IMG/VR virus record: IMGVR_UViG_3300021963_000033
Direction: 5' to 3' (one strand)
DNA length: 64,000 nt
Source of the DNA: a virus
Lineage: Duplodnaviria; Heunggongvirae; Uroviricota; Caudoviricetes
Positions 1 through 64,000 of the stretch are shown one piece after another. The first letter of the stretch is position 1, and every line of letters starts with the position of its first letter. Below the pieces are notes generated by a model that was not told the DNA's origin, ran no database searches, and saw only the letters and a list, made by a program, of their open reading frames with translations. Made by a program: the position numbers and the translations under genes.

Positions 1-142
1 TGTTCCAGTTGTCTACCATTGTCTCGTCCATCTCCTCGGTGGAGGTGAACGGACGCAGAGGACTACCATCCTCTAAGGTAAACTTTTCCCATGTGCTGGC
101 ATGACCAAAATGGGTATCACTGATTAGAAATCTAGTTGGCAT
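1..142 (-). CDS. metallophosphoesterase (calcineurin-like), N-terminal part; gene continues beyond window start
   Basis: Minus-strand ORF MPTRFLISDTHFGHAS..., where DTHFGH fits the metallophosphoesterase motif. GGAAAG lies 4 nt upstream of the ATG at 140-142. Confidence 0.5.
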   Translation of the reverse strand, partial: MPTRFLISDTHFGHASTWEKFTLEDGSPLRPFTSTEEMDETMVDNWN

Positions 143-277
143 TTTGCTTTCCAATGTATATTCGTGTTGCTTCTACGCTAAGAGACAATACGGCAGTTGC
201 ATTGATACGACAAGCGATGTTCAAAACAATCCACTTGGCGATGTATGCAGTGATACGTTCTTTGCGACTTAAATTCA

Positions 278-446
278 TTACTTCGAAACCTTTGCTTTAT
301 ACATCGCCTTAATATAAGGAGCATTACATCCATTATCACGGAGACGTTGCTCTGCTTCTTTTGCTGTTGCAGCATCTACAAGAACATGATCACGGTCAAT
401 TTGATTATAATTGATACGGACTACCCAATATTCAGTTACCATCATG
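278..446 (-). CDS. hypothetical small protein (56 aa)
   Basis: ATGATG start at 446 with a GGTGG SD. The ORF-track entry 278..514 carries a non-ATG extension. Confidence 0.35.
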
Positions 447-912
447 CTGCCACCTGCTTTGCACACCACTTGTGATAAAGACCGACTTCGCGACCATATG
501 CCTCGATCTCCCAAGGAGCATCGAAATAGGCATCTTCTTTGCCTTTCGGCTTCCAGATTTTACCCATCCACTTGCTGAAGATCTTAAGACCACCACGAGC
601 AGCGACCGCATGACCAGTCTCGAGTTCGTTCTTGGCATGTTGCTTGACATGAACCATTTCGTGACCAAGCACCTTGATCATTTCATTCACGTCTTGGTTC
701 TTAAGACCGATCGTGAACCAGCGAGGGTTCTTCGTGCCATCCTCATCGACGCACTCACCTTCGAGGTCAAAGTCTTTCCGGACTTCGATATCCAGTGTCA
801 GATTGCGAACCATACGTGGGTCCATCAACTGGGCGGCAAAGAATTCTGCTGCTTCGATCAACTTCTGCTTATCAGCGCGACGACCAACCAAACCTGTAAC
901 CGTGATATTCAT
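442..912 (-). CDS. putative zinc metallopeptidase (HEMVH motif)
   Basis: HExxH motif (GHEMVHVKQH). Start reassigned to ATG 912 with an AAAGGG SD; the ORF-track start at 927 is a TTG. Confidence 0.5.
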   Translation of the reverse strand: MNITVTGLVGRRADKQKLIEAAEFFAAQLMDPRMVRNLTLDIEVRKDFDLEGECVDEDGTKNPRWFTIGLKNQDVNEMIKVLGHEMVHVKQHAKNELETGHAVAARGGLKIFSKWMGKIWKPKGKEDAYFDAPWEIEAYGREVGLYHKWCAKQVAA

Positions 913-938
913 AACAAACCCTTTCAAACTATAATACC

Positions 939-967
939 ACTATACCCTAAAACGACAGGAATGTCAA
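939..967 (-). promoter_or_regulatory. early promoter, family member (TTGACA-17-TATAGT)
   Basis: Reverse complement reads GGCTTGACA-ttcctgtcgttttaggg-TATAGT-GGTATTATAGTTTGAAAGG. Confidence 0.6.
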
Positions 968-1133
968 GCCCTCTTTTTCACAAACTTCCATAAAAGATAC
1001 AGCGCTGCTGCACCCAGAAGGTAGGGAAAGATTATAGGGAGGGCAAATATCGTCATGACGAGCAGCGGAAAAATAATCACTGCAAATATGATATACCCTA
1101 CCAACAGCGCGATGAGGAGACAACCAAGTTCCA

Positions 1134-1832
1134 TTATGCCGCAATCTTGTGCTCAGCAAGAAATTTCTTCATCTTTCTCATTCGGTCCATTTCGAACTTC
1201 GTGGGCCAAAAGTCTGCTAATGTCTTGGTCTTATACGTTTGAAATTCTTCAACAATAAACGAAATCATATTTTCATATGAAGTAAGGTCGACGCTCTGCC
1301 CCTTTTCACCAACAAGGATTCCAGATCTCTTATAACACACTTCCTCAACTAATGCGCGAGTTTTCTTGAACATCGCCTTCGTCCGCTCTTCCGGGGAGGA
1401 GTTTCCCTTCGCAATGTTATCTGCTGCCCATAGATATTGCAAGTTCGAAAGATTGTTGTCATGTTTAACGCCATTCATGTGGTCGACATGAATCCCTGAC
1501 CTGGACAAGAAAATACGCTGTTCTTCGGTGAAATTCATCCACTGTTTTTTGGTAAAGCATTTAGGACGAAGTTTCTCCCAGTTGTTATCCTCGATAGCAT
1601 GACCATTAAACGTTTCCTGTAAGCAACGATGAACCGAGGTTTTACTGGTCTTACCGTTCTTCTTATAAGATATCGTAAAGTACTTCTCGTTACCCGAGGG
1701 TTTACATATGTTTTTCCGCGTACCATTTTTGTGGAAAAATTCGCCCAACTCATTTAAATAAAAATCCTGCCGCTCACCATTAATCACAGCAAAACGGTAA
1801 CGGATACCATCCATAATCTTTTCATAAGTCAT
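1134..1832 (-). CDS. HNH homing endonuclease
   Basis: HVDHMNGVKHDNNLSNLQ fits the HNH motif. ATG 1832 has an AAGGG SD and sits downstream of promoter 1862-1890. Confidence 0.6.
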   Translation of the reverse strand: MTYEKIMDGIRYRFAVINGERQDFYLNELGEFFHKNGTRKNICKPSGNEKYFTISYKKNGKTSKTSVHRCLQETFNGHAIEDNNWEKLRPKCFTKKQWMNFTEEQRIFLSRSGIHVDHMNGVKHDNNLSNLQYLWAADNIAKGNSSPEERTKAMFKKTRALVEEVCYKRSGILVGEKGQSVDLTSYENMISFIVEEFQTYKTKTLADFWPTKFEMDRMRKMKKFLAEHKIAA

Positions 1833-1861
1833 GTTATTCACCCTTCGCATAATATACAACC

Positions 1862-1890
1862 ACTATATCTTAAAACGGTAAAAATGTCAA
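1862..1890 (-). promoter_or_regulatory. early promoter, family member
   Basis: TTGACA-17-TATAGT upstream of the HNH gene. Confidence 0.55.
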
Positions 1891-1898
1891 TAGACTAT

Positions 1899-2123
1899 TT
1901 ACATGCTCCAATAGGTTTCGGAGGAAGGGTCGCATGCGAGAGGCGTATTCACGGGAATCTCGATCTCCTTACCGCTCATCAGCGAGGTAACAGTCTTCTT
2001 AGCGAATTGTCCGAGGTAGAATGCCTCGGCGAGAGCATCGCGCTTCAGACGGTGAGCATTGATCATCTCAACATGGTTCTTCATCACGAACCACACACCA
2101 TTCATCTTTTCAACAGTATACAT
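1899..2123 (-). CDS. hypothetical protein
   Basis: ORF with its own family promoter and an AAAAGGAAC SD. Confidence 0.45.
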   Translation of the reverse strand: MYTVEKMNGVWFVMKNHVEMINAHRLKRDALAEAFYLGQFAKKTVTSLMSGKEIEIPVNTPLACDPSSETYWSM

Positions 2124-2154
2124 AATCAAAGTTCCTTTTCACATCTTATATTCC

Positions 2155-2183
2155 AATATACCTCGAAACGTGAGAAATGTCAA
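2155..2183 (-). promoter_or_regulatory. early promoter, family member (subfamily B leader)
   Basis: GCTTGACA-17-TATATT followed by ggaatataagatgtgaaaaggaa. Confidence 0.55.
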
Positions 2184-2197
2184 GCCTCTAAATTACA

Positions 2198-3520
2198 TTA
2201 TCCGAACATTACATGCACACCAACATTTAGCGTGTTCGGTATAATCTGTTGTTCCTGTTTGGTGTAGAGAAAGTCCAGACGCCCATCATTGTTAACATCC
2301 CACATCTCAACACCAGTCCACGCAGAATCCCATGGTGCTCGAAAAGTCTCATCAAACTTAAAGGTCTTACCATCATTGATCAGAATCTTAGTATCAGGCA
2401 TGTATCCAGTTGATACAATATCCAGCAATCCATCACGATTCACATCGGTGACATGGAGTTTGCTGTTCCATCGCTGCTCGCTGATGACAAACTTCTCAAC
2501 TCCAGTCTGCCCAAAAATATAAATCGTAGTTCCACGGTAGAAAGGTTGCTCGGCAGTCGTAGACATCACAATCTCTTTCTTACCATCACCAGTCAGGTCG
2601 GCAATCGAGATATCCGTAACAATCCTCCCAGGAATACTCAGAGTTTGCGTAGCACTATACTGCCCACCGCTATACCGAAGGACAATGCTGTCGACCTTAT
2701 CACCGCCGAGAACTAATTCGGATACTCCGTCAGCGTCTAAGTCGGCGAACTCTGCGGCAGAATATACTGATGCATTCAACCCACTCGCGAAGAGGTCATC
2801 ACGCCTCGTGAAGTTACCACGACCATCGTTTACCAGAAAATACGGTTTCGTCATCGTAGGCGTCCATGCGAGGTTACCGACATAAATGTCAACATCACCA
2901 TCGTTGTCTATATCAGCAATCGCCGTAGAGTGGGTAAAGTCCTTCGTGGTTGGAATATTGGAACTCTTATCACTGAACCCACCGCCAGCGGTGCCAAACA
3001 ATAGTTTATTCTGCCCACCACCAAAGGTTCCTGCATCATATCCTGCATCGCCAATGAATACATCCTTATATCCATCACGATTAAAGTCTGCAATCTCAAT
3101 AGTATCTACTGGCATGGAAGTCGAAACTACGCTGCTCTTTTTAGTGGCAAATACTGTAGAACTGTTGTTCGTCAGACTGTATGCAAACTCTTCACCATAT
3201 ACATCAGGTGCTGTGACATTATTCGGAAAGAATGACTTCAATACTGACAGGTGATTACCAACTGCATAGAATGACTCTATGGTATATTCAAAGGTATACT
3301 TCCCATTGATATTGGTATATGGTATCGTTATCTGAATACCATCAATCTTCTGTGGGACTGAGAATAATGCTGGACCTGCTACCACTACGGGTGGTGTAGG
3401 TGTAGTAGGAGTAACTGGCGGTACAGGTTGCACTGTAATGATAGGAGTACTACCACTACCGCCACCACCACATGCAGTGAGTAGCAGCATTACCATTAAT
3501 GGTGTAAATCTTTTCATCAT
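2198..3520 (-). CDS. FG-GAP/VCBS-repeat beta-propeller lipoprotein
   Basis: Lipoprotein signal MMKRFTPLMVMLLLTAC followed by a G/S linker. At least six DxDxDG-type FG-GAP repeats (DIDNDGDVDIYVGN, DVNRDGLLDIV, DVNNDGRLDF...). GGAGGAAG SD. Confidence 0.6.
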   Translation of the reverse strand: MMKRFTPLMVMLLLTACGGGGSGSTPIITVQPVPPVTPTTPTPPVVVAGPALFSVPQKIDGIQITIPYTNINGKYTFEYTIESFYAVGNHLSVLKSFFPNNVTAPDVYGEEFAYSLTNNSSTVFATKKSSVVSTSMPVDTIEIADFNRDGYKDVFIGDAGYDAGTFGGGQNKLLFGTAGGGFSDKSSNIPTTKDFTHSTAIADIDNDGDVDIYVGNLAWTPTMTKPYFLVNDGRGNFTRRDDLFASGLNASVYSAAEFADLDADGVSELVLGGDKVDSIVLRYSGGQYSATQTLSIPGRIVTDISIADLTGDGKKEIVMSTTAEQPFYRGTTIYIFGQTGVEKFVISEQRWNSKLHVTDVNRDGLLDIVSTGYMPDTKILINDGKTFKFDETFRAPWDSAWTGVEMWDVNNDGRLDFLYTKQEQQIIPNTLNVGVHVMFG

Positions 3521-3786
3521 GCTTCCTCCACTACAGCAAACCCCTTGGCAACTTCACGATGCCTCGCTGCTTGCGCTTTCTTTACTGCCTTGTCAGAGAT
3601 ACCAAGACCTCTTGACCATTCATAGCGGTCGAGTAGCACGGAAACACCATCGGGTGTAGTGTACTCATAGTATACAGGGATGTCAATTAGATCTGCATCC
3701 TGTGCGATCAGTTGGTCCATCGCTGCTGTTTTCTGTGCGACCTCCAGAGACTCTGTGTTGGCCGCAGCAATTTTTTTTCTTGGCAT
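3517..3786 (-). CDS. hypothetical protein
   Basis: ORF with an AAAAGGA SD. Its stop overlaps the lipoprotein ATG (ATGA). Confidence 0.5.
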   Translation of the reverse strand: MPRKKIAAANTESLEVAQKTAAMDQLIAQDADLIDIPVYYEYTTPDGVSVLLDRYEWSRGLGISDKAVKKAQAARHREVAKGFAVVEEA

Positions 3787-3938
3787 TTTGAATCCTTTTA
3801 TATGTGCAGGGTATGTGTCGTGAACTGTTGATCGGTGTTAAACCAAGTCGACGCTAAACCCACTTTATGGAGAGGGGACCCGAGTTTCAAAACCATAGCT
3901 CAAAACTGACAGGGTCTCAACTACTCCTCAATCAACTG

Positions 3939-4172
3939 TCAAACACCACGAGGGACACGCATCAAACGAGTCACATCCTTATCGAGGAAGTCTCCAGTGG
4001 CACTCCACACGCGAAACGCGACACATTCAGTCATACGCATCGCACATTCATTCTCGCGTGCACATCCATCACACGGAATTTCTCGTGCATTCTCAGGGAT
4101 TGGGAGAAGGATCTGCGAGTGAGTGCATGGATCACTCATGAATTCATTGTCAAAACCTATCATGTCCATCAT
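3939..4172 (-). CDS. hypothetical Cys-rich (zinc-binding?) protein
   Basis: AAAGGAG SD before ATGATG. Several CxxC-like cysteines. Confidence 0.45.
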   Translation of the reverse strand: MMDMIGFDNEFMSDPCTHSQILLPIPENAREIPCDGCARENECAMRMTECVAFRVWSATGDFLDKDVTRLMRVPRGV

Positions 4173-4372
4173 ACTGCTTCTCCTTTACGAAAGTTTACAC
4201 GGTCTTCGATCTCTTTACGCACCTCTGGGTAACGTGCCATCAGTGAGAGCAGGGTGGACTCGAAGTATCCAGCGGCATATGCCATACGAGCATTACCAAT
4301 GTCCTGAGGAATTGCATCCTCCACGAGGAACTGGGTAAGATCGGCATCAGTCATGTTAGCAGTTGTATTCAT
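4169..4372 (-). CDS. hypothetical protein
   Basis: ATG at 4372 with an AAGGAA SD; the MRKG extension in the ORF track is the translated leader. Promoter 4400-4427 lies upstream. Confidence 0.5.
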   Translation of the reverse strand: MNTTANMTDADLTQFLVEDAIPQDIGNARMAYAAGYFESTLLSLMARYPEVRKEIEDRVNFRKGEAV

Positions 4373-4399
4373 CACGTTTCCTTTTCTCATCATATTACC

Positions 4400-4427
4400 A
4401 CTATACCTGAAACTGGAGAAATGTCAA
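4400..4427 (-). promoter_or_regulatory. early promoter, family member
   Basis: GGGGCTTGACA-16-TATAGT. Confidence 0.55.
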
Positions 4428-4651
4428 GCCCCTAAATTATCTAAAACATGACAAATAATTTGCTCGAAGTCATCATCAGGATGGAGGTGAGGATGGTCGA
4501 TCACGACATCATTGTAGATGTCAGCGACATACTCAAAGATTTCCTTACCATTAGTTCCATTGATGCAGTCATAGATGTAATCGAATACATCAACTGCCTC
4601 AGTAAGTCCAATGTGGACCTGTTCTTCAACTGTAATCATTTCCATAATCAT
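4424..4651 (-). CDS. hypothetical acidic protein
   Basis: AAAGG SD 9 nt before ATG 4651. Confidence 0.45.
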   Translation of the reverse strand: MIMEMITVEEQVHIGLTEAVDVFDYIYDCINGTNGKEIFEYVADIYNDVVIDHPHLHPDDDFEQIICHVLDNLGA

Positions 4652-4652
4652 A

Positions 4653-4937
4653 TTATAATACCTTTCCATCGAGGATAAACTTACCATTGTCACCGTGCAC
4701 CAGGATGCCATCATCCATCATCACACGCAGAGGAGCAGCACCTGCTTCCATCTTGGCAAAGTAGTCAGCAGGGGTATAGTGCTTCACCAGTGCCTTCAGG
4801 AACTTCGCCTTGGTCACTGGACCACGATGCTTGAAGCGAGCGACGAACTTCCGTCCTTCCCAGTAGTTATCAGCATGGGGTTGGAAGTATACCGAATCAC
4901 CGCTGGTAACCAAATTTTGCTTCGTAAAAGTAGTCAT
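4653..4937 (-). CDS. hypothetical protein
   Basis: ATG 4937 with an AAAGG SD. Promoter 4965-4992 lies upstream. Confidence 0.5.
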   Translation of the reverse strand: MTTFTKQNLVTSGDSVYFQPHADNYWEGRKFVARFKHRGPVTKAKFLKALVKHYTPADYFAKMEAGAAPLRVMMDDGILVHGDNGKFILDGKVL

Positions 4938-4964
4938 AATCAAAACCTTTCAAACTATAATTCC

Positions 4965-4992
4965 AATATACCTGAAACTGCAGTTTTGTCAA
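4965..4992 (-). promoter_or_regulatory. early promoter, family member
   Basis: GGGGCTTGACA-16-TATATT followed by GGAATTATAGTTTGAAAGG. Confidence 0.55.
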
Positions 4993-4996
4993 GCCC

Positions 4997-5158
4997 CTAA
5001 ATCGCATATCGTGAAATTAAATTATCCCAGTTGATGTTATATGGGAGATTCATTGCCTGCCACTCACGGAGAAGTTGTACCTTCACATCGGTCCATTCTT
5101 CCTGTTGAAACATCTTGTAGAGGTCTTGAAGGGTATAAACGTAATTAGTATCAGTCAT
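4997..5158 (-). CDS. hypothetical small protein (53 aa)
   Basis: ATG 5158 with an AAGGAA SD, downstream of promoter 5192-5220. The ORF-track entry 4997..5275 runs through the promoter. Confidence 0.45.
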   Translation of the reverse strand: MTDTNYVYTLQDLYKMFQQEEWTDVKVQLLREWQAMNLPYNINWDNLISRYAI

Positions 5159-5191
5159 AAGCTTTAGTTCCTTTTCATATACGACATAGTC

Positions 5192-5220
5192 ATTATACCT
5201 CGAAACAGGACAGTTGTCAA
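5192..5220 (-). promoter_or_regulatory. early promoter, family member
   Basis: GGCTTGACA-17-TATAAT. Confidence 0.6.
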
Positions 5221-5230
5221 GCCTAAAACG

Positions 5231-5261
5231 AAAAAAACATCCACCGATTTCTCGATGGATG
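5231..5261 (-). terminator. rho-independent terminator
   Basis: Minus-strand RNA hairpin CATCCATCGA-GAAA-TCGGTGGATG followed by TTTTTTT. Confidence 0.55.
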
Positions 5262-5302
5262 CTTCCGGAGCGCACCAGCAGTTGGCAGGTGTATGGGTTA
5301 CA

Positions 5303-5473
5303 CTATGACATAATAGCGCGAAATGGACGTGCCATGCGCTTGTTGATGTAGTTGGAGGCGAATTGCTCCACCTCACCCTTGGTACCACGCTTGGTGTCCA
5401 CCCATGAACCATTGACATATAGGTCCAATTCATAGGTGCCAGGACGGATCTTAGTAATTGTGTAGTCACGCAT
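5303..5473 (-). CDS. hypothetical small protein (56 aa, MRDYTITKIRPGTYELDLYVNGSW...)
   Basis: Not in the ORF track; the listed 5164..5469 is a GTG-started ORF in another frame with junk-like composition. ATG 5471-5473 has an AAGGAG SD and sits between promoter 5499-5527 and terminator 5231-5261. Confidence 0.45.
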   Translation of the reverse strand: MRDYTITKIRPGTYELDLYVNGSWVDTKRGTKGEVEQFASNYINKRMARPFRAIMS

Positions 5474-5498
5474 AGCAGTTCTCCTTAGTTAAGCAACC

Positions 5499-5527
5499 AT
5501 TCTACCTTATATATTGGCAAATGTCAA
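5499..5527 (-). promoter_or_regulatory. early promoter, family member
   Basis: CCCTTGACA-17-TAGAAT. Confidence 0.5.
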
Positions 5528-5861
5528 GGGAAATGTGGTGTATGTGTGATTGATTTTTTAAATCAGTGTGGCGCGACTGAGTGGAATTTCTTTGGGTGCG
5601 CATTAACACAAGCCTCCACAGGTCACCACACGCCTCCACACATCGACCTAATTCAAGACCAGTTCAAGAAGTGCAAACCACTAAAAGTTAGCGAATTTCA
5701 CTACTTTTTCTTTACAGTACATTCAGTAGAGTAGCGAATACACATCCAACTGCTGCTGCATTCAGTAGTGTTCCCTTACGTATAGTATCATTCTTTACAT
5801 CTTTCCATACATAATACGCATTCAATACCAATAATATTACACCAATTACATTCAATATCAT

Positions 5862-6020
5862 TTACTTTACTCCCTCGAACAGTTCATCTAGTGCTTCATT
5901 CTTCGTACGTTTATCGAACCATGCACGGACATCTTTCTTCACATAATCTTCATCGACTTGTTTCTTAGCATCTTCCCATCTTGCTTGATCAGATTTATTA
6001 TACCATAGTTGCCGTGACAT
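5862..6020 (-). CDS. small protein, ALDELF(E)GVK C-terminal family (paralog A)
   Basis: 52-aa ORF ending ...NEALDELFEGVK. Its GGAG SD is encoded by the C-terminal codons of the upstream paralog. Confidence 0.5.
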   Translation of the reverse strand: MSRQLWYNKSDQARWEDAKKQVDEDYVKKDVRAWFDKRTKNEALDELFEGVK

Positions 6021-6230
6021 CTATTTTACTCCAAACAGTTCATCTAGTGCATTTTGCTTAGTTTTTTCATTAATATATTCAATATCCCATGTTGCCTGAT
6101 CACGGGAGTGTGGTGCGACTGTAATCCAATCTTTGCTATTATATACTTCAATCATTTGTGTATCAGGATTGTATCTCATGTCACCCATCTTTGGAAGATG
6201 TTCATTCATTTGGTCATTCCATACTATCAT
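6021..6230 (-). CDS. small protein, ALDELFGVK C-terminal family (paralog B)
   Basis: ORF ending ...QNALDELFGVK. Confidence 0.55.
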   Translation of the reverse strand: MIVWNDQMNEHLPKMGDMRYNPDTQMIEVYNSKDWITVAPHSRDQATWDIEYINEKTKQNALDELFGVK

Positions 6231-6391
6231 TTGTTTACACCGAACAGTTCATCTAGTGCCATTTCTTTCTCGAATGGAATAACATATTCAAATTTATCCT
6301 TCCATGCAGACAGTTTAGCATCATCATTCAGTATATCATACGTCCATTGGTCGATTTGCTTCTTCAGTGCATCAGCGTAAGTGTCACCCAT
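6227..6391 (-). CDS. small protein, ALDELFGV C-terminal family (paralog C)
   Basis: 54-aa ORF ending ...EMALDELFGVNK. GGAGGTGA SD; ATGA overlap with paralog B. Confidence 0.5.
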   Translation of the reverse strand: MGDTYADALKKQIDQWTYDILNDDAKLSAWKDKFEYVIPFEKEMALDELFGVNK

Positions 6392-6557
6392 TCATCACCT
6401 CCAGTATCACTGACTCCAATGATGCTCTCTCATGTTCCTTTATTACCAATGCACCATGTTCATGCACTGCAACATGAGTAGCATTATCCTCAGTGACATA
6501 CTTACCATTGGTGTGATTCGTATATCCGAGTTCATTTTCTATGAGAAAATTATTCAT
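6384..6557 (-). CDS. hypothetical small protein (57 aa)
   Basis: ORF MNNFLIENELGYTNHTNGKY...; its stop overlaps the start of paralog C. Confidence 0.4.
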   Translation of the reverse strand: MNNFLIENELGYTNHTNGKYVTEDNATHVAVHEHGALVIKEHERASLESVILEVMNG

Positions 6558-6922
6558 TTTTGTTTACCCGCAGGAACCAATTCGTATCCTTCAAAAATAT
6601 ACTGCCCGCCACGGCGAGACTGCACCCATGTAAGACTCCACAGCAACCAGTTACGTTGCATTGCACCAATCAGTTCCTCATTACCAGACCATCCACCAGT
6701 GCTTATTGTGTAGCGAGTTACAGGACGTTCAAGTATATCATCTACTGCATCTTCGATCTTCCAGTCAGTCAATGCCCAGAGAGATTGAACGAATGCAAAC
6801 CATCCAGGAATATCCTTCACTGACCAGTTAGAGATTAACCGCAGTTCTTCATCAGTCGGGTAACCATCATCAGTCATACCAGTATGATCAACACGACGAG
6901 GATGGATGCTACGATGCTCCAT
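6554..6922 (-). CDS. hypothetical protein
   Basis: 122-aa ORF with no recognisable motif. Confidence 0.45.
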   Translation of the reverse strand: MEHRSIHPRRVDHTGMTDDGYPTDEELRLISNWSVKDIPGWFAFVQSLWALTDWKIEDAVDDILERPVTRYTISTGGWSGNEELIGAMQRNWLLWSLTWVQSRRGGQYIFEGYELVPAGKQK

Positions 6923-7092
6923 TCCAGTGGACCATATGTTTTAATGTTTTCAATTATGTCTTTTATCATGAGATTCTTACTCCAATATACCATAGATCTA
7001 TACGTGCAAACCACTTACTATTGTGCTTGCCGAATCCGATACGCAGCATGCGATTGTTCTTGTCAAGTGGAATTGTGGTGATATTTTTCATG

Positions 7093-7620
7093 TTATACCA
7101 CAAATGACCACAGTGATGTATCAGCATGGAGCGTAACAGGTTTACCCAGCATTTGCTCTAGTTGCTTTACATTCTCCACCACATCTGGCCAGTCAGGTGA
7201 GTAGTCATGTCCACACAGCAGACCACCACTTTTTAGATGCCTGAGACCATACAGAATGATGTGCCAGTCATTGGGATTGCTGTGTGCAGCATCAACAAAG
7301 AATATATCAGCAGGATCACCGATATACTTTGAGTATTTAAAGTATGGGCATACATGGACAACTGGATGGATATTTGATATATCCTTGGTATTCTCATGGA
7401 AGTCATCATAGAAGTCGATATCTTCCTTTGCATCATAGAATGTATCCACACAGTATACCTTCACAGATGGATCACAGGACTTTGCCCATGCGACTGCACT
7501 GCGACCGAATAGACTGCCGACCTCTACAATGACACCACCTTCTGGGACTGTACTCGCCCATCGCTCGATGACCTGCAGTTCAGTTTCATTCATGTGTCCA
7601 TTGATTGTCATGTCATACAT
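7093..7620 (-). CDS. class I SAM-dependent methyltransferase
   Basis: VIVEVGSLFGRSA is a G-x-G-type SAM-binding motif I. GGAG SD. Confidence 0.55.
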   Translation of the reverse strand: MYDMTINGHMNETELQVIERWASTVPEGGVIVEVGSLFGRSAVAWAKSCDPSVKVYCVDTFYDAKEDIDFYDDFHENTKDISNIHPVVHVCPYFKYSKYIGDPADIFFVDAAHSNPNDWHIILYGLRHLKSGGLLCGHDYSPDWPDVVENVKQLEQMLGKPVTLHADTSLWSFVV

Positions 7621-8118
7621 TTACATCTCCGCCAGTTCTGCGAATGAGTTCAGTTCGAAACCACATTCACCATTGTTATACTTGCTGTTGCCACCGACTG
7701 GGAATTCAATCCGACCATAGTCACGGACAGATTCATAGTCAAAGATGAAGTAGTAGCGGAAGTTATCAGCAGCAGGGTCATATGCCATTACTCGCAGTGC
7801 ACCGACCTTATTGCCAATGCCAGTGACCAGCACCTTGCCACCATTGCCATTCGACTCACGGTAGTTCACAGTGACAGACTTCGCATCGGAATCATCAGTG
7901 AAGTCGCGAGCATCCTCTGAACACATCGCATACTTGCCCTTTGAGTTCTCCGCAAGAGCGAACTCATAGAAACGGTCACGTTGCAGCAGTCCATGCTTGG
8001 CGAGATACTTGATGGTATCAACCTGCTTGGGATTTGAGATTAGATGGGATGGGAGGTGTTGGACCAGTTCATTAATGAACGCAATGTCAAAAATCACAGT
8101 CGCATCAGTCGTTGCCAT
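7621..8118 (-). CDS. hypothetical protein
   Basis: ORF with an AAAGGAAA SD, downstream of promoter 8148-8176. Confidence 0.5.
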   Translation of the reverse strand: MATTDATVIFDIAFINELVQHLPSHLISNPKQVDTIKYLAKHGLLQRDRFYEFALAENSKGKYAMCSEDARDFTDDSDAKSVTVNYRESNGNGGKVLVTGIGNKVGALRVMAYDPAADNFRYYFIFDYESVRDYGRIEFPVGGNSKYNNGECGFELNSFAELAEM

Positions 8119-8147
8119 TACAATTTTCCTTTCAAACTATAGTAACC

Positions 8148-8176
8148 AATATACTATAAAATGGCGGAAATGTCAA
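8148..8176 (-). promoter_or_regulatory. early promoter, family member
   Basis: TTGACA-17-TATATT followed by GGTTACTATAGTTTGAAAGGAAA. Confidence 0.5.
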
Positions 8177-9448
8177 TTATTTTTTGAGAATGAATCCAAT
8201 TTTATTTCCACCAGGATTGGCAGCATTGGAGTGATATTCAAAGATGAAGTTGCTGTCCTTGAATCCCTTGAGTTCATACTTCAGCGTAGTTGCTGACAGA
8301 TTGACATACAACTGCTCAATGTTGTTGGCACGAACGATGTCAGTCAGGAAGTCAGTATTCTTCTTGGTTGCATTTACCTCAGTGATCAATGCATATGCCA
8401 TGGGAGATAGGATGGTGCCATTTCTCTTGCTGGTCGGGATTTTCCATATCTTTTCAAAAGATGTCAGTGGTACTGTTCGACCGATCTTGTCATAGAATTC
8501 CTTGGTCAACAACGTATGTGCTTCCTTTGGATTCTTGAATTGCTTCAACCATTTCTCGATGTCGTCCGCAGTATATGTCAGTGGTTTGCCGATGAGTTTA
8601 CCAACAGTCTTATACAATGGTGAATCCATTGCTTTTGCTGCCTTGACGATACCCTCAGTACCAGAGTTGTTGACAACTGCACCAATGAAGTTGTGCACCT
8701 TCTTGTCATTCACATCAGTGAATGTTCTGCTGCCTATCATGTTCCATACTGATGAGATTGATGGTGCAGCACCACTACCTGACTTGGCAGATACACCGAT
8801 CTTCAGTCCATTGGTATACACACCATAGTAGTCAACCAGCGGTTCATTACTGCGTGCTGGGAACTCGATTGATGTGACATCGCTATCATAGTTGTTGAGG
8901 AACCACCATCCACCTGCTACCTCACCGAAGTCCTTGGCAATAATAGCGAGATCTTTGCCTGATATATCCTTGGTAGCAGTATTGAGTACGGAGTTGGTGG
9001 TCTTGCTCTTCTCAAGAAATATCTTGAGGAATTCTTTGATGTGTGGAGCGACCAATGTGCAAGCATCAATAGCAGTATTTGCTGTCTTGATGTAGTCTCG
9101 CTTGGTGATAGTTTTACCCCCGAGACCTAGTCCATCGGGGGATAGTGACTTGTTGGCAATTGTTTTGACATTGGTGGGATCAGTTGTGCTTCTGATTCCT
9201 GGTTTCTGCATCATGTCAAACTTGATGCGTGCCTTATATGTCTTACCTGCCACCTCATAATCTATGACAGGTTTGGACTCATATGCATCAGCAGATAGGT
9301 ATGTAATCTTTTGACCTTTTGGTAGATTACCAGTTACCTTGGTTTGACTGATCAGGTCATAGGTGTCAGCAGCATCCTTGACAAAGGTGTCGACGTCACC
9401 ATTGCCCTTGAAATACTTTTCCCATGCTGCTTTACCTGTTGTACCCAT
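8177..9448 (-). CDS. hypothetical protein (423 aa)
   Basis: Long ORF with an AAAGGGA SD and no motif recognised. Confidence 0.55.
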   Translation of the reverse strand: MGTTGKAAWEKYFKGNGDVDTFVKDAADTYDLISQTKVTGNLPKGQKITYLSADAYESKPVIDYEVAGKTYKARIKFDMMQKPGIRSTTDPTNVKTIANKSLSPDGLGLGGKTITKRDYIKTANTAIDACTLVAPHIKEFLKIFLEKSKTTNSVLNTATKDISGKDLAIIAKDFGEVAGGWWFLNNYDSDVTSIEFPARSNEPLVDYYGVYTNGLKIGVSAKSGSGAAPSISSVWNMIGSRTFTDVNDKKVHNFIGAVVNNSGTEGIVKAAKAMDSPLYKTVGKLIGKPLTYTADDIEKWLKQFKNPKEAHTLLTKEFYDKIGRTVPLTSFEKIWKIPTSKRNGTILSPMAYALITEVNATKKNTDFLTDIVRANNIEQLYVNLSATTLKYELKGFKDSNFIFEYHSNAANPGGNKIGFILKK

Positions 9449-9472
9449 GTCAGTCCCTTTGTTTGGGACTAT

Positions 9473-9604
9473 TTATTCAGACTTCAATGCCTTCGCAGCA
9501 ATGTTGGCGCAGGTATATCCATGTCCATGTCCATGAGAGTGTCCGAACTTTTCGATTTCTCTCAGTGCCTGTTCATACACACGGAGTCTCTCGGCGTCAT
9601 TCAT
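9473..9604 (-). CDS. small His-rich protein (GHSHGHGHG)
   Basis: ORF MNDAERLRVYEQALREIEKFGHSHGHGHGYTC... with an AAAGGA SD. Not in the ORF track because it is under 60 aa. Confidence 0.4.
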   Translation of the reverse strand: MNDAERLRVYEQALREIEKFGHSHGHGHGYTCANIAAKALKSE

Positions 9605-9605
9605 G

Positions 9606-9818
9606 TTATCCTTTCGTTGCCAATGCCATCAGTATGACAATCATCACAATGACAATTGCCTGCCACTTCACACGAGCAAACATCATTTTGTTTTGGGTAT
9701 CAAACCCAGTGTCATCTGCAGTTCTGTTGATTCCGAGGAATGCATGCAGACCTCGGAACAACGCATAGACAACCAAACTGACTGCTGCAATGATCAGCAG
9801 AACAAGAGCAAATATCAT
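9606..9818 (-). CDS. small membrane protein
   Basis: Two predicted TM helices. Confidence 0.45.
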   Translation of the reverse strand: MIFALVLLIIAAVSLVVYALFRGLHAFLGINRTADDTGFDTQNKMMFARVKWQAIVIVMIVILMALATKG

Positions 9819-10129
9819 TCGTGCTCACCAGTCGGACTACGACCCCAACCTGCCTTCTTCATGAAAAGTTCAGGTTTCACCGTAGCAGCAGTCAGCGTCG
9901 ACACTGTGATGGTGATGGCACCAATCAATGCAACATGACTGAGGAAGTTCACGTAGAAGAAAGTGGCATTACCCACCATCAAACTGAATGCAACAACCCA
10001 CATGAACCCAAGTGCTTGTAGCACATAGTGTCGAGTCGAGATGTCAGGGATGTGTCGCAGTGGACTTACCTCATGATTAAAGATAAAGTTCCATGGGTAT
10101 ATCACACCAATATCTAAAATTTTTCTCAT
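9815..10129 (-). CDS. membrane protein
   Basis: Hydrophobic ORF; ATGA overlap with the downstream gene. Confidence 0.45.
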   Translation of the reverse strand: MRKILDIGVIYPWNFIFNHEVSPLRHIPDISTRHYVLQALGFMWVVAFSLMVGNATFFYVNFLSHVALIGAITITVSTLTAATVKPELFMKKAGWGRSPTGEHE

Positions 10130-10139
10130 AATATATTCC

Positions 10140-10427
10140 TTATATACTTTGACTGTCGCGGTTTTCGTTCATGCGCTTGATGTCAGCAGCACGTTGCTTC
10201 TTGAGTTCTTCAGCAGTCGCAACAGCATTCTTCTGCGTGTCATACTCAACCAGTTCAGCACTGGTCATGTTGGACTGTAGATCTGCAATGATAGACTGGA
10301 ATCGCGGAATCTCATTGCTTAGAGGAAAATACCGAGTGGCAGATTCTAAGCGAGTCTCCGCGAGACGCAGTCTATCAAACTTGCTGAAGGTAGCAGCAGT
10401 CTTGGCATTCTTTAAAATATCAACCAT
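10140..10427 (-). CDS. hypothetical protein
   Basis: ATG 10427 with an AAAAGGAAC SD, downstream of promoter 10458-10486. The ORF-track start at 10475 lies inside the promoter. Confidence 0.5.
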   Translation of the reverse strand: MVDILKNAKTAATFSKFDRLRLAETRLESATRYFPLSNEIPRFQSIIADLQSNMTSAELVEYDTQKNAVATAEELKKQRAADIKRMNENRDSQSI

Positions 10428-10457
10428 ATTGTAGTTCCTTTTCAATCTTAGAATTAC

Positions 10458-10486
10458 ATTATACCTGATATTCAATCAAATGTCAA
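10458..10486 (-). promoter_or_regulatory. early promoter, family member
   Basis: GGCTTGACA-17-TATAAT, a perfect sigma70 consensus. Confidence 0.6.
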
Positions 10487-10590
10487 GCCTTATTTTATCC
10501 TACCAACACTTTACATGCGCTGTTCATCACAGCAGCAATACGACCAATATCTTTCAATTGGTCAAGAGTATAACCTGCCGTCTTTAGTGT

Positions 10591-11001
10591 CTAGAAGTGT
10601 GCCTTCACGCAGAAGTGACACTTACCGATGATGCTTGCTGCGAGACTGTATGCCTCAAAACGCTCTTGAGTAGTGCCACCATGTGATGCGATTGCATTCA
10701 TACGCAGACCTGCTGGCAGACCATCAAGTGCACCATCCACCATCTCATTGTATGGATACCACACATTGTTCTGTGCCATCAACGATGCTGCTGTCAACGC
10801 AGCATCTGACTCTGTCTTGTTTACCATGACAGATTGCAACCATGTCCACGTTTTGGTGTCACCAGTTGCGAAGGCAGCAGCGAGTGCGCAACCCTCTGCT
10901 ACTTCTGGATCAAGCGAGGTGCGCTTGATCAAATCCAGATTAAGACGAGTGTCCTTGGCATAATCTGGGATTGCATCCTTGAGATCATCAATCCAATACA
11001 T
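10591..11001 (-). CDS. carboxymuconolactone decarboxylase / AhpD-like family protein
   Basis: C-terminal CHFCVKAH cysteine/histidine motif and an all-helical composition typical of the CMD/AhpD family. AAAGGAG SD. Confidence 0.5.
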   Translation of the reverse strand: MYWIDDLKDAIPDYAKDTRLNLDLIKRTSLDPEVAEGCALAAAFATGDTKTWTWLQSVMVNKTESDAALTAASLMAQNNVWYPYNEMVDGALDGLPAGLRMNAIASHGGTTQERFEAYSLAASIIGKCHFCVKAHF

Positions 11002-11704
11002 TGTTCTCTCCTTTAAGTAAAATGATATTATATTCTGTTTTTAGAATGTCAAATGTTTCTTCCCAATTAGAAACTGTATGCAACTTATCTGCCTCTAATG
11101 AGATAGTATGATCATTGCCACCAAATTCAGTTTTGTCACCAAAGAACACGAACGGTTTTATGTCATTCGCGATCTGACTCTTATCTTTACCTTTGAGGTA
11201 AATATCAAGTCCAGTTTCTCCAGCAACCGTAGCTTCTAGTCTAGGAAACTGGTTAGTAATCAATTTTGCTAGATTGTGTCTCTCATTGATAGCATTATCA
11301 TATCTAATGTATGATTCTCGTTGCTCACGATTGGCACCGCGACCAACAATGCTAAAATTACAAAGTCCCAACCGCATTTCAATGTGTTGTCCTGTTCTCT
11401 CAGGATATGCACTCGATCGCAATAAGGTTTCTAGGAATTGATTTTCTTCTCCAGTCAACTCGAATGAATTGGCATATACCTGATTCCCTTTGACGTAGAG
11501 AGCATTGCCAGCACAACTATACACACCAGCAACGCTCTCACAAATCTCAGTACCAAGTTGTTCTAATGTTTTGGCGCAGTCACTACCAGAAACAAGATAA
11601 ACTTTATTCTGCTTAATGAATTCTAGGAACCAACTAGCAAATTCAGGATCAACTCGCTGTCTGCTAGGTGTTAATGTCCCATCTACGTCAAAGGCAAAAT
11701 TCAT
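10988..11704 (-). CDS. HAD-superfamily phosphomannomutase, eukaryotic PMM type
   Basis: FDVDGTLTPSRQ (DxDGT), LVSGSDCAKTLEQLG and FFGDKTEFGGNDHTI closely resemble eukaryotic PMM1/2 motifs. Length is 238 aa. Confidence 0.65.
   Translation of the reverse strand: MNFAFDVDGTLTPSRQRVDPEFASWFLEFIKQNKVYLVSGSDCAKTLEQLGTEICESVAGVYSCAGNALYVKGNQVYANSFELTGEENQFLETLLRSSAYPERTGQHIEMRLGLCNFSIVGRGANREQRESYIRYDNAINERHNLAKLITNQFPRLEATVAGETGLDIYLKGKDKSQIANDIKPFVFFGDKTEFGGNDHTISLEADKLHTVSNWEETFDILKTEYNIILLKGENNVLD
11025..11052 (-). promoter_or_regulatory. promoter-like (TTGACA-16-TAATAT), weaker family member
   Basis: Lies inside the 3' end of the PMM gene, upstream of the AhpD-like gene. Confidence 0.4.
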
Positions 11705-12267
11705 TATAACGTGTCGCCACCGACTGCACGGTTGCAGGCACAGAGTTCACCAGTCTGCAGTGCATCAAGAATGCGCAGAGTTTCTTCAGGGTTACGACCA
11801 ACATCAAGGTTGTTCACAGTGACATGCTGAATAACATTGTCAGGGTCGACGATGAATGTGGCACGCAACGCAGCACCTGCTTCGTAACTGAACACGCCGA
11901 GTTGTTCGCACAAACTCATGTCGCTCTCAGCATAAAAATCAGAACGTGCTGTATCAGCAAACATCCATGAGGTAGTCTTCTTGAGATCTTCATGGGCATT
12001 CTTCCATGCCAACTTACAGAACTCATTGTCAGTCGAACCAATCATCAACACCGCATCACGGTCATCGAAGTCACTGTTCAACTTGTCATATGCAACGATT
12101 TCAGTTGGACATACGAACGTGAAGTCCTTTGGATAGAATACAATTACCTTCCACTTACCAATGAAAGTAGTTTCATTGATTGTTTGGAATGCGTTGTCAG
12201 GTGTCAGTGCTCCTGGTTTCACACCAGTGACTGCAAATTTCTTTAGTTTATAACCGATAGTCTTCAT
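11704..12267 (-). CDS. 2-Cys peroxiredoxin (AhpC/TSA family)
   Basis: FTFVCPTEI peroxidatic Cys motif plus a C-terminal resolving Cys (GELCACN). Start reassigned to ATG 12267 with a GAGGAG SD. Confidence 0.7.
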   Translation of the reverse strand: MKTIGYKLKKFAVTGVKPGALTPDNAFQTINETTFIGKWKVIVFYPKDFTFVCPTEIVAYDKLNSDFDDRDAVLMIGSTDNEFCKLAWKNAHEDLKKTTSWMFADTARSDFYAESDMSLCEQLGVFSYEAGAALRATFIVDPDNVIQHVTVNNLDVGRNPEETLRILDALQTGELCACNRAVGGDTL

Positions 12268-12271
12268 TTTA

Positions 12272-12436
12272 TTACTCCTCAATTAGCGGGATTGTTGTTG
12301 CTTTAGTTTCCCAAATTTCTTTGCCATTTTTCATACCGATGAAAGACTTTTCTTCAATCTTCATGATAATACCACCATCTTGGCGATGATAGTAGCGTCG
12401 TTCTTCTATACGAATCAAATTCAATTTCTCAGACAT
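12272..12436 (-). CDS. hypothetical small protein
   Basis: ATG 12436 with an AAAGGAAC SD. Confidence 0.4.
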   Translation of the reverse strand: MSEKLNLIRIEERRYYHRQDGGIIMKIEEKSFIGMKNGKEIWETKATTIPLIEE

Positions 12437-12707
12437 TATATAGTTCCTTTGCTTTTTTCTCCACCCATTTATCGAATGGTAGATGCATGCCAGTCGAACC
12501 ATTCCAGTCAGCGAATGCCTCGTCATAGAATCCGAGTTTGCATGCGTCTGGATACTTGGTCTGTAGGTCTGTCAGTTCATCTGCCCACTGCTGCCACTTG
12601 TCGTCATTGATCACGGGAGAATCCTTGACGTAGTAGAGATATGAGTGGATAATCATCTGATGTCGACGTTGCCGAATAATCTCATGTGGTTCACGCAGGT
12701 CAAGCAT
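12429..12707 (-). CDS. hypothetical protein
   Basis: First ATG in the ORF; the start is uncertain. Confidence 0.35.
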   Translation of the reverse strand: MLDLREPHEIIRQRRHQMIIHSYLYYVKDSPVINDDKWQQWADELTDLQTKYPDACKLGFYDEAFADWNGSTGMHLPFDKWVEKKAKELYNV

Positions 12708-12915
12708 TATAAAATTCTGCCTCTTCAATTCGGAAATGTGGAATCCAGTCACCTGTACTACCACCTGCTTCGCGCATTGCATCGGCCCAGTCCTGCGCCT
12801 TCTCGGTTTCCCAATCTCCTACTGCCTGAGCAGCATCGTAGGTAGGATAAACACCGAACACATCGCGATCACCATTATAATCGGTTTCATCGCGAATAAG
12901 GACATAAACTTTCAT
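12700..12915 (-). CDS. hypothetical acidic protein
   Basis: ORF downstream of promoter 12943-12971. Confidence 0.5.
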   Translation of the reverse strand: MKVYVLIRDETDYNGDRDVFGVYPTYDAAQAVGDWETEKAQDWADAMREAGGSTGDWIPHFRIEEAEFYNA

Positions 12916-12942
12916 ATCATTGCCTTTCTCATCTTATATTCC

Positions 12943-12971
12943 ACTCTACTATAAAATGAGATAAATGTCAA
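12943..12971 (-). promoter_or_regulatory. early promoter, family member (subfamily B leader)
   Basis: GCTTGACA-17-TAGAGT followed by ggaatataagatgagaaagg. Confidence 0.55.
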
Positions 12972-13195
12972 GCTTCTTTTTGAGGATTCCACTTGAAGTG
13001 GTTGCGAGCGTAGACAATGCCCAGTGCAATGCTCATCGGGATTAGACCCCATGTCTGACTGGCAATAATCCATGTCACCCAGAACACCTGATTGATCAGA
13101 CCGACTGCCCATGCACGTGGATGATTGTTACCTGCCAGCAGTGTCATCCAGATAGTCATGCATGACATCAACCATGGTAGATATGTTACAATCAA
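12968..13195 (-). CDS. membrane protein (TTG start?)
   Basis: Hydrophobic ORF. GGAG lies 9 nt before TTG 13195. Confidence 0.4.
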   Translation of the reverse strand: MIVTYLPWLMSCMTIWMTLLAGNNHPRAWAVGLINQVFWVTWIIASQTWGLIPMSIALGIVYARNHFKWNPQKEA

Positions 13196-13326
13196 AAGTG
13201 ATACTCCACCCAGAAGCGGGATGTTTTACCACTGGACCATGTTACCTTGCTGCCACGATATCGCTTATATGGAACCAGAGGTGATTCAGTTGGTAGTGGT
13301 AGTTTCTTCCATTCTTTCTCGGTCAT
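13192..13326 (-). CDS. hypothetical small protein (44 aa)
   Basis: ATG overlaps the upstream stop (TAATG). Its GGAG SD is encoded by the ELFGVK C-terminus of the upstream gene. Confidence 0.35.
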   Translation of the reverse strand: MTEKEWKKLPLPTESPLVPYKRYRGSKVTWSSGKTSRFWVEYHF

Positions 13327-13541
13327 TATTTTACTCCAAAAAGTTCATCAAGCGCAGTCTGCTTGTATGCGTCTGCCATGTGGTTATTCAGCGCATCACC
13401 TAGATTTTCAGCGTAGTCATCCAGAATGACAACATCTGCTTTGTGACCACGGAGTCCTCTGTTTTGCATGTGTTGCGACCAAGTGTAATTCTTCAAATCT
13501 CTCCATGGATTATTTACAAGAAAATCATCTTTGCTATTCAT
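13326..13541 (-). CDS. small protein, ALDELFGVK C-terminal family (paralog, distant copy)
   Basis: Ends ...KQTALDELFGVK, the same C-terminal motif as the genes at 5862-6391. Confidence 0.5.
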   Translation of the reverse strand: MNSKDDFLVNNPWRDLKNYTWSQHMQNRGLRGHKADVVILDDYAENLGDALNNHMADAYKQTALDELFGVK

Positions 13542-13780
13542 GGTCCAAGATCAATCTTCACACGCTCGACTGATTCCCATGGAGTTTGATTTGCTTTGTG
13601 CCCATTTTCGTCGAATTGGTGCATGGAATATTGCAGTTCTACCTTGACAATCCTATCGCCCTTGGTATACTCAACCACACGCAGTTCCATCTTCTCGGGT
13701 AGAAACTTAGTTACTGCTGGTGCAGGTGGTGGATTCGAGACAATAAAAGGAGGACACGTAGTCATGCCAGTGTTGCTCAT
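13538..13780 (-). CDS. hypothetical protein
   Basis: ORF with an ATGA overlap. Confidence 0.45.
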   Translation of the reverse strand: MSNTGMTTCPPFIVSNPPPAPAVTKFLPEKMELRVVEYTKGDRIVKVELQYSMHQFDENGHKANQTPWESVERVKIDLGP

Positions 13781-14010
13781 TGCTTGTCCTTTGCTGCAGC
13801 ACGTGCTGCTTCGCGCTTCCTATGTCCGAGGTAAAAGATACCAACGAATGGACCTGCTATAATACCAATGACAAGTACCGCTGGCCAGAAAAGAACACCA
13901 AATAACAATAGCGAACCAACCTCTCGACGAGTGTAGTCATCTACCTGTCCCATACGATACGCACAATACAAACCAAGAACAATGGCAACAATTACATACC
14001 ATCCAAACAT
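13777..14010 (-). CDS. small membrane protein
   Basis: Two TM helices. Confidence 0.45.
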   Translation of the reverse strand: MFGWYVIVAIVLGLYCAYRMGQVDDYTRREVGSLLLFGVLFWPAVLVIGIIAGPFVGIFYLGHRKREAARAAAKDKQ

Positions 14011-14011
14011 A

Positions 14012-14254
14012 TTAAACGTCCTTCTTGTTAAACTTTTGACCGAGTACGAAGATGCCGATCAAAGGCAAAGATATCGGCCAAGTAATAGCGACTGCTACTG
14101 TTCTCAGGATATAACCAGCAACCAGATCATCATCCACCTGCCTTACTGTTTTACCTTGACGCATGTAATCAATATAGAACAGAGTCTTATAGCGCAGACC
14201 CGCATAGAACGTCCGTCCTAAAAGGATTGTGGCAAGACCAAAAAACCAAAACAT
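14012..14254 (-). CDS. small membrane protein
   Basis: Two TM helices. Confidence 0.45.
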   Translation of the reverse strand: MFWFFGLATILLGRTFYAGLRYKTLFYIDYMRQGKTVRQVDDDLVAGYILRTVAVAITWPISLPLIGIFVLGQKFNKKDV

Positions 14255-14265
14255 AACTTAACTCC

Positions 14266-14616
14266 TTACGCTGCAAAAAGATACTTAGCACGGTCGGCAG
14301 TCGTCTTAAACTGCTTGCCGTTTTCTTCATAGATGAAGGGATACTTGGGTTTACGGACATCGTAGCGAACCAACGTACGTCCGTTCTTTTCCGCGACCAG
14401 ACCATATGCCTGCATCATGCGCTGAAGGTTCAGGTCGGTGCGAGTCACAGCACCCTTGATTTTTGACACAACCTTGATGGTTGCTTCTGCTTCACTGAAG
14501 CGAATACCACCAATGTCAAACTCAAGACCATGGTTGGCAGCATATGCATCAAGCACTGCCTGCAGGTCAGAGCGGAGGGTGTTCAGCGAGGTGCGGTCAA
14601 ACTTCGAAATCGTCAT
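14266..14616 (-). CDS. hypothetical protein
   Basis: ATG 14616 with an AAAAGGAAA SD, downstream of promoter 14651-14679. Confidence 0.5.
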   Translation of the reverse strand: MTISKFDRTSLNTLRSDLQAVLDAYAANHGLEFDIGGIRFSEAEATIKVVSKIKGAVTRTDLNLQRMMQAYGLVAEKNGRTLVRYDVRKPKYPFIYEENGKQFKTTADRAKYLFAA

Positions 14617-14650
14617 AATCAATTTTCCTTTTCACTCAATCAATATAACC

Positions 14651-14679
14651 ACTATACTCGATTTTCTCGAAAAAGTCAA
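14651..14679 (-). promoter_or_regulatory. early promoter, family member
   Basis: GGGGCTTGACT-17-TATAGT. Confidence 0.55.
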
Positions 14680-14683
14680 GCCC

Positions 14684-15070
14684 CTATTTTCGTTTTCTCT
14701 GCTGCTCAATGAAATCTTTATTACCAACCCACGTGTATGCCTTGTAACGAACAGAGTTGTCCGCGTGGTCCACTTGTTTGGTGAACATGATATGTCCATC
14801 TTCCATCATCTTCGCTGCCAACTTGGTGGCAAGTTCTTTCTTGAGATGATTGTGCAAATCTTCCTCAGACATACCAGATGCGAGAACCCAATCAAGTTCA
14901 TACTTAATGGTATAGTCTAGCAGTTCACCAGGAAGACTGATAGTCGTGCCCAGAGTGTTAGATGATGTAATGGAACCACCAGAGATGCCATTGACTGGAA
15001 TGGCAATCTTATCCCAGTCCATCGGTTTGAACGTGCCAGGAGGAGGAACTGGTCCATGATAAATTGCCAT
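14684..15070 (-). CDS. hypothetical protein
   Basis: 128-aa ORF. Confidence 0.5.
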   Translation of the reverse strand: MAIYHGPVPPPGTFKPMDWDKIAIPVNGISGGSITSSNTLGTTISLPGELLDYTIKYELDWVLASGMSEEDLHNHLKKELATKLAAKMMEDGHIMFTKQVDHADNSVRYKAYTWVGNKDFIEQQRKRK

Positions 15071-15243
15071 TATTCACTCACCCATTCAATCTGATGTGAT
15101 GCTACCACTCGCTTGTGGATATTACCACCATCGTCCTCTAGGACAAGTGTCACTGCGGTAGAGTTTGCCCGATTGTTCAATGCATGCACGAAATATACCT
15201 TGCCTGCATCTTCCCAGTCGTCGCTATTAATCTTGCATCTCAT
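15070..15243 (-). CDS. hypothetical small protein (57 aa)
   Basis: GGAGG SD. Its stop overlaps the downstream ATG (TAATG). Absent from the ORF track. Confidence 0.4.
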   Translation of the reverse strand: MRCKINSDDWEDAGKVYFVHALNNRANSTAVTLVLEDDGGNIHKRVVASHQIEWVSE

Positions 15244-15399
15244 GTTCTGCCTCCGTATCTACAATGTGTAATAAGTTTGGTTCTGATGATGCAAAGAACG
15301 CACGATTAAACTGCTGGTTGATTGCACCGTAATCATCAGACTTTTGTCTGACTACAAACGAAGATCTAGACTGATCAGTCCAACGGCGAAGTTCGTACC

Positions 15400-15612
15400 T
15401 CATGCGCGACGATAAACTCCCAAATCTTCTTCGAGTCGATTTAGAATCCACTCATCAGGATCACCTGTTCTTGCCTTGGCAACACCATATGGCATGTCAG
15501 GTGAATAGTATGCAAATAACTGATCATAGTAACCACCATTAAAAATGTCAGCATCACCACAGATGAGATCAACGGCAATATCACGTGGAACAATATCAAA
15601 TACGCTAGTCAT
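15400..15612 (-). CDS. hypothetical protein
   Basis: ATG 15612 with an AAAAGGAAA SD. The ORF-track N-terminal extension is basic junk. Confidence 0.45.
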   Translation of the reverse strand: MTSVFDIVPRDIAVDLICGDADIFNGGYYDQLFAYYSPDMPYGVAKARTGDPDEWILNRLEEDLGVYRRA

Positions 15613-15614
15613 AA

Positions 15615-16175
15615 TCAGTTTCCTTTTTGTTCGATTTGTTCGTCTTGCCATTTGTAAATAGCATCCCAGATATTATCATACAACATGTCGAAATATGCAT
15701 CGCTGCTTTCTTCGAGTTCAGTTATCTCTGGTAATGCCTCGGTTACCATCTGCACGAGGTCATCCCAATCAATGGCATCACCATGTTCACCGAGGTTGGT
15801 ATAGACATGATACCCAGCAAAGTTTGCACCTTCATCTTCATAGGTGACGGTGATGCAAGCATCTTCATCGATTGCTAGGATTTGCGTGGTCATCCAATCT
15901 ATGAATTTAATCGGCCAATCCCACGCAGATGTCATGACAAATGTATTGTCATACATGTCCTCAAAGTAGCACCACTTGGTGCCGATGTTGTCAGCAGTCC
16001 ACTCATGGGTTACTTCAGCAGGAACATCTTCCATTATATTCCACACATATTTACAACCATCACCCTTGGGTAGATCCACGTCCATTGCCTCGATAGCATT
16101 AACCCACTTTTCCACGAGGACTTGTGCTGCTTCATTACACTGAATGTCAACACGCGATGTAACATGATTCGCCAT
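15615..16175 (-). CDS. hypothetical acidic protein
   Basis: ORF with an AAAGGAAC SD. Confidence 0.5.
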   Translation of the reverse strand: MANHVTSRVDIQCNEAAQVLVEKWVNAIEAMDVDLPKGDGCKYVWNIMEDVPAEVTHEWTADNIGTKWCYFEDMYDNTFVMTSAWDWPIKFIDWMTTQILAIDEDACITVTYEDEGANFAGYHVYTNLGEHGDAIDWDDLVQMVTEALPEITELEESSDAYFDMLYDNIWDAIYKWQDEQIEQKGN

Positions 16176-16192
16176 GATATAGTTCCTTTAAA

Positions 16193-16348
16193 TTAACGAG
16201 TAGTAGTTGGTTCATTGATCAGAACGGTGGCACCCAGCGCAAAAATACCGAGACCGACAATCGCTTGAATTGCGGCGTGAAGAAAACCTGCATATTCAGG
16301 AATAAGAACGAGAACAAGCAAACCAACGAACGTCAAAAAATATGGCAT
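16193..16348 (-). CDS. small membrane protein (51 aa)
   Basis: ORF MPYFLTFVGLLVLVLIPEYAGF... with an AAAGGAA SD, downstream of promoter 16375-16403. Absent from the ORF track. Confidence 0.4.
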   Translation of the reverse strand: MPYFLTFVGLLVLVLIPEYAGFLHAAIQAIVGLGIFALGATVLINEPTTTR

Positions 16349-16374
16349 AACAATTCCTTTCAAACTATAATTCC

Positions 16375-16403
16375 ACTATACCTCGAAATGTGATAAATGT
16401 CAA
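16375..16403 (-). promoter_or_regulatory. early promoter, family member
   Basis: GGGCTTGACA-17-TATAGT followed by GGAATTATAGTTTGAAAGGAA. Confidence 0.6.
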
Positions 16404-16957
16404 GCCCTAATCGTCCATCCACGTTCTAAAAACTTTTCTGTCCTGTTCCGCTGTTGATGTGGGAACTTTGGATTCTTGATCAAATGCTTGTTCTTGATGG
16501 CATCATACTGTAGACGAGAGATGAACAACTGCTGCGTCTTCATGTCAAAGTATGGCATGCAATGGATAAAGTCAAATGCCTCGCGATGCGCCTTGCAAGT
16601 GTGAGTGATAACCTGTAGACCATTCTTGAACGTCACTGCATTAGCAGTGACCACCTTGCCTCGCACCTTTACTTCTGCCATGTATCCAGGAGTTACATCC
16701 TTGACTTCATTCAGAGTCGGAGTATCGCTCGTCGCAAACGAGTCGAATCGATTTGCAGTGTCGACATCCTTGAGATACACATCCCAGTCATTTGGAGTTT
16801 CACCATTGAACAACGATGCAAAGCACCCACCAGTAAGGATGGAATCTTTGAAATAAGGATAACTGTCAGTTGGCAGGTCAGACAAGAGTTCGCGTAACTT
16901 ACTCTTTACCAAATCCTTTACCACATTAATGTGGGCACGTTCGTCATCATTAAACAT
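16400..16957 (-). CDS. hypothetical protein, possible minimal nucleotidyltransferase fold
   Basis: ILTGGCFASLF...DWDVYL resembles the GG...DxD NTase motif; this is a weak call. Confidence 0.4.
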   Translation of the reverse strand: MFNDDERAHINVVKDLVKSKLRELLSDLPTDSYPYFKDSILTGGCFASLFNGETPNDWDVYLKDVDTANRFDSFATSDTPTLNEVKDVTPGYMAEVKVRGKVVTANAVTFKNGLQVITHTCKAHREAFDFIHCMPYFDMKTQQLFISRLQYDAIKNKHLIKNPKFPHQQRNRTEKFLERGWTIRA

Positions 16958-16962
16958 TTAGT

Positions 16963-17166
16963 TTAACCCCAGTGAGATCCTACAGTTTTCAATGCAGCGC
17001 GCAATGCATCATAATGTTCAGCAAGAATGCGACGGATTTCTTCGCGTTCCTTGGGCGATGCACCACGAGCATCGACATAGATGTTACCAGTCAGTCCCAT
17101 CTCACCTGCTTCTTCTTGCCTATCGTCGACCATTTCATTGGTCAGAATTTGAGTATTAATGATCAT
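16963..17166 (-). CDS. hypothetical protein
   Basis: 67-aa ORF. Confidence 0.4.
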   Translation of the reverse strand: MIINTQILTNEMVDDRQEEAGEMGLTGNIYVDARGASPKEREEIRRILAEHYDALRAALKTVGSHWG

Positions 17167-17371
17167 TATTCAGTTCCTTCAGTTTTTTTACGATTTCAAT
17201 TGCATCAATAAGTTTGAGTGTTATCGACAACATGGTGCCAGCAACAAACCAGATAAGAAACACCATCTCACCGATGTGCTCGCCTGCAATGAAAAACTTG
17301 GCAGCAGCATACAGCAGCGCGAATAGGAATCCTCGGATTGCATTCTCTACAAGAAATCTAGAGATTAGCAT
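17156..17371 (-). CDS. small membrane protein
   Basis: Two TM helices. Confidence 0.4.
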   Translation of the reverse strand: MLISRFLVENAIRGFLFALLYAAAKFFIAGEHIGEMVFLIWFVAGTMLSITLKLIDAIEIVKKLKELNNDH

Positions 17372-17634
17372 GTTGCGTACTTTGGTTCATAAATGTCACC
17401 TGTCAATTGATTATGGAATTTGTGGACATGCTTGCACTTACCGTGAAATGAGAATCCAGGACAGTCACACTTCCACCCACGATCTGTGAGTTCACTGTGA
17501 TAATCCTTACCATTACAGTTTGTATATGTCCACACAAAACCTGTGTAAAATGATTTTTTGTAATTGTATCCTGGAATCTTCAGGACTTTGTCCCACTTGG
17601 AACGGCGAACTTTTGGGTTTCTTCTATCAGTCAT
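17365..17634 (-). CDS. SWIM-type zinc-finger protein
   Basis: WKCDCPGFSFHGKCKHV gives C-x-C-x10-C-x-H. The ATG lies only 7 nt from the -10 of promoter 17641-17669. Confidence 0.5.
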   Translation of the reverse strand: MTDRRNPKVRRSKWDKVLKIPGYNYKKSFYTGFVWTYTNCNGKDYHSELTDRGWKCDCPGFSFHGKCKHVHKFHNQLTGDIYEPKYATC

Positions 17635-17640
17635 GTTCCC

Positions 17641-17669
17641 ATAATACTATATTATGGGATAAATGTCAA
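17641..17669 (-). promoter_or_regulatory. early promoter, family member
   Basis: GGCTTGACA-17-TATTAT. The ATG of the SWIM-finger gene sits 7 nt downstream. Confidence 0.5.
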
Positions 17670-18283
17670 GCCTTTTTCCAACAAGTCCATACTGCTTCTT
17701 GAAAATCTTCAGTTAAAACTGGTTCAAGATTGTTAGATTCCACTGCCAAGGCAATGTCTTTATACTGGATTTCGCACCAGCGCCAAACATGGTTTTTAAT
17801 ATATGCTTGGAATAGATTCTCATCGTAGGAATAGTCATGCGCCATGATAATATCCCCAGACTTCAGCAATTTAGAGAAAACATCAAATTCCTTGATCTTG
17901 TTTCCCCCGTCGCATAGGACAAGAACCTGCCCTTTTCCGGAGATATAATCTTCTACAGTTTCATAATCATCGAATACGCTTTTAACGTTTACCGAAATAT
18001 TATTCTCTTCTAGAGTCGCTTTATGCTTAGTTTCTAATACATCATAGGTAATAATCTCGGCATTTGTTAAATCCCTCACTGCACGAATAAAACCACCAGT
18101 TGCGGTACCTATCTCTAGCACACGAATAATATTCTCCTGTGCAATGAGTTTTTCAAATGCAGGATAAAAGTTCTTATTTTGCTGGGTAAAGATGCCTTTG
18201 TATAGACCACCACCCCAATTGTGGTTCCAGTTAGGGAACTCGAACTCTGGATCATATGCGATATTGGGAACTTGAAATGCCAT
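17666..18283 (-). CDS. class I SAM-dependent methyltransferase
   Basis: VLEIGTATGGF matches motif I. Confidence 0.55.
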   Translation of the reverse strand: MAFQVPNIAYDPEFEFPNWNHNWGGGLYKGIFTQQNKNFYPAFEKLIAQENIIRVLEIGTATGGFIRAVRDLTNAEIITYDVLETKHKATLEENNISVNVKSVFDDYETVEDYISGKGQVLVLCDGGNKIKEFDVFSKLLKSGDIIMAHDYSYDENLFQAYIKNHVWRWCEIQYKDIALAVESNNLEPVLTEDFQEAVWTCWKKA

Positions 18284-18591
18284 TACAAGTAATCTCTATA
18301 TTGTTTGCGAATACTGGCGTAATCTGTTTCTTTTTCCACATCAGAGGCAAAGTCTGTGATTGCATTTTTCCAATCATTTCGTGCCATGACTGTCGTAAGA
18401 ATATCTTTGGAAAGAATCTGTAACACAGATCCTAGTGCAATCATTTCTTCTTCATCATCACAATATAGAATTGTTTCTTTAATGTAGTCACTGACATCAC
18501 TCATAAGAGCCATGCGTTTCTGCTGCCTCTCTTGGAAGTTAAGTCTCATCGTAGGGTCTTTAATAGGTTCAATCATAGACTTATTTATCAT
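18283..18591 (-). CDS. hypothetical protein
   Basis: ORF with an ATGA overlap. Confidence 0.45.
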   Translation of the reverse strand: MINKSMIEPIKDPTMRLNFQERQQKRMALMSDVSDYIKETILYCDDEEEMIALGSVLQILSKDILTTVMARNDWKNAITDFASDVEKETDYASIRKQYRDYL

Positions 18592-18776
18592 GATTCAACA
18601 CGACCCAATCTGTGTATCAGGTTAGAAATTACTGCCACATCTGGATGTGGGTCTCGTTCACTATATCCTTCGGTGCGCATGATATCGAGAAGATACGAGT
18701 GCAATGCACGTTTAATTACAGGATAATCTGTCGGTGCAAAGACACCACCCTTTGATTCTTTAACCATTAGTCCCAT
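18588..18776 (-). CDS. hypothetical protein
   Basis: ORF. Confidence 0.4.
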   Translation of the reverse strand: MGLMVKESKGGVFAPTDYPVIKRALHSYLLDIMRTEGYSERDPHPDVAVISNLIHRLGRVES

Positions 18777-19318
18777 AGTCCTCTATAGTATTTTCCGAAT
18801 AACAATATGCCATTATCGATACGTTCTTCGTGTTTTTTGTGACCATCTCTGTCATACACATAGTCTGTCCAGAAGCGATCAGGGAAAGTATCATCACCAT
18901 TCTGTTCGAACGCCCAGATCATCTCGTCAATTACCCAGTCCCACCGTTTATGGTGGTTGTCATCGACATCCCATTCATTCTCCTTTGCTGGTGCAGAGGT
19001 TGAGCGAAGTTCTTCGGGAACATCTGCATCATCTACGAACGGAGAACCATGCTTGGTCTCTTTGAGTTGCTTTAGCATTGGCACAATGATCAGACCAAGA
19101 GTATGGTCCATACTCCATGTGTCATATGGGTCGATGCGAATCTCGACTTTCCTCTTATGGAAAAACCATGACGCGATTTCGGCGATTGGTGTATGTCTAT
19201 CCAACCATTCCCCTAATGCAAAAACCGCATCATCGTCCTTGTTCTTCCAGAACAGAATCTTTTCTGCAATCTGGTATGGACCGAACCAGCGAGGATATGG
19301 ACCAATGTTAATCTTCAC
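18767..19318 (-). CDS. hypothetical protein
   Basis: 183-aa ORF, Trp/Asp-rich. Confidence 0.5.
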   Translation of the reverse strand: MKINIGPYPRWFGPYQIAEKILFWKNKDDDAVFALGEWLDRHTPIAEIASWFFHKRKVEIRIDPYDTWSMDHTLGLIIVPMLKQLKETKHGSPFVDDADVPEELRSTSAPAKENEWDVDDNHHKRWDWVIDEMIWAFEQNGDDTFPDRFWTDYVYDRDGHKKHEERIDNGILLFGKYYRGLWD

Positions 19319-19505
19319 GAGAATTCTTCGAAAGTTCAGTTAGATACGAATCTTGTCCCCAGTCAAGTGGAATATCCATACCATCGAGTGATTGTGCGAT
19401 CTTGGTGATGCCATAAACTGCTAGTGCGGCAACACCAAACACTGCAACATATGGAATCGCTTCAATTGCCTTGTCCTTTAAATCATCCTTGGTCATTGCT
19501 ATCAA
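19308..19505 (-). CDS. small membrane protein
   Basis: One TM helix. Confidence 0.4.
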   Translation of the reverse strand: MIAMTKDDLKDKAIEAIPYVAVFGVAALAVYGITKIAQSLDGMDIPLDWGQDSYLTELSKNSRED

Positions 19506-19770
19506 TTCCTGGAAATATAGTGCTAATGCGGGACAAACCGTAATCTTCTAGTTGCTTGTCAGTGCAATACCATGACAGTATAACATCAACTGCATCGATA
19601 TGCTTCTGAAGTTCGGCGTTTTCTGCCTCCTGATCATCCCAGTTAAACACACCACTACCACCAATCATAAGATCATTAACCCATGACTGGCGACAACGAA
19701 TCAGTTCGTCTGCGACAATGCGGTCGACCTGCTCGATATCAAGTTCTACAGTATACTTACTCATCTTCAT
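19483..19770 (-). CDS. hypothetical protein
   Basis: ORF. Confidence 0.45.
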   Translation of the reverse strand: MKMSKYTVELDIEQVDRIVADELIRCRQSWVNDLMIGGSGVFNWDDQEAENAELQKHIDAVDVILSWYCTDKQLEDYGLSRISTIFPGIDSNDQG

Positions 19771-20158
19771 TCACCTTCTTATATCGATTATAACTACCAT
19801 CTGCTTCTTCGACCATAATTTCATCAAGACCCATGCTCCTCGCCATCACACGCTGTTCGCCTTCTGCTACGATATGCTTACGTTCGCGCAGAACCCGCAT
19901 CACAGCATTAGCGATACCAAACTTATTGCGACCAGTATCCATGGCATTCTGTACTGCCTCTGCACAATCGTTGTAAATGTTATCGGGCAGACTCCAAGAG
20001 AGATCGATCGCATTGCCAAAATCACCAACACGACGAAGGTAGGATTGCCCACCATCTACAGAGACTGCACCACATGTGCATGTCACAAAGTCATGGCGAT
20101 GCTTGGAGACAATGAAGTCTCCGCAACCGAGACATGTTACTGCATTTTGAATGATCAT
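19757..20158 (-). CDS. zinc-ribbon protein
   Basis: CxxC...CxC pairs (GCGDFIV...CTCG). Confidence 0.45.
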   Translation of the reverse strand: MIIQNAVTCLGCGDFIVSKHRHDFVTCTCGAVSVDGGQSYLRRVGDFGNAIDLSWSLPDNIYNDCAEAVQNAMDTGRNKFGIANAVMRVLRERKHIVAEGEQRVMARSMGLDEIMVEEADGSYNRYKKVNEDE

Positions 20159-20439
20159 TCTGAATCTCCATAGTTCAGCACTTGAACGAGACCAAGTTTC
20201 TGTTCTTCAGTCCAGTCTTTCATGAAAACATTATCCTCATCAAATATACGAAGATACTCTGCTGTATCGATCTCGCGGGTAGATGAGATCATCTCATCGA
20301 GATGAAGTTGCGACATCTCATGAAAGTTGTCACCAACGTTCATGGTCACTTCATCTCTGGCATCAGATGCATTCTTCGCCTCAACGACATACCGCATACG
20401 GAACACGCTAACTGTTTCTACAAGATACTTTGGCATCAA
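20155..20439 (-). CDS. hypothetical protein
   Basis: ORF. Confidence 0.45.
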   Translation of the reverse strand: MMPKYLVETVSVFRMRYVVEAKNASDARDEVTMNVGDNFHEMSQLHLDEMISSTREIDTAEYLRIFDEDNVFMKDWTEEQKLGLVQVLNYGDSE

Positions 20440-20630
20440 TTCTTCTTTCCATCATAAGTTCGCAACCATGGTTGCCCGTAACCTTCTAGTTCATCAAACA
20501 ACTTGTCTGCAATATCAGACCAGAGTGTTCGGAACTTGGGGTTCTTGGCATTAACCATCGCTCGCCGAGCATTCTGTATTCGTTCCATCTGCAATACTGT
20601 GTCAATCATGTTAGTTATTCCTAGTCTCAA
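20436..20630 (-). CDS. hypothetical protein
   Basis: ORF. Confidence 0.4.
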   Translation of the reverse strand: MRLGITNMIDTVLQMERIQNARRAMVNAKNPKFRTLWSDIADKLFDELEGYGQPWLRTYDGKKN

Positions 20631-20684
20631 TCATTATTAGTATAATACGCTATTTTTCAGCATTTGTCAATAGATTTTTGAAAT

Positions 20685-21245
20685 TTAAAATACACCATAA
20701 GACCAAGAAACTAGACTGTATCTAACACCCGACTCAACTGGGTCCACTTTGTGTTGAATGTAGGATGGAAACAAAATGACATCGCCAGCGTTGAATGGAA
20801 AACTGTATCTTTGACCTGTGTACCAAAGTGCTAACTTGCCCCCAGTGAAATCGTCATTGAGTAATGTTATGCATGATATTTTGCGAACAGGTTTTGTATT
20901 CAAGTCGGCAACATCTGCGCCCCATATGGTATCTGTGTGCTGTTCAAATTTACCACCACTGTCGTATTGAATAAAGTGATTCTCTTTAGAATACTGTGAA
21001 ATGTTAATCTTAAAATAATTTTCATTCGCAAACTTAGATATTTCACGAATTTTTTCAACTACAGGATTATTGTGATTAACATTCACTTGGTTTGATTCGC
21101 GAAAGGTTTTATCATACGCACTGTTGTTTGAGCGAACGACGCCACTTTCCACTAGTGGTTTTTGTTTTTGGTTTTCGATGAATGCCGAGAGATCTTCAAA
21201 TACTCCGCGAAACACAATGGCATTCTGTAATACATCAAACTTCAT
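20685..21245 (-). CDS. 2OG-Fe(II) oxygenase (prolyl-4-hydroxylase-like)
   Basis: HTD...H facial triad (QHTDTIWG ... IQHKV) in a P4H-like layout. Confidence 0.6.
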   Translation of the reverse strand: MKFDVLQNAIVFRGVFEDLSAFIENQKQKPLVESGVVRSNNSAYDKTFRESNQVNVNHNNPVVEKIREISKFANENYFKINISQYSKENHFIQYDSGGKFEQHTDTIWGADVADLNTKPVRKISCITLLNDDFTGGKLALWYTGQRYSFPFNAGDVILFPSYIQHKVDPVESGVRYSLVSWSYGVF

Positions 21246-21666
21246 TTTTATGCACTAATTGCAACGCAACAGCTGCTTCGTGGAACATCTGCTTGGTAAT
21301 ATCCCAGTTGAATGTGTCCTCGCGATCGGGATGGTAACTTACCACCTTCGAGATACCACGTTGGATGATGCTCTTGGCGCATTCGTTGCACGGGAGCAGT
21401 GGGACATACAGTGTGCATCCCTCAACACTCATCGGTGAATTGTCCAGCGCATTACGTTCAGCGTGCGCTACAAACAGATGCTTGGTAGGACGGTCTTCGT
21501 ATCGTTCTGCCTTATCTAATACACCACGAGGGAAACCGTTGTAACCAATGGAGATGATGCGATTGCGGTCATCTACAATGACACACCCTACCTTGGTGCT
21601 TGGGTCATAAGACCACGTTGAGATGTGGTCTGCGAGTTCCATGAATCGCTTGTCCCACTTATTCAT
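21235..21666 (-). CDS. cd: dCMP deaminase
   Basis: HAERNAL and PCNECAKSI zinc-binding motifs of cytidine/deoxycytidylate deaminases. Confidence 0.7.
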   Translation of the reverse strand: MNKWDKRFMELADHISTWSYDPSTKVGCVIVDDRNRIISIGYNGFPRGVLDKAERYEDRPTKHLFVAHAERNALDNSPMSVEGCTLYVPLLPCNECAKSIIQRGISKVVSYHPDREDTFNWDITKQMFHEAAVALQLVHKNEV

Positions 21667-22101
21667 AGGTTACTACCATCTTCACCTTCGTCTCGGTTGC
21701 CGTTACAATACGGTTGCGCAAACTTGACGAACTGTAGTCATGCTTCCTAGAAAGAAACTTTACTTGAAGGTCTAAACCATATCCAGTATAATCTGTACGG
21801 TGAAAATAGTCATCACCGAGGAATCGAACATCCCAATCATATCCAGTCAACAGGTTCAGTAGATCTGCTTCTGTGTCATATGGAATTATCTGATCAACAT
21901 ATCTACATGCATTGACCTGAACATAACGTTCAAACAAATTCTGCACAGGTTTGTTCTTCTCGGGACGGTCAAGAGTAGGGTCAGACTGCAGTGCTACTAC
22001 AAGTCGATCACAATACTCTTTTGCTTCACATAGCGCCAAAACATGACCTGCATGAAACAGGTCAAAACAACTGGCAATAATACCTACGCGTTCTTCAGTC
22101 A
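21659..22101 (-). CDS. cytidylyltransferase-like nucleotidyltransferase (TagD/RfaE-type)
   Basis: GIIASCFDLFHAGH matches the (H/T)xGH motif. Start reassigned to ATG 22101 with a GAAGG SD. Confidence 0.55.
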
Positions 22102-22307
22102 TATTCAATACCTTCATCTTGTTTGCGACCCATGTAGTGATCATCGCTTACGCAATGAAACTGTGCCTGGATTGGACTGTTGATAATAGTGCGAGTGACA
22201 TCACCTGCGAACTGTTCACACTGCTCTTTGCTGGCAGTCTCGTAAACATCCTTGGCGATAAACTCGCCTTCAGCAGTGAACAGATATACAATTAACCAAA
22301 AACTCAT
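22095..22307 (-). CDS. hypothetical protein
   Basis: AGGAG SD. Confidence 0.45.
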   Translation of the reverse strand: MSFWLIVYLFTAEGEFIAKDVYETASKEQCEQFAGDVTRTIINSPIQAQFHCVSDDHYMGRKQDEGIEYD

Positions 22308-22519
22308 ACTATAACTCCTACGACGAGAATGCCAACTACGAATGCATTTACTGCCATCAATGCTTTATCCTTCATGGCGACAGCAGCCCATCCCCACAGT
22401 CCAGCACCAGCGATAGAGATTAACAGATCTGCTGTGTGAAAATCAAACGCACGACAGGTTGCGGCGACGATGACACATGCAGTGCCTGTCCATTTAATTG
22501 TTTCAAGAATATTAGTCAC
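22304..22519 (-). CDS. small membrane protein (GTG start)
   Basis: GTG overlaps the upstream stop (GTGA). Three hydrophobic segments. Confidence 0.35.
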   Translation of the reverse strand: MTNILETIKWTGTACVIVAATCRAFDFHTADLLISIAGAGLWGWAAVAMKDKALMAVNAFVVGILVVGVIV

Positions 22520-22853
22520 GCTGATAATTTTCCATCTGAGTGAAACCAAACGATGCACAACGGAACTTAGAACCGTCTTCCATCTCGAGGATGTCACCAA
22601 CAGACATCGAAGCGACATACGGAATAAGTTTCTCGACTCGCTCTGGTTGTTCCCAGAGGTTCATGAATTCGAACGCTTGTTCCATATCCAATGTGCTAAC
22701 GTTAGCAACATGAGTGTAGTACTGGAAGTTCTCTGCTTTGAAAGAACCATCAAACGAACGATCAAAGTATGCCTTGATACGGGGAGAAGTTTCGCCGTTA
22801 TTTACGGCAGCGAGTTCAGCGTCAGACAACTGAATTTGGTACACCTTGATCAT
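22512..22853 (-). CDS. hypothetical protein
   Basis: ATG 22853 with an AAAGGAAA SD, downstream of promoter 22885-22913. Confidence 0.5.
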   Translation of the reverse strand: MIKVYQIQLSDAELAAVNNGETSPRIKAYFDRSFDGSFKAENFQYYTHVANVSTLDMEQAFEFMNLWEQPERVEKLIPYVASMSVGDILEMEDGSKFRCASFGFTQMENYQRD

Positions 22854-22884
22854 TTTCACATTTCCTTTTCTCATCTTATATTTC

Positions 22885-22913
22885 ATTCTACCCTAAAAAT
22901 GAGAAAATGTCAA
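22885..22913 (-). promoter_or_regulatory. early promoter, family member (subfamily B leader)
   Basis: GGGCTTGACA-17-TAGAAT followed by gaaatataagatgagaaaaggaaa. Confidence 0.55.
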
Positions 22914-22917
22914 GCCC

Positions 22918-23103
22918 TTAATTCGCCCAGCAGACTGAATGTTCAATTAATTTTACGGTGCTACCATCGTCAGTGCGCACCGCCACCTGCTGCCACTCTT
23001 GAGTGGAATCGTCAGTCATACTGACATATGCACCAATAACAAGACCATGCTCGCCATTTTCACCATACCTATAACCCATTACCTTATCACCGACCTCAAA
23101 CAT
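22918..23103 (-). CDS. hypothetical protein
   Basis: 61-aa ORF. Confidence 0.4.
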   Translation of the reverse strand: MFEVGDKVMGYRYGENGEHGLVIGAYVSMTDDSTQEWQQVAVRTDDGSTVKLIEHSVCWAN

Positions 23104-23126
23104 ATTAATTCCTTTCAGTTTTTGAT

Positions 23127-23648
23127 TTAATTTTTAAATTGCGATAAACACTCATCATAAGATTCCCGCATTCCTCCTACTTGGAAGAATATTCTTTGCG
23201 ATTTGTTATCTGGTAACCCATGCACGATTGATGTATTTATCAATGTCGCTGCATTAGCATAATCGTAGTTACAGATCTCGACCTCATTTTCATACCAGAC
23301 GATAGGAGCATGAAATGTTACCAGGGGAATTGATATCACAGCAGTTCTAGTGTCAGTGTGTTGCGGAAGTCTACCCTCCACGAAAGACACCTGACTCCAA
23401 TGGTATACATGATTCGGATCACTATACGGAGATTCGGGGACAAATAGGTCGCTAATCTTCTTGAAGAGTTGGTGTTCCCTGTAGTCTTCAGTTGCATCTC
23501 GGAGAAAATATTGAGAGTATTGTTTAATCGTATGACCCTGGACTACGTAATGATATGCCTGCGACTGATAGTTGTGCGATAGAAAATTGAAAAATCTCCA
23601 ATCAGTAGTGTCTAGCACCAATTCTAGTGGTTTGTAATACGGATACAT
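23127..23648 (-). CDS. cupin/2OG-oxygenase-like protein
   Basis: LPQHTDTRTAV gives an HxD motif; the fold assignment is tentative. Confidence 0.4.
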   Translation of the reverse strand: MYPYYKPLELVLDTTDWRFFNFLSHNYQSQAYHYVVQGHTIKQYSQYFLRDATEDYREHQLFKKISDLFVPESPYSDPNHVYHWSQVSFVEGRLPQHTDTRTAVISIPLVTFHAPIVWYENEVEICNYDYANAATLINTSIVHGLPDNKSQRIFFQVGGMRESYDECLSQFKN

Positions 23649-23649
23649 G

Positions 23650-24285
23650 CTAGTATATTCTCATTTTTGTAATCAATTTTTTCATCATCTCGTGCTCTGC
23701 TTTAACATTCAACACCAGCATGGTGCAGTTATCAACATACGAGAACAAGGAATGTGCTTTGGTGGTGTTCATAAAATATGCAACCCCTTCTCGCAATTCT
23801 ATAACCTTGCCATCAAATACCCACGTCATATGTTGTGAATGAAAATTATAGAAAGGAACAACTATTCTAAATGTATCATTAGGAAGTCTCCACTCGTGGT
23901 CCCTATGCGGAGGAAAGAACCCACCCTTATCCAACCGCAGAAAATGTGAGCGACCCAAGTCTTCCCCGAAAAAATTTAGTAATTCATTTATTTCGGGTAT
24001 CTCGAGCGACAAAGGTGTGCGAACCTTAAACTCCGAATCGCGATGCATTATGCCAGTATCTCTCCAATATTCTGACAAACTCTCGAGATCTGGAGTGCCT
24101 GAGTATCCTCCATCTAAACTGGTCATCGATAATCCGTAGCGATTGTACCCGTGCTTGTATGTGTTGTATTGCTTCCATTCTGGGTGTTCAAGAATAAGAT
24201 TTTTGTAGTTTTCCGCATTGAAAGACGGAAATCCCAGTTCAATCACATCACCATATGAGACTACAAATTCAGTCAATGGGTTCAT
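23650..24285 (-). CDS. aspartyl/asparaginyl beta-hydroxylase-like cupin oxygenase
   Basis: FFPPHRDHEW...FHSQHM gives a His/Asp/His triad. AGGAA SD. Confidence 0.45.
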   Translation of the reverse strand: MNPLTEFVVSYGDVIELGFPSFNAENYKNLILEHPEWKQYNTYKHGYNRYGLSMTSLDGGYSGTPDLESLSEYWRDTGIMHRDSEFKVRTPLSLEIPEINELLNFFGEDLGRSHFLRLDKGGFFPPHRDHEWRLPNDTFRIVVPFYNFHSQHMTWVFDGKVIELREGVAYFMNTTKAHSLFSYVDNCTMLVLNVKAEHEMMKKLITKMRIY

Positions 24286-24954
24286 TTAATTAGTTCCTGG
24301 ATCTGTTTTGCCGAGTTGATCGAAAGCCCACTGTCTTTCCCTACAGTGATAGCACTTACTGCATCTACCATATTTTTGCTGCGTGCAAGTGTGCGATATC
24401 TCGAGCAATCTTTCTGTGCCATGCATAAAATGCAAATCAATCGTGTGCGATTTCATCAATTCATTGAACGGCATGCCCAAATATTCCGGAAAGGGATTTG
24501 TATCTACTCTATACGGTTTTTCGTTTGGAGAAAGTACCAACTCGGATGTTTCTCTATTGTCTGCCATGTAAACAAACAGTTTACCATCCGCTGCATAGTC
24601 TTTGAATACTGCACGAACGCTCTCTTGAATTTGCTGCGAGTGGTGAAGTTCTTGGACGTTCTCTGCACCAAAAATCGTAGGCGCGGGTAAGTTTATACTC
24701 AGCATCTCGTTTATGGCGGCGACTATACCAGGAGAGTGAACCTCTGCGCCATCTGTCTTGGGCACCGTAAAGATATACTTAATTTCATCGATACTGCGCC
24801 CCTTCTTAATCAATTCGGAACAAATCATATACAATAGAATAGAACTGTCTGCTCCACTACTCAACATAATAGCAAGATCACGGTTTTCCGGTAGAGGCAA
24901 AACAAATGAGCGTCTATCTTCTGGTGGTCCACAGGTAAATGAAGTACTTGTCAT
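24286..24954 (-). CDS. QueC-like PP-loop ATPase (7-cyano-7-deazaguanine synthase family)
   Basis: SGADS PP-loop after a beta-strand (LAIMLSSGADSS). C-terminal C-x7-C-x2-C-x2-C (CTQQKYGRCSKCYHC) matches the QueC zinc site. Length 222 aa; AGGAG SD. Confidence 0.6.
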   Translation of the reverse strand: MTSTSFTCGPPEDRRSFVLPLPENRDLAIMLSSGADSSILLYMICSELIKKGRSIDEIKYIFTVPKTDGAEVHSPGIVAAINEMLSINLPAPTIFGAENVQELHHSQQIQESVRAVFKDYAADGKLFVYMADNRETSELVLSPNEKPYRVDTNPFPEYLGMPFNELMKSHTIDLHFMHGTERLLEISHTCTQQKYGRCSKCYHCRERQWAFDQLGKTDPGTN

Positions 24955-25772
24955 CTGTTTGCTCCTAGTAATTGCGTCGAGAGATTTACCAAGTTCGGAT
25001 AGAAAGTTGTAAACACTTCTCTCACCTCGTCGGCGTTTACAATTTGGTCGTATGGGTCTAGAGGTAGTTGTTTTTCATTAAAGACTCCGTATGCGAGTTT
25101 TTTCTCAGACTCATCTAAGTGCGCTGCCATCGAAGTCAATTCATCATATTCGACGACAATGTGACTACCGACAATATTAGTCATGATTTTTTTGTTATGT
25201 TCTTCCAAAAGATAACGACCGATGATCATGGATTTTAGTTCTGGGATATCAACACTTAAAGAATTGGAGTTTTTTCCGCTTCTGAAAATCATTGTTTTCT
25301 TGGAAAAGTAAGTGCTGAGAATCTTGTGCTCGAAATTGCGATTGACATATACAAATTTAAAATCCAGTTTCTTCAGAAGTTCTAAACTAGCAGTAACTGA
25401 AAGAAAGGTAAGTCTGTCATCTAAGAATACGCGACATGTCATTGGTTGTGCTGGATCTGCTCGCTGTATCTTTTCTATCCAGTCTTGACCTATCGCGGGG
25501 AGCATTTCAACATTTCTACTACTCGACATTTTACCGTTGCTATCAGTCATCATCTCGAATGATAGTTTATTATTTTCGTCGATTTCGATATTGAAGAAGT
25601 ACGCAGAATTGAATGAGAAGAAATCCTCTAGCGGTACTCCGCCATCAAACTTTTTGCCGATCGAATAGTTAAGCAGGGATTCGGTGAGTTGTGTTCCAGA
25701 TCTCGGAACACCCAGAACACAGTATCTATGATGCGATAGATTCCATGGGAGCGGATCGGACAACTTTATCAT
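24951..25772 (-). CDS. sulfotransferase family protein
   Basis: VLGVPRSGTQL matches the 5'-PSB-like P-loop, with a downstream RN..E motif. AAGGAAAA SD. Confidence 0.5.
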   Translation of the reverse strand: MIKLSDPLPWNLSHHRYCVLGVPRSGTQLTESLLNYSIGKKFDGGVPLEDFFSFNSAYFFNIEIDENNKLSFEMMTDSNGKMSSSRNVEMLPAIGQDWIEKIQRADPAQPMTCRVFLDDRLTFLSVTASLELLKKLDFKFVYVNRNFEHKILSTYFSKKTMIFRSGKNSNSLSVDIPELKSMIIGRYLLEEHNKKIMTNIVGSHIVVEYDELTSMAAHLDESEKKLAYGVFNEKQLPLDPYDQIVNADEVREVFTTFYPNLVNLSTQLLGANR

Positions 25773-25784
25773 TATGTTTTTTCC

Positions 25785-27401
25785 TTATGGTGCAACATAG
25801 TCTAACTTTTTCTTTTTGTAATTTTCGATAAAGTCAACTTTTTTATGCATCGGGGCGCGAACGCCTCCCAGTTGTCTAAATGACTTCATCATATCTTCGT
25901 CAGTATATCCACATACATACCAATCATCCATTCTCCAATGATCCACCCCAAAATCTAGATAAGAATCTTGCGCCCAGAAATTTTTGATGACCCATAGTAC
26001 AGCATCTTTTTCCGACATGCCCATGTTGTTGCGCCATCTAGTAAACAAAACTGATGGTGTCAGGTGCCGCATATACAATCGTATCTGATTTTTCAACTCA
26101 GGTTCAATTTGATTACTCTGGAATATGGGTACTAGATCTGGATGATCATCTGTCAATTGCTCTCCCTCGACCAAAGTAAATCCTTGTTTTTCATATTGAC
26201 TAGACAATTTACTTTGTGGATTATTTGCCAGCGTCTCGCTAGGAATAACCAAGGGATGTATCATTACATTATTGGTTTTCCAATGTTCCTTGCACCAGTT
26301 TAGAGTTTCGCTCAATGTTTCTTCTGTCTCATGCTGCAACCCTGCGATAAGACTTATTGTGCCTCTGTAATACCCATTATGCTCTAGACAGTATGCCTTA
26401 GAATCTAGAATTGCCTGTTGAATTTTGGCAGGTTCCATCCCTTTACCAATGGACTTGGCGCTAGGGCGATGAAATGATTCTATACCATAAAACTGCGAAG
26501 AAAAATTCATTCTTGATAAATGTTCAATATCTTCTGGGCGAGTATGTAACAGGTCGGCGCGAATATAACCTCCAAATAGAGGTTTAAAAGAAAACTTTTC
26601 AACCTCGTCTGCGTACTTGATTATCTTGTCAGTATAATCGTTGAAGGTTTCGTCGGCGATAGAATATCTGTATAGACCCCAATTGTCATAGTTTCTCACA
26701 AGATTGTCGTGAAAATCTTGTGCGTCGCGAGTATGGTCTTTTTTTACTCCAAGCACAGGGTACGTGCAAAATCCACATTTAAATCGGCAACCCCTGGAGG
26801 TTTCTATAGTTGTGTGTTCAAATGGTTGCATGAAATCTCGCTTTTCATAATCAACCGACAAATTGAGCATAGGAAAGGCGGGATAGTGTTTAACAGCGTC
26901 GACAGTTCTTCTGGTGTCACCTTCTTTGTTAATGACCTCCTCTGTCCACTTAGCAGTACCCTTTAAAATCTCAAGCATGGCATGTTCACCATATCCCGTG
27001 ACCATGTAATCAGCAGGTATTAAATGTATATTGTGGAATTGGGTGGACCCAGTAATGATAGTAACATCTGGATAAGTTTGTTTCAACCAAGAAAAGCAGA
27101 GATACAATATCTCTGTGTTCATTCTAAACAACGCACCCAATCCGACAAACTTGAACGTGGGTGTCATTCTTGAGCGAATTAACTCTTGAAATTCGCGCAC
27201 TGTCCAAGAAGGCGCGAAGTCAACAACCTCGACGTCTAGACCGTTTTGACGCAAGAATGATGCAATTCTATGTGCACCGCCATTCCGACGAACAGAACTA
27301 TAACTAATCGACGAGTCCTGCCTTCTCACTCCACTTTTATCAGTAGAAGGCGCTTCATCTAGATTAATCATACCACCAAAGATAATACCATCTAATGCCA
27401 T
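25785..27401 (-). CDS. B12-binding radical SAM protein (class B radical SAM)
   Basis: N-terminal cobalamin-binding-like domain. CRFKCGFC is a CxxxCxxC radical SAM motif. Length 538 aa. Confidence 0.65.
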   Translation of the reverse strand: MALDGIIFGGMINLDEAPSTDKSGVRRQDSSISYSSVRRNGGAHRIASFLRQNGLDVEVVDFAPSWTVREFQELIRSRMTPTFKFVGLGALFRMNTEILYLCFSWLKQTYPDVTIITGSTQFHNIHLIPADYMVTGYGEHAMLEILKGTAKWTEEVINKEGDTRRTVDAVKHYPAFPMLNLSVDYEKRDFMQPFEHTTIETSRGCRFKCGFCTYPVLGVKKDHTRDAQDFHDNLVRNYDNWGLYRYSIADETFNDYTDKIIKYADEVEKFSFKPLFGGYIRADLLHTRPEDIEHLSRMNFSSQFYGIESFHRPSAKSIGKGMEPAKIQQAILDSKAYCLEHNGYYRGTISLIAGLQHETEETLSETLNWCKEHWKTNNVMIHPLVIPSETLANNPQSKLSSQYEKQGFTLVEGEQLTDDHPDLVPIFQSNQIEPELKNQIRLYMRHLTPSVLFTRWRNNMGMSEKDAVLWVIKNFWAQDSYLDFGVDHWRMDDWYVCGYTDEDMMKSFRQLGGVRAPMHKKVDFIENYKKKKLDYVAP

Positions 27402-28267
27402 TAATCAATTACCTTTTTTGCATTTATTTCTGCCATTGATAATTGTCTATGTGGTTCATTGGTTATCTCCAATGCATCACCATATCCTTTACAGAATCTA
27501 CATGCATTTATGTTTATTTTTTCGCTGCTAATTGCCTCATGATAGTTTTCGTTAAACTGATCATTAATCGGTATACCATCCAGTTCCTTTAAGTCATATG
27601 GTAAAGGAACACCGATTGCTTTGTAGTATCCAGGACGATGCATACTTACAGCACACCGATAGTATTTTCCATCCATGAACGTGCCGCAATAGGTTTTCCC
27701 AGAACAAGAGGTATATACTGCTTGTGCGGTTTCTTCATCCAGTTCTTCAAATTGATCCAGCACACGAAACTCCTCTCCCCATGCCAATACTGAATGTGCT
27801 TCCTTGGACATTTCCTCTTGTTTCCAAACTCCAATACTTTTTGGATGGGACGGAACATTTTGTAAGTTCCAACGTTGTCCTCTTCTATCTAGATAGTCAA
27901 AAATCTTGTCGTAGTTTATTCCTGCATTTTCATACTTACTGAAAGTAACGATGTCACAATTGTCATAAAACTCATCTGGCATTGTCATTAGTTTCAATCC
28001 ATTCGTAAGAACGGCAGTAACATCACATAATTTGCTCTGCTTTGCGTATTTTAGATATTCTGTAATCTCTGGATTGAGCGTCGGTTCACCCCCAAGTAAA
28101 CGCAGGACACCAACATGCATGTATTGCGAGAGATTGTCTACATCTCGCTTGAAACTTTCTAAGTCTGAAAATTCTTCATCACGGTATGGAGATCCAGTGA
28201 TGCAGTTTGCGCATTTTAAATTGCAATGCCAACTTATGTAGTAATCAGTAGATCCGAGATTAATCAT
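27401..28267 (-). CDS. radical SAM protein with C-terminal Cys cluster (SPASM/twitch-like)
   Basis: CNLKCANC is a CxxxCxxC motif near the N-terminus. Extra C-terminal cysteines (CAVSM...CRFCKGYG). Confidence 0.6.
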   Translation of the reverse strand: MINLGSTDYYISWHCNLKCANCITGSPYRDEEFSDLESFKRDVDNLSQYMHVGVLRLLGGEPTLNPEITEYLKYAKQSKLCDVTAVLTNGLKLMTMPDEFYDNCDIVTFSKYENAGINYDKIFDYLDRRGQRWNLQNVPSHPKSIGVWKQEEMSKEAHSVLAWGEEFRVLDQFEELDEETAQAVYTSCSGKTYCGTFMDGKYYRCAVSMHRPGYYKAIGVPLPYDLKELDGIPINDQFNENYHEAISSEKININACRFCKGYGDALEITNEPHRQLSMAEINAKKVID

Positions 28268-28902
28268 TATTTTTCATTCCATTTAATTGATTCCAGAGTC
28301 TGCAAAAATGACTCTCGATGTGCCTCATTCCAAATAAGATAACCAATCCACTGTTTTACGCCGCGAATCTTAATTGGACCCGCAGATTTCATTGTCGGAT
28401 GAATTCTTACTCCAGGTTTGGCATAATGTTTACCGTTTTCCATAAAATATCCAGGATGTTTTTTTGGATCATTTATTTCAATGTATCTAGGATATAATCT
28501 AGAATTGTATTCATTTACTGAAGAGAATGCGCCAAACCGTCCAGTTTCCATACTTATATCTATGGCCAAATCATGAATAGCACCCTGCACTCGAGGCAGG
28601 GTGACTCCAGGGACTGTATAACTGCGAGAACTTAAATGTGTCATTTTTTCATCTATATCAGAAACTGAGAAACCACTGCCACATAAAATTCTATCATCTT
28701 TCTTATGTATTATATATCCATTACCACTACCATTATACCGTTTTTCTACATAAAGTAAATATAAAAACGAGGATTTATTTTCTTCCCATCCAACAGGACT
28801 CATGTTTTCTGCTCCTGGACGCGGATCTCCCAGAGATGCTTCACAAAATGGAAGAATCTTTTCTATGGGATAACTACTATCAATTTTCTCTAAATCAATC
28901 AT
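28267..28902 (-). CDS. hypothetical protein (possible acyltransferase-like)
   Basis: ORF translationally coupled into the operon; no firm motif. Confidence 0.45.
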   Translation of the reverse strand: MIDLEKIDSSYPIEKILPFCEASLGDPRPGAENMSPVGWEENKSSFLYLLYVEKRYNGSGNGYIIHKKDDRILCGSGFSVSDIDEKMTHLSSRSYTVPGVTLPRVQGAIHDLAIDISMETGRFGAFSSVNEYNSRLYPRYIEINDPKKHPGYFMENGKHYAKPGVRIHPTMKSAGPIKIRGVKQWIGYLIWNEAHRESFLQTLESIKWNEK

Positions 28903-29540
28903 AATATATTAAGACGAATTCGTGCTTCTTCTAGATCTTCATTAAACAAATCATCATAATTTTCTGCGAGTAAGAACTTAGCATTTGTCCCTCGCAGATA
29001 TGCATGTTTGACCATGGATAGATTTTTGTAAGAAAGACCATATTTTAATGAACCAAGCAAACATATCGCAAACCAACCAAGCGATTTTGTCTGTGCAAAT
29101 GAAAATGCTGCGAGACAAATTTCACCTGTATCATTTGCAGGATATCCTGTCAACGTGTGCCAAGTGTCATGTGTGTCGCGATACCTACGTGCCATCCAAT
29201 TATATGGATGTTTTGCTTCGATCCATTTGCTGTTGTTTGATTTTCTTCTGCTGAGTTTCAGTAAGATTTCTTGGTTCGGAAATAGTTTGTGACATTCTCT
29301 ACCAACAGACCCTTCTGGTCTCTCAGAAAGTGTCGGGAAATACTGCGAAATTTCCTCGGAGTTATACACAACCTCGCCGCCTGTTTTAGTCTTCATTAAC
29401 TGATCAAGACTCCAGCGCAATGATGGCGGATTTAATGCATGAAGGATCTCGAAAATGAAAATTGTGTTTGCAGGATTTTTGCGCAGTTTCTTAAATGCTT
29501 TGTATGCACGAAGATAGTCAATTTTGTATTCTAGTCTCAT
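28899..29540 (-). CDS. Coq4-like (HDxxH-x10-GE) family protein
   Basis: HDTWHTLTGYPANDTGE matches the Coq4 metal-binding signature. Confidence 0.35.
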   Translation of the reverse strand: MRLEYKIDYLRAYKAFKKLRKNPANTIFIFEILHALNPPSLRWSLDQLMKTKTGGEVVYNSEEISQYFPTLSERPEGSVGRECHKLFPNQEILLKLSRRKSNNSKWIEAKHPYNWMARRYRDTHDTWHTLTGYPANDTGEICLAAFSFAQTKSLGWFAICLLGSLKYGLSYKNLSMVKHAYLRGTNAKFLLAENYDDLFNEDLEEARIRLNIL

Positions 29541-30276
29541 CTACAATAACCTTCAATTCGCGAAGCACTTTTTTAATTTCAATCGGATTACTCAGGAAGG
29601 CATAGAAGTTTCCACTATCTTCCAAGTCGTAGACATATAGATGCTCATTAGTAAGAACATAGTTTATATCTGGATTATAGTATAATTTATATGATGCTAC
29701 GACATCCTCTGAACCGAGAAATGTCTCGTCGAAATCGAAGGAATTAATAACTTTCTTGGAATACAGTAACATTCTATTTTGCAGAAGATTTGCCGCCAAA
29801 AATTTACCGAGTTCGATTAGACGCAATCCATGCGAACCTTTTACGTTAGCGAACTTGTAGATATCTGCGCTGTTGAAGAACGCATTACCTGTGGTATTAG
29901 TTCCATTATAAGTCATCGCTCCATCGATCAAACCAATAACATCAACATCTGGATTTTCGTTCACAATTTTATCAAGTTTGATCAGTGAATCGGGAGCAAG
30001 ATAGTCATCTGCATCAACTTGCATGTAATAGTCATGCGAACGAGTTCGAAAAATCTCTAGAACAGAATTCTTCCCCTTCGCAGGTGTCCCGTTAGATTCA
30101 GTTACCAGAAACTCTAAATTGTATTCCTCGGCAACAGATCTCGCTTGCTCTACAAATGAAAAATCGAGAGTGTTGCATACCACAACCACATCACTGGTTT
30201 GAGGCAGAACACTCTCGATACAACGTTTTAATTTTTCAACATTCCTTGAAGTAAGGACTGCGACCAACAGATTCAT
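29518..30276 (-). CDS. family 2 glycosyltransferase (GT-A fold)
   Basis: N-terminal nucleotide-sugar binding (VVVVCNTLD) and a QVDADDY DxD motif. Confidence 0.6.
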   Translation of the reverse strand: MNLLVAVLTSRNVEKLKRCIESVLPQTSDVVVVCNTLDFSFVEQARSVAEEYNLEFLVTESNGTPAKGKNSVLEIFRTRSHDYYMQVDADDYLAPDSLIKLDKIVNENPDVDVIGLIDGAMTYNGTNTTGNAFFNSADIYKFANVKGSHGLRLIELGKFLAANLLQNRMLLYSKKVINSFDFDETFLGSEDVVASYKLYYNPDINYVLTNEHLYVYDLEDSGNFYAFLSNPIEIKKVLRELKVIVDETRIQN

Positions 30277-30590
30277 CCTACCAATGAACCTCCTGCCTTT
30301 TTTCTGATTTTTTCTACAGCGTCGCGAGTCTTCACATCCTTGGCAGATTTAGAACCATATTCCTTTGCTAAGGCAGAATTGGGATTGGCATCAGCGACGC
30401 GAGACATGACTTCCTTGAAGTGATCAGGAATCTTCCCGCCACCATCGGAACCAGGAGCATGTAAGAAGTTGATTTTCTTGTAGAGAATCTTAACTGTTCC
30501 ATCATCTGTGAGTTCTTTCATGTCATCATATGACATGGTCTGTTCCCACTCTTCACCTGTTTCTGTGTTTACAAAATCATATACTGGCAT
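30273..30590 (-). CDS. hypothetical protein
   Basis: ORF with a GAAAAGG SD; first gene of the coupled operon. Confidence 0.45.
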   Translation of the reverse strand: MPVYDFVNTETGEEWEQTMSYDDMKELTDDGTVKILYKKINFLHAPGSDGGGKIPDHFKEVMSRVADANPNSALAKEYGSKSAKDVKTRDAVEKIRKKAGGSLVG

Positions 30591-30628
30591 TGATCAACCT
30601 TTTCCGTTGTTATTCTTATACTTATAAC

Positions 30629-30703
30629 TGGTAGCCCCGAGCGGTTTCGATCCGCCTTCTCGTCAGTGAAAGTGACGTGTCCTAGCCAGTAGACGACGGG
30701 GCC
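30629..30703 (-). tRNA. tRNA-Glu(TTC)
   Basis: Cloverleaf with anticodon loop CTTTCAC, a GGTTCGAAACC-type T-arm and an encoded CCA. Confidence 0.75.
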
Positions 30704-30708
30704 ATAAA

Positions 30709-30945
30709 TTATAGACCAATAGCAGTGCGATAAGTCTCAAGAATCATATCTTCTTCTTGACGAACATGCGCTTCCTTCTTGCGGAGACGAATAATCTGGC
30801 GAGTTGCCTTAACATCGTAACCTTCGCTCTTTACATCAGCATACGCTTGTTTGCGATCTAACTTCTTATCGTCGATTTCTTTCTCGATATTTTCGATACG
30901 CTCAACCAACAAACGATACTTATCAATTGCAATAACATCAGTCAT
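30709..30945 (-). CDS. hypothetical coiled-coil protein
   Basis: ORF with an AAAGGAAG SD, directly downstream of tRNA-Cys. Confidence 0.5.
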   Translation of the reverse strand: MTDVIAIDKYRLLVERIENIEKEIDDKKLDRKQAYADVKSEGYDVKATRQIIRLRKKEAHVRQEEDMILETYRTAIGL

Positions 30946-30963
30946 AATATACTTCCTTTAGAA

Positions 30964-31041
30964 TGGAGGCACGAGTGGGATTCGAACCCACGGTTTTCAG
31001 GTTTTGCAGACCTGTGCGATGGACCACTCCGCCATCGTGCC
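30964..31041 (-). tRNA. tRNA-Cys(GCA)
   Basis: Anticodon loop CTGCAAA, T-arm GGTTCGAATCC, CCA encoded. Confidence 0.75.
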
Positions 31042-31046
31042 AAAAT

Positions 31047-31117
31047 TGGTACCAGCAGTAGGTAACGCTCCTACCAAACCAACCTTATGAGAGTCGGTCG
31101 GACACTTATCCTGCTGG
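31047..31117 (-). tRNA. atypical tRNA-like element (CAT anticodon loop)
   Basis: 7-9 bp acceptor helix plus encoded CCA, packed between two tRNAs. Loop CTCATAA on a 5-bp stem. D-region reduced and T-loop AGCGTTA non-canonical. Confidence 0.35.
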
Positions 31118-31119
31118 TA

Positions 31120-31195
31120 TGGTGCGAGTGACAGGGTTCGAACCTGTGACCTAACGATTATCGGTCGTTTGCTCTACCAACTGAGCTACACTCGC
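31120..31195 (-). tRNA. tRNA-Ile(GAT)
   Basis: Anticodon loop CCGATAA; canonical D- and T-arms. Confidence 0.75.
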
Positions 31196-31200
31196 AAATA

Positions 31201-31282
31201 TGGTGGGCACGGTGGGACTCGAACCCACAAAGTTTCCTAACGAATTTTAAGTCCGTCGCGTTTACCATTTCGCCACGTGCCC
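31201..31282 (-). tRNA. tRNA-Leu(TAA)
   Basis: Class II tRNA with a long variable arm; loop CTTAAAA. Confidence 0.7.
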
Positions 31283-31283
31283 A

Positions 31284-31359
31284 TGGGGTGATCGACGGGT
31301 ATCGAGCCCGCAACTCCGGATTCACAATCCAGCATGTATCCATTAACACCTCAACCACC
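31284..31359 (-). tRNA. tRNA-His(GTG)
   Basis: Loop TTGTGAA, an extra 5' G(-1) opposite C73, and a 3' end CACCCCA as in bacterial tRNA-His. Confidence 0.65.
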
Positions 31360-31375
31360 ATAAACTAATGCAGTG

Positions 31376-31420
31376 CCCATTACTGACGCATTACGCACCC
31401 TCGTCATGGGTTTTTGTTTT
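31376..31420 (+). terminator. plus-strand intrinsic-terminator-like hairpin
   Basis: CCCAT(TAC)TGACG...CGTCATGGG followed by TTTTTGTTTT on the plus strand. Confidence 0.35.
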
Positions 31421-31471
31421 GCTACGCTGGAAGATACCCTATCTCCCTTGGGCCACTTGACACTGCAACTT

Positions 31472-31558
31472 TGGCGGAAGGTGTGGGAGTCGAACCCACT
31501 CAACCATTTCTGGTTGACGCATTAGCAGTGCGTTGCATTACCGTCCTGCCCACCTTCC
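31472..31558 (-). tRNA. tRNA-Ser(GCT)
   Basis: Class II; loop CTGCTAA. Confidence 0.7.
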
Positions 31559-31564
31559 GTTATA

Positions 31565-32362
31565 TTACTTAACGTTTACGATACCCTTGAAGTCGTAAGG
31601 AACGATAATGGTAGAAACCTTACCTTCCTTAACTGCTTCCGCGATTGTCACAAGAGCAGTCGCTTCCATGTATTTAGTAGCACCAGCGTTGGCATTAAGA
31701 GCAGCAATACGTTCTGCTTCCAACTTCGCGGTACGAACCTCTACCAACTTCTGCTTCTCAGCATTTTGTGCCTGAACAAGTTGGTTAGCAGACGCTACGA
31801 TACTCGCAGCAGGTTTTACCTGACGAACAAGAACCTGCGAGATCGAGATAGAACCATCGAGTTTCTCAGAGGCAAGTTGCGCTACAATCTCTTGGCGAAC
31901 CAATTGCTCAATCTCAGCACGATTGTCTGCCATCTTCAATGACTCGTAACGACGAGCAACCTTGTAAGCAGCATTACGACCCAACTGACGAATGTAATTA
32001 TACATCAACAGTGTATCGCCTTCTTCGGTTTCAGCGTGGAAACCACGATTCTTTTCTACATAGATTTCAGCAGCACTAGTTGGATTGATCGAGTAGATTA
32101 CTGACATATCAAAGTCAGCAACAGTCGAGTTATCAGCAGCAAGTGGTGTCAAATCAGTTACATCAACCTGCACGTCCTTGGTAGGAAACGTCAAAACATC
32201 ACCGAAGATGGTTTGGTTCAGAGATCCTGGTTGTAGTTCGGTGGTTTCAATCTGCTTGTAAGCATCACGACGAACACCAACTTCACCAGTTTCAATACGA
32301 GTACAGGCAGCAGTGGTTGCCATCAGACCAGCGAGAAGAACGACTTTAGTAACACTTTTCAT
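31565..32362 (-). CDS. SPFH/band-7-like lipoprotein
   Basis: Start reassigned to MKSVTKVVLLAGLMATTAAC (lipobox) with an AAGGAA SD. The C-terminal Ala/Glu-rich helical region resembles SPFH proteins. Confidence 0.45.
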   Translation of the reverse strand: MKSVTKVVLLAGLMATTAACTRIETGEVGVRRDAYKQIETTELQPGSLNQTIFGDVLTFPTKDVQVDVTDLTPLAADNSTVADFDMSVIYSINPTSAAEIYVEKNRGFHAETEEGDTLLMYNYIRQLGRNAAYKVARRYESLKMADNRAEIEQLVRQEIVAQLASEKLDGSISISQVLVRQVKPAASIVASANQLVQAQNAEKQKLVEVRTAKLEAERIAALNANAGATKYMEATALVTIAEAVKEGKVSTIIVPYDFKGIVNVK

Positions 32363-32376
32363 AATAACTTTATTCC

Positions 32377-32553
32377 TTAGAAAATCAAAACGATTCCAGT
32401 AATAACGACCATCGTTAATACAGTACACACTATACTATAAGCAAGCAATTTAGTCAAGCTTATTTTTTCAGACTTATTCATTTTTCTGAAAGTATCAATG
32501 CCAACGATGAATCCAAACAGGATGACCATGAAGGCAACAATCATTTTACTCAT
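32377..32553 (-). CDS. small membrane protein (58 aa)
   Basis: AAGGAA SD; its stop overlaps the downstream RBS. Absent from the ORF track. Confidence 0.4.
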   Translation of the reverse strand: MSKMIVAFMVILFGFIVGIDTFRKMNKSEKISLTKLLAYSIVCTVLTMVVITGIVLIF

Positions 32554-32582
32554 AACAAATTCCTTAAAAATTGGTTAAAAAT

Positions 32583-32657
32583 TGGTGGATCCACTGGGAC
32601 TTGAACCCAGAATATGCGATTAAAAGTCGCGTGTGATACCTATTTCACCATGGATCC
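32583..32657 (-). tRNA. tRNA-Lys(TTT)
   Basis: Loop CTTTTAA; perfect acceptor GGATCCA/TGGATCC. Its 5' 18 nt are shared with the HEG stop region. Confidence 0.7.
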
Positions 32658-33218
32658 TGATAGATGATTCATAATACCATCTACAAACGTTTTTTTGTCA
32701 TCTAGTTTTTGATAATCAGACCATTTGACTCTAATTATCTCCCAACCAAGAGATTCAAGATATTCGTTTCTGCGAATATCACTTTTTACAACTCTTGGGT
32801 CTAGATGGTGTTGATCTCCATCAATCTCTAAATCTATCTTAGCAGCAACAAATGCAAAATCTAACTGATATGGTCCAATTTGATATTGTTCGGCATATAC
32901 CAGATTATTTGAATCGAGAACTGCCTTCCAATATTCTTCAGCATATGACCTACCCTTGGAATAATGGTTAAGTTTATACGGCACCATGTGAGGATTTTCA
33001 CGAAGAAATTTAATACGACTTTCGCTGATTTTTTTCTTCGTTTCTTCTGTCATGGGTGGTCGTTTTTTATTCGCATCACTGCGTTTTTTTCTCGACTCTT
33101 CCGTTATTTCTGGGTTGGGTAAACCAAGTTCTTTCGCTTTGGTATACTGGTTTCTTGCTGTTTTGCCTCGTTTTGCTGCCATGGCAGCATACCACTTTTC
33201 GCTTTTAGGTTTACTCAT
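32640..33218 (-). CDS. homing endonuclease-like protein (DUF559/Vsr-like PD-(D/E)xK nuclease domain plus NUMOD-like N-terminus)
   Basis: C-terminal QLDFAF...IDLEIDGDQHH...R..E..GW.IIR is the DUF559 core. AAGGAG SD. The last 5 codons are encoded by the tRNA-Lys 5' end. Confidence 0.5.
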   Translation of the reverse strand: MSKPKSEKWYAAMAAKRGKTARNQYTKAKELGLPNPEITEESRKKRSDANKKRPPMTEETKKKISESRIKFLRENPHMVPYKLNHYSKGRSYAEEYWKAVLDSNNLVYAEQYQIGPYQLDFAFVAAKIDLEIDGDQHHLDPRVVKSDIRRNEYLESLGWEIIRVKWSDYQKLDDKKTFVDGIMNHLSGSMVK

Positions 33219-33260
33219 ACTAGTCTCCTTATACTAGTATTTATATTTTTAGAGCATTTA

Positions 33261-33298
33261 ACTTAACCTTGTTGCTCTACCTACTGAGCTAATCGTCC
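33261..33298 (-). pseudogene. tRNA 5'-half fragment (acceptor plus D-arm plus partial anticodon arm)
   Basis: GGACGATTAGCTCAGTAGGTAGAGCAACAAGG has a canonical D-arm but no 3' half. It abuts the HEG leader. Confidence 0.5.
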
Positions 33299-33303
33299 GA
33301 AAC

Positions 33304-33379
33304 TGGTAGACCCTGTTGGATTCGAACCAACGACCTGCGGATTAAGAGTCCGATGCTCTACCGACTGAGCTAAGGGTCC
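33304..33379 (-). tRNA. tRNA-Lys(CTT)
   Basis: Loop CTCTTAA; canonical arms. Confidence 0.7.
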
Positions 33380-33385
33380 ATAAAA

Positions 33386-33685
33386 TTATGGATGCTTCCA
33401 AACAACCTTACGTTGTGATTTTGCAATCCGCGTTTGTTCTTCGCTATTCTTATAGAAGTCAAACCAACTATCATACTGTTTCATCGCAGCTTCTTTAGCA
33501 AGTTCCAAGGTTGGAAACGTGTTCGAAGGATACCCACGATTTGCAGATGGATAGTGCTTTATAAGGTTCCAATTATCCATGAACGGCAAGAAACGATAGG
33601 TGCAGATCGCATACTCTGCGACAAACCCATCCTGCTCATTACCACGAACACGTACTTTCAAACCGTAAGGAACTTTCTCAAACAT
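33386..33685 (-). CDS. hypothetical protein
   Basis: Start reassigned to ATG 33685 with a GGAG SD. The ORF-track N-terminus overlaps tRNA-Met. Confidence 0.45.
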   Translation of the reverse strand: MFEKVPYGLKVRVRGNEQDGFVAEYAICTYRFLPFMDNWNLIKHYPSANRGYPSNTFPTLELAKEAAMKQYDSWFDFYKNSEEQTRIAKSQRKVVWKHP

Positions 33686-33709
33686 AATATATTCTCCATA
33701 ACAAAAAAC

Positions 33710-33785
33710 TGGTAGACGAGGAGGGACTCGAACCCCCAACCAAACCGTTATGAGCGGTCGGCTCTAACCATTGAGCTACTCGTCT
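33710..33785 (-). tRNA. tRNA-Met(CAT) (elongator or Ile2-type)
   Basis: Loop CTCATAA; canonical arms. Confidence 0.7.
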
Positions 33786-33790
33786 AAACT

Positions 33791-33967
33791 TTAATACATC
33801 GGTTCTTCCGGATCGACGTCTTCAACTGAGTAGGTAGGATACCATTCAGGAGTTTCACGTTCCAAGAATTTGATCATCTCTTTCGCCTTTTCTTCGGTCG
33901 AGTAGATACCAACCATGATCGAGTGATCTCCACCAGGAGATTCATTGTTCACAACATAAACTTGCAT
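33791..33967 (-). CDS. small protein, paralog pair member 1
   Basis: AAAGGAAGG SD. Shares VGIYSTEEKAK with the neighbouring LGVYASEDEAR. Confidence 0.45.
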   Translation of the reverse strand: MQVYVVNNESPGGDHSIMVGIYSTEEKAKEMIKFLERETPEWYPTYSVEDVDPEEPMY

Positions 33968-33987
33968 AATCAACCTTCCTTTAAACT

Positions 33988-34188
33988 TTAACCGATGTAG
34001 ATCCGATACTCCTCGGAATCTACAGGAGCACCGATCGTCCGACGTTCGATGTAGTACGCATCGAGGAACCGATCACCGTCACGAGTATACACACCATGGG
34101 CATTCCGTGCTTCATCTTCCGACGCATACACGCCAAGGAGCACAGAACCTGCCATATCGAACTCACCTAACAACGCAAAAACTTCCAT
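33988..34188 (-). CDS. small protein, paralog pair member 2
   Basis: AAAGGAAA SD, downstream of promoter 34216-34244. Confidence 0.45.
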   Translation of the reverse strand: MEVFALLGEFDMAGSVLLGVYASEDEARNAHGVYTRDGDRFLDAYYIERRTIGAPVDSEEYRIYIG

Positions 34189-34215
34189 AACGATTTCCTT
34201 TCAAACTATAATATC

Positions 34216-34244
34216 ACTATACCTCGAAATGTAGAAATTGTCAA
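34216..34244 (-). promoter_or_regulatory. early promoter, family member
   Basis: GGGCTTGACA-17-TATAGT followed by GATATTATAGTTTGAAAGGAAA. Confidence 0.6.
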
Positions 34245-34246
34245 GC

Positions 34247-34285
34247 CCTAAAATAAAAAAAGTGCCAAGTTTTTTTCCTTGACAC
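34247..34285 (-). terminator. bidirectional rho-independent terminator
   Basis: GTGCCAAG-TTTTTTT-CCTTGACAC hairpin flanked by A- and T-tracts, between the tRNA sub-array and the next promoter. Confidence 0.55.
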
Positions 34286-34294
34286 TTTTTATTA

Positions 34295-34384
<90 letters not shown>

Positions 34385-34389
34385 TAATC

Positions 34390-34465
34390 TGGATGCCCTA
34401 CCACGACTCGAACGTGGAACCTTCTGAATCAAAATCAGACGTGCTGCCAATTGCACCATAGGGCA
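34390..34465 (-). tRNA. tRNA-Gln(TTG)
   Basis: Loop TTTTGAT; T-arm CCACGTTCGAGTCGTGG. Confidence 0.7.
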
Positions 34466-34466
34466 C

Positions 34467-34541
34467 TGGTACAGGATGACGGGATTGAACCGCCGACCGC
34501 CTCGGTGTAAACGAGATGCTCTACCGCTGAGCTAATCCTGC
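34467..34541 (-). tRNA. tRNA-Val(TAC)
   Basis: Loop TTTACAC; canonical D-arm GCTCAGCGGTAGAGC. Confidence 0.7.
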
Positions 34542-34544
34542 AAA

Positions 34545-34994
34545 TTAATGTCTTACCACGTGATCAGCAGCATGTGTTGCCGCGAAAGACTCTGGTTTGA
34601 TTTTAGCATCAAGACCCGTAGTTCCCTTAACATACCCCAATGCTTCTTTAACAGCAATGCTGGATTTATGCCTAGGATCGGGATTGATGTCAAGATGGAT
34701 TTCTAGATGTCGACTACCAACCACATCAACAATTGCTGTTGCTGCTTCAATGGCAAATCCTGCTTCGGTGATCAGACGTTGCCGTAAGTTACCGAAGTCG
34801 CGCATCTCTACGTTTCTAGAGAATATTTTACCACCATGTTTTGAGTCCATGTGAAGAATAATAACAGTGGAATACTTAGCATACCACTCACCACTACGCT
34901 TCTTGAATCTTATTGAATCGGCACCGATATAAACAGATGACGTTTCACTTGAATTTAGAATTGCTTCTCTTGCTTCATCATACATAAAAATCAT
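34545..34994 (-). CDS. hypothetical protein
   Basis: ORF immediately downstream of the tRNAs; start uncertain. Confidence 0.4.
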   Translation of the reverse strand: MIFMYDEAREAILNSSETSSVYIGADSIRFKKRSGEWYAKYSTVIILHMDSKHGGKIFSRNVEMRDFGNLRQRLITEAGFAIEAATAIVDVVGSRHLEIHLDINPDPRHKSSIAVKEALGYVKGTTGLDAKIKPESFAATHAADHVVRH

Positions 34995-35071
34995 CCATTT
35001 ATAAATAAGTTTGTGTGGTTCACGATGTTGACGCATCCAACCACTCTAACGCTTTCAAGGAGCATCAGCAC

Positions 35072-35569
35072 ATGATTATATATCTCTACGTCAAACAACA
35101 TTCTATTACTGGACTAAAATATTTCGGCAAAACCAAACGAAATCCATTTACATATAATGGATCTGGTACTAGATGGTCAAATCACATAAAAAAACATGGT
35201 AGTAAATTCATCACTACCATAGAAATATGGGGATTCGACGACCAATCATGCTGCACAGACTTTGCCTTAAGATTTTCAGAAGAAAATGATATAGTAAAAT
35301 CCGCCGATTGGGCAAATCTAAAACCAGAAGATGCCCTTGATGGCGGTAAAACCATGGAGTGGACAGAAGAAAAACGATTAGCACAAAGCAACCGTTTGAA
35401 GGGTAGAATTTGGTCTGTCGAGAGAAACATCAAAATGGCAAATTCTAAAAGAGGTAAAAAAAGACAAGTTCTAGAATGCCCCCATTGTGGTAAAATAGGC
35501 GGGGACAATAATATGTCACGTTGGCACTTCGATAATTGTAAATGGCGAAGGTGCTCAGAATCGAACTGA
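35072..35569 (+). CDS. GIY-YIG homing endonuclease with NUMOD3 motif
   Basis: IIYLYVKQHSITGLKYFGKT is GIY-YIG. A NUMOD3-like EEKRLAQSNRLKG follows. AAGGAG SD. Only clear plus-strand gene in the array. Confidence 0.65.
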   Translation: MIIYLYVKQHSITGLKYFGKTKRNPFTYNGSGTRWSNHIKKHGSKFITTIEIWGFDDQSCCTDFALRFSEENDIVKSADWANLKPEDALDGGKTMEWTEEKRLAQSNRLKGRIWSVERNIKMANSKRGKKRQVLECPHCGKIGGDNNMSRWHFDNCKWRRCSESN

Positions 35570-35607
35570 GTTCTCAAGGTTTTGGAGACCTGCGGATTAC
35601 CATCTTC
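35543..35607 (-). tRNA. atypical/truncated tRNA-like element (CCA anticodon loop, Trp-like)
   Basis: Canonical T-arm CTCAGTTCGATTCTGAG, acceptor 3' strand plus CCA, loop CTCCAAA, but only about 10 nt in place of a D-arm. Its T-arm overlaps the GIY-YIG stop. Confidence 0.35.
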
Positions 35608-35630
35608 CCCCACCGACGCAAACTTAGAAA

Positions 35631-35706
35631 TGGTCTAGGTGACTGGACTCGAACCAACAATCCCCTCGCCCCAAACGAGGTGCCTTACCACTTAGGCCAC
35701 ACCTAG
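35631..35706 (-). tRNA. tRNA-Pro(TGG)
   Basis: Loop TTTGGGG with G37. Confidence 0.7.
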
Positions 35707-35716
35707 ATATCTTTAA

Positions 35717-35911
35717 TTACTTTGGTTGCTCATTCTCACCAAGAGCAGGTTCTGCTGCAGGTTCTGCTGCTTCTTCTGCTGCATTTGCTGTAGCAAGTGC
35801 TTCATCTGCTGCTGGACCAGCGGCTTCTGCAACTGTTGGTTCTTCTGCAGCAGGTGAACATGCTGCTGTAAGTGCAATAACTGCTGCTGCCATAAAAGTC
35901 TTGATGTTCAT
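35717..35911 (-). CDS. small Ala/Glu/Pro-rich lipoprotein
   Basis: Signal peptide with lipobox LTAAC; AAAGGAAG SD. Confidence 0.45.
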   Translation of the reverse strand: MNIKTFMAAAVIALTAACSPAAEEPTVAEAAGPAADEALATANAAEEAAEPAAEPALGENEQPK

Positions 35912-35932
35912 ATTTACTTCCTTTGTTAAAAA

Positions 35933-36014
35933 TGGTACCCAAGATAGGATTCGAACCTACATCTTACTTCCAGTTACCTTTGGCTCCGTTCGTAGCGGAG
36001 AGGGATACTTGGGC
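35933..36014 (-). tRNA. atypical tRNA-like element (ACG anticodon loop, Arg-like)
   Basis: 7-bp acceptor plus CCA, T-arm GTAGGTTCGAATCCTAT, perfect 5-bp stem with loop CTACGAA. Only 5 nt of D-region and a 23-nt variable region. Confidence 0.4.
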
Positions 36015-36015
36015 G

Positions 36016-36090
36016 TGGAGCGGCATGTGAGAATCGAACTCACCCCTTACGGCTTGGAAGGCCGACGCACCACCACTATGCTAATGCCGC
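36016..36090 (-). tRNA. tRNA-Gly(TCC)
   Basis: Loop CTTCCAA; T-arm GTGAGTTCGATTCTCAC. Confidence 0.7.
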
Positions 36091-36208
36091 ACAAAACTTA
36101 TTTATACCTAAAACGGAACAGTCCCCGCTGCTCTGTATTACTGTTTGCTCAATGGGGTTTCACAGGGTCGACCCTGCCTCTATTCTATGCAAACAAACCG
36201 CAGTATAT

Positions 36209-36283
36209 TGGCGACCTTGAGGGATTATGATACCCCGACCTTCGCAGTGACAGTGCGACGCTCTTCCTCTGAGCTACAAGGCC
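36209..36283 (-). tRNA. tRNA-Asp(GTC)
   Basis: Loop CTGTCAC and a canonical D-arm. The T-loop ATCATAA is unusual. Confidence 0.6.
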
Positions 36284-36289
36284 TTAAAC

Positions 36290-36374
36290 TGGTGGGAAGG
36301 TGAGGTATCGATCCTCCCCCGAAAACGGATGAGATTTACAGTCTCACTGCCAGAGCCACTGACTTTACCTTCCC
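36290..36374 (-). tRNA. tRNA-Tyr(GTA)
   Basis: Class II with a long variable arm; loop CTGTAAA; acceptor GGGAAGG/CCTTCCC. Confidence 0.65.
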
Positions 36375-36419
36375 GAAAATTCCCGATACTTCTGAAAAGT
36401 AAAAGTATTGGGAATTAAT

Positions 36420-36495
36420 TGGTGCTCCCGAACGGATTTGAACCGCTGACACGTGGTTCTTCAAACCACTGCTCTACCAACTGAGCTACAGGAGC
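36420..36495 (-). tRNA. tRNA-Phe(GAA)
   Basis: Loop TTGAAGA; canonical arms. Confidence 0.75.
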
Positions 36496-36594
36496 ATAAT
36501 AATATACACATTGTTGGACCCGTCTGTTCCAACTTTTCCCTGCTCGTAGCGGGTTGCGAGTTCCCCTCCTTGCGGTCGGGGCAATGTGTATTAG

Positions 36595-36679
36595 TGGTAC
36601 GGATAAGAGGACTCGAACCTCCACGTCTTTCGACATCGGTACCTAAAACCGAGGCGTCTACCAATTCCGCCATATCCGC
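36595..36679 (-). tRNA. tRNA-Leu(TAG)
   Basis: Class II; loop TTTAGGT. Confidence 0.7.
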
Positions 36680-36806
36680 AAAAAGAGCGACCACCTACAG
36701 TGTGCCTTGATCGATTACGTCCGGACGCTTCGATCTTCCCAGATAAAGAATACAGTTGCAACTATATCTTTACCCTTTCGCGGGTTCAGCAGAGGTGGTC
36801 TATATT

Positions 36807-36882
36807 TGGTGGAGAATAACGGGATCGAACCGTTCACCTTCTGCGTGCAAGGCAGACGCTCTACCGAATGAGCTAATTCCCC
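36807..36882 (-). tRNA. tRNA-Ala(TGC)
   Basis: Loop CTTGCAC; canonical arms. Confidence 0.7.
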
Positions 36883-38038
36883 AACGAAAAAAACTTATTA
36901 GAAGAATGCACTGGGTTCCAGAACCTCCCGTATTAGTGACGGGCAGTGCACTCATCTAATAAGTCTTTGTAAACCTTGAGATTACAGGTTTAATTGAGTG
37001 CCTTTGGACCGTACCGACTTCCTTGCGAGAAGTGTTAATCCTTTATCCACTAAAGTCCTTGCGGATTCTCTAGTATCACTCAGTGCTGCCTTTTTTGAGG
37101 TCTGGCGTTTGACCTATCATGCTACGCTATTCGTCCATCATTCTCCCGTCTGCCTTGCGAGCAGTTCGGTTCCGCTAAGAACCTACGTCTTCACTTCGAA
37201 CAACCACTTCATCCTTGCGAGAATCCGTGGACCCAATTCACTTTCGTGTCAGGTATTAAGCACCTTTCACGTAGCACTGGAGCAGTCTTTCGCTTTTATA
37301 TACAAACCAGGAATTGAACCTAGATCGACAGTTTAAGAGACTGTTGCTTTACCTTTAAGCAATTTGCGAACCTACCAAGAAGTGCTGCTCCAGCAGATCC
37401 ATACCTTGTTAGATACAGAATACCACACTCCTCATGTCTTTCGTCTTGCGGACTAATCAACCATGCTTCAAGTCTCCCCTCATCGGTTTAACTTTTGCAT
37501 TGCCACCTTGCCTTTTCACGCGAATGATCAGACTCAATGACTATCCGTTAGTATTCAGCACTCATAGGTTTGGTTCGATACAGTTAGACCACCACAGTCT
37601 ATTAGAACTCACCGACCGGCTCTGTTCGTATCCTTTCGGACTTATATCACCTACTTACTGCCTACTGCCATTCAACTGACAGGGGATGCTTTCGTCACAG
37701 GTTTTACCCAAATGCAACGAGTCATCCCTAACTCGGACTTGTATAGATAGACCATCACTGGCGCAGTTACGTAGGAGTCCCTGCTTTGGCCACATTACTG
37801 TGGTTATCTTAACGACGCTATACCGCCATTCCTATTTTTCTACTATACCCTAATACTAGGGAAAAGTAAATAGATTTTTGAAATTATTTTCAAAAAACTT
37901 TTAATGAACATAATGGCAACTGAGGTGTCGACACGCTACTGTCGGTAATTTCGCTCTTTACGTTCCTATCATAGAGCGATGAGAACGCATTCTCAACCTC
38001 CCCCAATCACTTGGTCGCCACAGGAACTTCCATTATAT
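36883..38038 (-). ncRNA. ORF-free structured region inside the tRNA array; candidate large ncRNA or degenerate tRNA-like elements
   Basis: No credible ORF on either strand. At least five copies of CCTTGCG(A/G) (37022, 37047, 37153, 37213, 37443) plus two more at 36556-36580. tRNA-like 3' domain at 37300-37344 and tRNA-like 5' domain at 37700-37745. Strand assumed from the neighbours. Confidence 0.3.
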
Positions 38039-38758
38039 TCAAACTCTATTAAGTCTATCTCTACAGATATCTAATGCTTTATCGTTTATGTCACAACCTA
38101 TAAACCTTCTTTTCAAGATTTTGCTAGCAACTAAAGTTGTGCCTGAACCCATAAACATATCCAATACAATACCATCATTTGGACAAGACGAATCTATTAT
38201 AGGATATAATAACGCTAATGGTTTTTGCGTAGAATAACCTACTCTTTCTGTTTTATCATTTTGCCCCAGCATAGGAATATTCCAAACATCGTCAAGGACT
38301 TTACCAGCTTCATTATAATATTTTTCTTTAGCATACCCTCTCGGAGCAGTAGAAGAATAAGGTTGGCGTATGTATTTAGAATCTACGTTGAAGAAATAAT
38401 TATCTGACAAGGAGTATCTAAAAATTGTATCGTGCCTTTTACCAAAGTCTTTCTTTTTCCTTGGAGCAGAGTTATAATGCCATATAATTTCATTTCTAAA
38501 ATTATCTTTACCAAAAATCTCATCCATGTTAAGTTTCATGCTGTGTGATATATTATAATCGCAATGTATGTATATTAACCCCGTTGGTTTCAATACACGT
38601 TTGCACTCTAACAAAATTGGAGTAAAGTCTATGTCTATAGAATCGTCATAGTCCTTGAATTTGTTTCCCGTGCCGAACGGAACGTCTGAATAGATTAGAT
38701 CAATACTATAACTTTCTATATTAGAAAGAAAGGATAAAGCATCACTATGGTATATCAC
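38039..38758 (-). CDS. beta-class DNA N6-adenine/N4-cytosine methyltransferase
   Basis: Motif IV variant DLIYSDVPF (DPPY-like) near the N-terminus and motif I MFMGSGTT near the C-terminus, as in N6_N4_Mtase enzymes. Confidence 0.65.
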   Translation of the reverse strand: MIYHSDALSFLSNIESYSIDLIYSDVPFGTGNKFKDYDDSIDIDFTPILLECKRVLKPTGLIYIHCDYNISHSMKLNMDEIFGKDNFRNEIIWHYNSAPRKKKDFGKRHDTIFRYSLSDNYFFNVDSKYIRQPYSSTAPRGYAKEKYYNEAGKVLDDVWNIPMLGQNDKTERVGYSTQKPLALLYPIIDSSCPNDGIVLDMFMGSGTTLVASKILKRRFIGCDINDKALDICRDRLNRV

Positions 38759-38787
38759 ATTTTACCTTTCTTCCATTACATTCAAAC

Positions 38788-38866
38788 TGGTTGCAGAGGT
38801 TGGATTTGAACCAACGATTTCCGGCTTATGAGACCAGCGAGGACAACCTGACTCCTCTACTCCGCG
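38788..38866 (-). tRNA. tRNA-Met(CAT), initiator-like
   Basis: Loop CTCATAA with a C1xA72 mismatch at the acceptor end, typical of bacterial initiator tRNA. The D-loop is long. Confidence 0.55.
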
Positions 38867-38872
38867 ATAAAT

Positions 38873-38947
38873 TGGCTCCCTAAGATGGATTCGAACCACC
38901 GACCAAAAGATTAACAGTCTTCTGCGCTACCGCTGCGCCATTAGGGA
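38873..38947 (-). tRNA. tRNA-Asn(GTT)
   Basis: Loop CTGTTAA; canonical arms. Confidence 0.75.
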
Positions 38948-39242
38948 AAATGGGTATCTCACGTCTCGACACTCACATCAAACATTCCCGACAGACTCCA
39001 TACACCATACGGTATGCGAGTAGTTTGACTATAAACTTGCCGTTTTGTTTTCAACGCATGCCAACGAACTAAATCGCCTTTATAACGTTGGTTCAGCAGA
39101 CGGTACTGCTTATTTCTATTCTATACACCTTATCGGTTAACCCCATTCATGATTGCGGTAAGGAATCCGATATTCGCCAGCGTTCCCCGTCTGTTAGTCT
39201 GGCATAGGTCTCTCCAGTAGGTTCTAGAATACTGGATAATAA

Positions 39243-39318
39243 TGGTGCCCCCACGACGACTCGAACGCCGGACCCCCTGCTTACAAGGCAGGTGCTCTAC
39301 CAACTGAGCTATAAGGGC
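39243..39318 (-). tRNA. tRNA-Thr(TGT)
   Basis: Loop CTTGTAA; canonical D-arm. Confidence 0.7.
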
Positions 39319-39722
39319 AGAGATTGATTTTCTAGCAACCAACCTTTGTTGGCGCCTCTTCCTTTGCCTTTGTTTCTACCTTTAAACGAAGGTGTTTGAC
39401 TGTGACAATTTGGACATATCAATCGTAAATTTTCTGGAATATTGTTATATGGATCGCCATCAGTATGATCAACTTCAAGATTGATAGGCATACCCAACCA
39501 ACTATCTATTCCACAAACTGAACAGTTATCACCAAATTCGCGTTTAAGATTTGTTTTTAGGCAACCCTTTCCGATTGTCCCTTCTCCACGCTTCCACGCT
39601 TCATACTTCAATATGCTCTGGTGAGTTTTCTGGCAAGAATTACTGCAGTATTTTCCTGCAGTATTTTGCTTCTCTTCGACCTTACCACAATGAAGGCATT
39701 CGGTGATATTTTTAATTCCCAT
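39309..39722 (-). CDS. HNH endonuclease with N-terminal zinc ribbons
   Basis: LEVDHTDGDPYNNIPENLRLICPNCHS is the HNH motif. The C-terminus overlaps the tRNA-Thr 5' end by about 10 nt. Confidence 0.6.
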   Translation of the reverse strand: MGIKNITECLHCGKVEEKQNTAGKYCSNSCQKTHQSILKYEAWKRGEGTIGKGCLKTNLKREFGDNCSVCGIDSWLGMPINLEVDHTDGDPYNNIPENLRLICPNCHSQTPSFKGRNKGKGRGANKGWLLENQSLPL

Positions 39723-39780
39723 CTTATTTATTCCTGCTAGGTAGACCTGCTTTTATTTATAAGATAGGTATTTTTAGAAA

Positions 39781-39960
39781 CTTATTTAATCTACCCTGCC
39801 CATGAGCGAATTTCGGAGTCGGTTGCAGCCGTCCTAAGCCATTGCTAAGGTTAATTAAGGACTGGTGCGATGGCCCACCCAATCCGTAGTCTATACGTCT
39901 ATAGTACGCTCTCCCCTTAGCAGGGTAGATTAAATAAGTCTCGAAAGACTTATTTTATTC
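39781..39960 (+). ncRNA. candidate structured small RNA or MITE-like element
   Basis: Perfect 19-bp inverted repeat (CTTATTTAATCTACCCTGC / GCAGGGTAGATTAAATAAG) encloses 120 nt with internal hairpins. Followed by a plus-strand terminator hairpin AATAAGTCTCGAAAGACTTATT plus TTTTATTC. Confidence 0.35.
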
Positions 39961-40030
39961 TAACAATGTCAAAGAACTGAAACTTTATTTATACACTCTA
40001 CTATACTTTTTAGAGAAAGTCAAGTGTTTT

Positions 40031-40255
40031 TTAAAATTTATTTTCACTATGCATCTGAATCCCTTCGATGCGAGGCGAGATCGTCTTGGCAGAGTACTGC
40101 ACGCCGTCGATCTCAAAGAAATGCCGACCACCGATTGCGCCAACTTTTTCCCAACGAAGGTTCAAAGTTTCACGCTCACGAAAGGGAGAAATCCCATGAG
40201 TCCACTTGCGACCAGTCCGAAGTTCGAACGCACCACCAGAGAGAGTCGTAATCAT
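40031..40255 (-). CDS. hypothetical protein
   Basis: ATG 40255 with an AAAGGAAA SD, downstream of promoter 40284-40312. Confidence 0.45.
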   Translation of the reverse strand: MITTLSGGAFELRTGRKWTHGISPFRERETLNLRWEKVGAIGGRHFFEIDGVQYSAKTISPRIEGIQMHSENKF

Positions 40256-40283
40256 TTCATTTCCTTTTCTCATCTTATATTCC

Positions 40284-40312
40284 ACTCTACCCTATTTTAG
40301 TAGAAATGTCAA
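40284..40312 (-). promoter_or_regulatory. early promoter, family member (subfamily B leader)
   Basis: GGCTTGACA-17-TAGAGT followed by ggaatataagatgagaaaaggaaa. Confidence 0.55.
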
Positions 40313-40328
40313 GCCTAAAAATGAATTT

Positions 40329-40706
40329 TTATTCCGATAACCACTTAGCGATCGAACCATATTTCAGGTTCAGTTCGTTCTCGAGGATTTCGAGACCGTA
40401 GTGGTCGAACTCTCTTGCGGTGATGCCTTCTGCTTCAGCGATAATTTCGATTGCACGCTCACGAGTAGCATTCGTTGCTGCTACGCGAGCAGTAAACTTG
40501 AGAAAGTTGGACGCCTGACGATCCTGCTCATACGCGATCTGCTTGTCGAGTTTCAATGAGAGATACTCGAAGTCTGCATCGAATGCTTCGACCGACTCAA
40601 ACGTAGGATTATACGGACGGCATCCATAAACTTCCTTGTAGAGATCAGAATAGATGCTTGCATCTTTCGAACCAGTGGCGGCATTAATATCACGAAGAGT
40701 CAACAT
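40329..40706 (-). CDS. hypothetical protein
   Basis: ATG 40706 with an AAAGGGAA SD, downstream of promoter 40735-40763. Confidence 0.5.
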   Translation of the reverse strand: MLTLRDINAATGSKDASIYSDLYKEVYGCRPYNPTFESVEAFDADFEYLSLKLDKQIAYEQDRQASNFLKFTARVAATNATRERAIEIIAEAEGITAREFDHYGLEILENELNLKYGSIAKWLSE

Positions 40707-40734
40707 AATCAATTCCCTTTCAAACTATAATACC

Positions 40735-40763
40735 ACTATACCTCGAAAATGCGAAAATGTCAA
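40735..40763 (-). promoter_or_regulatory. early promoter, family member
   Basis: GGGGCTTGACA-17-TATAGT followed by GGTATTATAGTTTGAAAGGGAA. Confidence 0.6.
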
Positions 40764-40786
40764 GCCCCTAAATTATTTTTTTAAAA

Positions 40787-41290
40787 TTAATCTCGCGGAC
40801 GATATGGGTCATATTTCATACCCCACAACCACCCTCCTGGCAACGTGAAAGTCAGAGGGTCAACAAGGTGGCATTTACCATTCGGTTCAACGCACCACTT
40901 GCGACGCCTCATACTTGCCTTGATTGCCATGAGTCGGCGAGTTTCCCAAGTATGCCTTCTAGCATACATCGGATTACCATCCCTGCGCCTAGTTCCCCGC
41001 ATGGTTCGACTTATCGATGCTTTATGCTCTGGTGTTAAACCACCCCAACAGGGATTCTTTTCACCAGTTAGTGCTTCTGAAATCTTTTTGCGAGTCTCAG
41101 GACTATGTCCTGCAGATTTCTTTCGGGTAACTTTATCAACAATCGTCAAACCTTTTCCGAGGACTTCTGCTTTATCTCGGAGGATTTCTATCTTGCTGTT
41201 TTGTAGCAAGAGTTCTCTTGGTTTCGGAACCTTGTTTGGATCATTGACAATCCATAGTTCTTTCTTATGTTGAAATAGAAAGAACCTCAT
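40787..41290 (-). CDS. NUMOD3-repeat homing-endonuclease-like DNA-binding protein
   Basis: Three NUMOD3-like repeats (SPETRKKISEALTG, TPEHKASISRTMRG, TWETRRLMAIKASM). No catalytic motif recognised. AAAGGAACGG SD. Confidence 0.45.
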   Translation of the reverse strand: MRFFLFQHKKELWIVNDPNKVPKPRELLLQNSKIEILRDKAEVLGKGLTIVDKVTRKKSAGHSPETRKKISEALTGEKNPCWGGLTPEHKASISRTMRGTRRRDGNPMYARRHTWETRRLMAIKASMRRRKWCVEPNGKCHLVDPLTFTLPGGWLWGMKYDPYRPRD

Positions 41291-41675
41291 TCACCGTTCC
41301 TTTATCCAGTAGTGTCAGATTATGTTCGCGGTCAATATACTTGAATTCAACATGATGCGGTTCAAATTCTGCTAGAGCAGCAAATACATCAGCAGTATTA
41401 AGAGTGCTGCAGGTATACACATCCAGTTGCATTAGAGCAGGGGAAACCTCATCCCAAACATGCATGGCAATATGCGATGTTTCGATAATGGTAACTGCAG
41501 TCAAACCACGGTTACCCACCATGTCACTGTAAACAGCATATGGACCCATTAGTATTTTCATACCAATTTTGTCAACTAGAGTTTTCATCCAATCCTGGAT
41601 TGCCTCTGCGCATTGTGGCGGATTGTTTAGTTCTGCTCGCACAATGAGATGCTTGTGCTCTAGGATTTGCCCCAT
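41265..41675 (-). CDS. speD: S-adenosylmethionine decarboxylase proenzyme (SpeD, class 1a)
   Basis: IIETSHIAMHVWDE matches the pyruvoyl-site motif ESH(I/L)..H.W.E. Length is about 136 aa. Confidence 0.6.
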   Translation of the reverse strand: MGQILEHKHLIVRAELNNPPQCAEAIQDWMKTLVDKIGMKILMGPYAVYSDMVGNRGLTAVTIIETSHIAMHVWDEVSPALMQLDVYTCSTLNTADVFAALAEFEPHHVEFKYIDREHNLTLLDKGTVNEVLSIST

Positions 41676-41709
41676 CGTTGTTCCTTAACTTGAGGTGGAA
41701 AGAATTTAT

Positions 41710-42216
41710 TTATAAGGTCGCTGAAGATTTTTTTGGCGACTTCTTCTTCTTAACCTCTGGTGCTTTCCAACCTGTCAAGAAACTTTCAAGAACTTCCGCG
41801 AGACGAGGATATGCTTCGAGCAAAGTTTGATCCTTGATATGATCAAGCAACTTCGCTTCTTTAATCTGCACACCCTGACATGTCTGCATCCAGATTTCTT
41901 CTCGGCGGAACTGCGGGACTCCCTTCGCAGTGCCTTCTGGCAACAGAGTTAAAATGCGACGGAACTCCTGTGTGATGGTTGTATCTGCCATGTTAGATGG
42001 CAGACCTTCATCCTTATATGGAGTTGGACCCTCGGGAAGATTGTATGGACCTTGCTCATAACCAACACCCCATGCAACAAATCGCATGAGAACAGAATTG
42101 CCGATGGAGATTGCTCTCACACGTTCGCGCAATTCGTCAGTTGTTTCTGCTGCACATGCCCAGTCAAGTGCTTCATCAATTTGTTTAAATTTCTTGGGTG
42201 CTAGTCTTTGTGCCAT
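41710..42216 (-). CDS. hypothetical protein
   Basis: 168-aa ORF. Confidence 0.5.
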   Translation of the reverse strand: MAQRLAPKKFKQIDEALDWACAAETTDELRERVRAISIGNSVLMRFVAWGVGYEQGPYNLPEGPTPYKDEGLPSNMADTTITQEFRRILTLLPEGTAKGVPQFRREEIWMQTCQGVQIKEAKLLDHIKDQTLLEAYPRLAEVLESFLTGWKAPEVKKKKSPKKSSATL

Positions 42217-42230
42217 TTCAAGTCTTTCTT

Positions 42231-43112
42231 TTAAAATTCATCTACGAGGTCAATCATCTGCTTCATACGATTAGCGATAAAATAATTCAACAGACCTGAG
42301 CGATCTCCGCCCAGTTGTTTCTCATAGTTATCTATAATCGCTACTTTGATGTCCTCAGGAATACGCGACAAGTCAACCAGTTCACGGTTGCGCTGGAAGT
42401 TCCGCCACATTTCATCACTGGTGATGAAGTCTTCGGGTTTTTGCGTTTTCCAATCAGCAAGTTTATCTTTACGTATAGGACGTTGACGTTGCCCATTAAT
42501 AAACGTGTCATCATCAGAAAGAATATTGGGAACACCGTCACCCTTATCGCCCATGATAATATGTTCCATTAGAACTGCTTCAGGCGATTCCTTCAACTTA
42601 CAGAACTTTTTCTGAACAGGAGCATACTGTTTAACATTGCTCCACTTCTGTAGTTGCTGGAAGTCATGGTCGCCAGATAGAACAAGGAATGGTTCAGCAC
42701 TAGGCATGAGACCATCGGTGTTCATGGTCTGACTATACTCGGCGAGCACTGCGATAACATCATCTGCCTCGGCACCATCAACGTCGATTACAGGATACGG
42801 GAAGTGATCTTGTAACTCACTACGAATTTGGTGCAGTGCTTCGAAGATAGCAGACCAGTCAAACCCAGACTCCTGCCGTGCTTTCTTACGATTCGCTTTA
42901 TAGTTAGGGAAATACTGACGACGCCAGTAGTGACGATTGTCGCAAGCAATCACAATGTTGCCGAACTCAGCACCAAACTTCCGCTTATATGAACGAATGG
43001 CATTGATGATCATGTGTCGAATTAAAGGTAGGTTTACCTCCACATCGCGGCGACCACCAAGTTCTGCCATCATGCTGCTTATAGCAGTCTGGTTGAAGTC
43101 AACAACAATCAT
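42231..43112 (-). CDS. rnh: RNase H / FEN-type 5'-3' exonuclease (T4 rnh-like)
   Basis: Acidic catalytic clusters including FLVLSGDHDFQQL (SGDKD..QL-like) and IDVDGAEADDVIA. Confidence 0.65.
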   Translation of the reverse strand: MIVVDFNQTAISSMMAELGGRRDVEVNLPLIRHMIINAIRSYKRKFGAEFGNIVIACDNRHYWRRQYFPNYKANRKKARQESGFDWSAIFEALHQIRSELQDHFPYPVIDVDGAEADDVIAVLAEYSQTMNTDGLMPSAEPFLVLSGDHDFQQLQKWSNVKQYAPVQKKFCKLKESPEAVLMEHIIMGDKGDGVPNILSDDDTFINGQRQRPIRKDKLADWKTQKPEDFITSDEMWRNFQRNRELVDLSRIPEDIKVAIIDNYEKQLGGDRSGLLNYFIANRMKQMIDLVDEF

Positions 43113-43444
43113 TCTTCTTCACCTTTAGTAATAGTCAACGCTTCACGAACATCATTGAGCATGTTAATTTCTGGGCAATCAACACCTGCTTGCCGCATGT
43201 ATAGACCAGTGATCATGACAGCGAGTACTGCAGCATCTGAATGGAAGTTCTCGTTCTTAAGACCAACCTTTTTCTCTGCTGCCAATAGAATACCACGCAA
43301 ACAAGCACCCGCAAACGCTTCAGCATCCTGATATGCAGCATATTCTGTTGCACCCTCGAGGAAATAACTCAAAGATTCATTATCGATAGTCTTAAGAGTT
43401 GCATTACGTTTGATGTAGGTGACATTATCATTATTATCTGGCAT
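43109..43444 (-). CDS. hypothetical protein
   Basis: ORF with an ATGA overlap. Confidence 0.45.
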   Translation of the reverse strand: MPDNNDNVTYIKRNATLKTIDNESLSYFLEGATEYAAYQDAEAFAGACLRGILLAAEKKVGLKNENFHSDAAVLAVMITGLYMRQAGVDCPEINMLNDVREALTITKGEEE

Positions 43445-44568
43445 TAAAACACTTTCAATATTAAAGTAGTTGGAGTCAGTCGCGCACGAACTGGTGCACT
43501 CTTACTCTTAACGGCTGAGTACCATTTTGTCAAGTCATTTTTCTTCAACTCAGAAAATTCTTTTACTTGAATTTCTGGTTTGCGAAGAAGTCGCGAGTTA
43601 GAGAAGTTCTCATCAAACCCAACAAGACTCGCACCCTTGACAGTGATGCTTCCGCTTACTGGACTGAAGTACTTGGAGATCTTTCGCGTCTTAGTATCAA
43701 AAGTCCACACTTCACTGCAGTTTAGTAGGTTGATAGGTTCAACACTGGTAATACCAAGTGCAGTATCTTCCTTAAGGAACTTTAGATTCTGAACCAACTT
43801 GGACTTATCCTTTGGTTTCTTCTTACGAACCTTAGCAACCTGCTTGCTGACATATGACTTCTTAAGGTCGCTGACATAAGACTCGAGCAGTTTAACAATA
43901 TCTTTGACAGACTTCATACTCGTCAGATGTGAATAACTCTCGAGTAACTGTTCTTGCGAATCAGTCAGTTGAGTCTTAGATAGACGACGAACTTCTACAA
44001 GTTCAGCAAATTCTGCAAGGATAGGTTCAATCTTCTGCACGCAGTCAAGATAATTCTTATCCGACAAACGATACGGCATTAGAATCTGGGCAATGTTACG
44101 AGTATCCTCGCCATTGATCAGTTTCTCAATCTCATCGTCAACATCAGATACGACGAACGCAGATGCAACCAGTGGTTTCTTGACTACCTTGACAACAGGG
44201 TCAGGAGCAGTTGTATCATCTTCGATGAGAACAGTTTTCTTACTTACTCGTTCTTCAACCTTTTCCCAGATGCGCGCTTTATGCTCGTCATTGAGAGGGA
44301 ATCCACGCATAGCGATACGGGCACAGTTGGCATATGTCCGAGGAAGCATCTTGTCAGACAACTGACTGATTGCTTTGAGTTTGGTAGCATCGCCCTTGAA
44401 CCAGTCAACAAGAAACGCACGGCAATCTTTCTGGTCAACGATGAAGTTATACCAATTCAATGCCTTGCCGAATTCTGACTGATAATCCTTGGGCACATAA
44501 TCTTCAACCCAAATTGGTTCTGTGCCCATAACTTTAGATTCGGCAACGGGAACTTTCAATTTATACAT
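43444..44568 (-). CDS. hypothetical protein (374 aa)
   Basis: Start reassigned to ATG 44568 with an AAAGG SD, downstream of promoter 44596-44624. Confidence 0.5.
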   Translation of the reverse strand: MYKLKVPVAESKVMGTEPIWVEDYVPKDYQSEFGKALNWYNFIVDQKDCRAFLVDWFKGDATKLKAISQLSDKMLPRTYANCARIAMRGFPLNDEHKARIWEKVEERVSKKTVLIEDDTTAPDPVVKVVKKPLVASAFVVSDVDDEIEKLINGEDTRNIAQILMPYRLSDKNYLDCVQKIEPILAEFAELVEVRRLSKTQLTDSQEQLLESYSHLTSMKSVKDIVKLLESYVSDLKKSYVSKQVAKVRKKKPKDKSKLVQNLKFLKEDTALGITSVEPINLLNCSEVWTFDTKTRKISKYFSPVSGSITVKGASLVGFDENFSNSRLLRKPEIQVKEFSELKKNDLTKWYSAVKSKSAPVRARLTPTTLILKVF

Positions 44569-44595
44569 AGATTCGCCTTTCTTCATAATATATCC

Positions 44596-44624
44596 ACTAT
44601 ACTATAATTTGTTGGAAAAGTCAA
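44596..44624 (-). promoter_or_regulatory. early promoter, family member
   Basis: GGGCTTGACT-17-TATAGT. Confidence 0.55.
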
Positions 44625-44887
44625 GCCCTAAAATTAACAGAGGTGATACGGTCATAACGAAATGCTCGCCACTCATTCTTATCCAGATCCCAGACTGCGA
44701 GAGTTTCGCCGCTAGGTGGTTTTGTCTTTGTCCCCTTTTCACTGTACGGGGGAATGACGCCTTCTTGTAGAGTGCAGCGCATCACACGTTCTTGTCCATT
44801 CAGTTTAGTAAAACTAACAGTCGCTTCACCCTGCGCAAGAGTTGCCTTCAGGTCTTCGCGCCATTCTTGATTCATAATATTCATCAC
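44621..44887 (-). CDS. hypothetical protein
   Basis: ORF. Confidence 0.45.
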   Translation of the reverse strand: MMNIMNQEWREDLKATLAQGEATVSFTKLNGQERVMRCTLQEGVIPPYSEKGTKTKPPSGETLAVWDLDKNEWRAFRYDRITSVNFRA

Positions 44888-45864
44888 ATTTTCCTTATAT
44901 TGTTTTCATCAATAATAATCTTACCGTCCCTCCAAGATTTCTTCGGGGGATCTGGTGCTGGTATGTCATGCGTCGAAACAGGTTTATTCTCATGTTTCTC
45001 GAAAACAAAGAAGTCTGGTGCTTCAACAACAGATTTCTTCTTAGGTTTCTTAGCAGTTCGAACAACGTTCTTAGATTTAACCTCATCAACGACGACATAG
45101 TCTACTATACCTGATTCCTTATTCTTTGTCAAGCCTAAAAATGTCATGTTAGCAGCAATAATTAGTAATATTGCCAGCGGGTCGAACACGAAAATGAGTA
45201 TGATGATCATCATACGCACTGCTTTATCCACAGTAGCGGAATCACCACTACCGTAGAATAGTTCTGCGATATATTTTATCGGACCTACTTCTGCTTCGAG
45301 TTTAAGATTTTCTGTTTTGAGCGGTATGAGATCAGTCTCAATAGTCTCAATGTCTGCAGTCGCACTCTTAATTTCAGCATCAAGGGACGCACGTTCCCTT
45401 TTCTGCCTGTTTCTAATGAAATTAGCATCCAACACATCTTCTGCAGTAGTGAGTCTGTCCAGAGTATCCAGAGATGTTTGCGCATTCTTCAGTCTCCTTT
45501 CGGCGGATGTCTTCTTGCTTTCGAGTTGCTCTATTTTGAATACTGCTGAACCACCAACAGTAGTGTGTTCAATGTGCGATCGACTTAGATAACCGAACAC
45601 ACCCATACTTGTAATGAATGACAGCACACAAACTGCAATGGTGAAGTATGTCTTCAACAGTTTGTTTGCAGTTTTCCAGTTGCGATACACCCAACTGGCA
45701 GTAACAAGTTTGGCAAGTTCTAATACCACACCCATAGCAGCTACGGCCATAGGGGAAGCAGGAAAGATAGCCATCAATCCCAAGATAGAAAAGTAGCCAG
45801 CGACACCAGTTATCGCCAATGCTACCAGCATCAAGAGTGCTGCGAAAAACATCCAGGTCTCCAA
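44884..45864 (-). CDS. membrane protein with long coiled-coil
   Basis: Three to four TM helices flank a central coiled coil and a basic C-terminus. Confidence 0.5.
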   Translation of the reverse strand: METWMFFAALLMLVALAITGVAGYFSILGLMAIFPASPMAVAAMGVVLELAKLVTASWVYRNWKTANKLLKTYFTIAVCVLSFITSMGVFGYLSRSHIEHTTVGGSAVFKIEQLESKKTSAERRLKNAQTSLDTLDRLTTAEDVLDANFIRNRQKRERASLDAEIKSATADIETIETDLIPLKTENLKLEAEVGPIKYIAELFYGSGDSATVDKAVRMMIIILIFVFDPLAILLIIAANMTFLGLTKNKESGIVDYVVVDEVKSKNVVRTAKKPKKKSVVEAPDFFVFEKHENKPVSTHDIPAPDPPKKSWRDGKIIIDENNIRKM

Positions 45865-46187
45865 TCAGGTAATTTTAATTCTTTCAAGTGATCAAGTCTC
45901 AGACGAACATTCCACATTTGATTTATGCAGTTATCGTCGAGTCTGTGTTCCCATTGCAGGATATGCTCAACTGCTTTGGCATGCGATTTGCTGTCATATT
46001 CAGCGACAACTTCTTTGCGCATCTCGCCCTCATAGTTAGTCACATAAGAGGAACTTCCGAAGTATGCTTCAAAAAGTTTCTCTGTCTTACATGAATACCC
46101 AATATAAAATTTGCCGTCGTCGAAGTAAGTGCAATATACTCTATGCACCTTCTTCGGCGACGGCTTACGTTTTTTCTTAACTGTCAT
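45831..46187 (-). CDS. small GIY-YIG domain nuclease
   Basis: RVYCTYFDDGKFYIGYS is GIY-YIG; conserved R, E and N follow. Confidence 0.5.
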   Translation of the reverse strand: MTVKKKRKPSPKKVHRVYCTYFDDGKFYIGYSCKTEKLFEAYFGSSSYVTNYEGEMRKEVVAEYDSKSHAKAVEHILQWEHRLDDNCINQMWNVRLRLDHLKELKLPDWRPGCFSQHS

Positions 46188-46210
46188 AATCTACTCCGTA
46201 AGTAGATTAT

Positions 46211-46375
46211 TTATTCGTCCTCGACCCAATCATCCCATGATAAATCTTCTTCTTCTTCGGTAACTTTTGTACCACAGAAGGGACAATGTTTGACTTTGTA
46301 ATAATCATCGTCCAAGTCATGATCAATTGTGAAGACTGCATCACAAGAAAAACACTCATGTTCTACGTCAGACAT
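46211..46375 (-). CDS. small zinc-ribbon protein (54 aa)
   Basis: CFSC...CPFC. Absent from the ORF track; no clear SD (coupling). Confidence 0.35.
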   Translation of the reverse strand: MSDVEHECFSCDAVFTIDHDLDDDYYKVKHCPFCGTKVTEEEEDLSWDDWVEDE

Positions 46376-46380
46376 ACAAT

Positions 46381-46683
46381 TTACACATCAGTAATGGCAC
46401 GAGTGGATATAATTCCAGCAGAAGCATGATAATTATCCATTGCAGCGCCCAGATTACTTGAAGCAGCAAATACTGCAAACTCTTCAGCAACTGCATCATC
46501 TGCAAACGTATACTGTAACACTTGCGTATTGCCATCATTTAATATATCGAATTGAAATGATACTTTGTCACTATTCTCTTGCAACCACTCGTCCATTACA
46601 GTATTTTGTGGTGGATTTGTCTCAAAATACCACAGAGTTTGAGTTGACGGTTTGGTATTTGTAACAGTAAGTCTTTTGGCCAT
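46381..46683 (-). CDS. hypothetical protein
   Basis: ORF. Confidence 0.5.
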   Translation of the reverse strand: MAKRLTVTNTKPSTQTLWYFETNPPQNTVMDEWLQENSDKVSFQFDILNDGNTQVLQYTFADDAVAEEFAVFAASSNLGAAMDNYHASAGIISTRAITDV

Positions 46684-46707
46684 GTTAATTCCTTTCTCGT
46701 TTAAATT

Positions 46708-47697
46708 TTATGCTGCCAACCCCCAGACATCATCCCACTTCCCTGATAGTGCACCCTTCGCATAGTCGGTAGCACGATTCTCGAAGAAGTTCGTATGAGT
46801 CGGAGCATTGATCATTTCCTCGACCCATGGCAGAGGATTTTTCTTGATTTTAAAGATACCCTTAAGACCAAGACTAATCAGTCGGCGGTCGCAGATATAA
46901 CGGATATACTTCTTAACATCATCTTCAGTCAAGTTTTCCATTGTTCCCATCGAGAATGACAGTTCGATAAACTTGTCTTCAAGTTCAACCATCTTTTCTG
47001 CGATAGTATAGATCTGTGACTTTAGATCGTCATTCCACAATTCACGATTTTCTTCAACATATGAACGGAACAGTTTAATCATACCTTCAGCGTGTTGAGT
47101 TTCATCAACAATCGACCAAGTAACAATCTGTCCCATACCTTTCATCTTTCCGTGACGAGGGAAGTTGAGCAGCATGATGAAGGACGAGAACAACTGCATA
47201 CCTTCAGTGAATGCACTAAATGCAGCGATATTGGTCGCGACTGATTCAGGTGTTCCATTTGCATTCGACAAATCTGTAAAGTAGTCGTGCTTTGCTCGCA
47301 TTGAGTCGTATTCAAGGAATTCCTGATACGTCGTTTCTGGCATACCCAGTGTTTCAATAAGGTGAGAATACGCTGCAACATGTAATGCCTCCCTTGCCGC
47401 GAAACCCATCAGCATCATGCGAACTTCAGGTTGTGGGAAATGTGGCAGATAGTTCTTCACATAACCACCAGCAACATCAATGTCACCCTGTGTGAAGAAG
47501 CGGAAAATGTTAGTTAGGAAATGCTTTTCGCCATCATTAAGACGCTTCTTCCAGTCATTGACATCTTCGGACATCGGGACTTCAGTGTGCAACCAATGCG
47601 ACTGCTCATGTTTCAACCATGCGTCATATGCCCATGGGTAGTTGAACGGTTTAAAATATGCTCGTTCTGTCATTAAGGTCATACTGTTTCTGCCCAC
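46708..47697 (-). CDS. nrdB: ribonucleotide reductase class I beta subunit
   Basis: Di-iron ligand motifs (EALHVAAYSHLIETLG, E...H pairs). Confidence 0.75.
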   Translation of the reverse strand: MGRNSMTLMTERAYFKPFNYPWAYDAWLKHEQSHWLHTEVPMSEDVNDWKKRLNDGEKHFLTNIFRFFTQGDIDVAGGYVKNYLPHFPQPEVRMMLMGFAAREALHVAAYSHLIETLGMPETTYQEFLEYDSMRAKHDYFTDLSNANGTPESVATNIAAFSAFTEGMQLFSSFIMLLNFPRHGKMKGMGQIVTWSIVDETQHAEGMIKLFRSYVEENRELWNDDLKSQIYTIAEKMVELEDKFIELSFSMGTMENLTEDDVKKYIRYICDRRLISLGLKGIFKIKKNPLPWVEEMINAPTHTNFFENRATDYAKGALSGKWDDVWGLAA

Positions 47698-47915
47698 TTT
47701 ACTAAATCGTCATAACCACCAACATGCTCACCGTTCACCCAGATCTGAGGAACAGTCTTCACATCAGGCAATTGTGCGGTAATGTCTTCCCACAGGCAGT
47801 CTTTACCAACTACCATTTCTGTATACTGGATGTCCATTCCTACCATAAACTCTTTCGCAAGAGTACAGTATGGACATTCAGGTTTTGATACTATTTGTGC
47901 AAAATAACTTGTCAT
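47679..47915 (-). CDS. nrdC: glutaredoxin (NrdC-like)
   Basis: CPYC active site (SKPECPYCTLAKE); 78 aa, adjacent to nrdAB. Confidence 0.65.
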   Translation of the reverse strand: MTSYFAQIVSKPECPYCTLAKEFMVGMDIQYTEMVVGKDCLWEDITAQLPDVKTVPQIWVNGEHVGGYDDLVKWAETV

Positions 47916-47918
47916 TTC

Positions 47919-49718
47919 TTACCCTTCGCATGCAACGCAGTTATCACCGTCGATCATTGCCTTGAAGTCAATTTCTTTAATTGCTTCACGCTCAATGCGC
48001 TTAGAAACCTTGTCTGCTTTTCCTATTTTTTCTGAACGACAATAATATAAAGTCTTCAACCCCTGCTTCCATGCGAGGAAGTGGACAGCATGAAGATATT
48101 TGATATTTGCATCAGGACGGAAGAATAGATTGAGAGACTGTGCCTGATCAATAAACTTCTGTCTGTCTGCAGCGTGCTCGATGACCCACCGCTGATCAAT
48201 TTCCATGGAGGTCTTATAAACTTCCTTAGTAATTGCATCCATCCACGTAAGGTGTTGCACTGAACCATCATTGGCGATAATTGAAGACCAAGTCTCATCA
48301 TACCACCCATCTTTGTGATTCGCTGCTTCATCTTTGATGATAATATCAAGGTATTTATTCTTATTAAGAAATGAACCCGATAGCGTATCTTGACGATATG
48401 CATTTGCTCGCCACGGTTCAATCGACGGACTGGTATTTCCCATGATGATTGATGAAGATGCATTTGGTGCGATTGCCTGTGTATGAGAGAATCGACGACC
48501 AGTGCCAGCAGCATCAGGTGCTTCGCCACGTTCAGCACCAAGTTCTAGATTTGCAACATCGAGACGATTCTTGATCAGTTTAAACATGCGCATGTTAGTG
48601 CCCTTGGCGACTGCTGACTCCCACGCAATACCCTTGCGTTGTAGATAAGCATGGAACCCAAGTGCGCCAATACCAATAGAACGTTCGCGCATTGCTGCGT
48701 ACTTAGCACGTTTTACTGTATTCGGAGCATTGTCAATAAAATACTGGAGAACATTGTCAAGCATCTCTGCCATGTCCTTTAGGAACATAGAATCTTTCGA
48801 CCAAGCATCATAATATTCTAGATTGACGGATGACAAACAACAAACAGCAGTACGCTTCTTGTCAGTTGGCAGAATAATTTCTGAGCAGAGATTTGACTGA
48901 TGAATTTTCAGACCGAGATCTTTCTGGAACTGTGGCATCATGCGATTTGATGTATCAATGAAGTGCAGGTATGGTTCGCCAGTCATCATACGCAGTTCTA
49001 GAATCTTCTGCCATAGTTCTTTCGCAGAAACTGTTTCACGAATTTCGCCAGACTTAGGGTCGGTTAGATTCCAACTGTCATCTGCTTCGTGGTCTGCCAT
49101 GCATCGTTGGATGATTTCCATGAAGTCGTCGGTAATGTTGATTCCGTGGTGTAAATTCAGGCATCGGATATTGGGATCGCCAGTAGGTTTACGCATCTCA
49201 AGAAATTGTCCCACGTCAGGATGACTAATGTCAAGATAAGCGGCATAACTGCCACGACGAGTGCGACCCTGACGATACGCCATCGAACTTGAATCATAAG
49301 TTTTAAGATGTGGCATAACACCAGTAGACTTATCATCAGCAGCGCGAATACCAAAACCAATTCCAACACCGCCCCCGAGCATCGACAACCAACTGGTTTC
49401 GCTGAGATTCTCAACTAGACCTTCTGCCGTGTCATCAATGAAATTTAAAAAACAACTGATTGGCATTCCACGCTTAGAACGACCAAAGGAAAGAATTGGT
49501 GTCGCATATGACAACCAATGTTTCGATGAATAATCATATAGACGTTGCGCATGCTCGAGATTTGATGCGAAAGCAGTAGAAACATAGGCGAATCTATGCT
49601 GCGGGGAAGTTTCGTCCTCTCGCATGTATGATTCTTCTAGTCGCTGGATACCAAGTTTATCAAATAGAGAGTCGCGTGAATAATCTATTTCTATACCCAG
49701 ATATGTTTCTTTTTTCAT
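47919..49718 (-). CDS. nrdA: ribonucleotide reductase class I alpha subunit (no ATP-cone)
   Basis: Catalytic NLCSEII and a C-terminal Cys pair (CVACEG); 599 aa. Confidence 0.75.
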   Translation of the reverse strand: MKKETYLGIEIDYSRDSLFDKLGIQRLEESYMREDETSPQHRFAYVSTAFASNLEHAQRLYDYSSKHWLSYATPILSFGRSKRGMPISCFLNFIDDTAEGLVENLSETSWLSMLGGGVGIGFGIRAADDKSTGVMPHLKTYDSSSMAYRQGRTRRGSYAAYLDISHPDVGQFLEMRKPTGDPNIRCLNLHHGINITDDFMEIIQRCMADHEADDSWNLTDPKSGEIRETVSAKELWQKILELRMMTGEPYLHFIDTSNRMMPQFQKDLGLKIHQSNLCSEIILPTDKKRTAVCCLSSVNLEYYDAWSKDSMFLKDMAEMLDNVLQYFIDNAPNTVKRAKYAAMRERSIGIGALGFHAYLQRKGIAWESAVAKGTNMRMFKLIKNRLDVANLELGAERGEAPDAAGTGRRFSHTQAIAPNASSSIIMGNTSPSIEPWRANAYRQDTLSGSFLNKNKYLDIIIKDEAANHKDGWYDETWSSIIANDGSVQHLTWMDAITKEVYKTSMEIDQRWVIEHAADRQKFIDQAQSLNLFFRPDANIKYLHAVHFLAWKQGLKTLYYCRSEKIGKADKVSKRIEREAIKEIDFKAMIDGDNCVACEG

Positions 49719-50339
49719 TTATAGTCCCTGTTCCTTTAATACTCGTTCGATATCTGGTTTGAAGTATGATTCTGGTTTTAGAATCTTACCATCTTCACGC
49801 TTTTTAATCTTACCATTATCAGAAACCTTGCTCATGTTTGACGCACGAACTTCTTCCCAGACTTTATTGAAGTCGATACCAAGAGTTGTAAACAATCCTT
49901 GGACAACCCAAACTAGGTCGGCACCACCGTCAGCAATGTCTCCGATATGGCGACGAAGAAATCCGTCACAAAGTTCACGAAATTCTTCATCAATCAGGTC
50001 AATATATAGGCGTGCTTGCTGCTCATTTTTCTCGTTCAAGTGCGGGGTTGTTCCAACATACTGATCGGCAGCTGCCATAAATTCGGTAACATCTTTTTGG
50101 TTATTCATAATATTTTCTTCTTTCCTTAATGTAAAACTGCCATCTTCATTTTCAATCCAGATGATATCATCTCCTGGTTTCCAACCAACTCGCTCAAAAA
50201 CTTCAGATTCTAAATAGTAAAAATCTTCTTCTTCATTGTATTTTATAATTGCGGTTTCGTGCGGGTTTTTGGACTCAAAATTGGGCCGCGAAAAAATCAC
50301 GTCCCGAGAATTTTGAAACTTTTTTCCAGATTGGGTCAA
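49719..50339 (-). CDS. mazG: MazG-like nucleoside triphosphate pyrophosphohydrolase
   Basis: EExxE/D motifs (LIDEEFRELCDGF, DIADGGADLVWVVQGLF). Confidence 0.6.
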   Translation of the reverse strand: MTQSGKKFQNSRDVIFSRPNFESKNPHETAIIKYNEEEDFYYLESEVFERVGWKPGDDIIWIENEDGSFTLRKEENIMNNQKDVTEFMAAADQYVGTTPHLNEKNEQQARLYIDLIDEEFRELCDGFLRRHIGDIADGGADLVWVVQGLFTTLGIDFNKVWEEVRASNMSKVSDNGKIKKREDGKILKPESYFKPDIERVLKEQGL

Positions 50340-51040
50340 GGTAGTTTTCGTTCGAACTCTGCTTGCGCTGCCATGCTATCAATTGCTGCCTTCACATCGG
50401 GGAAGTGGTGACAAATGATTTCCCAGCACTGCTCGGCGACGAAGCGGTGTTCCTTTTGCGTTGCCTTATCCATACGCAACTGACAATAGTGAACCCATGA
50501 TCGAAGCGAACCTGCCATGATGATAGTTGATTCTGTTAGACCTTCAGGGAGAACAGCACGTGCCTGTTCCTTGGCGATACCATTTTCAATTGCCCACTCA
50601 TAAGTATCTACCGCAGCATGAGTTAAGGTTCGTTGTTTCAAATCCCACTCTCCAGCAAGTTCGCTATCTTCAACTTCTACTGAGTTCTGTCGGTTTTTGG
50701 CATCCTGCAGGCGTGCTTCCCGTACAACAAATCCCAGATCCTTGGTTGGATCGGCGTAACGCTGACTGTACTCTTGGAATCTGAAAGAACTATGCCGCAA
50801 AATCTGGCGGGCAATATCTCGTGTTGTTTTAATTTCCATTGCGACATGGACCATCTCCAGTGGTGACCAGTGTTGGTTCTTAATAAGATATTGAACCAAC
50901 TTAGGTGCTGTTGCGGTGTTGTTTTGGTTTGACGGATTAGATACTCTTGCTGCCCATGCAACCAATTCATTGGCAGAATTACACTCTGTGTACGCAGACG
51001 GTTTAGACAGACTTACTAGATTTACTTCACTCAACTTCAA
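50336..51040 (-). CDS. thyX: flavin-dependent thymidylate synthase ThyX
   Basis: RHSSFRFQEYSQRY matches the ThyX signature RHRxxxxxxxSxR. Confidence 0.75.
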   Translation of the reverse strand: MKLSEVNLVSLSKPSAYTECNSANELVAWAARVSNPSNQNNTATAPKLVQYLIKNQHWSPLEMVHVAMEIKTTRDIARQILRHSSFRFQEYSQRYADPTKDLGFVVREARLQDAKNRQNSVEVEDSELAGEWDLKQRTLTHAAVDTYEWAIENGIAKEQARAVLPEGLTESTIIMAGSLRSWVHYCQLRMDKATQKEHRFVAEQCWEIICHHFPDVKAAIDSMAAQAEFERKLP

Positions 51041-51305
51041 ATTCCTTCACTGTTTGGAACTGCGCCTTACTTACGAAACCAATACCCAAAAGAGTATCTA
51101 TGCGGTCAGTAGCGTCGGCATAATTTGCATACCTACCATCATCGAACCACCACCAGCGGTCGAGTCCAAGAAACCAGCGAGGTTCGCGTCGATACTCTAC
51201 CATCCACATGTCGTCTGTTCGATGGATGCGTAACTTTGTAATCTTAATATGGTCAAACTCTACGCCATATTCGTTGGCGACTAACTCGCTCATACTTTCC
51301 TCCAC
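51027..51305 (-). CDS. hypothetical protein
   Basis: ORF. Confidence 0.45.
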   Translation of the reverse strand: MEESMSELVANEYGVEFDHIKITKLRIHRTDDMWMVEYRREPRWFLGLDRWWWFDDGRYANYADATDRIDTLLGIGFVSKAQFQTVKEFEVE

Positions 51306-52324
51306 ATGGCATATTTTGCTTTTGCCGATAGACCGTTAAACGTATTATCATTTATAATACTCTGAATTTCACTAGAAGTCAATCCATTTTCAATCATTTC
51401 ATTAATATCTTTTCCTGGAACATCTGGCCAGATTACAATCTTATATCCCTGATCAATATACTTATTCATCAACTTACCGACGTCTCTGTTCTTGGGTTGA
51501 TTATCAAAGATAATTGTTATGTTTTCTTTTGGGATAGGTAGTTGATCAATCTTTCCGAATGAGGTTCCAGCACAAGCAATAGAATTATGCAGAAAAAGGG
51601 AATCAAGAGGCCCTTCGACGACGAATACTTCTTGCGTAGGATCGACCTTATCCAAACCAAAAATCGAGGGAGCATCTTCATCTACTTTAACGTTAATATA
51701 ACGAAGTGACTCGCCTCTGATTCCGCGAAGGCTAACAACAAGGAGTTTGTTATTGCCATCAAGAAAAGGAATCGCGAGTCGCGGTTCAGACGTAATGATC
51801 GAGTCTTTGTATTTGTCATTAAGTTGTATGACATCTTTAACATTAGATATGAAATACAACCTATCAAAAGCATCGCGAGGGATCCTGCGGTCAGTAACAT
51901 ATTGAATTACCTCATGGTCATCTGGTAGTGTATCGAGGCGATCCATAATCGAGTCGATAAGTTTTGGTTCAGGTTTCTTTGTAAACTTTGGTTCTTCGAA
52001 CTTGAGAACTTCTTCAACATTCTTATGTGCATTGGCGCGGCCATGACCGCCATCAGCATATCGCTCAACGACATACTGACTATATTGGGTGGGATCGAAG
52101 TTCTTCAGGAAAGTTCCAAAGTGATGACTCGCGCCACATTTATGGCACTTGTAATATAGATCCTGTTTACCACGATAGAAATAACCACGTGCCCGTTTCT
52201 TATTACGCTGTGAATCACCACAGATAGGACATCTGCAGTTGAACAAATCTTGTGATTTTTTCTTGAAGTTCTCGAGACGATGCGCGATCGCGTTCAGATA
52301 CTTGATGTCAATATATAAACTCAT
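51290..52324 (-). CDS. DNA primase (zinc-ribbon plus TOPRIM; T4 gp61/DnaG-like)
   Basis: CRCPICGD...CHKCG zinc ribbon, then a TOPRIM segment (FVVEGPLDSLFL). A possible promoter at 52325-52365 (TTTACT-N17-TATAAC) is weak. Confidence 0.6.
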   Translation of the reverse strand: MSLYIDIKYLNAIAHRLENFKKKSQDLFNCRCPICGDSQRNKKRARGYFYRGKQDLYYKCHKCGASHHFGTFLKNFDPTQYSQYVVERYADGGHGRANAHKNVEEVLKFEEPKFTKKPEPKLIDSIMDRLDTLPDDHEVIQYVTDRRIPRDAFDRLYFISNVKDVIQLNDKYKDSIITSEPRLAIPFLDGNNKLLVVSLRGIRGESLRYINVKVDEDAPSIFGLDKVDPTQEVFVVEGPLDSLFLHNSIACAGTSFGKIDQLPIPKENITIIFDNQPKNRDVGKLMNKYIDQGYKIVIWPDVPGKDINEMIENGLTSSEIQSIINDNTFNGLSAKAKYAMWRKV

Positions 52325-52364
52325 AATATAGTTATACCTCGAAACGAGGGAGAAGTAAAGGTTT

Positions 52365-52832
52365 TTATTGAATAAATTTCATAAGCATTGGGAGTATCTT
52401 GGTGATGATAGCACCGACAACGATACCGCCACCAATCATAAGATACTTGGTTTTTTCCAATTTGTCAATACGATTTTTGTTTTTTTCTTCTTCTTTATCA
52501 ACAGAAGTTTTTAGTGAACCGATGGCAGCAAGCATCTTGTCTTCGGTGGACTGAATTTTTGCCTCGAGTTCACGAGTGGTTGTCGTGATACGCGAATGTA
52601 ACTCAGCGTTAATTGTCTTGGTTTCTTGTCTGTGCACTTCTAAACTTTCGTAGATATCTTCGTTGACTGATTCTTGCGCTTCAAGTTTAGTATCATGAAC
52701 AGCGAGCATCTTATTGATGCAGTTGGAAACATCGCCAATCTTTTCGATGGCGAGGTCGAGACGACTGAACACGATCTGAATTTGCTTCAGATCGTGTTCA
52801 ATGACTGCAACTTTTGTTTCCAAAGATTCCAT
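52365..52832 (-). CDS. coiled-coil protein
   Basis: Heptad-rich with a C-terminal TM segment. Confidence 0.45.
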   Translation of the reverse strand: MESLETKVAVIEHDLKQIQIVFSRLDLAIEKIGDVSNCINKMLAVHDTKLEAQESVNEDIYESLEVHRQETKTINAELHSRITTTTRELEAKIQSTEDKMLAAIGSLKTSVDKEEEKNKNRIDKLEKTKYLMIGGGIVVGAIITKILPMLMKFIQ

Positions 52833-53051
52833 TTACTTCGCCTTTGGTTTACGTACTTTTTTGACAACTGCCTTGACTTCTTCGACCTTTGCTTCTGCTT
52901 TGTCGACTGCTGCAGTAATCTCAGCAAGATCCACCTTGCCATCCTTGTTAGCATCAACGAAACCAAAAAGTTTCTTTAGTGCGTCTTTAATTTGATTTAG
53001 CATATTCTTATCCCCATGCTGCGAATTGTTTTGTTTTCTTAATACGGTCAT
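52833..53051 (-). CDS. small EF-hand-like protein
   Basis: DANKDGKVDLAE is a canonical 12-residue EF-hand loop. Confidence 0.45.
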   Translation of the reverse strand: MTVLRKQNNSQHGDKNMLNQIKDALKKLFGFVDANKDGKVDLAEITAAVDKAEAKVEEVKAVVKKVRKPKAK

Positions 53052-54183
53052 CTAGACCATGAGTTCCACCATTTACTCGACGAGTAATTTGACCAATAAC
53101 TGCATCGGTAACGCCCTTGTTAGCGATTGCGAACAGTCCGTTCTTGTTAAAGAACCATAGTGCTGATTCGAATGCGAGTTCGGTTGCTACGATATCTGGA
53201 TTTGTCAAAACATCAGGACGACCGATGTCTTGAGCGAATTGAGTATAGTTGCTCTTACCAGTCAACTGGATCGGACCACGTCCACGGAACTTCCATCCAT
53301 CACCCGATGACTCTGGACCATTGCCCATACGATTAGCATAAACCTTGTTGGCAATCTTCTCTGGTTTACGAGCATATCCTGCAGTCGAAGCGATTGTTGG
53401 GAAATACTTCTTGAAGATACCGTTGAGACCCTTGTCACTGTAGTTCAGGTTCTCTTGGAATACCTTGAAACCACCTGACTCGTGAGCGCACTGCCCGAAG
53501 AAGTGAGCAGCACCAGCAGTCGATAACTTATAGTGATCTCTCGCTGCCTTGAATGTTCCTGGTCCCCACTTACCATCAGCAGCGACACCACATTTTGCTT
53601 GAAGTGCTTGCATTGGACCAAGACCAGCAACAGTTGGCGCTTGGACTCCCGCCTTAGCAACCTGCGCGACTGCTTCTACCACAGGCGCGCCTGCTTCCTT
53701 TGTTGTGCTTGGATCAAAGTCGGCAACAGGAGTATACTTTGTTCCAGCTGCCTTGGACTTAGTAGCAACTAGACGCTGCTTGCGGTTTCCGCCTTCCTTT
53801 TTAATAGAAGCATGGACCCAACCAGAGTTCTTGTCACCAGCGGCATAGAATTCTAGGATAACTTGGTCAAACTCGAGATTGTCAGCAACCCAATCAGCAA
53901 CCTTCTTATTGTCTACGCCCTTTACTTCAAAGTCAATTGCTTGACCATTAACGTGTTGGGATGTAGCAGATCCACCAACTGCCTTGTTAACAAGTGGTGC
54001 ACGATATGAGGAGTTGATTGTTACTGGACCAAACTTAGCACGAACTGGTTCAAGAATTTTCTCGCAACAGTAACGCATGTTCTCAATATGTTCAGCAGTC
54101 GGTGTGTTAGGAATGCCAAGACGCTTTGCAGTTGGCGAGACAATCATTTCTCCGAGAGTAAAATGTTCAGTTAGTTGTGTCAT
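53008..54183 (-). CDS. modular endolysin: M15-family peptidase, peptidoglycan-binding domain and lysozyme/GH19-like domain
   Basis: SSYRAP...SQHVNGQAIDF is Peptidase_M15-like. AKCGVAADGKWGPGTFKA is a PG_binding_1 motif. QCAHESGGF is glycosidase-like. Confidence 0.6.
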   Translation of the reverse strand: MTQLTEHFTLGEMIVSPTAKRLGIPNTPTAEHIENMRYCCEKILEPVRAKFGPVTINSSYRAPLVNKAVGGSATSQHVNGQAIDFEVKGVDNKKVADWVADNLEFDQVILEFYAAGDKNSGWVHASIKKEGGNRKQRLVATKSKAAGTKYTPVADFDPSTTKEAGAPVVEAVAQVAKAGVQAPTVAGLGPMQALQAKCGVAADGKWGPGTFKAARDHYKLSTAGAAHFFGQCAHESGGFKVFQENLNYSDKGLNGIFKKYFPTIASTAGYARKPEKIANKVYANRMGNGPESSGDGWKFRGRGPIQLTGKSNYTQFAQDIGRPDVLTNPDIVATELAFESALWFFNKNGLFAIANKGVTDAVIGQITRRVNGGTHGLDDRIKKTKQFAAWG

Positions 54184-54193
54184 AATCTACTCC

Positions 54194-54628
54194 TTAGAAT
54201 GGACCGAAGTCGTCATCGCTGTCTTTATACTTATCGACCGCTGCCATCAGTTTGATTTCAGTGTCTGCTTCGATAGAGTTTGCTTCAGCGATATGCTTAT
54301 AATCAGTCTTGCCCATTTCTTGGACCTTAACATTTGGATCAAACTCAGAAACTTTCATGTTCATCATTGTAGCAAATGCACCAACGAATGCACCAACAAT
54401 CATCGAGAATGCTGGACCAATAATCTTGAAGATCTCATTGTTATCGATCATTGCATTTGGTAAAAACAATCCGATCAACATCATGATCACAACAGAAAGC
54501 ATGATAGATCCCAGCGTAATTGCTGCCATCTTCATGATCATAATCTGGACTTTACCCTTTTCGATCTCTAGTTTTTCTAGAGAGTCGATATTGTTCGAGA
54601 CTTTAACGAAATCCAACAAACCCTTCAT
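54194..54628 (-). CDS. holin-like membrane protein
   Basis: Two to three TM helices; immediately upstream of the endolysin. Confidence 0.4.
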   Translation of the reverse strand: MKGLLDFVKVSNNIDSLEKLEIEKGKVQIMIMKMAAITLGSIMLSVVIMMLIGLFLPNAMIDNNEIFKIIGPAFSMIVGAFVGAFATMMNMKVSEFDPNVKVQEMGKTDYKHIAEANSIEADTEIKLMAAVDKYKDSDDDFGPF

Positions 54629-54629
54629 G

Positions 54630-55181
54630 TTACTTCCTTCTAATCAGTACAGCAGGTGCACCTACTGTGTTTTTCTTTTTATATTTTTTCTGCTGACTCT
54701 TGGTAAGTCCAGGTTCTGCTTGGTTTGCTTTTGTTGGATGCGGAATACCAATCCCTGCGACTCCACCACCACCAACACCCATCTCTTCAATAAACTGTTT
54801 GAATGACTGGATTTTTCCTGTCTCGAGTTCTTCAGCGAGATCCTTAACATCTTGGCGTTCTTGTGTCATGTAAAAAACTTCCTCTAATATTTCATCATCA
54901 TATTCAACCTGCTCTCTTACCAAAGCAACAGCAGCAGCGAATGATAGGAAGTTCTTATTGTCCATAGGAACCTTCTCGATGATTCGTTTTAATCTAAATA
55001 CCATTCTATGAAGCAGACTATATGCCTCTTGTTCTTCAGTGGTATTTATCTCGTTCTCTTTCTTCAATCGATTGCCATGCTTATCGATCAATCCTAGACG
55101 AAATGCATCCTGTTGATCGAAAGGTGTAGTCAACAACCTTAGAATACGATATGTTATCAGTGCATCTACAAATCTAGACAT
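54630..55181 (-). CDS. hypothetical protein
   Basis: ORF. Confidence 0.45.
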   Translation of the reverse strand: MSRFVDALITYRILRLLTTPFDQQDAFRLGLIDKHGNRLKKENEINTTEEQEAYSLLHRMVFRLKRIIEKVPMDNKNFLSFAAAVALVREQVEYDDEILEEVFYMTQERQDVKDLAEELETGKIQSFKQFIEEMGVGGGGVAGIGIPHPTKANQAEPGLTKSQQKKYKKKNTVGAPAVLIRRK

Positions 55182-55641
55182 TAAGTTCCCTTAACTTTGT
55201 AACTATGTTATGGTCTAAGTTGACTTCGACCATAGAACTGCTCGTTATTCTATTGAGAAAAACGAGGAATGTTTTCAGGTAGTGCCAATATTTCTCTTCT
55301 ATTTTGTAAAACAGCATGTTAGTTGCAGCATTACCAAATACATTATATAAAACAATTATATGATTTAAAATCAACCGTTCATTCAAGACATCAGTTTTTT
55401 CATATCTCTTAAACAATCGTTTTATATATTTGAATCTCTTCATGTCTTCTTCTAAATCAGGCATCCCATTACAACTGGGATTGTCATAATTTTTAATAGC
55501 ATAAATCAAGAAGGTATCATTATTTAGTTCAATCATGTTATGTAACTGTCGCCGTTCCCCCGAGGAAATACCAATTTCCTGCCAAGAACATAAGAGTAGC
55601 AGTTTTACCTGGAGCATTAAACACGATAGAAGAGTGTCCAA
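55174..55641 (-). CDS. hypothetical protein
   Basis: ORF. Confidence 0.4.
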   Translation of the reverse strand: MDTLLSCLMLQVKLLLLCSWQEIGISSGERRQLHNMIELNNDTFLIYAIKNYDNPSCNGMPDLEEDMKRFKYIKRLFKRYEKTDVLNERLILNHIIVLYNVFGNAATNMLFYKIEEKYWHYLKTFLVFLNRITSSSMVEVNLDHNIVTKLRELNV

Positions 55642-55990
55642 TATTCGAACTGATTGTCAATGCATGACTACCTGCATTGCTTACCATTACGATTACTTTA
55701 ATTTGCCCGTCAACCCCATCAGGGATAGTCAAAGTTCCAGCAGCATCAGGCGAATTGATTCTGGTAACCAGTGTAGTAACGCTGATGGCGCCAGCAGATG
55801 TTAATATCTGCACAGCGCCACCAAGAATCAGATCGTCTTCCAGAACTACGGGAACTGGAATGCCACCAAAAAAATTGGCAACAGTAACCTTATGATCATA
55901 TGGACTTGTGTTTGGTTTCACGAGATACAGGACGTCGGTCGGTGAAACTGACGTCACTGGAATCATGGCGGTTACTTTATTGTCTGCCAT
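55538..55990 (-). CDS. putative virion/structural protein
   Basis: Thr/Gly/Val-rich beta-type composition. Confidence 0.4.
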   Translation of the reverse strand: MADNKVTAMIPVTSVSPTDVLYLVKPNTSPYDHKVTVANFFGGIPVPVVLEDDLILGGAVQILTSAGAISVTTLVTRINSPDAAGTLTIPDGVDGQIKVIVMVSNAGSHALTISSNIGHSSIVFNAPGKTATLMFLAGNWYFLGGTATVT

Positions 55991-56001
55991 TCTAAATTAC
56001 C

Positions 56002-56844
56002 TTATGCAGTAACAGTAAGAGTTACTGCTGAAGAAGTAACGCTGTCCGCGCCTGTCGACGAAACGACACAACGGAACTTAGCATTATTCCAAGTCGAAGA
56101 GGTATCAGTCTTTGCGGCGAGAACGCCCAATGTTGCTGTGGTCGCACCAGTAAATACACCACCATTCGGGTTAATATCCGAGTAACTTGTTCCGCCGTTT
56201 ACTGAATGTTGCCACAGATATGTTAGAGTTGCAGTTTCAGGAACGATTGTTGCAACAACAGTACCAAGATTTACAATTGCTGCACCAGCAGCAGCAGTTT
56301 TAGTTGCAGTAGGTTGTGTTGCGATTGTGATCAAGGCATCCTCAAACACAACATCCTCAACGTCGCCAGTAATACCATTCTTTGACAGTGCAACGAGAGT
56401 TTCTACGATCTTGCGCGAACCAACTGTTCTGATCTTATTCCAACCAGTATGAGCAGCGCCCTCTTCCAATTTATTTGCTGCCATTTCTGCAACATCAACA
56501 CCAAATACTTGTGATGCTTGTGTGTTAGGATCGGATGCAATAGAAATTGGTTTTTCGCTTAACTGATATGTTTGAGCGCCAAAAGTAGTATAGTTAGCAT
56601 ACGCGGTCATGTATTCTAACTCTGGATCTGCTGGAATTACCGCAGCAACAGTGTCGCTCGTGATTGACTTGACGATCCACGAACGCTCTTGGTCAGCACC
56701 TGCTCCTGCAATTATTGCGCGGATGAAGTCACCCGCTGCAGCCTGTGTGGTGAATAGAGTATTTGAACCTGTTACTACACCAGTACTTGCGATTGACAGT
56801 GTGCCCGTCGCTGTTTTACTATCTGCTTTACCCCATGCGGACAT
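56002..56844 (-). CDS. putative virion/structural protein (Ig-like/fibre-like)
   Basis: Ala/Thr/Gly-rich repetitive beta composition. Confidence 0.45.
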   Translation of the reverse strand: MSAWGKADSKTATGTLSIASTGVVTGSNTLFTTQAAAGDFIRAIIAGAGADQERSWIVKSITSDTVAAVIPADPELEYMTAYANYTTFGAQTYQLSEKPISIASDPNTQASQVFGVDVAEMAANKLEEGAAHTGWNKIRTVGSRKIVETLVALSKNGITGDVEDVVFEDALITIATQPTATKTAAAGAAIVNLGTVVATIVPETATLTYLWQHSVNGGTSYSDINPNGGVFTGATTATLGVLAAKTDTSSTWNNAKFRCVVSSTGADSVTSSAVTLTVTA

Positions 56845-58589
56845 TAATTGTCTCCCTTTTTAAATTCTAGATCTACGTGATTGAAAAATTCTTTTCTTTT
56901 CGATTCATCAAGTTCCGAGGGAGACTTGATACCATATTCATTAAGAGCAGTTTCAAATGCAGTCTTATATGACTCGTTCATTTGCTTTACTGCATCAATA
57001 TCTTCTTTTGTCAGTTTATTAACTGCTCTCGAGATACCCTTTTGGCGTTTGCCCATGTCCTTAAAGTTTCCACTCGACTTCTCGTCAGCAGCAATCCTTA
57101 GTCCAGCACTAACACCTTTTGTTCCGATACGTTCTGCTGCTTTGTTAACATAAGAACCGAGAGTCTTCTTTGAGAGTTCGTCGATCTGCTCGAATGCTTC
57201 GTTAAAGTCAAGTTCTTCCTTGACTGCAGTCTTAGCGGCATGAATTGCATCATGTTGCTTTTGATCGATGATGCGAACTTTCTTGTTGTGTGAGAAACTG
57301 TTGTAGTGATTCAGAGCAGCATATGCCTGAGTCGGGTGAACAGGAATATATGACTTGCCGCCGTGATGCGCATTAGTGATTTCAACATACTGCTGATTTT
57401 CATCAATCTGCTCAGACTCTTCCTTAGTCAGTTTCTTGACAGCGGTTTCGATACCTTTGTGACGCTTCGATAACTTCTTTTCCATATGCTTCGAAGGACT
57501 ACCAGCACCGGCTTCTTTATACCCTTGTCTCCAGGCAGTTAGATCGATAGAGTTTTTCGCTTTGTTAATATAGCGACCTGCCATTGCCTTCGAGATCTCA
57601 TCGACCTGTTCGACTTCTTCTTTGGTCATCTTAGATTTATTCATCGATTGAATTTTATTCAACGCTTGGGCAGCAACCTTCTTACGTGTCACCGCGGAGT
57701 GCACCGAAGATGGGAAATGCGTATTAACTGCAGATTGAATAGCAGTATGGATACTGTCATGCTTACCTGCTCTAACATGTAGATGTGCAGTTTTTGCTAC
57801 ATCTGCCACTGATGCTTCGGTAATCTCGACTTCTTCCTTGGCAAGTTTATCAACTGCTCTCTTGATACCTGTCTCGCGATTCTTACGGAGACGCTCTGCT
57901 TTATCATAAGTTGCTTGGTTGAATCTTGAACCGAAGTGTCCTGTTTCACTGTCACCTTGGTATGCAGCGATCTTTGTCAGAGGAACATTCTTTGGACTCA
58001 TTACATTCTTTGGTTGTTCAGCACCTGATGCTTTCTTAACATAAGAACCCATGGTCTTCTTTGAGAGTTCGTCGATTACCTCGACTTCTTCATTCTTCTG
58101 AGCATTCATTGCCATGTCACCTTCGTAGTCATACTCTTGCTTTTCTTTTGCTTCATCGAGCATTGACTTACCGAGTTTCTTGCGAACTGCCTTTGAAAGT
58201 TTTGACGGATCGACACCGAAGTCTTTGGCAGCAGACATAACATGACTCTTACGAATGTTGTCACCGTAACGTTTAGTCAGATGAGCAACGATCGGAGCAT
58301 TTTCGTCGAGTTCAACTTCTTCAGCAGCATATGACTTAGCACCAGCACGTGCCTTATTGAATACTGTGTCATCACCGAGAACAATGAACATCATCGAGTT
58401 GATGAACATGTTCATTACATCACGCTCAGCACCCTGAAGTGACATACCAGCATGCATTCTAGAAATGGCACGCTTCAGAAGTGGCAACGAACTTGTTGGC
58501 ATCAAACCAGCGCGAACCAACTGGTCGAGTCTGCCATCCATATCCATCGCTTCAGTCATTGTTGACCTAATAGTTTGTTCTAGTCTCAT
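56844..58589 (-). CDS. large Lys/Ala-rich internal-repeat protein
   Basis: Three copies of a roughly 100-aa module (…DELSKKT(M/L)GSYV(K/N)KA…KRQKGI..AV(N/K)KLTKE…). Confidence 0.5.
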   Translation of the reverse strand: MRLEQTIRSTMTEAMDMDGRLDQLVRAGLMPTSSLPLLKRAISRMHAGMSLQGAERDVMNMFINSMMFIVLGDDTVFNKARAGAKSYAAEEVELDENAPIVAHLTKRYGDNIRKSHVMSAAKDFGVDPSKLSKAVRKKLGKSMLDEAKEKQEYDYEGDMAMNAQKNEEVEVIDELSKKTMGSYVKKASGAEQPKNVMSPKNVPLTKIAAYQGDSETGHFGSRFNQATYDKAERLRKNRETGIKRAVDKLAKEEVEITEASVADVAKTAHLHVRAGKHDSIHTAIQSAVNTHFPSSVHSAVTRKKVAAQALNKIQSMNKSKMTKEEVEQVDEISKAMAGRYINKAKNSIDLTAWRQGYKEAGAGSPSKHMEKKLSKRHKGIETAVKKLTKEESEQIDENQQYVEITNAHHGGKSYIPVHPTQAYAALNHYNSFSHNKKVRIIDQKQHDAIHAAKTAVKEELDFNEAFEQIDELSKKTLGSYVNKAAERIGTKGVSAGLRIAADEKSSGNFKDMGKRQKGISRAVNKLTKEDIDAVKQMNESYKTAFETALNEYGIKSPSELDESKRKEFFNHVDLEFKKGDN

Positions 58590-58622
58590 TAAATGATTCC
58601 TCTAATCTTTTATCTATTTATA

Positions 58623-59060
58623 TTACTTTGAGGTTGCGAGAAGCATCCAACCATGTTTAGCATGAACATCAAGACGCCCTTCAAGATGGTTAACAAGACC
58701 TCTGTTACCTTCTGCTTCTGCTAATTTATGTGCAGCATTCAATGCTTCGATGACTGCCGCATTAGCATCCATTAAATCTTGAAGCATCGAAGGGATATTG
58801 TTACCATTGATTGATGAATCTTTGATGGTTGCAATGCTAGACACAGTATCTAGTCCATATGGTGCATAATCATCTAGTGCACGAATCTGCTCAGCAATCT
58901 GATCAACCGCAGCGAATAGTTCTTCATAGATGTTCGAAAAGAAGTCATGCATTTGGGAGAAGTCTTTGCCTTCTACATTCCAGTGATGTCCATGTGCTTT
59001 GAAATACATCGCAAAAGTATTTGCGAGCACTATCTTCATTGATGTGTTCAGTTCATCCAT
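58623..59060 (-). CDS. Dps-like ferritin (DNA-binding ferritin-like protein)
   Basis: ANTFAMYFKAHGHHWNVEG...F...H..F....EE closely follows the Dps ferroxidase-site signature (HW.V.G..F..LH). Confidence 0.6.
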   Translation of the reverse strand: MDELNTSMKIVLANTFAMYFKAHGHHWNVEGKDFSQMHDFFSNIYEELFAAVDQIAEQIRALDDYAPYGLDTVSSIATIKDSSINGNNIPSMLQDLMDANAAVIEALNAAHKLAEAEGNRGLVNHLEGRLDVHAKHGWMLLATSK

Positions 59061-59061
59061 G

Positions 59062-59349
59062 TTAACAATTCCATTTTCTTAGTGCTAGTGCCTTGCGAGT
59101 CGGACGACCCTTTTCGTCTTTCATTGGACCATCGACGCCAGACATTCTAGCACAGAAAGACTTGCGACGATTCGCTGCTTTACTGCCTGCCTTCAACTTA
59201 GAAGGTTTGGTTGTTACTGGTGCCTGTAGATTGCCGCCATACTTGTTGTTGTAATAGTCGCGACCCTTCTGAGTTAGACCACCAGTAGAACTCTTATGAC
59301 CCTTGCCGTCAACTGCTGCTTCAGCAACAAATTCTTTAAATGAAAGCAT
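59062..59349 (-). CDS. hypothetical basic protein
   Basis: ORF. Confidence 0.45.
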   Translation of the reverse strand: MLSFKEFVAEAAVDGKGHKSSTGGLTQKGRDYYNNKYGGNLQAPVTTKPSKLKAGSKAANRRKSFCARMSGVDGPMKDEKGRPTRKALALRKWNC

Positions 59350-59350
59350 C

Positions 59351-61780
59351 TTACTTCCTCTTCTTCATTCTGCTGTTCTTGATTCTTGACTGCTCAAGTT
59401 TACGAACTGCTGGCATGACTCTGACAGATAGACGAGCAACCATTGGTGCCATACGCTTTATCTGTGCTTCGAGACGTGTCTTTTCAGATGAAGATACTGT
59501 CGAAATATCTCTATTACGCAACAGTCTCTTGTAAACCATGCGACGAGCAGCACGAATCGATCTCGATTTAAGTTTTTCTGGTGAAGACACACGCTTGATT
59601 GCAATATTTCTTGCCATCATTCGACGACTCTTAGAACGCATCGCATTGAATTTTTTCTTGAGACGACCAGCAGGAGTAATACCTTCCTCTAGTTCTTCGC
59701 CTTCTTCTGTTTCAGGTGAGTCATCATATTCGATTTCATCTTCGTCATAGAGATCTACTAAATCATCCCACGAAAGAGCAAGAACATCTGCTTCTAGTTC
59801 TTTTTCGAATGCTTCTTCATCGAAATCTTGGAAGCGAATATCTTCATCATCGTGTGAAATTACTGGTGAGATTTGATCACCCGAACCCTTGTGCGCTTCA
59901 TATGAATCAACATGGTGCGTTCCCATTTCAGCGGTGTCACACATCTGGCAGCAGTCTGGAGTTCCACAGTTCTCGTGAACACTTTCAGCAATTGTCTTCA
60001 TAAATTCAGCATGCGATTTGTGAGCACGCTTCTGCAGTGCTTCTTTTTCAATAGAAGACTTGGCAGAGTTATACTTGTTCATGAATACATCAGCATGGTT
60101 AGGGGCAATTGTGTGATGCTGACCATCTTGGAAGTGAACCTTAGAACCAATGCTTACTGCTTTGCGCAGTTGCATTACAAGGTGCGGCGGTTCTTTTGCT
60201 TTTTCTGCTTCTTTTTTCTTAGCAAGAGTTTTCTTTGCTCTTGCAATATTCTTAGGATCTGCCAGTGTTTGTCTGACTTTTGATTGGAACTTAGCACGTG
60301 CCTCTGCGCCCTTGGCAGAAATCTCAGCAAGATAACCTTCTCTGATTCCGCCACAGTATTGAGTAGTTACATCGTCGTAACGTGGATCGAATGAAGGAAT
60401 CTTATCTGCTGTCATACCTTCTTGTCCTGGAGTCATAGCAGCAAACTTCTTGCGTAGTTCTGGACGACCCCATTCGTTGTCCTTACCCAAGACTTCATCA
60501 AGTTGAACGCCCTCTGGAAGAATGCTCGACTTAGTGACCTTCGACTTGAACATCTTATGATCAACACCGACTCTCTTTGCTGCAACCTTGTGAGCATGAG
60601 CAGTGTTCTGCGCCTTAACGTGAACCGAACCAGCAGCGACTGCCTTGCCAGCATGTTGCTTAGGGAAGTCTACCTTCCACATGCCGTATGCTTCTTCGAT
60701 CTCAGATTCTTCTTTAATGCGACCTACTTTTTGATTAACAGCGGACATAAGTTTCTTATGATCTACGCCCGCAACACGAGCTGCGTGGACTACATGACTT
60801 TTACTAAGATTTTGTTTATCGCGCTTTATCAACATGTCGGCATACTTGTCTATGTTTACTTCTTCCTTGACAGCATTCTGACGAAGACTCTTGTAACGAC
60901 GGATAGCAGATTTGCGCTCCGAAGAACCACCAGGAGTTTTTATAAGATCAGCATATGCTTTCTTGATTTCTGGATTAGTTACGCCTTCATCAATTTCAAC
61001 TTCTTCATGCATCGCAGGATTATATGACTTCTTGAAGTGAGCGAATCTGCTAGTGATGTTTTTATCCGTTGGATTGTCAGCAATGTGACGACCATGCGCA
61101 GAGTCAAGGAAGTGTTTTACCATTACGTTTGGTTTCTTCGCATCTTGAAGATGTCCAGCATCGCCTACTAGTTTCTTAGCATAACGATGCATGGCAGAAT
61201 ATCTCTTATCTTTCTCAGCATCGTCGCGTGCTTCTACGTTACCATGGTAACCATAACCCTTGTTACCAGAAGTAACACGAGTCAGTGCTTCATCAAGTTC
61301 TGCTTCTTCATTAGTCTTCGTTGGAAGATGCGGAGTAACCTTAAACTTATGCAATGGACCTTTGGCAACTTGACCGTCTTTGTGGGCACGAATATGAACG
61401 CTTGCGCCATCGTTCTTTGCAACAATACCAGAATGCTTATCGCCATTTCCTGGGAGATAATAATCTACCTCGTCACCCTTCTTCATGTGCTTTGCCATGT
61501 CAGGGTGCATTAAACTGTGGGAAGCATAGTCACGATGACTATATGATGCTTCTTCGAGGTTAGTTTCTTCGGGTAGAATGAAACGCTGCGAATCGATCTT
61601 GGCGCCAGTCAATGGATCTTTCTTCAACTTTGCTTTCGCCTTCTCGATAATTTCTCTTGCTTCAGGTACACAGTTAGGAACCATTCTATCGCCTTTCTTT
61701 TTCATGCCGACACGCTTGTAACCCTTCCAGCAAGGATCGTCTTGTTTTCCTGGTTTGCCGATATACTTTTTTTCTGCCAT
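59351..61780 (-). CDS. very large repeat protein with an acidic tract and an extremely basic C-terminus
   Basis: Repeated VGVDHK(K/M)..S.V modules, an acidic EDEIEYDDSPETEEGEELEE tract, then a 120-aa Arg/Lys-rich tail. Confidence 0.5.
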   Translation of the reverse strand: MAEKKYIGKPGKQDDPCWKGYKRVGMKKKGDRMVPNCVPEAREIIEKAKAKLKKDPLTGAKIDSQRFILPEETNLEEASYSHRDYASHSLMHPDMAKHMKKGDEVDYYLPGNGDKHSGIVAKNDGASVHIRAHKDGQVAKGPLHKFKVTPHLPTKTNEEAELDEALTRVTSGNKGYGYHGNVEARDDAEKDKRYSAMHRYAKKLVGDAGHLQDAKKPNVMVKHFLDSAHGRHIADNPTDKNITSRFAHFKKSYNPAMHEEVEIDEGVTNPEIKKAYADLIKTPGGSSERKSAIRRYKSLRQNAVKEEVNIDKYADMLIKRDKQNLSKSHVVHAARVAGVDHKKLMSAVNQKVGRIKEESEIEEAYGMWKVDFPKQHAGKAVAAGSVHVKAQNTAHAHKVAAKRVGVDHKMFKSKVTKSSILPEGVQLDEVLGKDNEWGRPELRKKFAAMTPGQEGMTADKIPSFDPRYDDVTTQYCGGIREGYLAEISAKGAEARAKFQSKVRQTLADPKNIARAKKTLAKKKEAEKAKEPPHLVMQLRKAVSIGSKVHFQDGQHHTIAPNHADVFMNKYNSAKSSIEKEALQKRAHKSHAEFMKTIAESVHENCGTPDCCQMCDTAEMGTHHVDSYEAHKGSGDQISPVISHDDEDIRFQDFDEEAFEKELEADVLALSWDDLVDLYDEDEIEYDDSPETEEGEELEEGITPAGRLKKKFNAMRSKSRRMMARNIAIKRVSSPEKLKSRSIRAARRMVYKRLLRNRDISTVSSSEKTRLEAQIKRMAPMVARLSVRVMPAVRKLEQSRIKNSRMKKRK

Positions 61781-62292
61781 TACTTTTTCGCTTTCTTGTT
61801 TAGTTCGTCGATCGCTGTCTTGTTATCCGCAATCCATTTCTGAAGAGCAATCAATTGCTCGGCGTTTGCTTGACAGGTTGCGTAGTTTCCGATGATGGTG
61901 AAGAGGGCTTGATTGTCTGCAATACCTGAGGGGGACGCATCAGAACTTCTGGTGGCGTCGGCATTACTGCCTGTGGCACTAGCGTCGTGCGTGAACACCC
62001 AACCATTAGAAAGGACAGACTGAGAAGGCACAACAGTTTTGGCGACATCGCGATAGACATATTCTTTTTCCCTAATTGTATTTACACGGTCAACATATTG
62101 AGTCACCACTTCAGTGGAGATCTCTGAATTTTTCTTTTCCATATCTGCAGTTAATGTTGCATTCTTAGCAGCAAATCTTTGCAGTTCCACTTCGGCATGA
62201 GCAGATCCCTTCATGTAACCAAATACAAATACACCAAGTATCAAGGCAACACCTGCCAGTAACTTATATGGTAATGGGATCATACCGAACAT
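61780..62292 (-). CDS. i-spanin (Rz-like)
   Basis: N-terminal TM anchor followed by periplasmic coiled coil. Contains an embedded +1-frame lipoprotein ORF. Confidence 0.45.
   Translation of the reverse strand: MFGMIPLPYKLLAGVALILGVFVFGYMKGSAHAEVELQRFAAKNATLTADMEKKNSEISTEVVTQYVDRVNTIREKEYVYRDVAKTVVPSQSVLSNGWVFTHDASATGSNADATRSSDASPSGIADNQALFTIIGNYATCQANAEQLIALQKWIADNKTAIDELNKKAKK
61851..62060 (-). CDS. o-spanin (Rz1-like), embedded in the i-spanin gene
   Basis: Signal plus lipobox LMVGC followed by a Pro-rich mature region, wholly inside 61780-62292 in another frame. Confidence 0.45.
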   Translation of the reverse strand: MSIAMSPKLLCLLSLSFLMVGCSRTTLVPQAVMPTPPEVLMRPPQVLQTIKPSSPSSETTQPVKQTPSN

Positions 62293-62313
62293 ATCAATTT
62301 CCTTTTCCTATAT

Positions 62314-63141
62314 TTATTCTTCTGGATTTGCTATCAACAGCAAACTATATTCACAGGTTGCTGGAGTGCCAGAGTTTGATGCGATCATCGTAACATCTAT
62401 ATCAGTTTTTTCAGGTAGAGGAAGTGGAACAGCAAATGTATAATCAAATACAGATTGATACAATAAGAATGTCATTGCATGTTGGAACGACGAACCATAT
62501 GGACGATACTTGAAGTATCCTTTACCGTCATTACCCTTACCAATATTCGCAGTACCTTGCAACATGTATCCAGTATAACCAGCAGGAATGGTATATTGTG
62601 CGCCTTGAGCAATACCTGTTTGTGGTGCAATATGACCTACGCAGGTTCCATTTCTGTTAGCATGGATTTCACCAATGTTTGAATTCGTTGTTCCGCTATA
62701 GTGCAGGTAATTCAAACGGGCATAAGAAAGAGAGGTAACAACAGGAGTTGTGCCGTTAAGAGTTATGGTTTCAGTTTGTGATGCAAATGTAGATGCATTC
62801 AATCCCTGAATAAGAATTGTTCCTGTGTCGCTGGTAGAGGAACTAACAAGACTTAACGTTCCTGGTGTCGACCATGCCGACCAAGGATATATTTCAGAGT
62901 GCGACCAGAAACTTTCTTCTGTGCCATTAGCAAACGCTTCGTTGTATCCTGCCTTGAACACCCCTGACATACCAGGAACAAGACCACGAGCAACATTCAA
63001 TCCAAAGGTGCTATTTTCAGAAACAGCAGCGCCACCTGCTTGTGTGACAGGAAGAGGATTAGCAGTTGTTACCAACTCACCATCTGATGTTACAAGACCA
63101 TGGGTCTCATAGAATTCGTCATTAACTCTAATCTGTGCCAT
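62314..63141 (-). CDS. putative structural protein
   Basis: Gly/Thr/Ser-rich beta-type composition. Confidence 0.45.
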   Translation of the reverse strand: MAQIRVNDEFYETHGLVTSDGELVTTANPLPVTQAGGAAVSENSTFGLNVARGLVPGMSGVFKAGYNEAFANGTEESFWSHSEIYPWSAWSTPGTLSLVSSSTSDTGTILIQGLNASTFASQTETITLNGTTPVVTSLSYARLNYLHYSGTTNSNIGEIHANRNGTCVGHIAPQTGIAQGAQYTIPAGYTGYMLQGTANIGKGNDGKGYFKYRPYGSSFQHAMTFLLYQSVFDYTFAVPLPLPEKTDIDVTMIASNSGTPATCEYSLLLIANPEE

Positions 63142-63142
63142 C

Positions 63143-63754
63143 TTAGATTCCTAGAAATTGTTTGAATGAAATTGACTCTTGGATTCCAAGACCACGACGA
63201 ACATCTTTATACATCTCATGTTTGTGTGGTTTAGACATAGAACTTGGTGCCATGGAATGGAATGTTTTCTCATCACCTGAGGATGCTGCATTGCGCATCT
63301 TAGTTGCGGATGCACCAGCAACACCTTCGTCAGCATCAGTTCTAACTGCACCTACTGTCTTCACTTTTATCGAATCGAAATTGTAATGCCCATGGCGACC
63401 TTCGACATTATTATACTTGTTTATTAGGGAATGATAATCATGTGCTCTATCGGATCCAGCATGAACAACAATATTCTTCACACCTTGACTATGTAATTTA
63501 GACAAGTGGTGTAATAATGTCGGAGAACCTTTACTCAATGCTTCAACATTTGCAGAAGGAAATGCTCTCTTTAGATGCTTTACTTTAAGATCTGGAGTCA
63601 GTGGATTCTTTTTACCATCATGTGTTGCAGTTGTAAGAATAGTATGTTGTGCATTATCAGATCTTGCTGCATTTAAAACATGGTTGATCATTAGTGCATG
63701 CCCAGCATGAACAGGTGCGAATCTGCCGATAGTCAGATGGTGTGTTTCACTCAT
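63143..63754 (-). CDS. NMN adenylyltransferase-like nucleotidyltransferase (NadM-type)
   Basis: IGRFAPVHAGHALMI matches the GRFxPxHxGH motif of NadM/NMNAT cytidylyltransferase-fold enzymes. Confidence 0.5.
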   Translation of the reverse strand: MSETHHLTIGRFAPVHAGHALMINHVLNAARSDNAQHTILTTATHDGKKNPLTPDLKVKHLKRAFPSANVEALSKGSPTLLHHLSKLHSQGVKNIVVHAGSDRAHDYHSLINKYNNVEGRHGHYNFDSIKVKTVGAVRTDADEGVAGASATKMRNAASSGDEKTFHSMAPSSMSKPHKHEMYKDVRRGLGIQESISFKQFLGI

Positions 63755-64000
63755 TGTCCCTTACTCGCCTTGAACATTTCACTACGAGCGCGATTTGCTG
63801 CCGAGAATCCTTGACGATCGACAACCTTCAGTCCATTATAGACGTGCCCTTCGCCACCTGCTGCAGCACCTGCGATAGATGTAGTGAAACCACCTGCACC
63901 AGAAGAATCTAATCCTCTCGAAAGGTGATTAGTTGCCTGTTGCAAGTGGTGATGTATTTCTAAGGTATCATTGAATTGCTTTTGGTGTTTGGAGACATGA
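63751..64000 (-). CDS. hypothetical Gly/Ala-rich protein, C-terminal part; gene continues beyond window end
   Basis: The reading frame stays open past 64000. Confidence 0.4.
   Translation of the reverse strand, partial: HVSKHQKQFNDTLEIHHHLQQATNHLSRGLDSSGAGGFTTSIAGAAAGGEGHVYNGLKVVDRQGFSAANRARSEMFKASKGQ

Follow-up and report, generated by a model that had tools for sequence, protein, structure and literature searches.

A Vsr-like homing endonuclease cassette that apparently halves a phage tRNA-Lys gene and supplies a recoded replacement

Introduction

Group I introns of bacterial tRNA genes classically lie in the anticodon loop. I-Ssp6803I, a PD-(D/E)xK endonuclease, is known from such a tRNA intron (mentioned in PMC2677866), and I-Bth0305I is a dimer that cleaves the centre of a pseudopalindrome (PMC3239194). 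Another endonuclease, SegB, amplifies tRNA-Tyr, defeating Septu (PMC13096335). Here we describe a phage tRNA array that holds three endonuclease genes, one of which is of the I-Bth0305I type by Pfam, profile and predicted fold and lies between half of one tRNA-Lys gene and a complete copy of another.

Results

The window, a stretch of 64,000 nucleotides from the Caudoviricetes record IMGVR_UViG_3300021963_000033, contains the following array features.

30629..39318, minus strand: phage tRNA array comprising 23 genes, each encoding its CCA (ARAGORN, Rfam, 3′ ends read)
36290..36374, minus strand: probable tRNA-Tyr(GUA) whose variable arm is long and whose CCA is encoded (Rfam tRNA-Sec model, 33.3 bits)
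36973..37433, minus strand: conserved part of a GOLLD RNA (Rfam RF02032, 196.8 bits; cut-off 150)

ARAGORN finds 22 minus-strand tRNAs within 30629-39318, and Rfam adds another at 35546-35617 (35.5 bits, cut-off 29). Reading of the 3′ ends reveals an encoded N-CCA in 23 of 23 real tRNAs; tRNA-Arg is absent from the array. The Tyr-like match, at 36294-36374 with anticodon GTA, falls under the cut-off of the tRNA-Sec model, and a sister contig (L182) carries an ARAGORN-called tRNA-Tyr at the same position that it resembles only loosely. A preliminary description of the locus, which is partly confirmed here, had counted about 23 minus-strand tRNAs with CCA. That number holds for real genes, but one tRNA that it included, at 37298-37370, lacks CCA and is a tRNA-like insert ("Lys-ctt") within the GOLLD RNA. 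Upstream, this RNA probably reaches to about 37960, the sequence between being free of ORFs; the 605 nt preceding the conserved part have a folding z of −3.6, and a promoter-like site lies at 37968-37996. The GOLLD RNA, the recoded tRNA-Lys allele that travels with the endonuclease and the family-wide arrangement were all absent from the preliminary description.

The motif TATAAATA has seven copies in the window where 2.4 are expected, and three of these lie just upstream of the start codons of the three endonuclease genes. Its consensus alone suggests that it may act as a T4-type late promoter; no late sigma factor was identified within the window.

The Vsr-like endonuclease gene belongs to a compact unit with these parts and neighbour.

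32583..32657, minus strand: recoded but complete tRNA-Lys(UUU), its D arm (GTGA..TCAC) non-canonical (ARAGORN; Rfam 65 bits)
32640..33218, minus strand: free-standing homing endonuclease, 192 aa, with a basic N-terminal region and a C-terminal Vsr-like/DUF559 nuclease domain
33217..33240, minus strand: 8-bp hairpin, ATACTAGT / ACTAGTAT, around the Shine-Dalgarno sequence AAGGAG and bases 1-2 of the ATG
33238..33245, minus strand: TATAAATA, late-promoter consensus (T4 type) ahead of the Vsr-like gene, kept as (T)ATAAATA in homologous cassettes
33250..33264, minus strand: leader motif AAGTTAAATGCTCTA, kept in about 24 distinct cassettes
33265..33298, minus strand: 5′ half of a tRNA-Lys(UUU) gene, ending in the anticodon loop (exact matches in L001-L008)
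33304..33379, minus strand: tRNA-Lys(CUU), intact, next to the cassette on its upstream side (ARAGORN, Rfam)

Half-tRNA remnant, leader, endonuclease and complete recoded tRNA-Lys(UUU) together form a mobile cassette of 716 bp (window 32583-33298). The endonuclease gene is real, as described earlier, and matches Pfam DUF559/MTES_1575 at E 3e-10 and 1e-11. Searched against the PDB, the family profile matched I-Bth0305I (3r3p) at E 3.5e-6; the AF2 model of the protein matched the same structure (E 1.6e-4, TM 0.77) as well as 3hrl and Vsr. Homologs form more than 250 clusters, and the residues D120, E131, D133, H137 and D140 are invariant in the family. The hairpin at the ribosome-binding site overlaps the putative TATAAATA promoter and has counterparts in homologous loci, a layout like that described for free-standing phage endonuclease genes (PMC2677866).

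The half-tRNA contains the acceptor 5′ strand, the D arm, the 5′ strand of the anticodon stem and the start of the loop. Its first 26 nt match exactly in eight IMG/VR contigs (L001-L008), where they always begin a functional tRNA-Lys(UUU), and aligned identity continues to about nt 29. This bears out the tRNA 5′-half fragment noted earlier in the gene's leader, now placed at 33265-33298. No matching 3′ half is present anywhere in the window, and the fragment is probably the scar of a resident tRNA-Lys(UUU) gene. The downstream tRNA is a different allele, recoded in its D arm and stems. Its first 18 nt are also the last five codons of the endonuclease, as had been recognized, together with the stop (GGA TCC ATG GTG AAA TAG).

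Many independent phage arrays share this arrangement, which characterizes the whole family. Among metagenomic homologs of at least 55% identity, the gene lies directly upstream of tRNA-Lys(UUU) in 31/31 loci, the tRNA starting −38 to +1 nt from the endonuclease stop; most of these loci also carry the half-tRNA, the leader motif and (T)ATAAATA. Six IMG/VR homologs (57-77% identity) from different arrays each have half-tRNA, leader, endonuclease and tRNA-Lys(UUU). The junction itself recurs: in some two dozen distinct cassettes, from different arrays, the tRNA breaks off at about position 33-35 and the same leader follows. Remoter homologs adjoin other tRNAs, for example tRNA-Arg in cultured T-even-like coliphages. 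The half-tRNA is missing from L072 and coliphage Mizar, which have the leader, and is therefore not obligatory.

The left junction is defined by comparison of L009, which has the gene, with the syntenic arrays of L004, L003 and L001, which do not: identity is 100% through tRNA-Lys(UUU) position 35, in the anticodon. On the right, where the junction is defined by the single comparison of L009 with L004, homology restarts at the next tRNA (about 75% identical by eye), beyond which the flank is nearly identical, at roughly 95%. Because the L009 cassette took the place of the adjacent tRNA-Lys(CUU) as well, this event went beyond simple insertion. Elsewhere, cassettes agree more closely than their surroundings. 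Over about 700 nt spanning leader, endonuclease and tRNA-Lys, those of L068 and L069 show 100% identity, whereas the remnants are 86% identical, the upstream flank 60-92%, and sequence further downstream is unalignable; the cassettes of L077 and L079 are 91% identical and their remnants only 44%. Block 32582-33297 of the window is 95% identical to L054, where the flanks and context differ. No cassette-free relative of the window's own lineage was found.

Visual inspection of the 30 distinct tRNA-Lys genes next to the endonuclease shows a non-canonical D arm in most and a long variable arm in about a dozen. The remnants retain canonical D arms, and their anticodon-stem sequences vary widely. 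Coliphage Mizar likewise pairs the gene with a recoded tRNA-Arg, whereas RB69 lacks the gene and has a canonical tRNA-Arg. L182 and the window show the same pattern, in this case with another GIY-YIG gene and differing tRNA-Ser alleles.

The other two endonuclease genes are set among the following features.

34545..34985, minus strand: RNaseH-like gene (PF04308; Pfam and comparison with L054)
34986..35538, plus strand: insertion of about 553 nt separating tRNA-Trp from the RNaseH-like gene (empty site in L054/L058)
35072..35569, plus strand: GIY-YIG-like endonuclease, 165 aa, with a C-terminal CPHC...H..NC zinc finger (PHROG 655 and 314)
35543..35617, minus strand: tRNA-Trp(CCA), intact; acceptor stem with two mismatches, conserved (Rfam 35.5 bits)
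39243..39318, minus strand: intact tRNA-Thr(UGU), its 5′ end overlapped by the HNH ORF (ARAGORN, Rfam)
39309..39722, minus strand: HNH endonuclease gene, 137 aa (Pfam HNH_3, 26.2 bits, cut-off 24.8; PHROG)

All three endonuclease ORFs reported earlier are real, but the GIY-YIG label of the plus-strand protein finds no profile support in Pfam, NCBIfam or PDB sequences. The label draws instead on motifs, on matches to the "homing endonuclease" families PHROG 655 and 314, and on an AF2 model (pLDDT 89.5) whose top PDB fold match is the I-TevI catalytic domain (prob 0.96, E 0.24). The protein is complete relative to its homologs, which carry NUMOD3. Its ORF overlaps the opposite-strand tRNA by 27 nt, the last eight codons and stop being antisense to tRNA-Trp.

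That tRNA had been taken for a truncated Trp-like remnant at 35543-35607. It is a full-length tRNA-Trp(CCA), with the same ends in L001, L003 and L004, whose ARAGORN-called tRNA-Trp shares the acceptor stem GTCGGTG / CACCTTC-G-CCA; in L009 the 3′ strand is the same but the 5′ strand reads GTTGGTG. In the empty site of L054/L058, tRNA-Trp-CCA is followed by 18 nt and then the ATG of the RNaseH-like gene, and the L054 comparison places the true start of that gene at 34985 rather than 35036. The inserted segment holds TATAAATA (35000-35007), AAGGAG and most of the plus-strand ORF. Judged by this comparison, the plus-strand gene is a clean intergenic insertion replacing only the 18-nt spacer present in the relative L054. 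The HNH gene, with TATAAATA at 39754-39761, overlaps the 5′ end of tRNA-Thr as reported, its stop lying 10 nt inside the tRNA; homology with L054 begins exactly at the tRNA-Thr 5′ end. Neither a tRNA remnant nor a clear HNH-less relative or empty site was found for it. The earlier proposal that insertion left tRNA remnants is thus strongly upheld for the Vsr-like gene but wrong for the plus-strand gene, and the HNH gene shows an overlap only.

Discussion

We favor, with a probability of roughly 0.7 for the explanation as a whole, a selfish cassette that homes into tRNA-Lys(UUU), leaves a remnant behind and brings along an immune recoded tRNA. The surrounding array would be that of a lytic phage with a T4-type late-promoter consensus, colonized by free-standing homing endonuclease genes, and the GIY-YIG-like and HNH genes would be ordinary intergenic insertions beside tRNA-Trp and tRNA-Thr. 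During co-infection, the endonuclease would cut the standard tRNA-Lys(UUU) gene in the DNA of a cassette-free phage, presumably at or close to the midpoint of the anticodon arm, which is pseudo-palindromic, and the cassette-bearing genome would serve as the template for repair of the break. A left crossover in conserved D-arm sequence would let the recipient's own 5′ half persist as a dead remnant, and a right crossover would fall at or past the 3′ end of the cassette tRNA. The recoded tRNA would restore lysine decoding and, being itself no substrate, would make the new genome immune. Promoter and hairpin would limit synthesis of the endonuclease to late transcripts, as in T4.

The fragment stops in the anticodon loop, as expected if it and the downstream tRNA were two exons of one tRNA-Lys, with the endonuclease in a group I or other anticodon-loop intron. 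The sequence already contradicts this reading, which we consider scarcely credible. The downstream tRNA-Lys is complete: its own acceptor strands (GGATCCA / TGGATCC) match each other and it scores 65 bits with the tRNA model. The partner ATCGTCC of the fragment's acceptor strand GGACGAT occurs nowhere in the window. Only about 46 nt of non-coding sequence lie upstream of the ORF and none downstream. No group I intron model matches in the Rfam search, in agreement with the preliminary description, and intron models give no match even in a permissive 761-nt search. The fragment might instead stem from ordinary recombination or decay among similar tRNA genes of a crowded array and lie beside an endonuclease by coincidence; relatives do contain microhomology-mediated chimeras unrelated to the cassette junction (a Met/Lys remnant and Cys/Glu tRNAs in L054-L063). 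Such an origin for the fragment is nevertheless very improbable, being contradicted by recurrence across loci: the same junction and leader in about two dozen distinct cassettes, and an isotype link in 31/31.

The half-tRNA may also be a selected part of the cassette as well as a scar, a tentative proposal, well short of even odds, that is compatible with the homing explanation. Beside the promoter, its D-arm TAGAGCA and the inverted repeat TGCTCTA of AAGTTAAATGCTCTA would form a conserved hairpin, TAGAGCA-N16-TGCTCTA. In read-through transcripts of the array it could signal RNA processing or insulation; it could also be an operator through which the endonuclease represses itself, or the left homology arm required for homing. 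The inverted repeat is found in most cassettes (86% of cells pair, against 20-49% with the partner slid), pairing survives a few double changes (L083, L085 and L087), and the D stem pairs in 95% of remnant cells. Covariation between remnant and leader is not significant, however, as 37-89 of 500 shuffles reach the observed values. Likewise, the weak likeness of the leader (33218-33280) to the two-hairpin Rfam motif cow-rumen-4 (30 bits, under the cut-off of 48.5) has no reported counterpart in 16 related loci. Selection on the remnant also sits poorly with its absence from L072 and Mizar, and identical cassettes carry different remnants, as expected if this DNA derives from the recipient.

It is unlikely, though less so than an intron or coincidental decay, that the endonuclease genes are kept mainly for the benefit of the phage, by excluding competitors or by amplifying and spreading tRNA genes that counter tRNA-cleaving defences, as SegB does with tRNA-Tyr. 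Host anticodon nucleases are known to attack tRNA-Lys(UUU), and the cassette always carries this tRNA in heavily recoded copies. Escape from the endonuclease itself explains the recoding more simply, however; no tandem tRNA amplification is seen in the window, and presence/absence polymorphism among near-identical strains is typical of selfish elements.

The Vsr-like cassette appears to represent a widespread, undescribed type of element, one that halves a tRNA-Lys gene and supplies a recoded replacement.

Results

A Vsr-like endonuclease gene between two tRNA-Lys(UUU) sequences

The Vsr-like gene of the window lies in a 716-bp minus-strand cassette (32583-33298) that comprises a half-tRNA remnant, a leader, the endonuclease ORF and a recoded tRNA:

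33265-33298 (-): remnant, the 5' half of a tRNA-Lys(UUU) gene, in the leader of the Vsr-like gene
32640-33218 (-): Vsr-like endonuclease gene
32583-32657 (-): complete, recoded tRNA-Lys(UUU)

As a preliminary description of this DNA had noted, the last five codons of the gene lie within the downstream tRNA; together with the stop codon they form its first 18 nt.

The ORF matches Pfam DUF559 and MTES_1575, and a profile of its homolog family matches two PDB entries, the catalytic domain of I-Bth0305I (3r3p, E 3.5e-6) and a DUF559 structure (3hrl, E 4.2e-6). The AF2 model of the protein aligns with 3r3p (E 1.6e-4, TM 0.77, rmsd 3.0 Å) and also matches 3hrl and the E. coli Vsr structures 1vsr and 1cw0. 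These matches identify the protein as a Vsr-like/EDxHD homing endonuclease (PMC2677866, PMC3239194), with a C-terminal Vsr-type PD-(D/E)xK nuclease fold predicted by the model. Five residues are invariant across 17 homologs (D120, E131, D133, H137 and D140), giving an acidic/histidine pattern E-x-D ... H ... D. The N-terminal region of the model is helical, basic and of lower confidence. The window protein has no Pfam NUMOD match; the homolog P0027 carries PF07460, and the homolog in Escherichia phage Mizar is annotated NUMOD3. More than 250 homolog clusters were found, mostly annotated "very-short-patch-repair endonuclease". In bacterial genomes we found only remote, partial relatives, in MAGs, and not the Lys-type family, which therefore appears to be phage-borne.

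The half-tRNA as a scar

The first 26 nt of the remnant (33298-33265) recur exactly in eight IMG/VR contigs, always as the start of a functional tRNA-Lys(UUU), so the tRNA 5'-half fragment that had been reported in the leader is real. In alignment, identity persists to about nt 29, and homology stops in the anticodon stem-loop. The intact tRNA-Lys(UUU) 3' of the endonuclease gene is a different allele, with a non-canonical D arm (GTGA..TCAC) and acceptor strands that match each other.

Under a group I intron or split-tRNA reading, the half-tRNA would be an exon. Intron models gave no match in searches of 13 kb or of 761 nt, in agreement with the earlier judgment that the locus leaves too little room for an intron core. 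The downstream tRNA is complete in itself, and no 3' partner for the acceptor strand of the remnant occurs anywhere in the window. On sequence grounds, we take the half-tRNA to be a scar and not an exon.

Among 30 distinct endonuclease-adjacent tRNA-Lys genes, a non-canonical D arm is seen in most and a long variable arm in about a dozen, whereas the remnants keep canonical D arms (all judged by eye). This difference fits replacement tRNAs that escaped recognition.

The long variable arm is type II-like, is unusual for tRNA-Lys and brings the endonuclease-adjacent tRNA-Lys(UUU) to 82-85 nt in total in loci L011-L013, L073-L079, L084, L090-L093 and others (L-numbers denote the compared contigs, mostly from IMG/VR or metagenomes). 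In L085, a tmRNA (85 bits) and a Pistol ribozyme (53.8 bits, cut-off 34.5) directly follow the endonuclease-linked tRNA-Lys, at 3127-3500 and 3620-3687, respectively.

Insertion site and mobility

L009, which carries the gene, is syntenic with L004, L003 and L001, which lack it (Leu(UAA), Lys(UUU), Lys(CUU), Gln, Pro, Thr, Gly). Relative to the gene-less arrays, L009 is 100% identical up to position 35 of tRNA-Lys(UUU), and homology is back from the next tRNA; by eye, that tRNA is only ~75% identical and the flank beyond it roughly 95%. These breaks indicate that three pieces, the Lys(UUU) 3' half, the spacer and Lys(CUU), were lost in exchange for the tRNA brought by the cassette.

Cassette, remnant and flanks also disagree in their degrees of relatedness. 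Between L068 and L069, the leader, ORF and tRNA-Lys are 100% identical over ~700 nt, whereas the remnants differ at 5 of 36 positions, the upstream flanks are 60-92% identical and the sequence further downstream is unalignable. The cassettes of L077 and L079 are 91% identical with unrelated remnants (44%), and window 32582-33297 matches L054 at 95% identity, the surrounding context being different. Such discordances are as would be predicted from repeated homing into different resident tRNA-Lys alleles, with the 5' half of the recipient kept. As in co-conversion, the element is more alike than its flanks (L068/L069), and the tRNA allele is swapped together with the element. Presence/absence polymorphism at a fixed site is seen for L009 against L004, L003 and L001, for Mizar (L149) against RB69 (L181), and likewise for two other endonuclease genes of these arrays, the GIY-YIG-like gene (window against L054) and an extra gene in L182 (L182 against the window). 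The L009 junction and the discordances together support, for tRNA-Lys, the proposal in the preliminary description that endonuclease-driven insertion or recombination left tRNA remnants behind; the proposal fails for tRNA-Trp, which is intact.

Recurrence across phage arrays

The upstream neighbor differs (Leu, Tyr, Val, Ile, Gln) among the arrays that hold six IMG/VR homologs (57-77% identity). All six share one order: a tRNA 5' half reaching to about position 33-35, the conserved leader AAGTnAAATGCTCTA, (T)ATAAATA, a hairpin that covers both the Shine-Dalgarno sequence and the ATG, the ORF and an entire tRNA-Lys(UUU), the start of which coincides with the stop codon or falls inside it. When 80 metagenome loci were examined, tRNA-Lys(UUU) began between -38 and +1 nt from the stop in 31 of the 31 loci with at least 55% identity, most of which also have the half-tRNA and leader.

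Remoter homologs, which share mainly the nuclease domain, sit directly upstream of His, Trp, Tyr, Cys, Thr, Phe, Ser, Lys(CUU) and Arg(UCU) tRNAs; in the Arg case (L095), a tRNA-Arg 5' half precedes the gene. In GenBank, T-even-like coliphages (Mizar, F2, HY126 and others) have homologs at 31-34% identity, with a similar leader and an ORF that overlaps the annotated tRNA-Arg by 15 nt. RB69 has the allele without the gene, and the D arm of its tRNA-Arg(UCU) is canonical, whereas the tRNA-Arg of Mizar is recoded. The half-tRNA is absent from L072 and Mizar. The NUMOD3+DUF559 gene of Mizar (PV714129.1) is annotated "hypothetical protein".

Exact IMG/VR searches with the recoded tRNA-Lys and with the Lys(CUU)/remnant junction returned zero matches each and thus revealed no sister of the window lineage without the cassette. 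Look-ups of exact proteins gave contigs of the same lineage only, and one gave no match. When the whole region was compared with GenBank phages at near-identity, only single tRNAs matched, and a large protein of the window gave only short N-terminal matches, to cyanophages.

Promoters, leader and hairpin

The T4 late-promoter consensus TATAAATA occurs seven times in the window against 2.4 expected, and three of these copies lie just upstream of the start codons of the three endonuclease genes. In the leader of the Vsr-like gene, a hairpin read from the sequence covers the Shine-Dalgarno sequence and ATG. The gene thus appears to have its own late promoter and a hairpin masking its ribosome-binding site, like the free-standing endonuclease genes of the T4 seg/mob type; this layout has been described for T4 and metagenomic free-standing endonuclease genes (PMC2677866). 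By analogy, it would confine translation of the endonuclease to late transcripts.

A 7-bp inverted repeat joins the remnant (TAGAGCA) to the leader (TGCTCTA); it is conserved and its pairing is high, with no significant covariation. As an identity for the leader, the Rfam family cow-rumen-4 scored 30 bits against a cut-off of 48.5, with no match reported in 16 related loci, and is kept only as a lead.

The GIY-YIG-like and HNH genes

The other two endonuclease genes and the tRNA-Trp gene beside the first of them are as follows:

35072-35569 (+): GIY-YIG-like gene
35543-35617 (-): tRNA-Trp gene, anticodon CCA; Rfam match 35546-35617, 35.5 bits against a cut-off of 29, full model 1-71
39309-39722 (-): HNH gene

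The plus-strand ORF has no sequence match in Pfam, NCBIfam or PDB; it does match PHROG "homing endonuclease" families and contains the motif IYLY...KYFGKT...Y.GSG. Its homologs carry NUMOD3 (PF07460), and a C-terminal CPHC...H..NC zinc finger is conserved. The top structural match of its AF2 model (pLDDT 89.5) is the I-TevI catalytic domain (probability 0.96, TM 0.69, E 0.24), which makes the label GIY-YIG-like a reasonable, though not proven, one.

The ORF runs 27 nt into the 3' part of the opposite-strand tRNA, and only the eight-residue, non-conserved tail of the protein is read from the tRNA antisense. This tRNA had been described as truncated and Trp-like. The gene at 35543-35617 instead gives a complete cloverleaf in which the two acceptor strands and the terminal CCA are all present; it passes the Rfam cut-off and has the same ends in orthologs that ARAGORN calls. 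In L001, L003 and L004, the acceptor strands read GTCGGTG ... CACCTTC-G-CCA as in the window, both mismatches included, and over its whole length the L003 gene hardly differs from that of the window; L009 combines GTTGGTG with the same 3' strand. The empty site, seen in L054 and L058, consists of tRNA-Trp-CCA, an 18-nt spacer and the ATG of an RNaseH-like gene; in the window, a segment of ~553 nt (34986-35538) with TATAAATA, AAGGAG and the ORF stands in place of the spacer. By these comparisons, the plus-strand insertion did not decapitate tRNA-Trp.

The acceptor stem of this tRNA has two non-pairing positions, U2-U71 and C3-U70, and the window copy was missed by ARAGORN. The CACCTTC-G-CCA 3' end is kept in L001, L003, L004 and L009, and the L007 version is fully paired.

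The HNH gene matches Pfam HNH_3 (26.2 bits against a cut-off of 24.8) and PHROG HNH families down to E 4e-23. The overlap with the 5' end of tRNA-Thr that had been noted for it is confirmed, its stop lying 10 nt inside the tRNA, and no tRNA-Thr half was found upstream of the gene. Homology to L054 starts exactly at the 5' end of tRNA-Thr, over 48 nt only, which is compatible with an HNH insertion. Its one relative in IMG/VR is identical, and only same-lineage contigs were found.

Two further elements lie nearby. Just beyond the region 30629-39722, at 40787-41290 (-), is a fourth endonuclease-like gene. Its 167-aa product carries a pair of NUMOD3 motifs and weakly matches TIGR01453 "group I intron endonuclease"; no catalytic domain was recognized in it. 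Between early-type promoters and the HNH gene, a strongly structured non-coding element at 39785-39942 (-) has a 24-bp closing stem and an MFE of -70.5 kcal/mol against -43.3 for shuffles (z -7.45), with no Rfam match even at E 10.

Flux among related arrays

Window 34392-36105 is matched at 99.88% identity by the sister contig L182, in which a further GIY-YIG/NUMOD3 gene (238 aa, L182 172-888) separates tRNA-Gln from tRNA-Ser(UGA). The gene comes with a copy of TATAAATA that is enclosed in a long hairpin, and its ORF extends 53 nt into a tRNA-Ser gene of another allele (75% identity). Past this gene L182 is only ~81% identical to the window, against 99.9% before it. Window 34385-34389 is the corresponding empty site.

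In L054-L063, whose endonuclease is 97% identical, chimeric tRNA pieces are joined at short shared sequences: the remnant has a tRNA-Met-like start followed by the Lys remnant, and downstream a tRNA-Cys 5' part is fused to a tRNA-Glu 3' part. Some of these scaffolds contain N-gaps with repeated segments on either side, suggestive of a heterogeneous population. The flux in L182 and L054-L063 matches a tendency, reported in PMC10448857, of nuclease genes to mark exchange boundaries between phages.

The tRNA array and GOLLD RNA

ARAGORN called 22 tRNA genes at 30629-39318, all on the minus strand. Rfam confirmed all of them and added two tRNA matches, tRNA-Trp and the first feature below:

36294-36374 (-): long-arm tRNA-like match, anticodon GTA (Rfam)
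36973-37433 (-): GOLLD RNA (RF02032), Rfam 196.8 bits against a cut-off of 150, full model 1-416

The GTA match occupies the same place as an ARAGORN-called tRNA-Tyr in the near-identical L182, and the two sequences are only loosely alike. Reading of the 3' ends revealed an encoded N-CCA in 23 array tRNAs, so the earlier count of about 23 was correct. The exception is the ARAGORN call "tRNA-Lys(ctt)" at 37298-37370, which has no CCA and lies inside GOLLD; the preliminary description had counted it as a tRNA and overlooked the large non-coding RNA to which it belongs.

GOLLD RNAs are known in phage tRNA islands, with a tRNA-like insert in the linker (PMC12286853, PMC6582537). The window copy is alike in scoring above the Rfam cut-off, in lying among phage tRNA genes and in having such an insert; we detected nothing unusual in it and regard it as an additional member, from a freshwater-type phage lineage. 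It probably extends to ~37960, and the 605 nt upstream of it contain no ORF and have a folding z of -3.6. A block of tRNA-Met, a methyltransferase gene and GOLLD lies between tRNA-Asn and tRNA-Ala and is absent from L054-L063. In L001-L004, which lack the endonuclease gene, manA RNA (RF01745) adjoins the arrays, where the window has GOLLD instead.

The window array contains two Lys isoacceptors plus the dead Lys half. No tRNA-Arg is present in it (30629-39318); related arrays (L001-L008) have two, UCU and ACG. Downstream of the array, at ~24000-30276 (-), lies a gene cluster whose homologs in L054-L057 are annotated as glycosyltransferases, a Coq4-like protein and radical SAM/SPASM proteins. 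An element of ~125 nt at 39118-39242 (-) directly follows a tRNA CCA end and also occurs directly after tRNA-Lys in L003, L004 and L009. Judged by eye, the element has hardly changed between phages with tRNAs 15-25% different from each other, and its transfer may be recent. Its folding is ordinary (z -0.2, one compensatory pair), and it has no Rfam match.

Discussion

I-Bth0305I acts as a homodimer that cuts the center of a pseudopalindromic site (PMC3239194). The anticodon arm is likewise pseudopalindromic as DNA, and its center, the anticodon, is the position of the junction; by analogy, the Vsr-like enzyme would cleave the element-less allele site-specifically there. In the mechanism that we propose, the endonuclease would cut a standard tRNA-Lys(UUU) gene within the DNA of its anticodon arm, and the break would be repaired from a cassette-bearing genome, with the left crossover in the conserved D-arm sequence and the right crossover at or past the end of the cassette's tRNA. 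The recoded tRNA would then confer immunity. With the stop codon embedded in the tRNA, trimming of that tRNA by RNase P would be expected to deprive the endonuclease message of its stop.

Several parts of this picture are already known, among them the Vsr-like endonuclease family (PMC2677866, PMC3239194), GOLLD in tRNA arrays, and homing endonucleases in phage tRNA clusters, such as SegB, homologs of which are statistically associated with tRNAs (PMC2330249, PMC13096335). The cassette resembles T4 SegB, a free-standing endonuclease gene in a phage tRNA array whose product cuts the tRNA gene DNA of related phages and co-converts neighboring tRNAs. SegB belongs to another nuclease family, GIY-YIG, and recognizes a conserved T-arm motif with no isotype preference (PMC13096335), whereas the cassette concerns one isoacceptor and has its junction at the anticodon; for SegB, neither a half-tRNA scar nor a dedicated recoded tRNA fused to the ORF end is described. 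With I-Bth0305I and the marine "fractured genes" (PMC3239194, PMC2677866), the cassette shares the catalytic fold, a 5' leader hairpin and insertion inside a gene that is thereby split in two, and perhaps also a DNA-binding region N-terminal to the nuclease. The known Vsr-like members, however, occupy group I introns or the gap between split-intein halves in protein genes, and the host gene is mended through its RNA or protein. The cassette instead targets a tRNA gene, there is no splicing, and function is restored by the element's complete replacement tRNA.

Another parallel is I-Ssp6803I, the PD-(D/E)xK endonuclease of a group I intron inserted in the anticodon loop of cyanobacterial tRNA-fMet. 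It is alike in nuclease superfamily, in having a tRNA gene as target and in the anticodon-loop site, and differs in being intron-encoded and not Vsr-like, the cassette having no intron. In fungal mitochondria, endonucleases drive the formation of hybrid genes, as in Allomyces, where atp6 is accompanied by a GIY-YIG ORF and has a C-terminal segment of foreign origin. There, as here, a mobile ORF carries a replacement for part of its target, and the displaced native part remains as a pseudogene; atp6 is a protein gene whose 3' end is replaced in frame, whereas the cassette replaces the whole tRNA and leaves a 5' half. I-Ssp6803I is mentioned in PMC2677866. In the searchable literature, mostly outside subscription journals, we found no description of a Vsr-like/DUF559 clade tied to tRNA isoacceptors, nor of the anticodon junction, the recurrent half-tRNA scar or an ORF whose end is fused to a recoded replacement tRNA.

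Phage tRNA arrays are now viewed as counter-defense and codon-supply modules, and their assembly and reshuffling are poorly understood. This locus offers a concrete mechanism, in which a cassette would destroy a resident tRNA gene and install its own rewritten copy, and the pattern recurs in phage contigs from lakes, marine and other metagenomes and in cultured T-even-like coliphages. We assign a probability of about one in four to a broader reading, in which a large, undescribed Vsr-like clade is specialized on tRNA genes, each subfamily cutting one isoacceptor gene in the anticodon arm and installing a recoded replacement fused to its own stop. Such a clade would be a main engine of array mosaicism and the source of odd phage tRNAs, for instance tRNA-Lys with a non-standard D arm or long variable arm, which might also resist host anticodon nucleases that target tRNA-Lys(UUU). 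Mizar and F2, with the gene, and RB69, without it, constitute a tractable cultured test system. For annotators, tRNA halves and ORF-tRNA overlaps are to be expected here and are not errors, and the family would offer natural enzymes that recognize tRNA gene DNA. The cassette mechanism would explain the sharp identity breaks at tRNA genes between related arrays, the origin of half-tRNA pseudogenes and the structurally aberrant look of some phage tRNAs; if the broader reading is true, a selfish element doubles as a mobile anti-defense tRNA module.

Follow-up and report, generated by a model that had tools for sequence, protein, structure and literature searches.

A stretch of 1.15 kb at positions 36883-38038 of the window (the whole 64-kb DNA of an uncultivated phage analysed here) has no credible open reading frame and lies inside an array of tRNA genes, which raises the question of what this interval encodes. 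An earlier note, made from the sequence alone, had placed the region within the array, and ARAGORN confirmed this location by calling 22 tRNA genes between 30.6 and 39.3 kb, all on the same (minus) strand. The note had also read the region as a structured non-coding RNA of some size, tRNA-like in part, and had named covariance-model searches as the way to identify it. This general reading was borne out: cmscan returned a full-length match to the GOLLD family (Rfam RF02032), above the gathering score of the family. The match spans positions 36973-37433 on the minus strand, corresponding to the conserved 3' domain of GOLLD with its variable linker, reaches 196.8 bits where 150 is the gathering score (E = 5e-54), and covers the model from end to end (positions 1-416 of 416) without truncation. 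All of the consensus helices of the 3' domain are present in the cmscan alignment, including the long-range pairing around the multi-hairpin core, with about 20 non-standard pair positions flagged. The domain is also conserved in an alignment of nine homologs. GOLLD is among the largest non-coding RNAs of bacteria or phages, and its architecture as an RNA-only nanocage has been solved. According to the literature, it is found in phages and prophages close to tRNA islands.

We consider it very likely that the minus strand carries a full-length GOLLD gene with the layout described here. Four parts would make up the RNA: a subfamily-specific structured 5' domain, the universally conserved 3' domain, a tRNA-shaped module in the linker of the latter and a hairpin bracketing the 3' end. 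It would measure about 860 nt between 37830 and 36973, and about 940 nt if the 3' hairpin is counted; total GOLLD length was put at 851-858 nt. The locus is a further example of the known family, complete and well delimited, in an uncultivated phage, and an interval taken up by a complete GOLLD gene is therefore neither a split tRNA nor a tmRNA (see below).

The 5' domain (positions 37435-37830, minus strand; about 395 nt) was delineated with RNAalifold on 10 homologs. It is predicted to contain 22 helices, opening with a conserved hairpin, GGCGGUAUAGCGUC, and closing with the hairpin GUC-CGCAA-GAC. An alignment of related phages for compensatory changes, put forward in the earlier note as a check, uncovered dense covariation: 79 of the 105 predicted pairs of the 5' domain have changed on both sides. 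Pair cells were found paired in 94.6% of cases, against 75.3% in shuffles and 32-40% when partners were slid, and the covariation score was 0.601 (0.222 in shuffles); neither observed value was reached in any of 500 shuffles. Helix 6, a long-range helix, has its 5' strand, GUCCGAGU, at 37731-37738 and its partner at 37543-37552; 100% of its cells are paired and seven of its eight pairs have changed on both sides. Helix 7 (37683-37728) joins GGGAUG (37728-37723) to CAUCCC (37688-37683), with 96.3% of cells paired and all six pairs changed on both sides; the pairings observed are GGGAUG/CAUCCC, GGGUUG/CAAUCC, AGAGAUG/CAUCUC and AAAGUUG/CAACUU. The hairpin that it encloses is expanded in the window and in homolog L018. 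Altogether, some 20 homologs define a variant of GOLLD with a covariation-supported 5' domain.

Identification of the RNA also accounts for a motif, CCTTGCGAG, that had been noted as recurring through the region. Its reverse complement, C-GCAA-G, corresponds to GNRA-tetraloop hairpins of GOLLD. GNRA-type tetraloops mediate long-range contacts in large RNAs. Exact CCTTGCGR sequences occur at 37021, 37057, 37153 and 37213, as well as at 36568. The copy that the earlier note attributed to 37047 actually lies at 37057, and that at 37443 is only a variant, TCTTGCGG. Of two copies claimed in the spacer at 36556-36580, the one at 36568 is exact but position 36556 reads GGTTGCGAG. The whole 64-kb window contains six CCTTGCGR matches where 2.28 are expected; four copies within about 200 nt therefore represent a strong local excess. 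On the minus strand, CGCAAG is found five times in the 858-nt GOLLD, 17.5 times its density in the window. The cmscan alignment and the motif search assign these sequences to individual minus-strand hairpins. The GCAA tetraloop hairpin CUCGCAAGG at 37213-37221 aligns to the consensus CGCAA loop (model positions ~196-204), and the same sequence at 37153-37161 forms the hairpin CUGCU-CGCAAG-GCAG of the 3' domain. At 37057-37064, the tetraloop CCGCAAGG sits atop a hairpin made by UACUAGAG and CUUUAGUG. Another CUCGCAAGG tetraloop (37021-37029), aligned by cmscan as an insertion in a model hairpin, lies on an extension of the penultimate hairpin of the 3' domain and is nearly invariant among homologs (alignment columns ~851-860). 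The hairpin GUC-CGCAA-GAC (37443-37453), identified by RNAalifold and pair counts, is helix 22, the terminal GCAA hairpin of the 5' domain.

Sequences flanking the gene suggest how its transcription might be delimited. A consensus scan picked out a candidate sigma-70-like promoter on the minus strand at 37842-37870, with hexamers TTTACT (37870-37865) and TATAGT (37847-37842) separated by a 17-nt spacer and preceded by an A/T-rich stretch. Four homologs (L018, L043, L027 and L053) retain both hexamers, equally far from the 5' end of GOLLD, with the sequences TTTACA or TTGACA and TATAGT, TATAAG or TATAAC. GOLLD is thus probably transcribed from its own predicted promoter at 37842-37870, in which case transcripts would start near 37835. 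Expression that increases in lytic growth counts among the traits of the family, for which this locus offers the promoter-like site. At the opposite end, the 3' bracket hairpin (36887-36968, minus strand) combines a conserved outer stem, CUUAUUAGAUGA/UUCUUCUAAUAAG, with an interior that varies among homologs; U7 follows it, and its end lies 5 nt short of the tRNA-Ala gene. Its folding energy of -39.8 kcal/mol (z = -6.4) was not reached by any of 200 shuffles. L018, L043, L027, L066 and L034 share this outer stem, and 7 of 19 pairs have changed on both sides among five sequences. Together with U7, the hairpin could constitute a putative intrinsic terminator; the long U-tract is found only in the window and in L018, and this role is therefore uncertain. 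The order of genes around GOLLD is shared by the window and homologs on IMG/VR viral contigs: tRNA genes Thr-Asn-Met, GOLLD with its conserved promoter-like site, then Ala-Leu-Phe-Asp-Gly. The window differs from L018, L043 and L053 by the insertion of a DNA methylase gene (38039-38758; PF01555 match, E = 3.9e-48). The spacer between the methylase stop codon and the GOLLD promoter (37871-38038, minus strand), which lies outside GOLLD, folds into a closed multibranch structure (z = -3.0) and is shared in part with the sequence upstream of GOLLD in L053.

Two members of the family, env-38 from a marine metagenome and the Streptococcus agalactiae GOLLD, form homo-oligomeric nanocages of 10 to 14 subunits in the absence of protein (PMC12286853, PMC12990946). 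The env-38 RNA was resolved by cryo-EM as a 14-mer with the linker inside (PDB 9MEE), and tRNAs are sometimes found in the GOLLD linker (PMC12286853); a second report describes a GOLLD 12-mer and a tRNA located in J13/15 (PMC12990946). Like the RNA studied here, env-38 is a two-domain member of RF02032 of about 830-860 nt, with a variable linker in its 3' domain and phage tRNAs next to it. The 5'-terminal hairpins are alike (GGCCGCUAUGGUCGUC in env-38), and the 5' end in the window resembles that of the solved env-38 construct, AUGGCCGCUAUGGUCGUC. Differences are the absence of a tRNA from the env-38 linker, the additional 3' bracket hairpin in the window and a 5' region that cannot be aligned by sequence with that of env-38, which spans P1-P13 in the published consensus: when env-38 was added with MAFFT --add, identity was 39% and 38 of the 105 predicted pairs were canonical, which is chance level. 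By homology with the two solved structures, the RNA would self-assemble without protein into a closed cage of 12 to 14 subunits, and the linker, hence the tRNA module, would sit inside. Such cage assembly is likely. ROOL (RF03087), another large phage and prophage RNA found near tRNA islands, likewise builds a nanocage from RNA alone, its disordered linker being internal (PMC12286853), but its sequence and secondary structure are unrelated to those of GOLLD; no Rfam match to ROOL was found in the window.

The tRNA-like part of the locus maps to the GOLLD linker. Both ARAGORN and Rfam (tRNA, 53.1 bits) recognise a cloverleaf with anticodon CUU ("Lys") at 37298-37370 on the minus strand, in a stretch that is unpaired in the RF02032 model (positions ~64-140). 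The earlier note was right about the anticodon-like hairpin, T-arm and TTTGTAT strand (37300-37306), and right that no CCA is encoded. That the element has no 5' partner nearby proved wrong: the cloverleaf is complete, with the acceptor 5' strand UCGCAAA at 37363-37369. Nor does it lack a G3-U70 wobble, which is part of this local pairing. The anticodon loop, CUCUUAA, has 7 nt and U33, and the GG of the D-loop and the T-loop GGUUCAAUUCC are canonical. The acceptor stem forms 5 of 7 pairs, with mismatches at U1-U72 and C2-A71, and both ends of the element are covalently continuous with GOLLD. All 21 free-standing tRNAs of the window, in contrast, encode CCA and form 6-7 of 7 acceptor pairs; among them is a canonical tRNA-Lys(CUU) at 33304-33379, 56% identical to the inner element. 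Ten of the 14 pairs in the D, anticodon and T stems have changed on both sides among 15 distinct homologs. Local acceptor pairing amounts to 5-7 of 7 in each of 10 homologs, the 5' strand compensating for changes in the 3' strand in L034, L044 and L066. The element is present in all 21 members of the subfamily, but its identity falls to 68% between GOLLDs whose other parts are 94-98% identical: nearly identical scaffolds differ in the tRNA body and anticodon that they carry (Lys-CUU, Arg-UCU, "Leu"-UAG on a class-I body, His-AUG). From these comparisons, the inner tRNA appears to behave as an exchangeable cassette, a mildly new point. Being always present yet swapped, it offers a clue to function, in that tRNA shape would be selected while anticodon identity is not fixed.

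Several other readings of the interval had been, or could be, entertained. In one of them, a tRNA-like 3' half at 37300-37344 and a 5' half at 37700-37745 would belong to one tRNA interrupted by an insertion of about 400 nt, or be the ends of a tmRNA-like RNA. The sequences on which this idea was built do exist: ATACAAG (37738-37744) and CGAG...CTCG (37718-37735). As RNA, AUACAAG (37744-37738) is complementary at 7 of 7 positions to UUUGUAU (37306-37300), and CGAG/CUCG could form a D-stem. However, a 7/7 match is expected about 0.8 times by chance (an estimate from ~0.375^7 x 800 positions), and AUACAAG lies in a nearly invariant block while the tRNA 3' strand varies. The distant pairing ranges from 2 to 7 of 7 pairs, with 2-5 in the homologs whose 3' strand is the most divergent (L027, L066, L046, L034, L044); it is the local strand that compensates. 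The supposed D-stem is no better paired than shuffles (69.4% of cells versus 66.0%), its value being equalled or exceeded in 109 of 500 of them. Its bases are part of GOLLD helices 6 and 7 (96-100% paired, 13 of 14 pairs covarying), with CGAG inside the 5' strand of helix 6 and the "D-loop" corresponding to GGGAUG of helix 7 (37728-37723). With a complete local cloverleaf called by both programs, the split reading is scarcely credible. Concerning tmRNA, ARAGORN found none in the window and no Rfam tmRNA family matched at E<=1 within 36700-38300, although these tools do detect a tmRNA beside GOLLD in the deposited phages DSS3_MAL1 and MD18. Group I or group II introns were rejected as well, neither they nor RNase P RNA giving an Rfam match at E<=1 in 36700-38300 or at gathering score anywhere in the window. 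That the interval is a graveyard of degenerate tRNA genes or a non-functional spacer might be suggested by its position inside a 22-gene array and by a tRNA-like element with a weakened acceptor stem. This element is the only one in the interval, nothing else tRNA-like emerging from the Rfam scan at E<=1, and the other ~790 nt exceed the gathering score for GOLLD, with dense compensatory substitutions, therefore reflecting purifying selection on structure; the probability of decay is negligible. Protein coding on the plus strand (ORFs of 112, 81 and 55 aa) can be set aside with similar assurance. Stop-free stretches do exist in the window and in several homologs, because the 58% purine content of the sense RNA strand depletes stops on the opposite strand. 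Still, none of the three ORFs has a Pfam match, their frames are disrupted in homologs by frameshifting indels and one to six in-frame stops, and substitutions follow the compensatory pattern of RNA helices. The earlier statement that no credible ORF is present was therefore correct.

The remaining alternative concerns the cassette itself, which could be a genuine decoding tRNA-Lys(CUU) with GOLLD as its precursor or carrier, to be released by RNase P and RNase Z, then CCA-tailed and charged. Maintenance of the cloverleaf by compensatory changes, the canonical D- and T-loop features and the 7-nt anticodon loop with U33 would fit such a function, as would the inner tRNAs of homologs L037 and L066, which have acceptor stems of 6-7 bp and encode CCA; part of the family may accordingly release its inner tRNA for use. 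Stored or released tRNAs have been considered in the literature (PMC12286853, PMC12990946). Yet in this phage the element is mismatched at 1-72 and 2-71 and, unlike every other tRNA, devoid of CCA, and a canonical Lys-CUU tRNA is already available. Moreover, "Leu-UAG" versions in homologs have a short variable loop, and anticodons vary within one body type, which looks like drift or switching rather than conserved decoding. The Mycobacterium GOLLD, residing within a cluster of 32 tRNAs, contains a pseudo-tRNA that is not detectably expressed, Northern analysis having detected GOLLD weakly and the inner tRNA not at all (PMC6582537). A decoding role thus seems unlikely, and the inner tRNA of this phage is tentatively expected to be a tethered, tRNA-shaped module with a structural or ligand-binding function instead of an ordinary decoder. 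It is conceivable, if rather improbable, that the swappable non-decoding cassette turns the cage, with 12-14 tethered tRNA mimics inside, into a decoy or trap for host factors. Were this so, targets might include anticodon nucleases, modification enzymes and ribosome-associated factors, with the cassette being swapped as the target changes. As to GOLLD as a whole, our best guess, offered tentatively, is that it could serve as an infection-phase RNA scaffold linked to the translation-support module of the phage.

Matches to GOLLD of 160-187 bits were identified in four deposited alphaproteobacterial phages: DSS3_MAL1, Phaeobacter phage MD18, Caulobacter phage BL57 and Sinorhizobium phage Phosso. 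Their 3' domains are about 70% identical to that of the window, blocks of the 5' domain can be aligned (e.g., CCGCAAGNCGAAAGACA), and GOLLD is found within tRNA clusters or next to them. All four RNAs contain a tRNA at the same place in the linker, reading Arg-UCU or Gly-UCC instead; unlike the window, DSS3_MAL1 and MD18 also have, immediately downstream, a two-piece tmRNA. By its description, the Mycobacterium GOLLD is similar in residing within a large tRNA array, horizontally acquired in that case, and in having an inner pseudo-tRNA, reported as Phe (PMC12990946). It differs in its host replicon, an actinobacterial chromosome or prophage; the same array is treated by Morgado et al. 2020, as cited in PMC12286853. 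A megablast search with 20 kb around the locus yielded tRNA-sized matches only among deposited phages and therefore no close cultured relative. The large subunit of ribonucleotide reductase (RNR), used in tblastn, gave best matches of 55-62% identity scattered over Alcaligenes and Pelagibacter phages, too dispersed to place the phage or its host. Relatives sought through the neighbouring DNA methylase comprised 13 viral loci, none with GOLLD, and a 16-base pattern search of viral contigs returned 50 hits, 33 of which nhmmer did not recognise as GOLLD, as expected of chance matches. A practical lesson for annotation is to search any long ORF-free gap in a phage tRNA array for GOLLD and ROOL first, and only then to consider labels such as junk or split tRNA. 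GOLLD is unannotated in the deposited records of the four phages above, and the BL57 record has a hypothetical CDS over the region that we take as the GOLLD 5' domain.

When the window was scanned against Rfam at gathering threshold, GOLLD RNA (RF02032) was the sole non-tRNA family to be found. This match, at 36973-37433 of the minus strand, has a score of 196.8 bits (curated cut-off, 150 bits) and is full length (model positions 1-416 of 416), the model itself spanning the conserved 3' domain alone. At a permissive threshold (E≤1), the region 36700-38300 yielded only two matches beyond GOLLD: tRNA-Ala (36810-36882) and a tRNA within the GOLLD match (37299-37369), the latter being called tRNA-Lys(CUU) at 37298-37370 on the minus strand by ARAGORN. 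These results identify the interval 36883-38038 as a GOLLD gene within a same-strand array of 22 tRNA genes, rather than an empty spacer or the graveyard of degenerate tRNAs that the earlier note had considered.

Viral contigs were retrieved by means of the conserved domain-junction block CCGCAAGNCGAAAGACA. GOLLDs of the same subfamily now number 21, including the window and three deposited phages; members from viral contigs are 68-94% identical to the window RNA over the full length, the closest being an IMG/VR contig (L018; 94%). An alignment of ten non-redundant members extends from the hairpin GGCGGUAUAGCGUC, conserved at the 5' end (window position 37827), to the junction. RNAalifold returned 22 helices comprising 105 pairs, 79 of which have changed on both sides with pairing kept; the compensatory changes that the earlier note proposed to look for are thus abundant. 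Overall, 94.6% of the cells are paired; shuffling the columns lowers this to 75.3%, and shifting the partners by 1-3 columns to 32-40%. The covariation score is 0.601 versus 0.222 in shuffles. None of 500 shuffles matched any of the observed measures. The segment 37435-37830 (minus strand) is therefore a genuine structured 5' domain. Counted from the 5'-most conserved base up to and including the terminal GUAAUCUCA, this RNA measures 851 nt in the window and 819-857 nt in homologs. This agrees with the published description of GOLLD as an RNA of more than 800 nt whose 3' region is universally conserved and whose 5' region is less so (PMC12286853). By its defining features, as far as they can be tested in silico, the window RNA is a GOLLD, family membership, domain architecture, covariation and genomic context all being directly observed.

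The tRNA-like element within the GOLLD match had been read as possibly the 3' half of a tRNA whose 5' half lay about 400 nt away. Its anticodon arm, T-arm and 3' acceptor strand were correctly recognised, but a local 5' partner, said to be missing, does exist in the form of a D-arm (GCUU/AAGC) and a 5' strand, UCGCAAA (37369-37363). The cloverleaf is maintained: among 15 distinct sequences, 10 of 14 pairs in the D, anticodon and T stems have changed on both sides, and local acceptor pairing amounts to 5-7 of 7 in all ten homologs. The acceptor 5' strand co-varies with the 3' strand (CGCAAUA/UGUUGCA in homolog L034, UGCAAUA/UAUUGAU in L044, 7/7 in L066), whereas the distant AUACAAG (37744-37738) does not track the 3' strand changes; it lies within an almost invariant block, CAUCUAUACAAGCC, and pairs at only 2-5 of 7 positions in the homologs with the most diverged 3' strand. 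By our estimate, about one 7-nt complement is expected by chance within 800 nt. As for the distant D-arm, the CGAG/CUCG stem is at shuffle level (69.4% paired versus 66.0%; 109 of 500 shuffles as high), and its bases are engaged in two minus-strand helices of the 5' domain: helix 6, GUCCGAGU (37738-37731) with 37552-37543 (100% paired, 7 of 8 pairs covarying), and helix 7, in which GGGAUG (37728-37723), the loop of the proposed D-arm, pairs with CAUCCC (37688-37683; 6 of 6 pairs covarying). The acceptor, D-arm and cloverleaf tests together rule out the split tRNA.

A tmRNA-like molecule was likewise not borne out: no tmRNA was detected by ARAGORN in the whole window or by Rfam at E≤1 in 36700-38300, and both tools detect tmRNA in two related phages. 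The absence of a plausible ORF was confirmed. The three plus-strand ORFs have no Pfam match, and in homologs frameshifts and in-frame stops disrupt them. Their origin lies in the 58% purine content of the sense RNA, which makes stop codons scarce on the complementary strand.

The repeated motif CCTTGCGR also finds its explanation in GOLLD. Exact copies are present at 37021, 37057, 37153 and 37213; the copy reported at 37443 is motif-like but a variant. On the transcribed strand the motif reads C-GCAA-G, a GNRA tetraloop with its C-G closing pair, each topping a GOLLD hairpin. In the alignment to the Rfam model, one copy falls on the consensus CGCAA loop, and another is the final hairpin of the 5' domain. 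Minus-strand CGCAAG shows a 17.5-fold higher density in GOLLD than in the rest of the window. The copies do not constitute a repeat family. In solved GOLLD structures, fold and oligomer are held by A-minor, tetraloop-receptor and kissing-loop contacts (PMC12286853, PMC12990946). Closed multibranch folds are also predicted, on the minus strand, for the tRNA-Phe/tRNA-Leu spacer (36496-36594; z -3.6) and the tRNA-Leu/tRNA-Ala spacer (36680-36806; z -3.2), bracketed by stems of 8-9 bp (ACACAUUG/CAAUGUGU and GACCACCU/AGGUGGUC, respectively). A GCAA-capped hairpin in the former corresponds to an additional motif copy of the earlier note (36568).

The presence of tRNAs in the GOLLD linker has been noted previously (PMC12286853, PMC12990946). 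The inner tRNA is found in all 21 subfamily members and in all four deposited phages. In the window it lacks CCA, forms 5 of 7 acceptor pairs and has a G+C content of 37%; its identity to the canonical tRNA-Lys(CUU) (33304-33379) is just 56%. It is thereby clearly set apart from the free-standing tRNAs of the window, which all encode CCA (21/21) and have 6-7 of 7 acceptor pairs. Compared with L018, the window domains are 98% and 94% identical and the tRNA 68% (CUU versus UCU); compared with homolog L053, the 5' domain is 64% identical and the tRNA 91%. Homologs L043 and L027 share 96% of the 5' domain and 65% of the tRNA. By these comparisons the inner tRNA is mosaic relative to the GOLLD scaffold. 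Even a single body type carries different anticodons (UCU, UAG, AUG); the body of the "Leu-UAG" forms is class I, with a short variable loop. The shape of the inner tRNA is under selection and its decoding identity is not fixed; that it behaves like a cassette is a modest new observation. The local acceptor pairing (37300-37306/37363-37369, minus strand) contains a G3-U70 wobble, an alanine identity element, common to the window, L053, L043 and L067; L018, L027 and L066 have G3-C70. With 1-72 and 2-71 mismatched and no free 3' end, the wobble is probably a neutral one-sided change. Elsewhere, a tRNA-like element at 35546-35617 (minus strand), 13 nt from tRNA-Pro, is found by Rfam only (35.5 bits) and not called by ARAGORN. 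CCA is not encoded there, and just 5 of the 7 acceptor positions pair. The element overlaps mechanical ORFs 35182-35613 (minus) and 35015-35569 (plus); it could be a pseudo-tRNA or else a tRNA of unusual type.

The GOLLD of env-38 forms a 14-mer (PDB 9MEE; PMC12286853) and that of S. agalactiae a 12-mer (PMC12990946). By homology with both, the window RNA would self-assemble, protein-free, into a closed cage whose rings would be formed by 3' domains and caps by 5' domains, with linker and tRNA module placed inside. Phage lysis is accompanied by a rise in GOLLD expression, and there is a report of ribosome pull-down (PMC12286853). Our best, speculative guess is that the RNA acts as an infection-phase scaffold linked to the translation-support module of the phage, in which the inner tRNA, rather than decoding, might be a tethered module of tRNA shape. 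The chief rival reading, an inner tRNA that is stored and releasable, seems to us unlikely; the inner tRNAs of L037 and L066 still look fully canonical, CCA included.

The window RNA belongs to an already known family. Comparison of 20 kb around the locus with deposited phages revealed no close relative. The nearest deposited GOLLDs, about 70% identical in the 3' domain, are those of roseophages DSS3_MAL1 and MD18, Caulobacter phage BL57 and Sinorhizobium phage Phosso; none of the four records carries a GOLLD annotation. Unlike the window, three of these phages have a two-piece tmRNA of the permuted, alphaproteobacterial type near GOLLD: immediately downstream in DSS3_MAL1 (L001, 1523-1939) and MD18 (L002, 1272-1687), and on the opposite strand less than 1 kb away in BL57 (L003, 2738-3056). 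In BL57, the "hypothetical protein" gene BL57_146c (L003, 2370-2576) shares the strand of the GOLLD 3'-domain match (1674-2160) and sits immediately upstream of it, where the 5' domain is expected; the gene is thus likely a spurious call.

Upstream of GOLLD, a promoter-like site, TTTACT-17-TATAGT (37870-37842, minus strand), suggests the transcript boundary; both hexamers are kept at equal distance in close relatives. On the 3' side, a long Y-shaped hairpin (36968-36887, minus strand; -39.8 kcal/mol, z -6.4) precedes a U7 tract and stops 5 nt short of tRNA-Ala. Its outer stem is present again in five homologs; four of these were aligned with the window and show some changes that compensate. 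Because only the window and L018 have a long U-tract, the hairpin may plausibly, though not securely, serve as a terminator. The hairpin interior is wholly different among close relatives, which retain the outer stem; that of L018 (about 60-90 nt past GUAAUCUCA) contains a T-arm-like motif, GUCCGUUCGAGUCGGGA, absent from the window. Beyond the spacer 37871-38038, an N6/N4 DNA methylase gene (38039-38758, minus strand; PF01555, E 3.9e-48) separates GOLLD from tRNA-Met. In L018, L043 and L053, tRNA-Met lies upstream at only 156-288 nt from GOLLD, so that, relative to these, the methylase gene is an insertion into the tRNA array of this phage.
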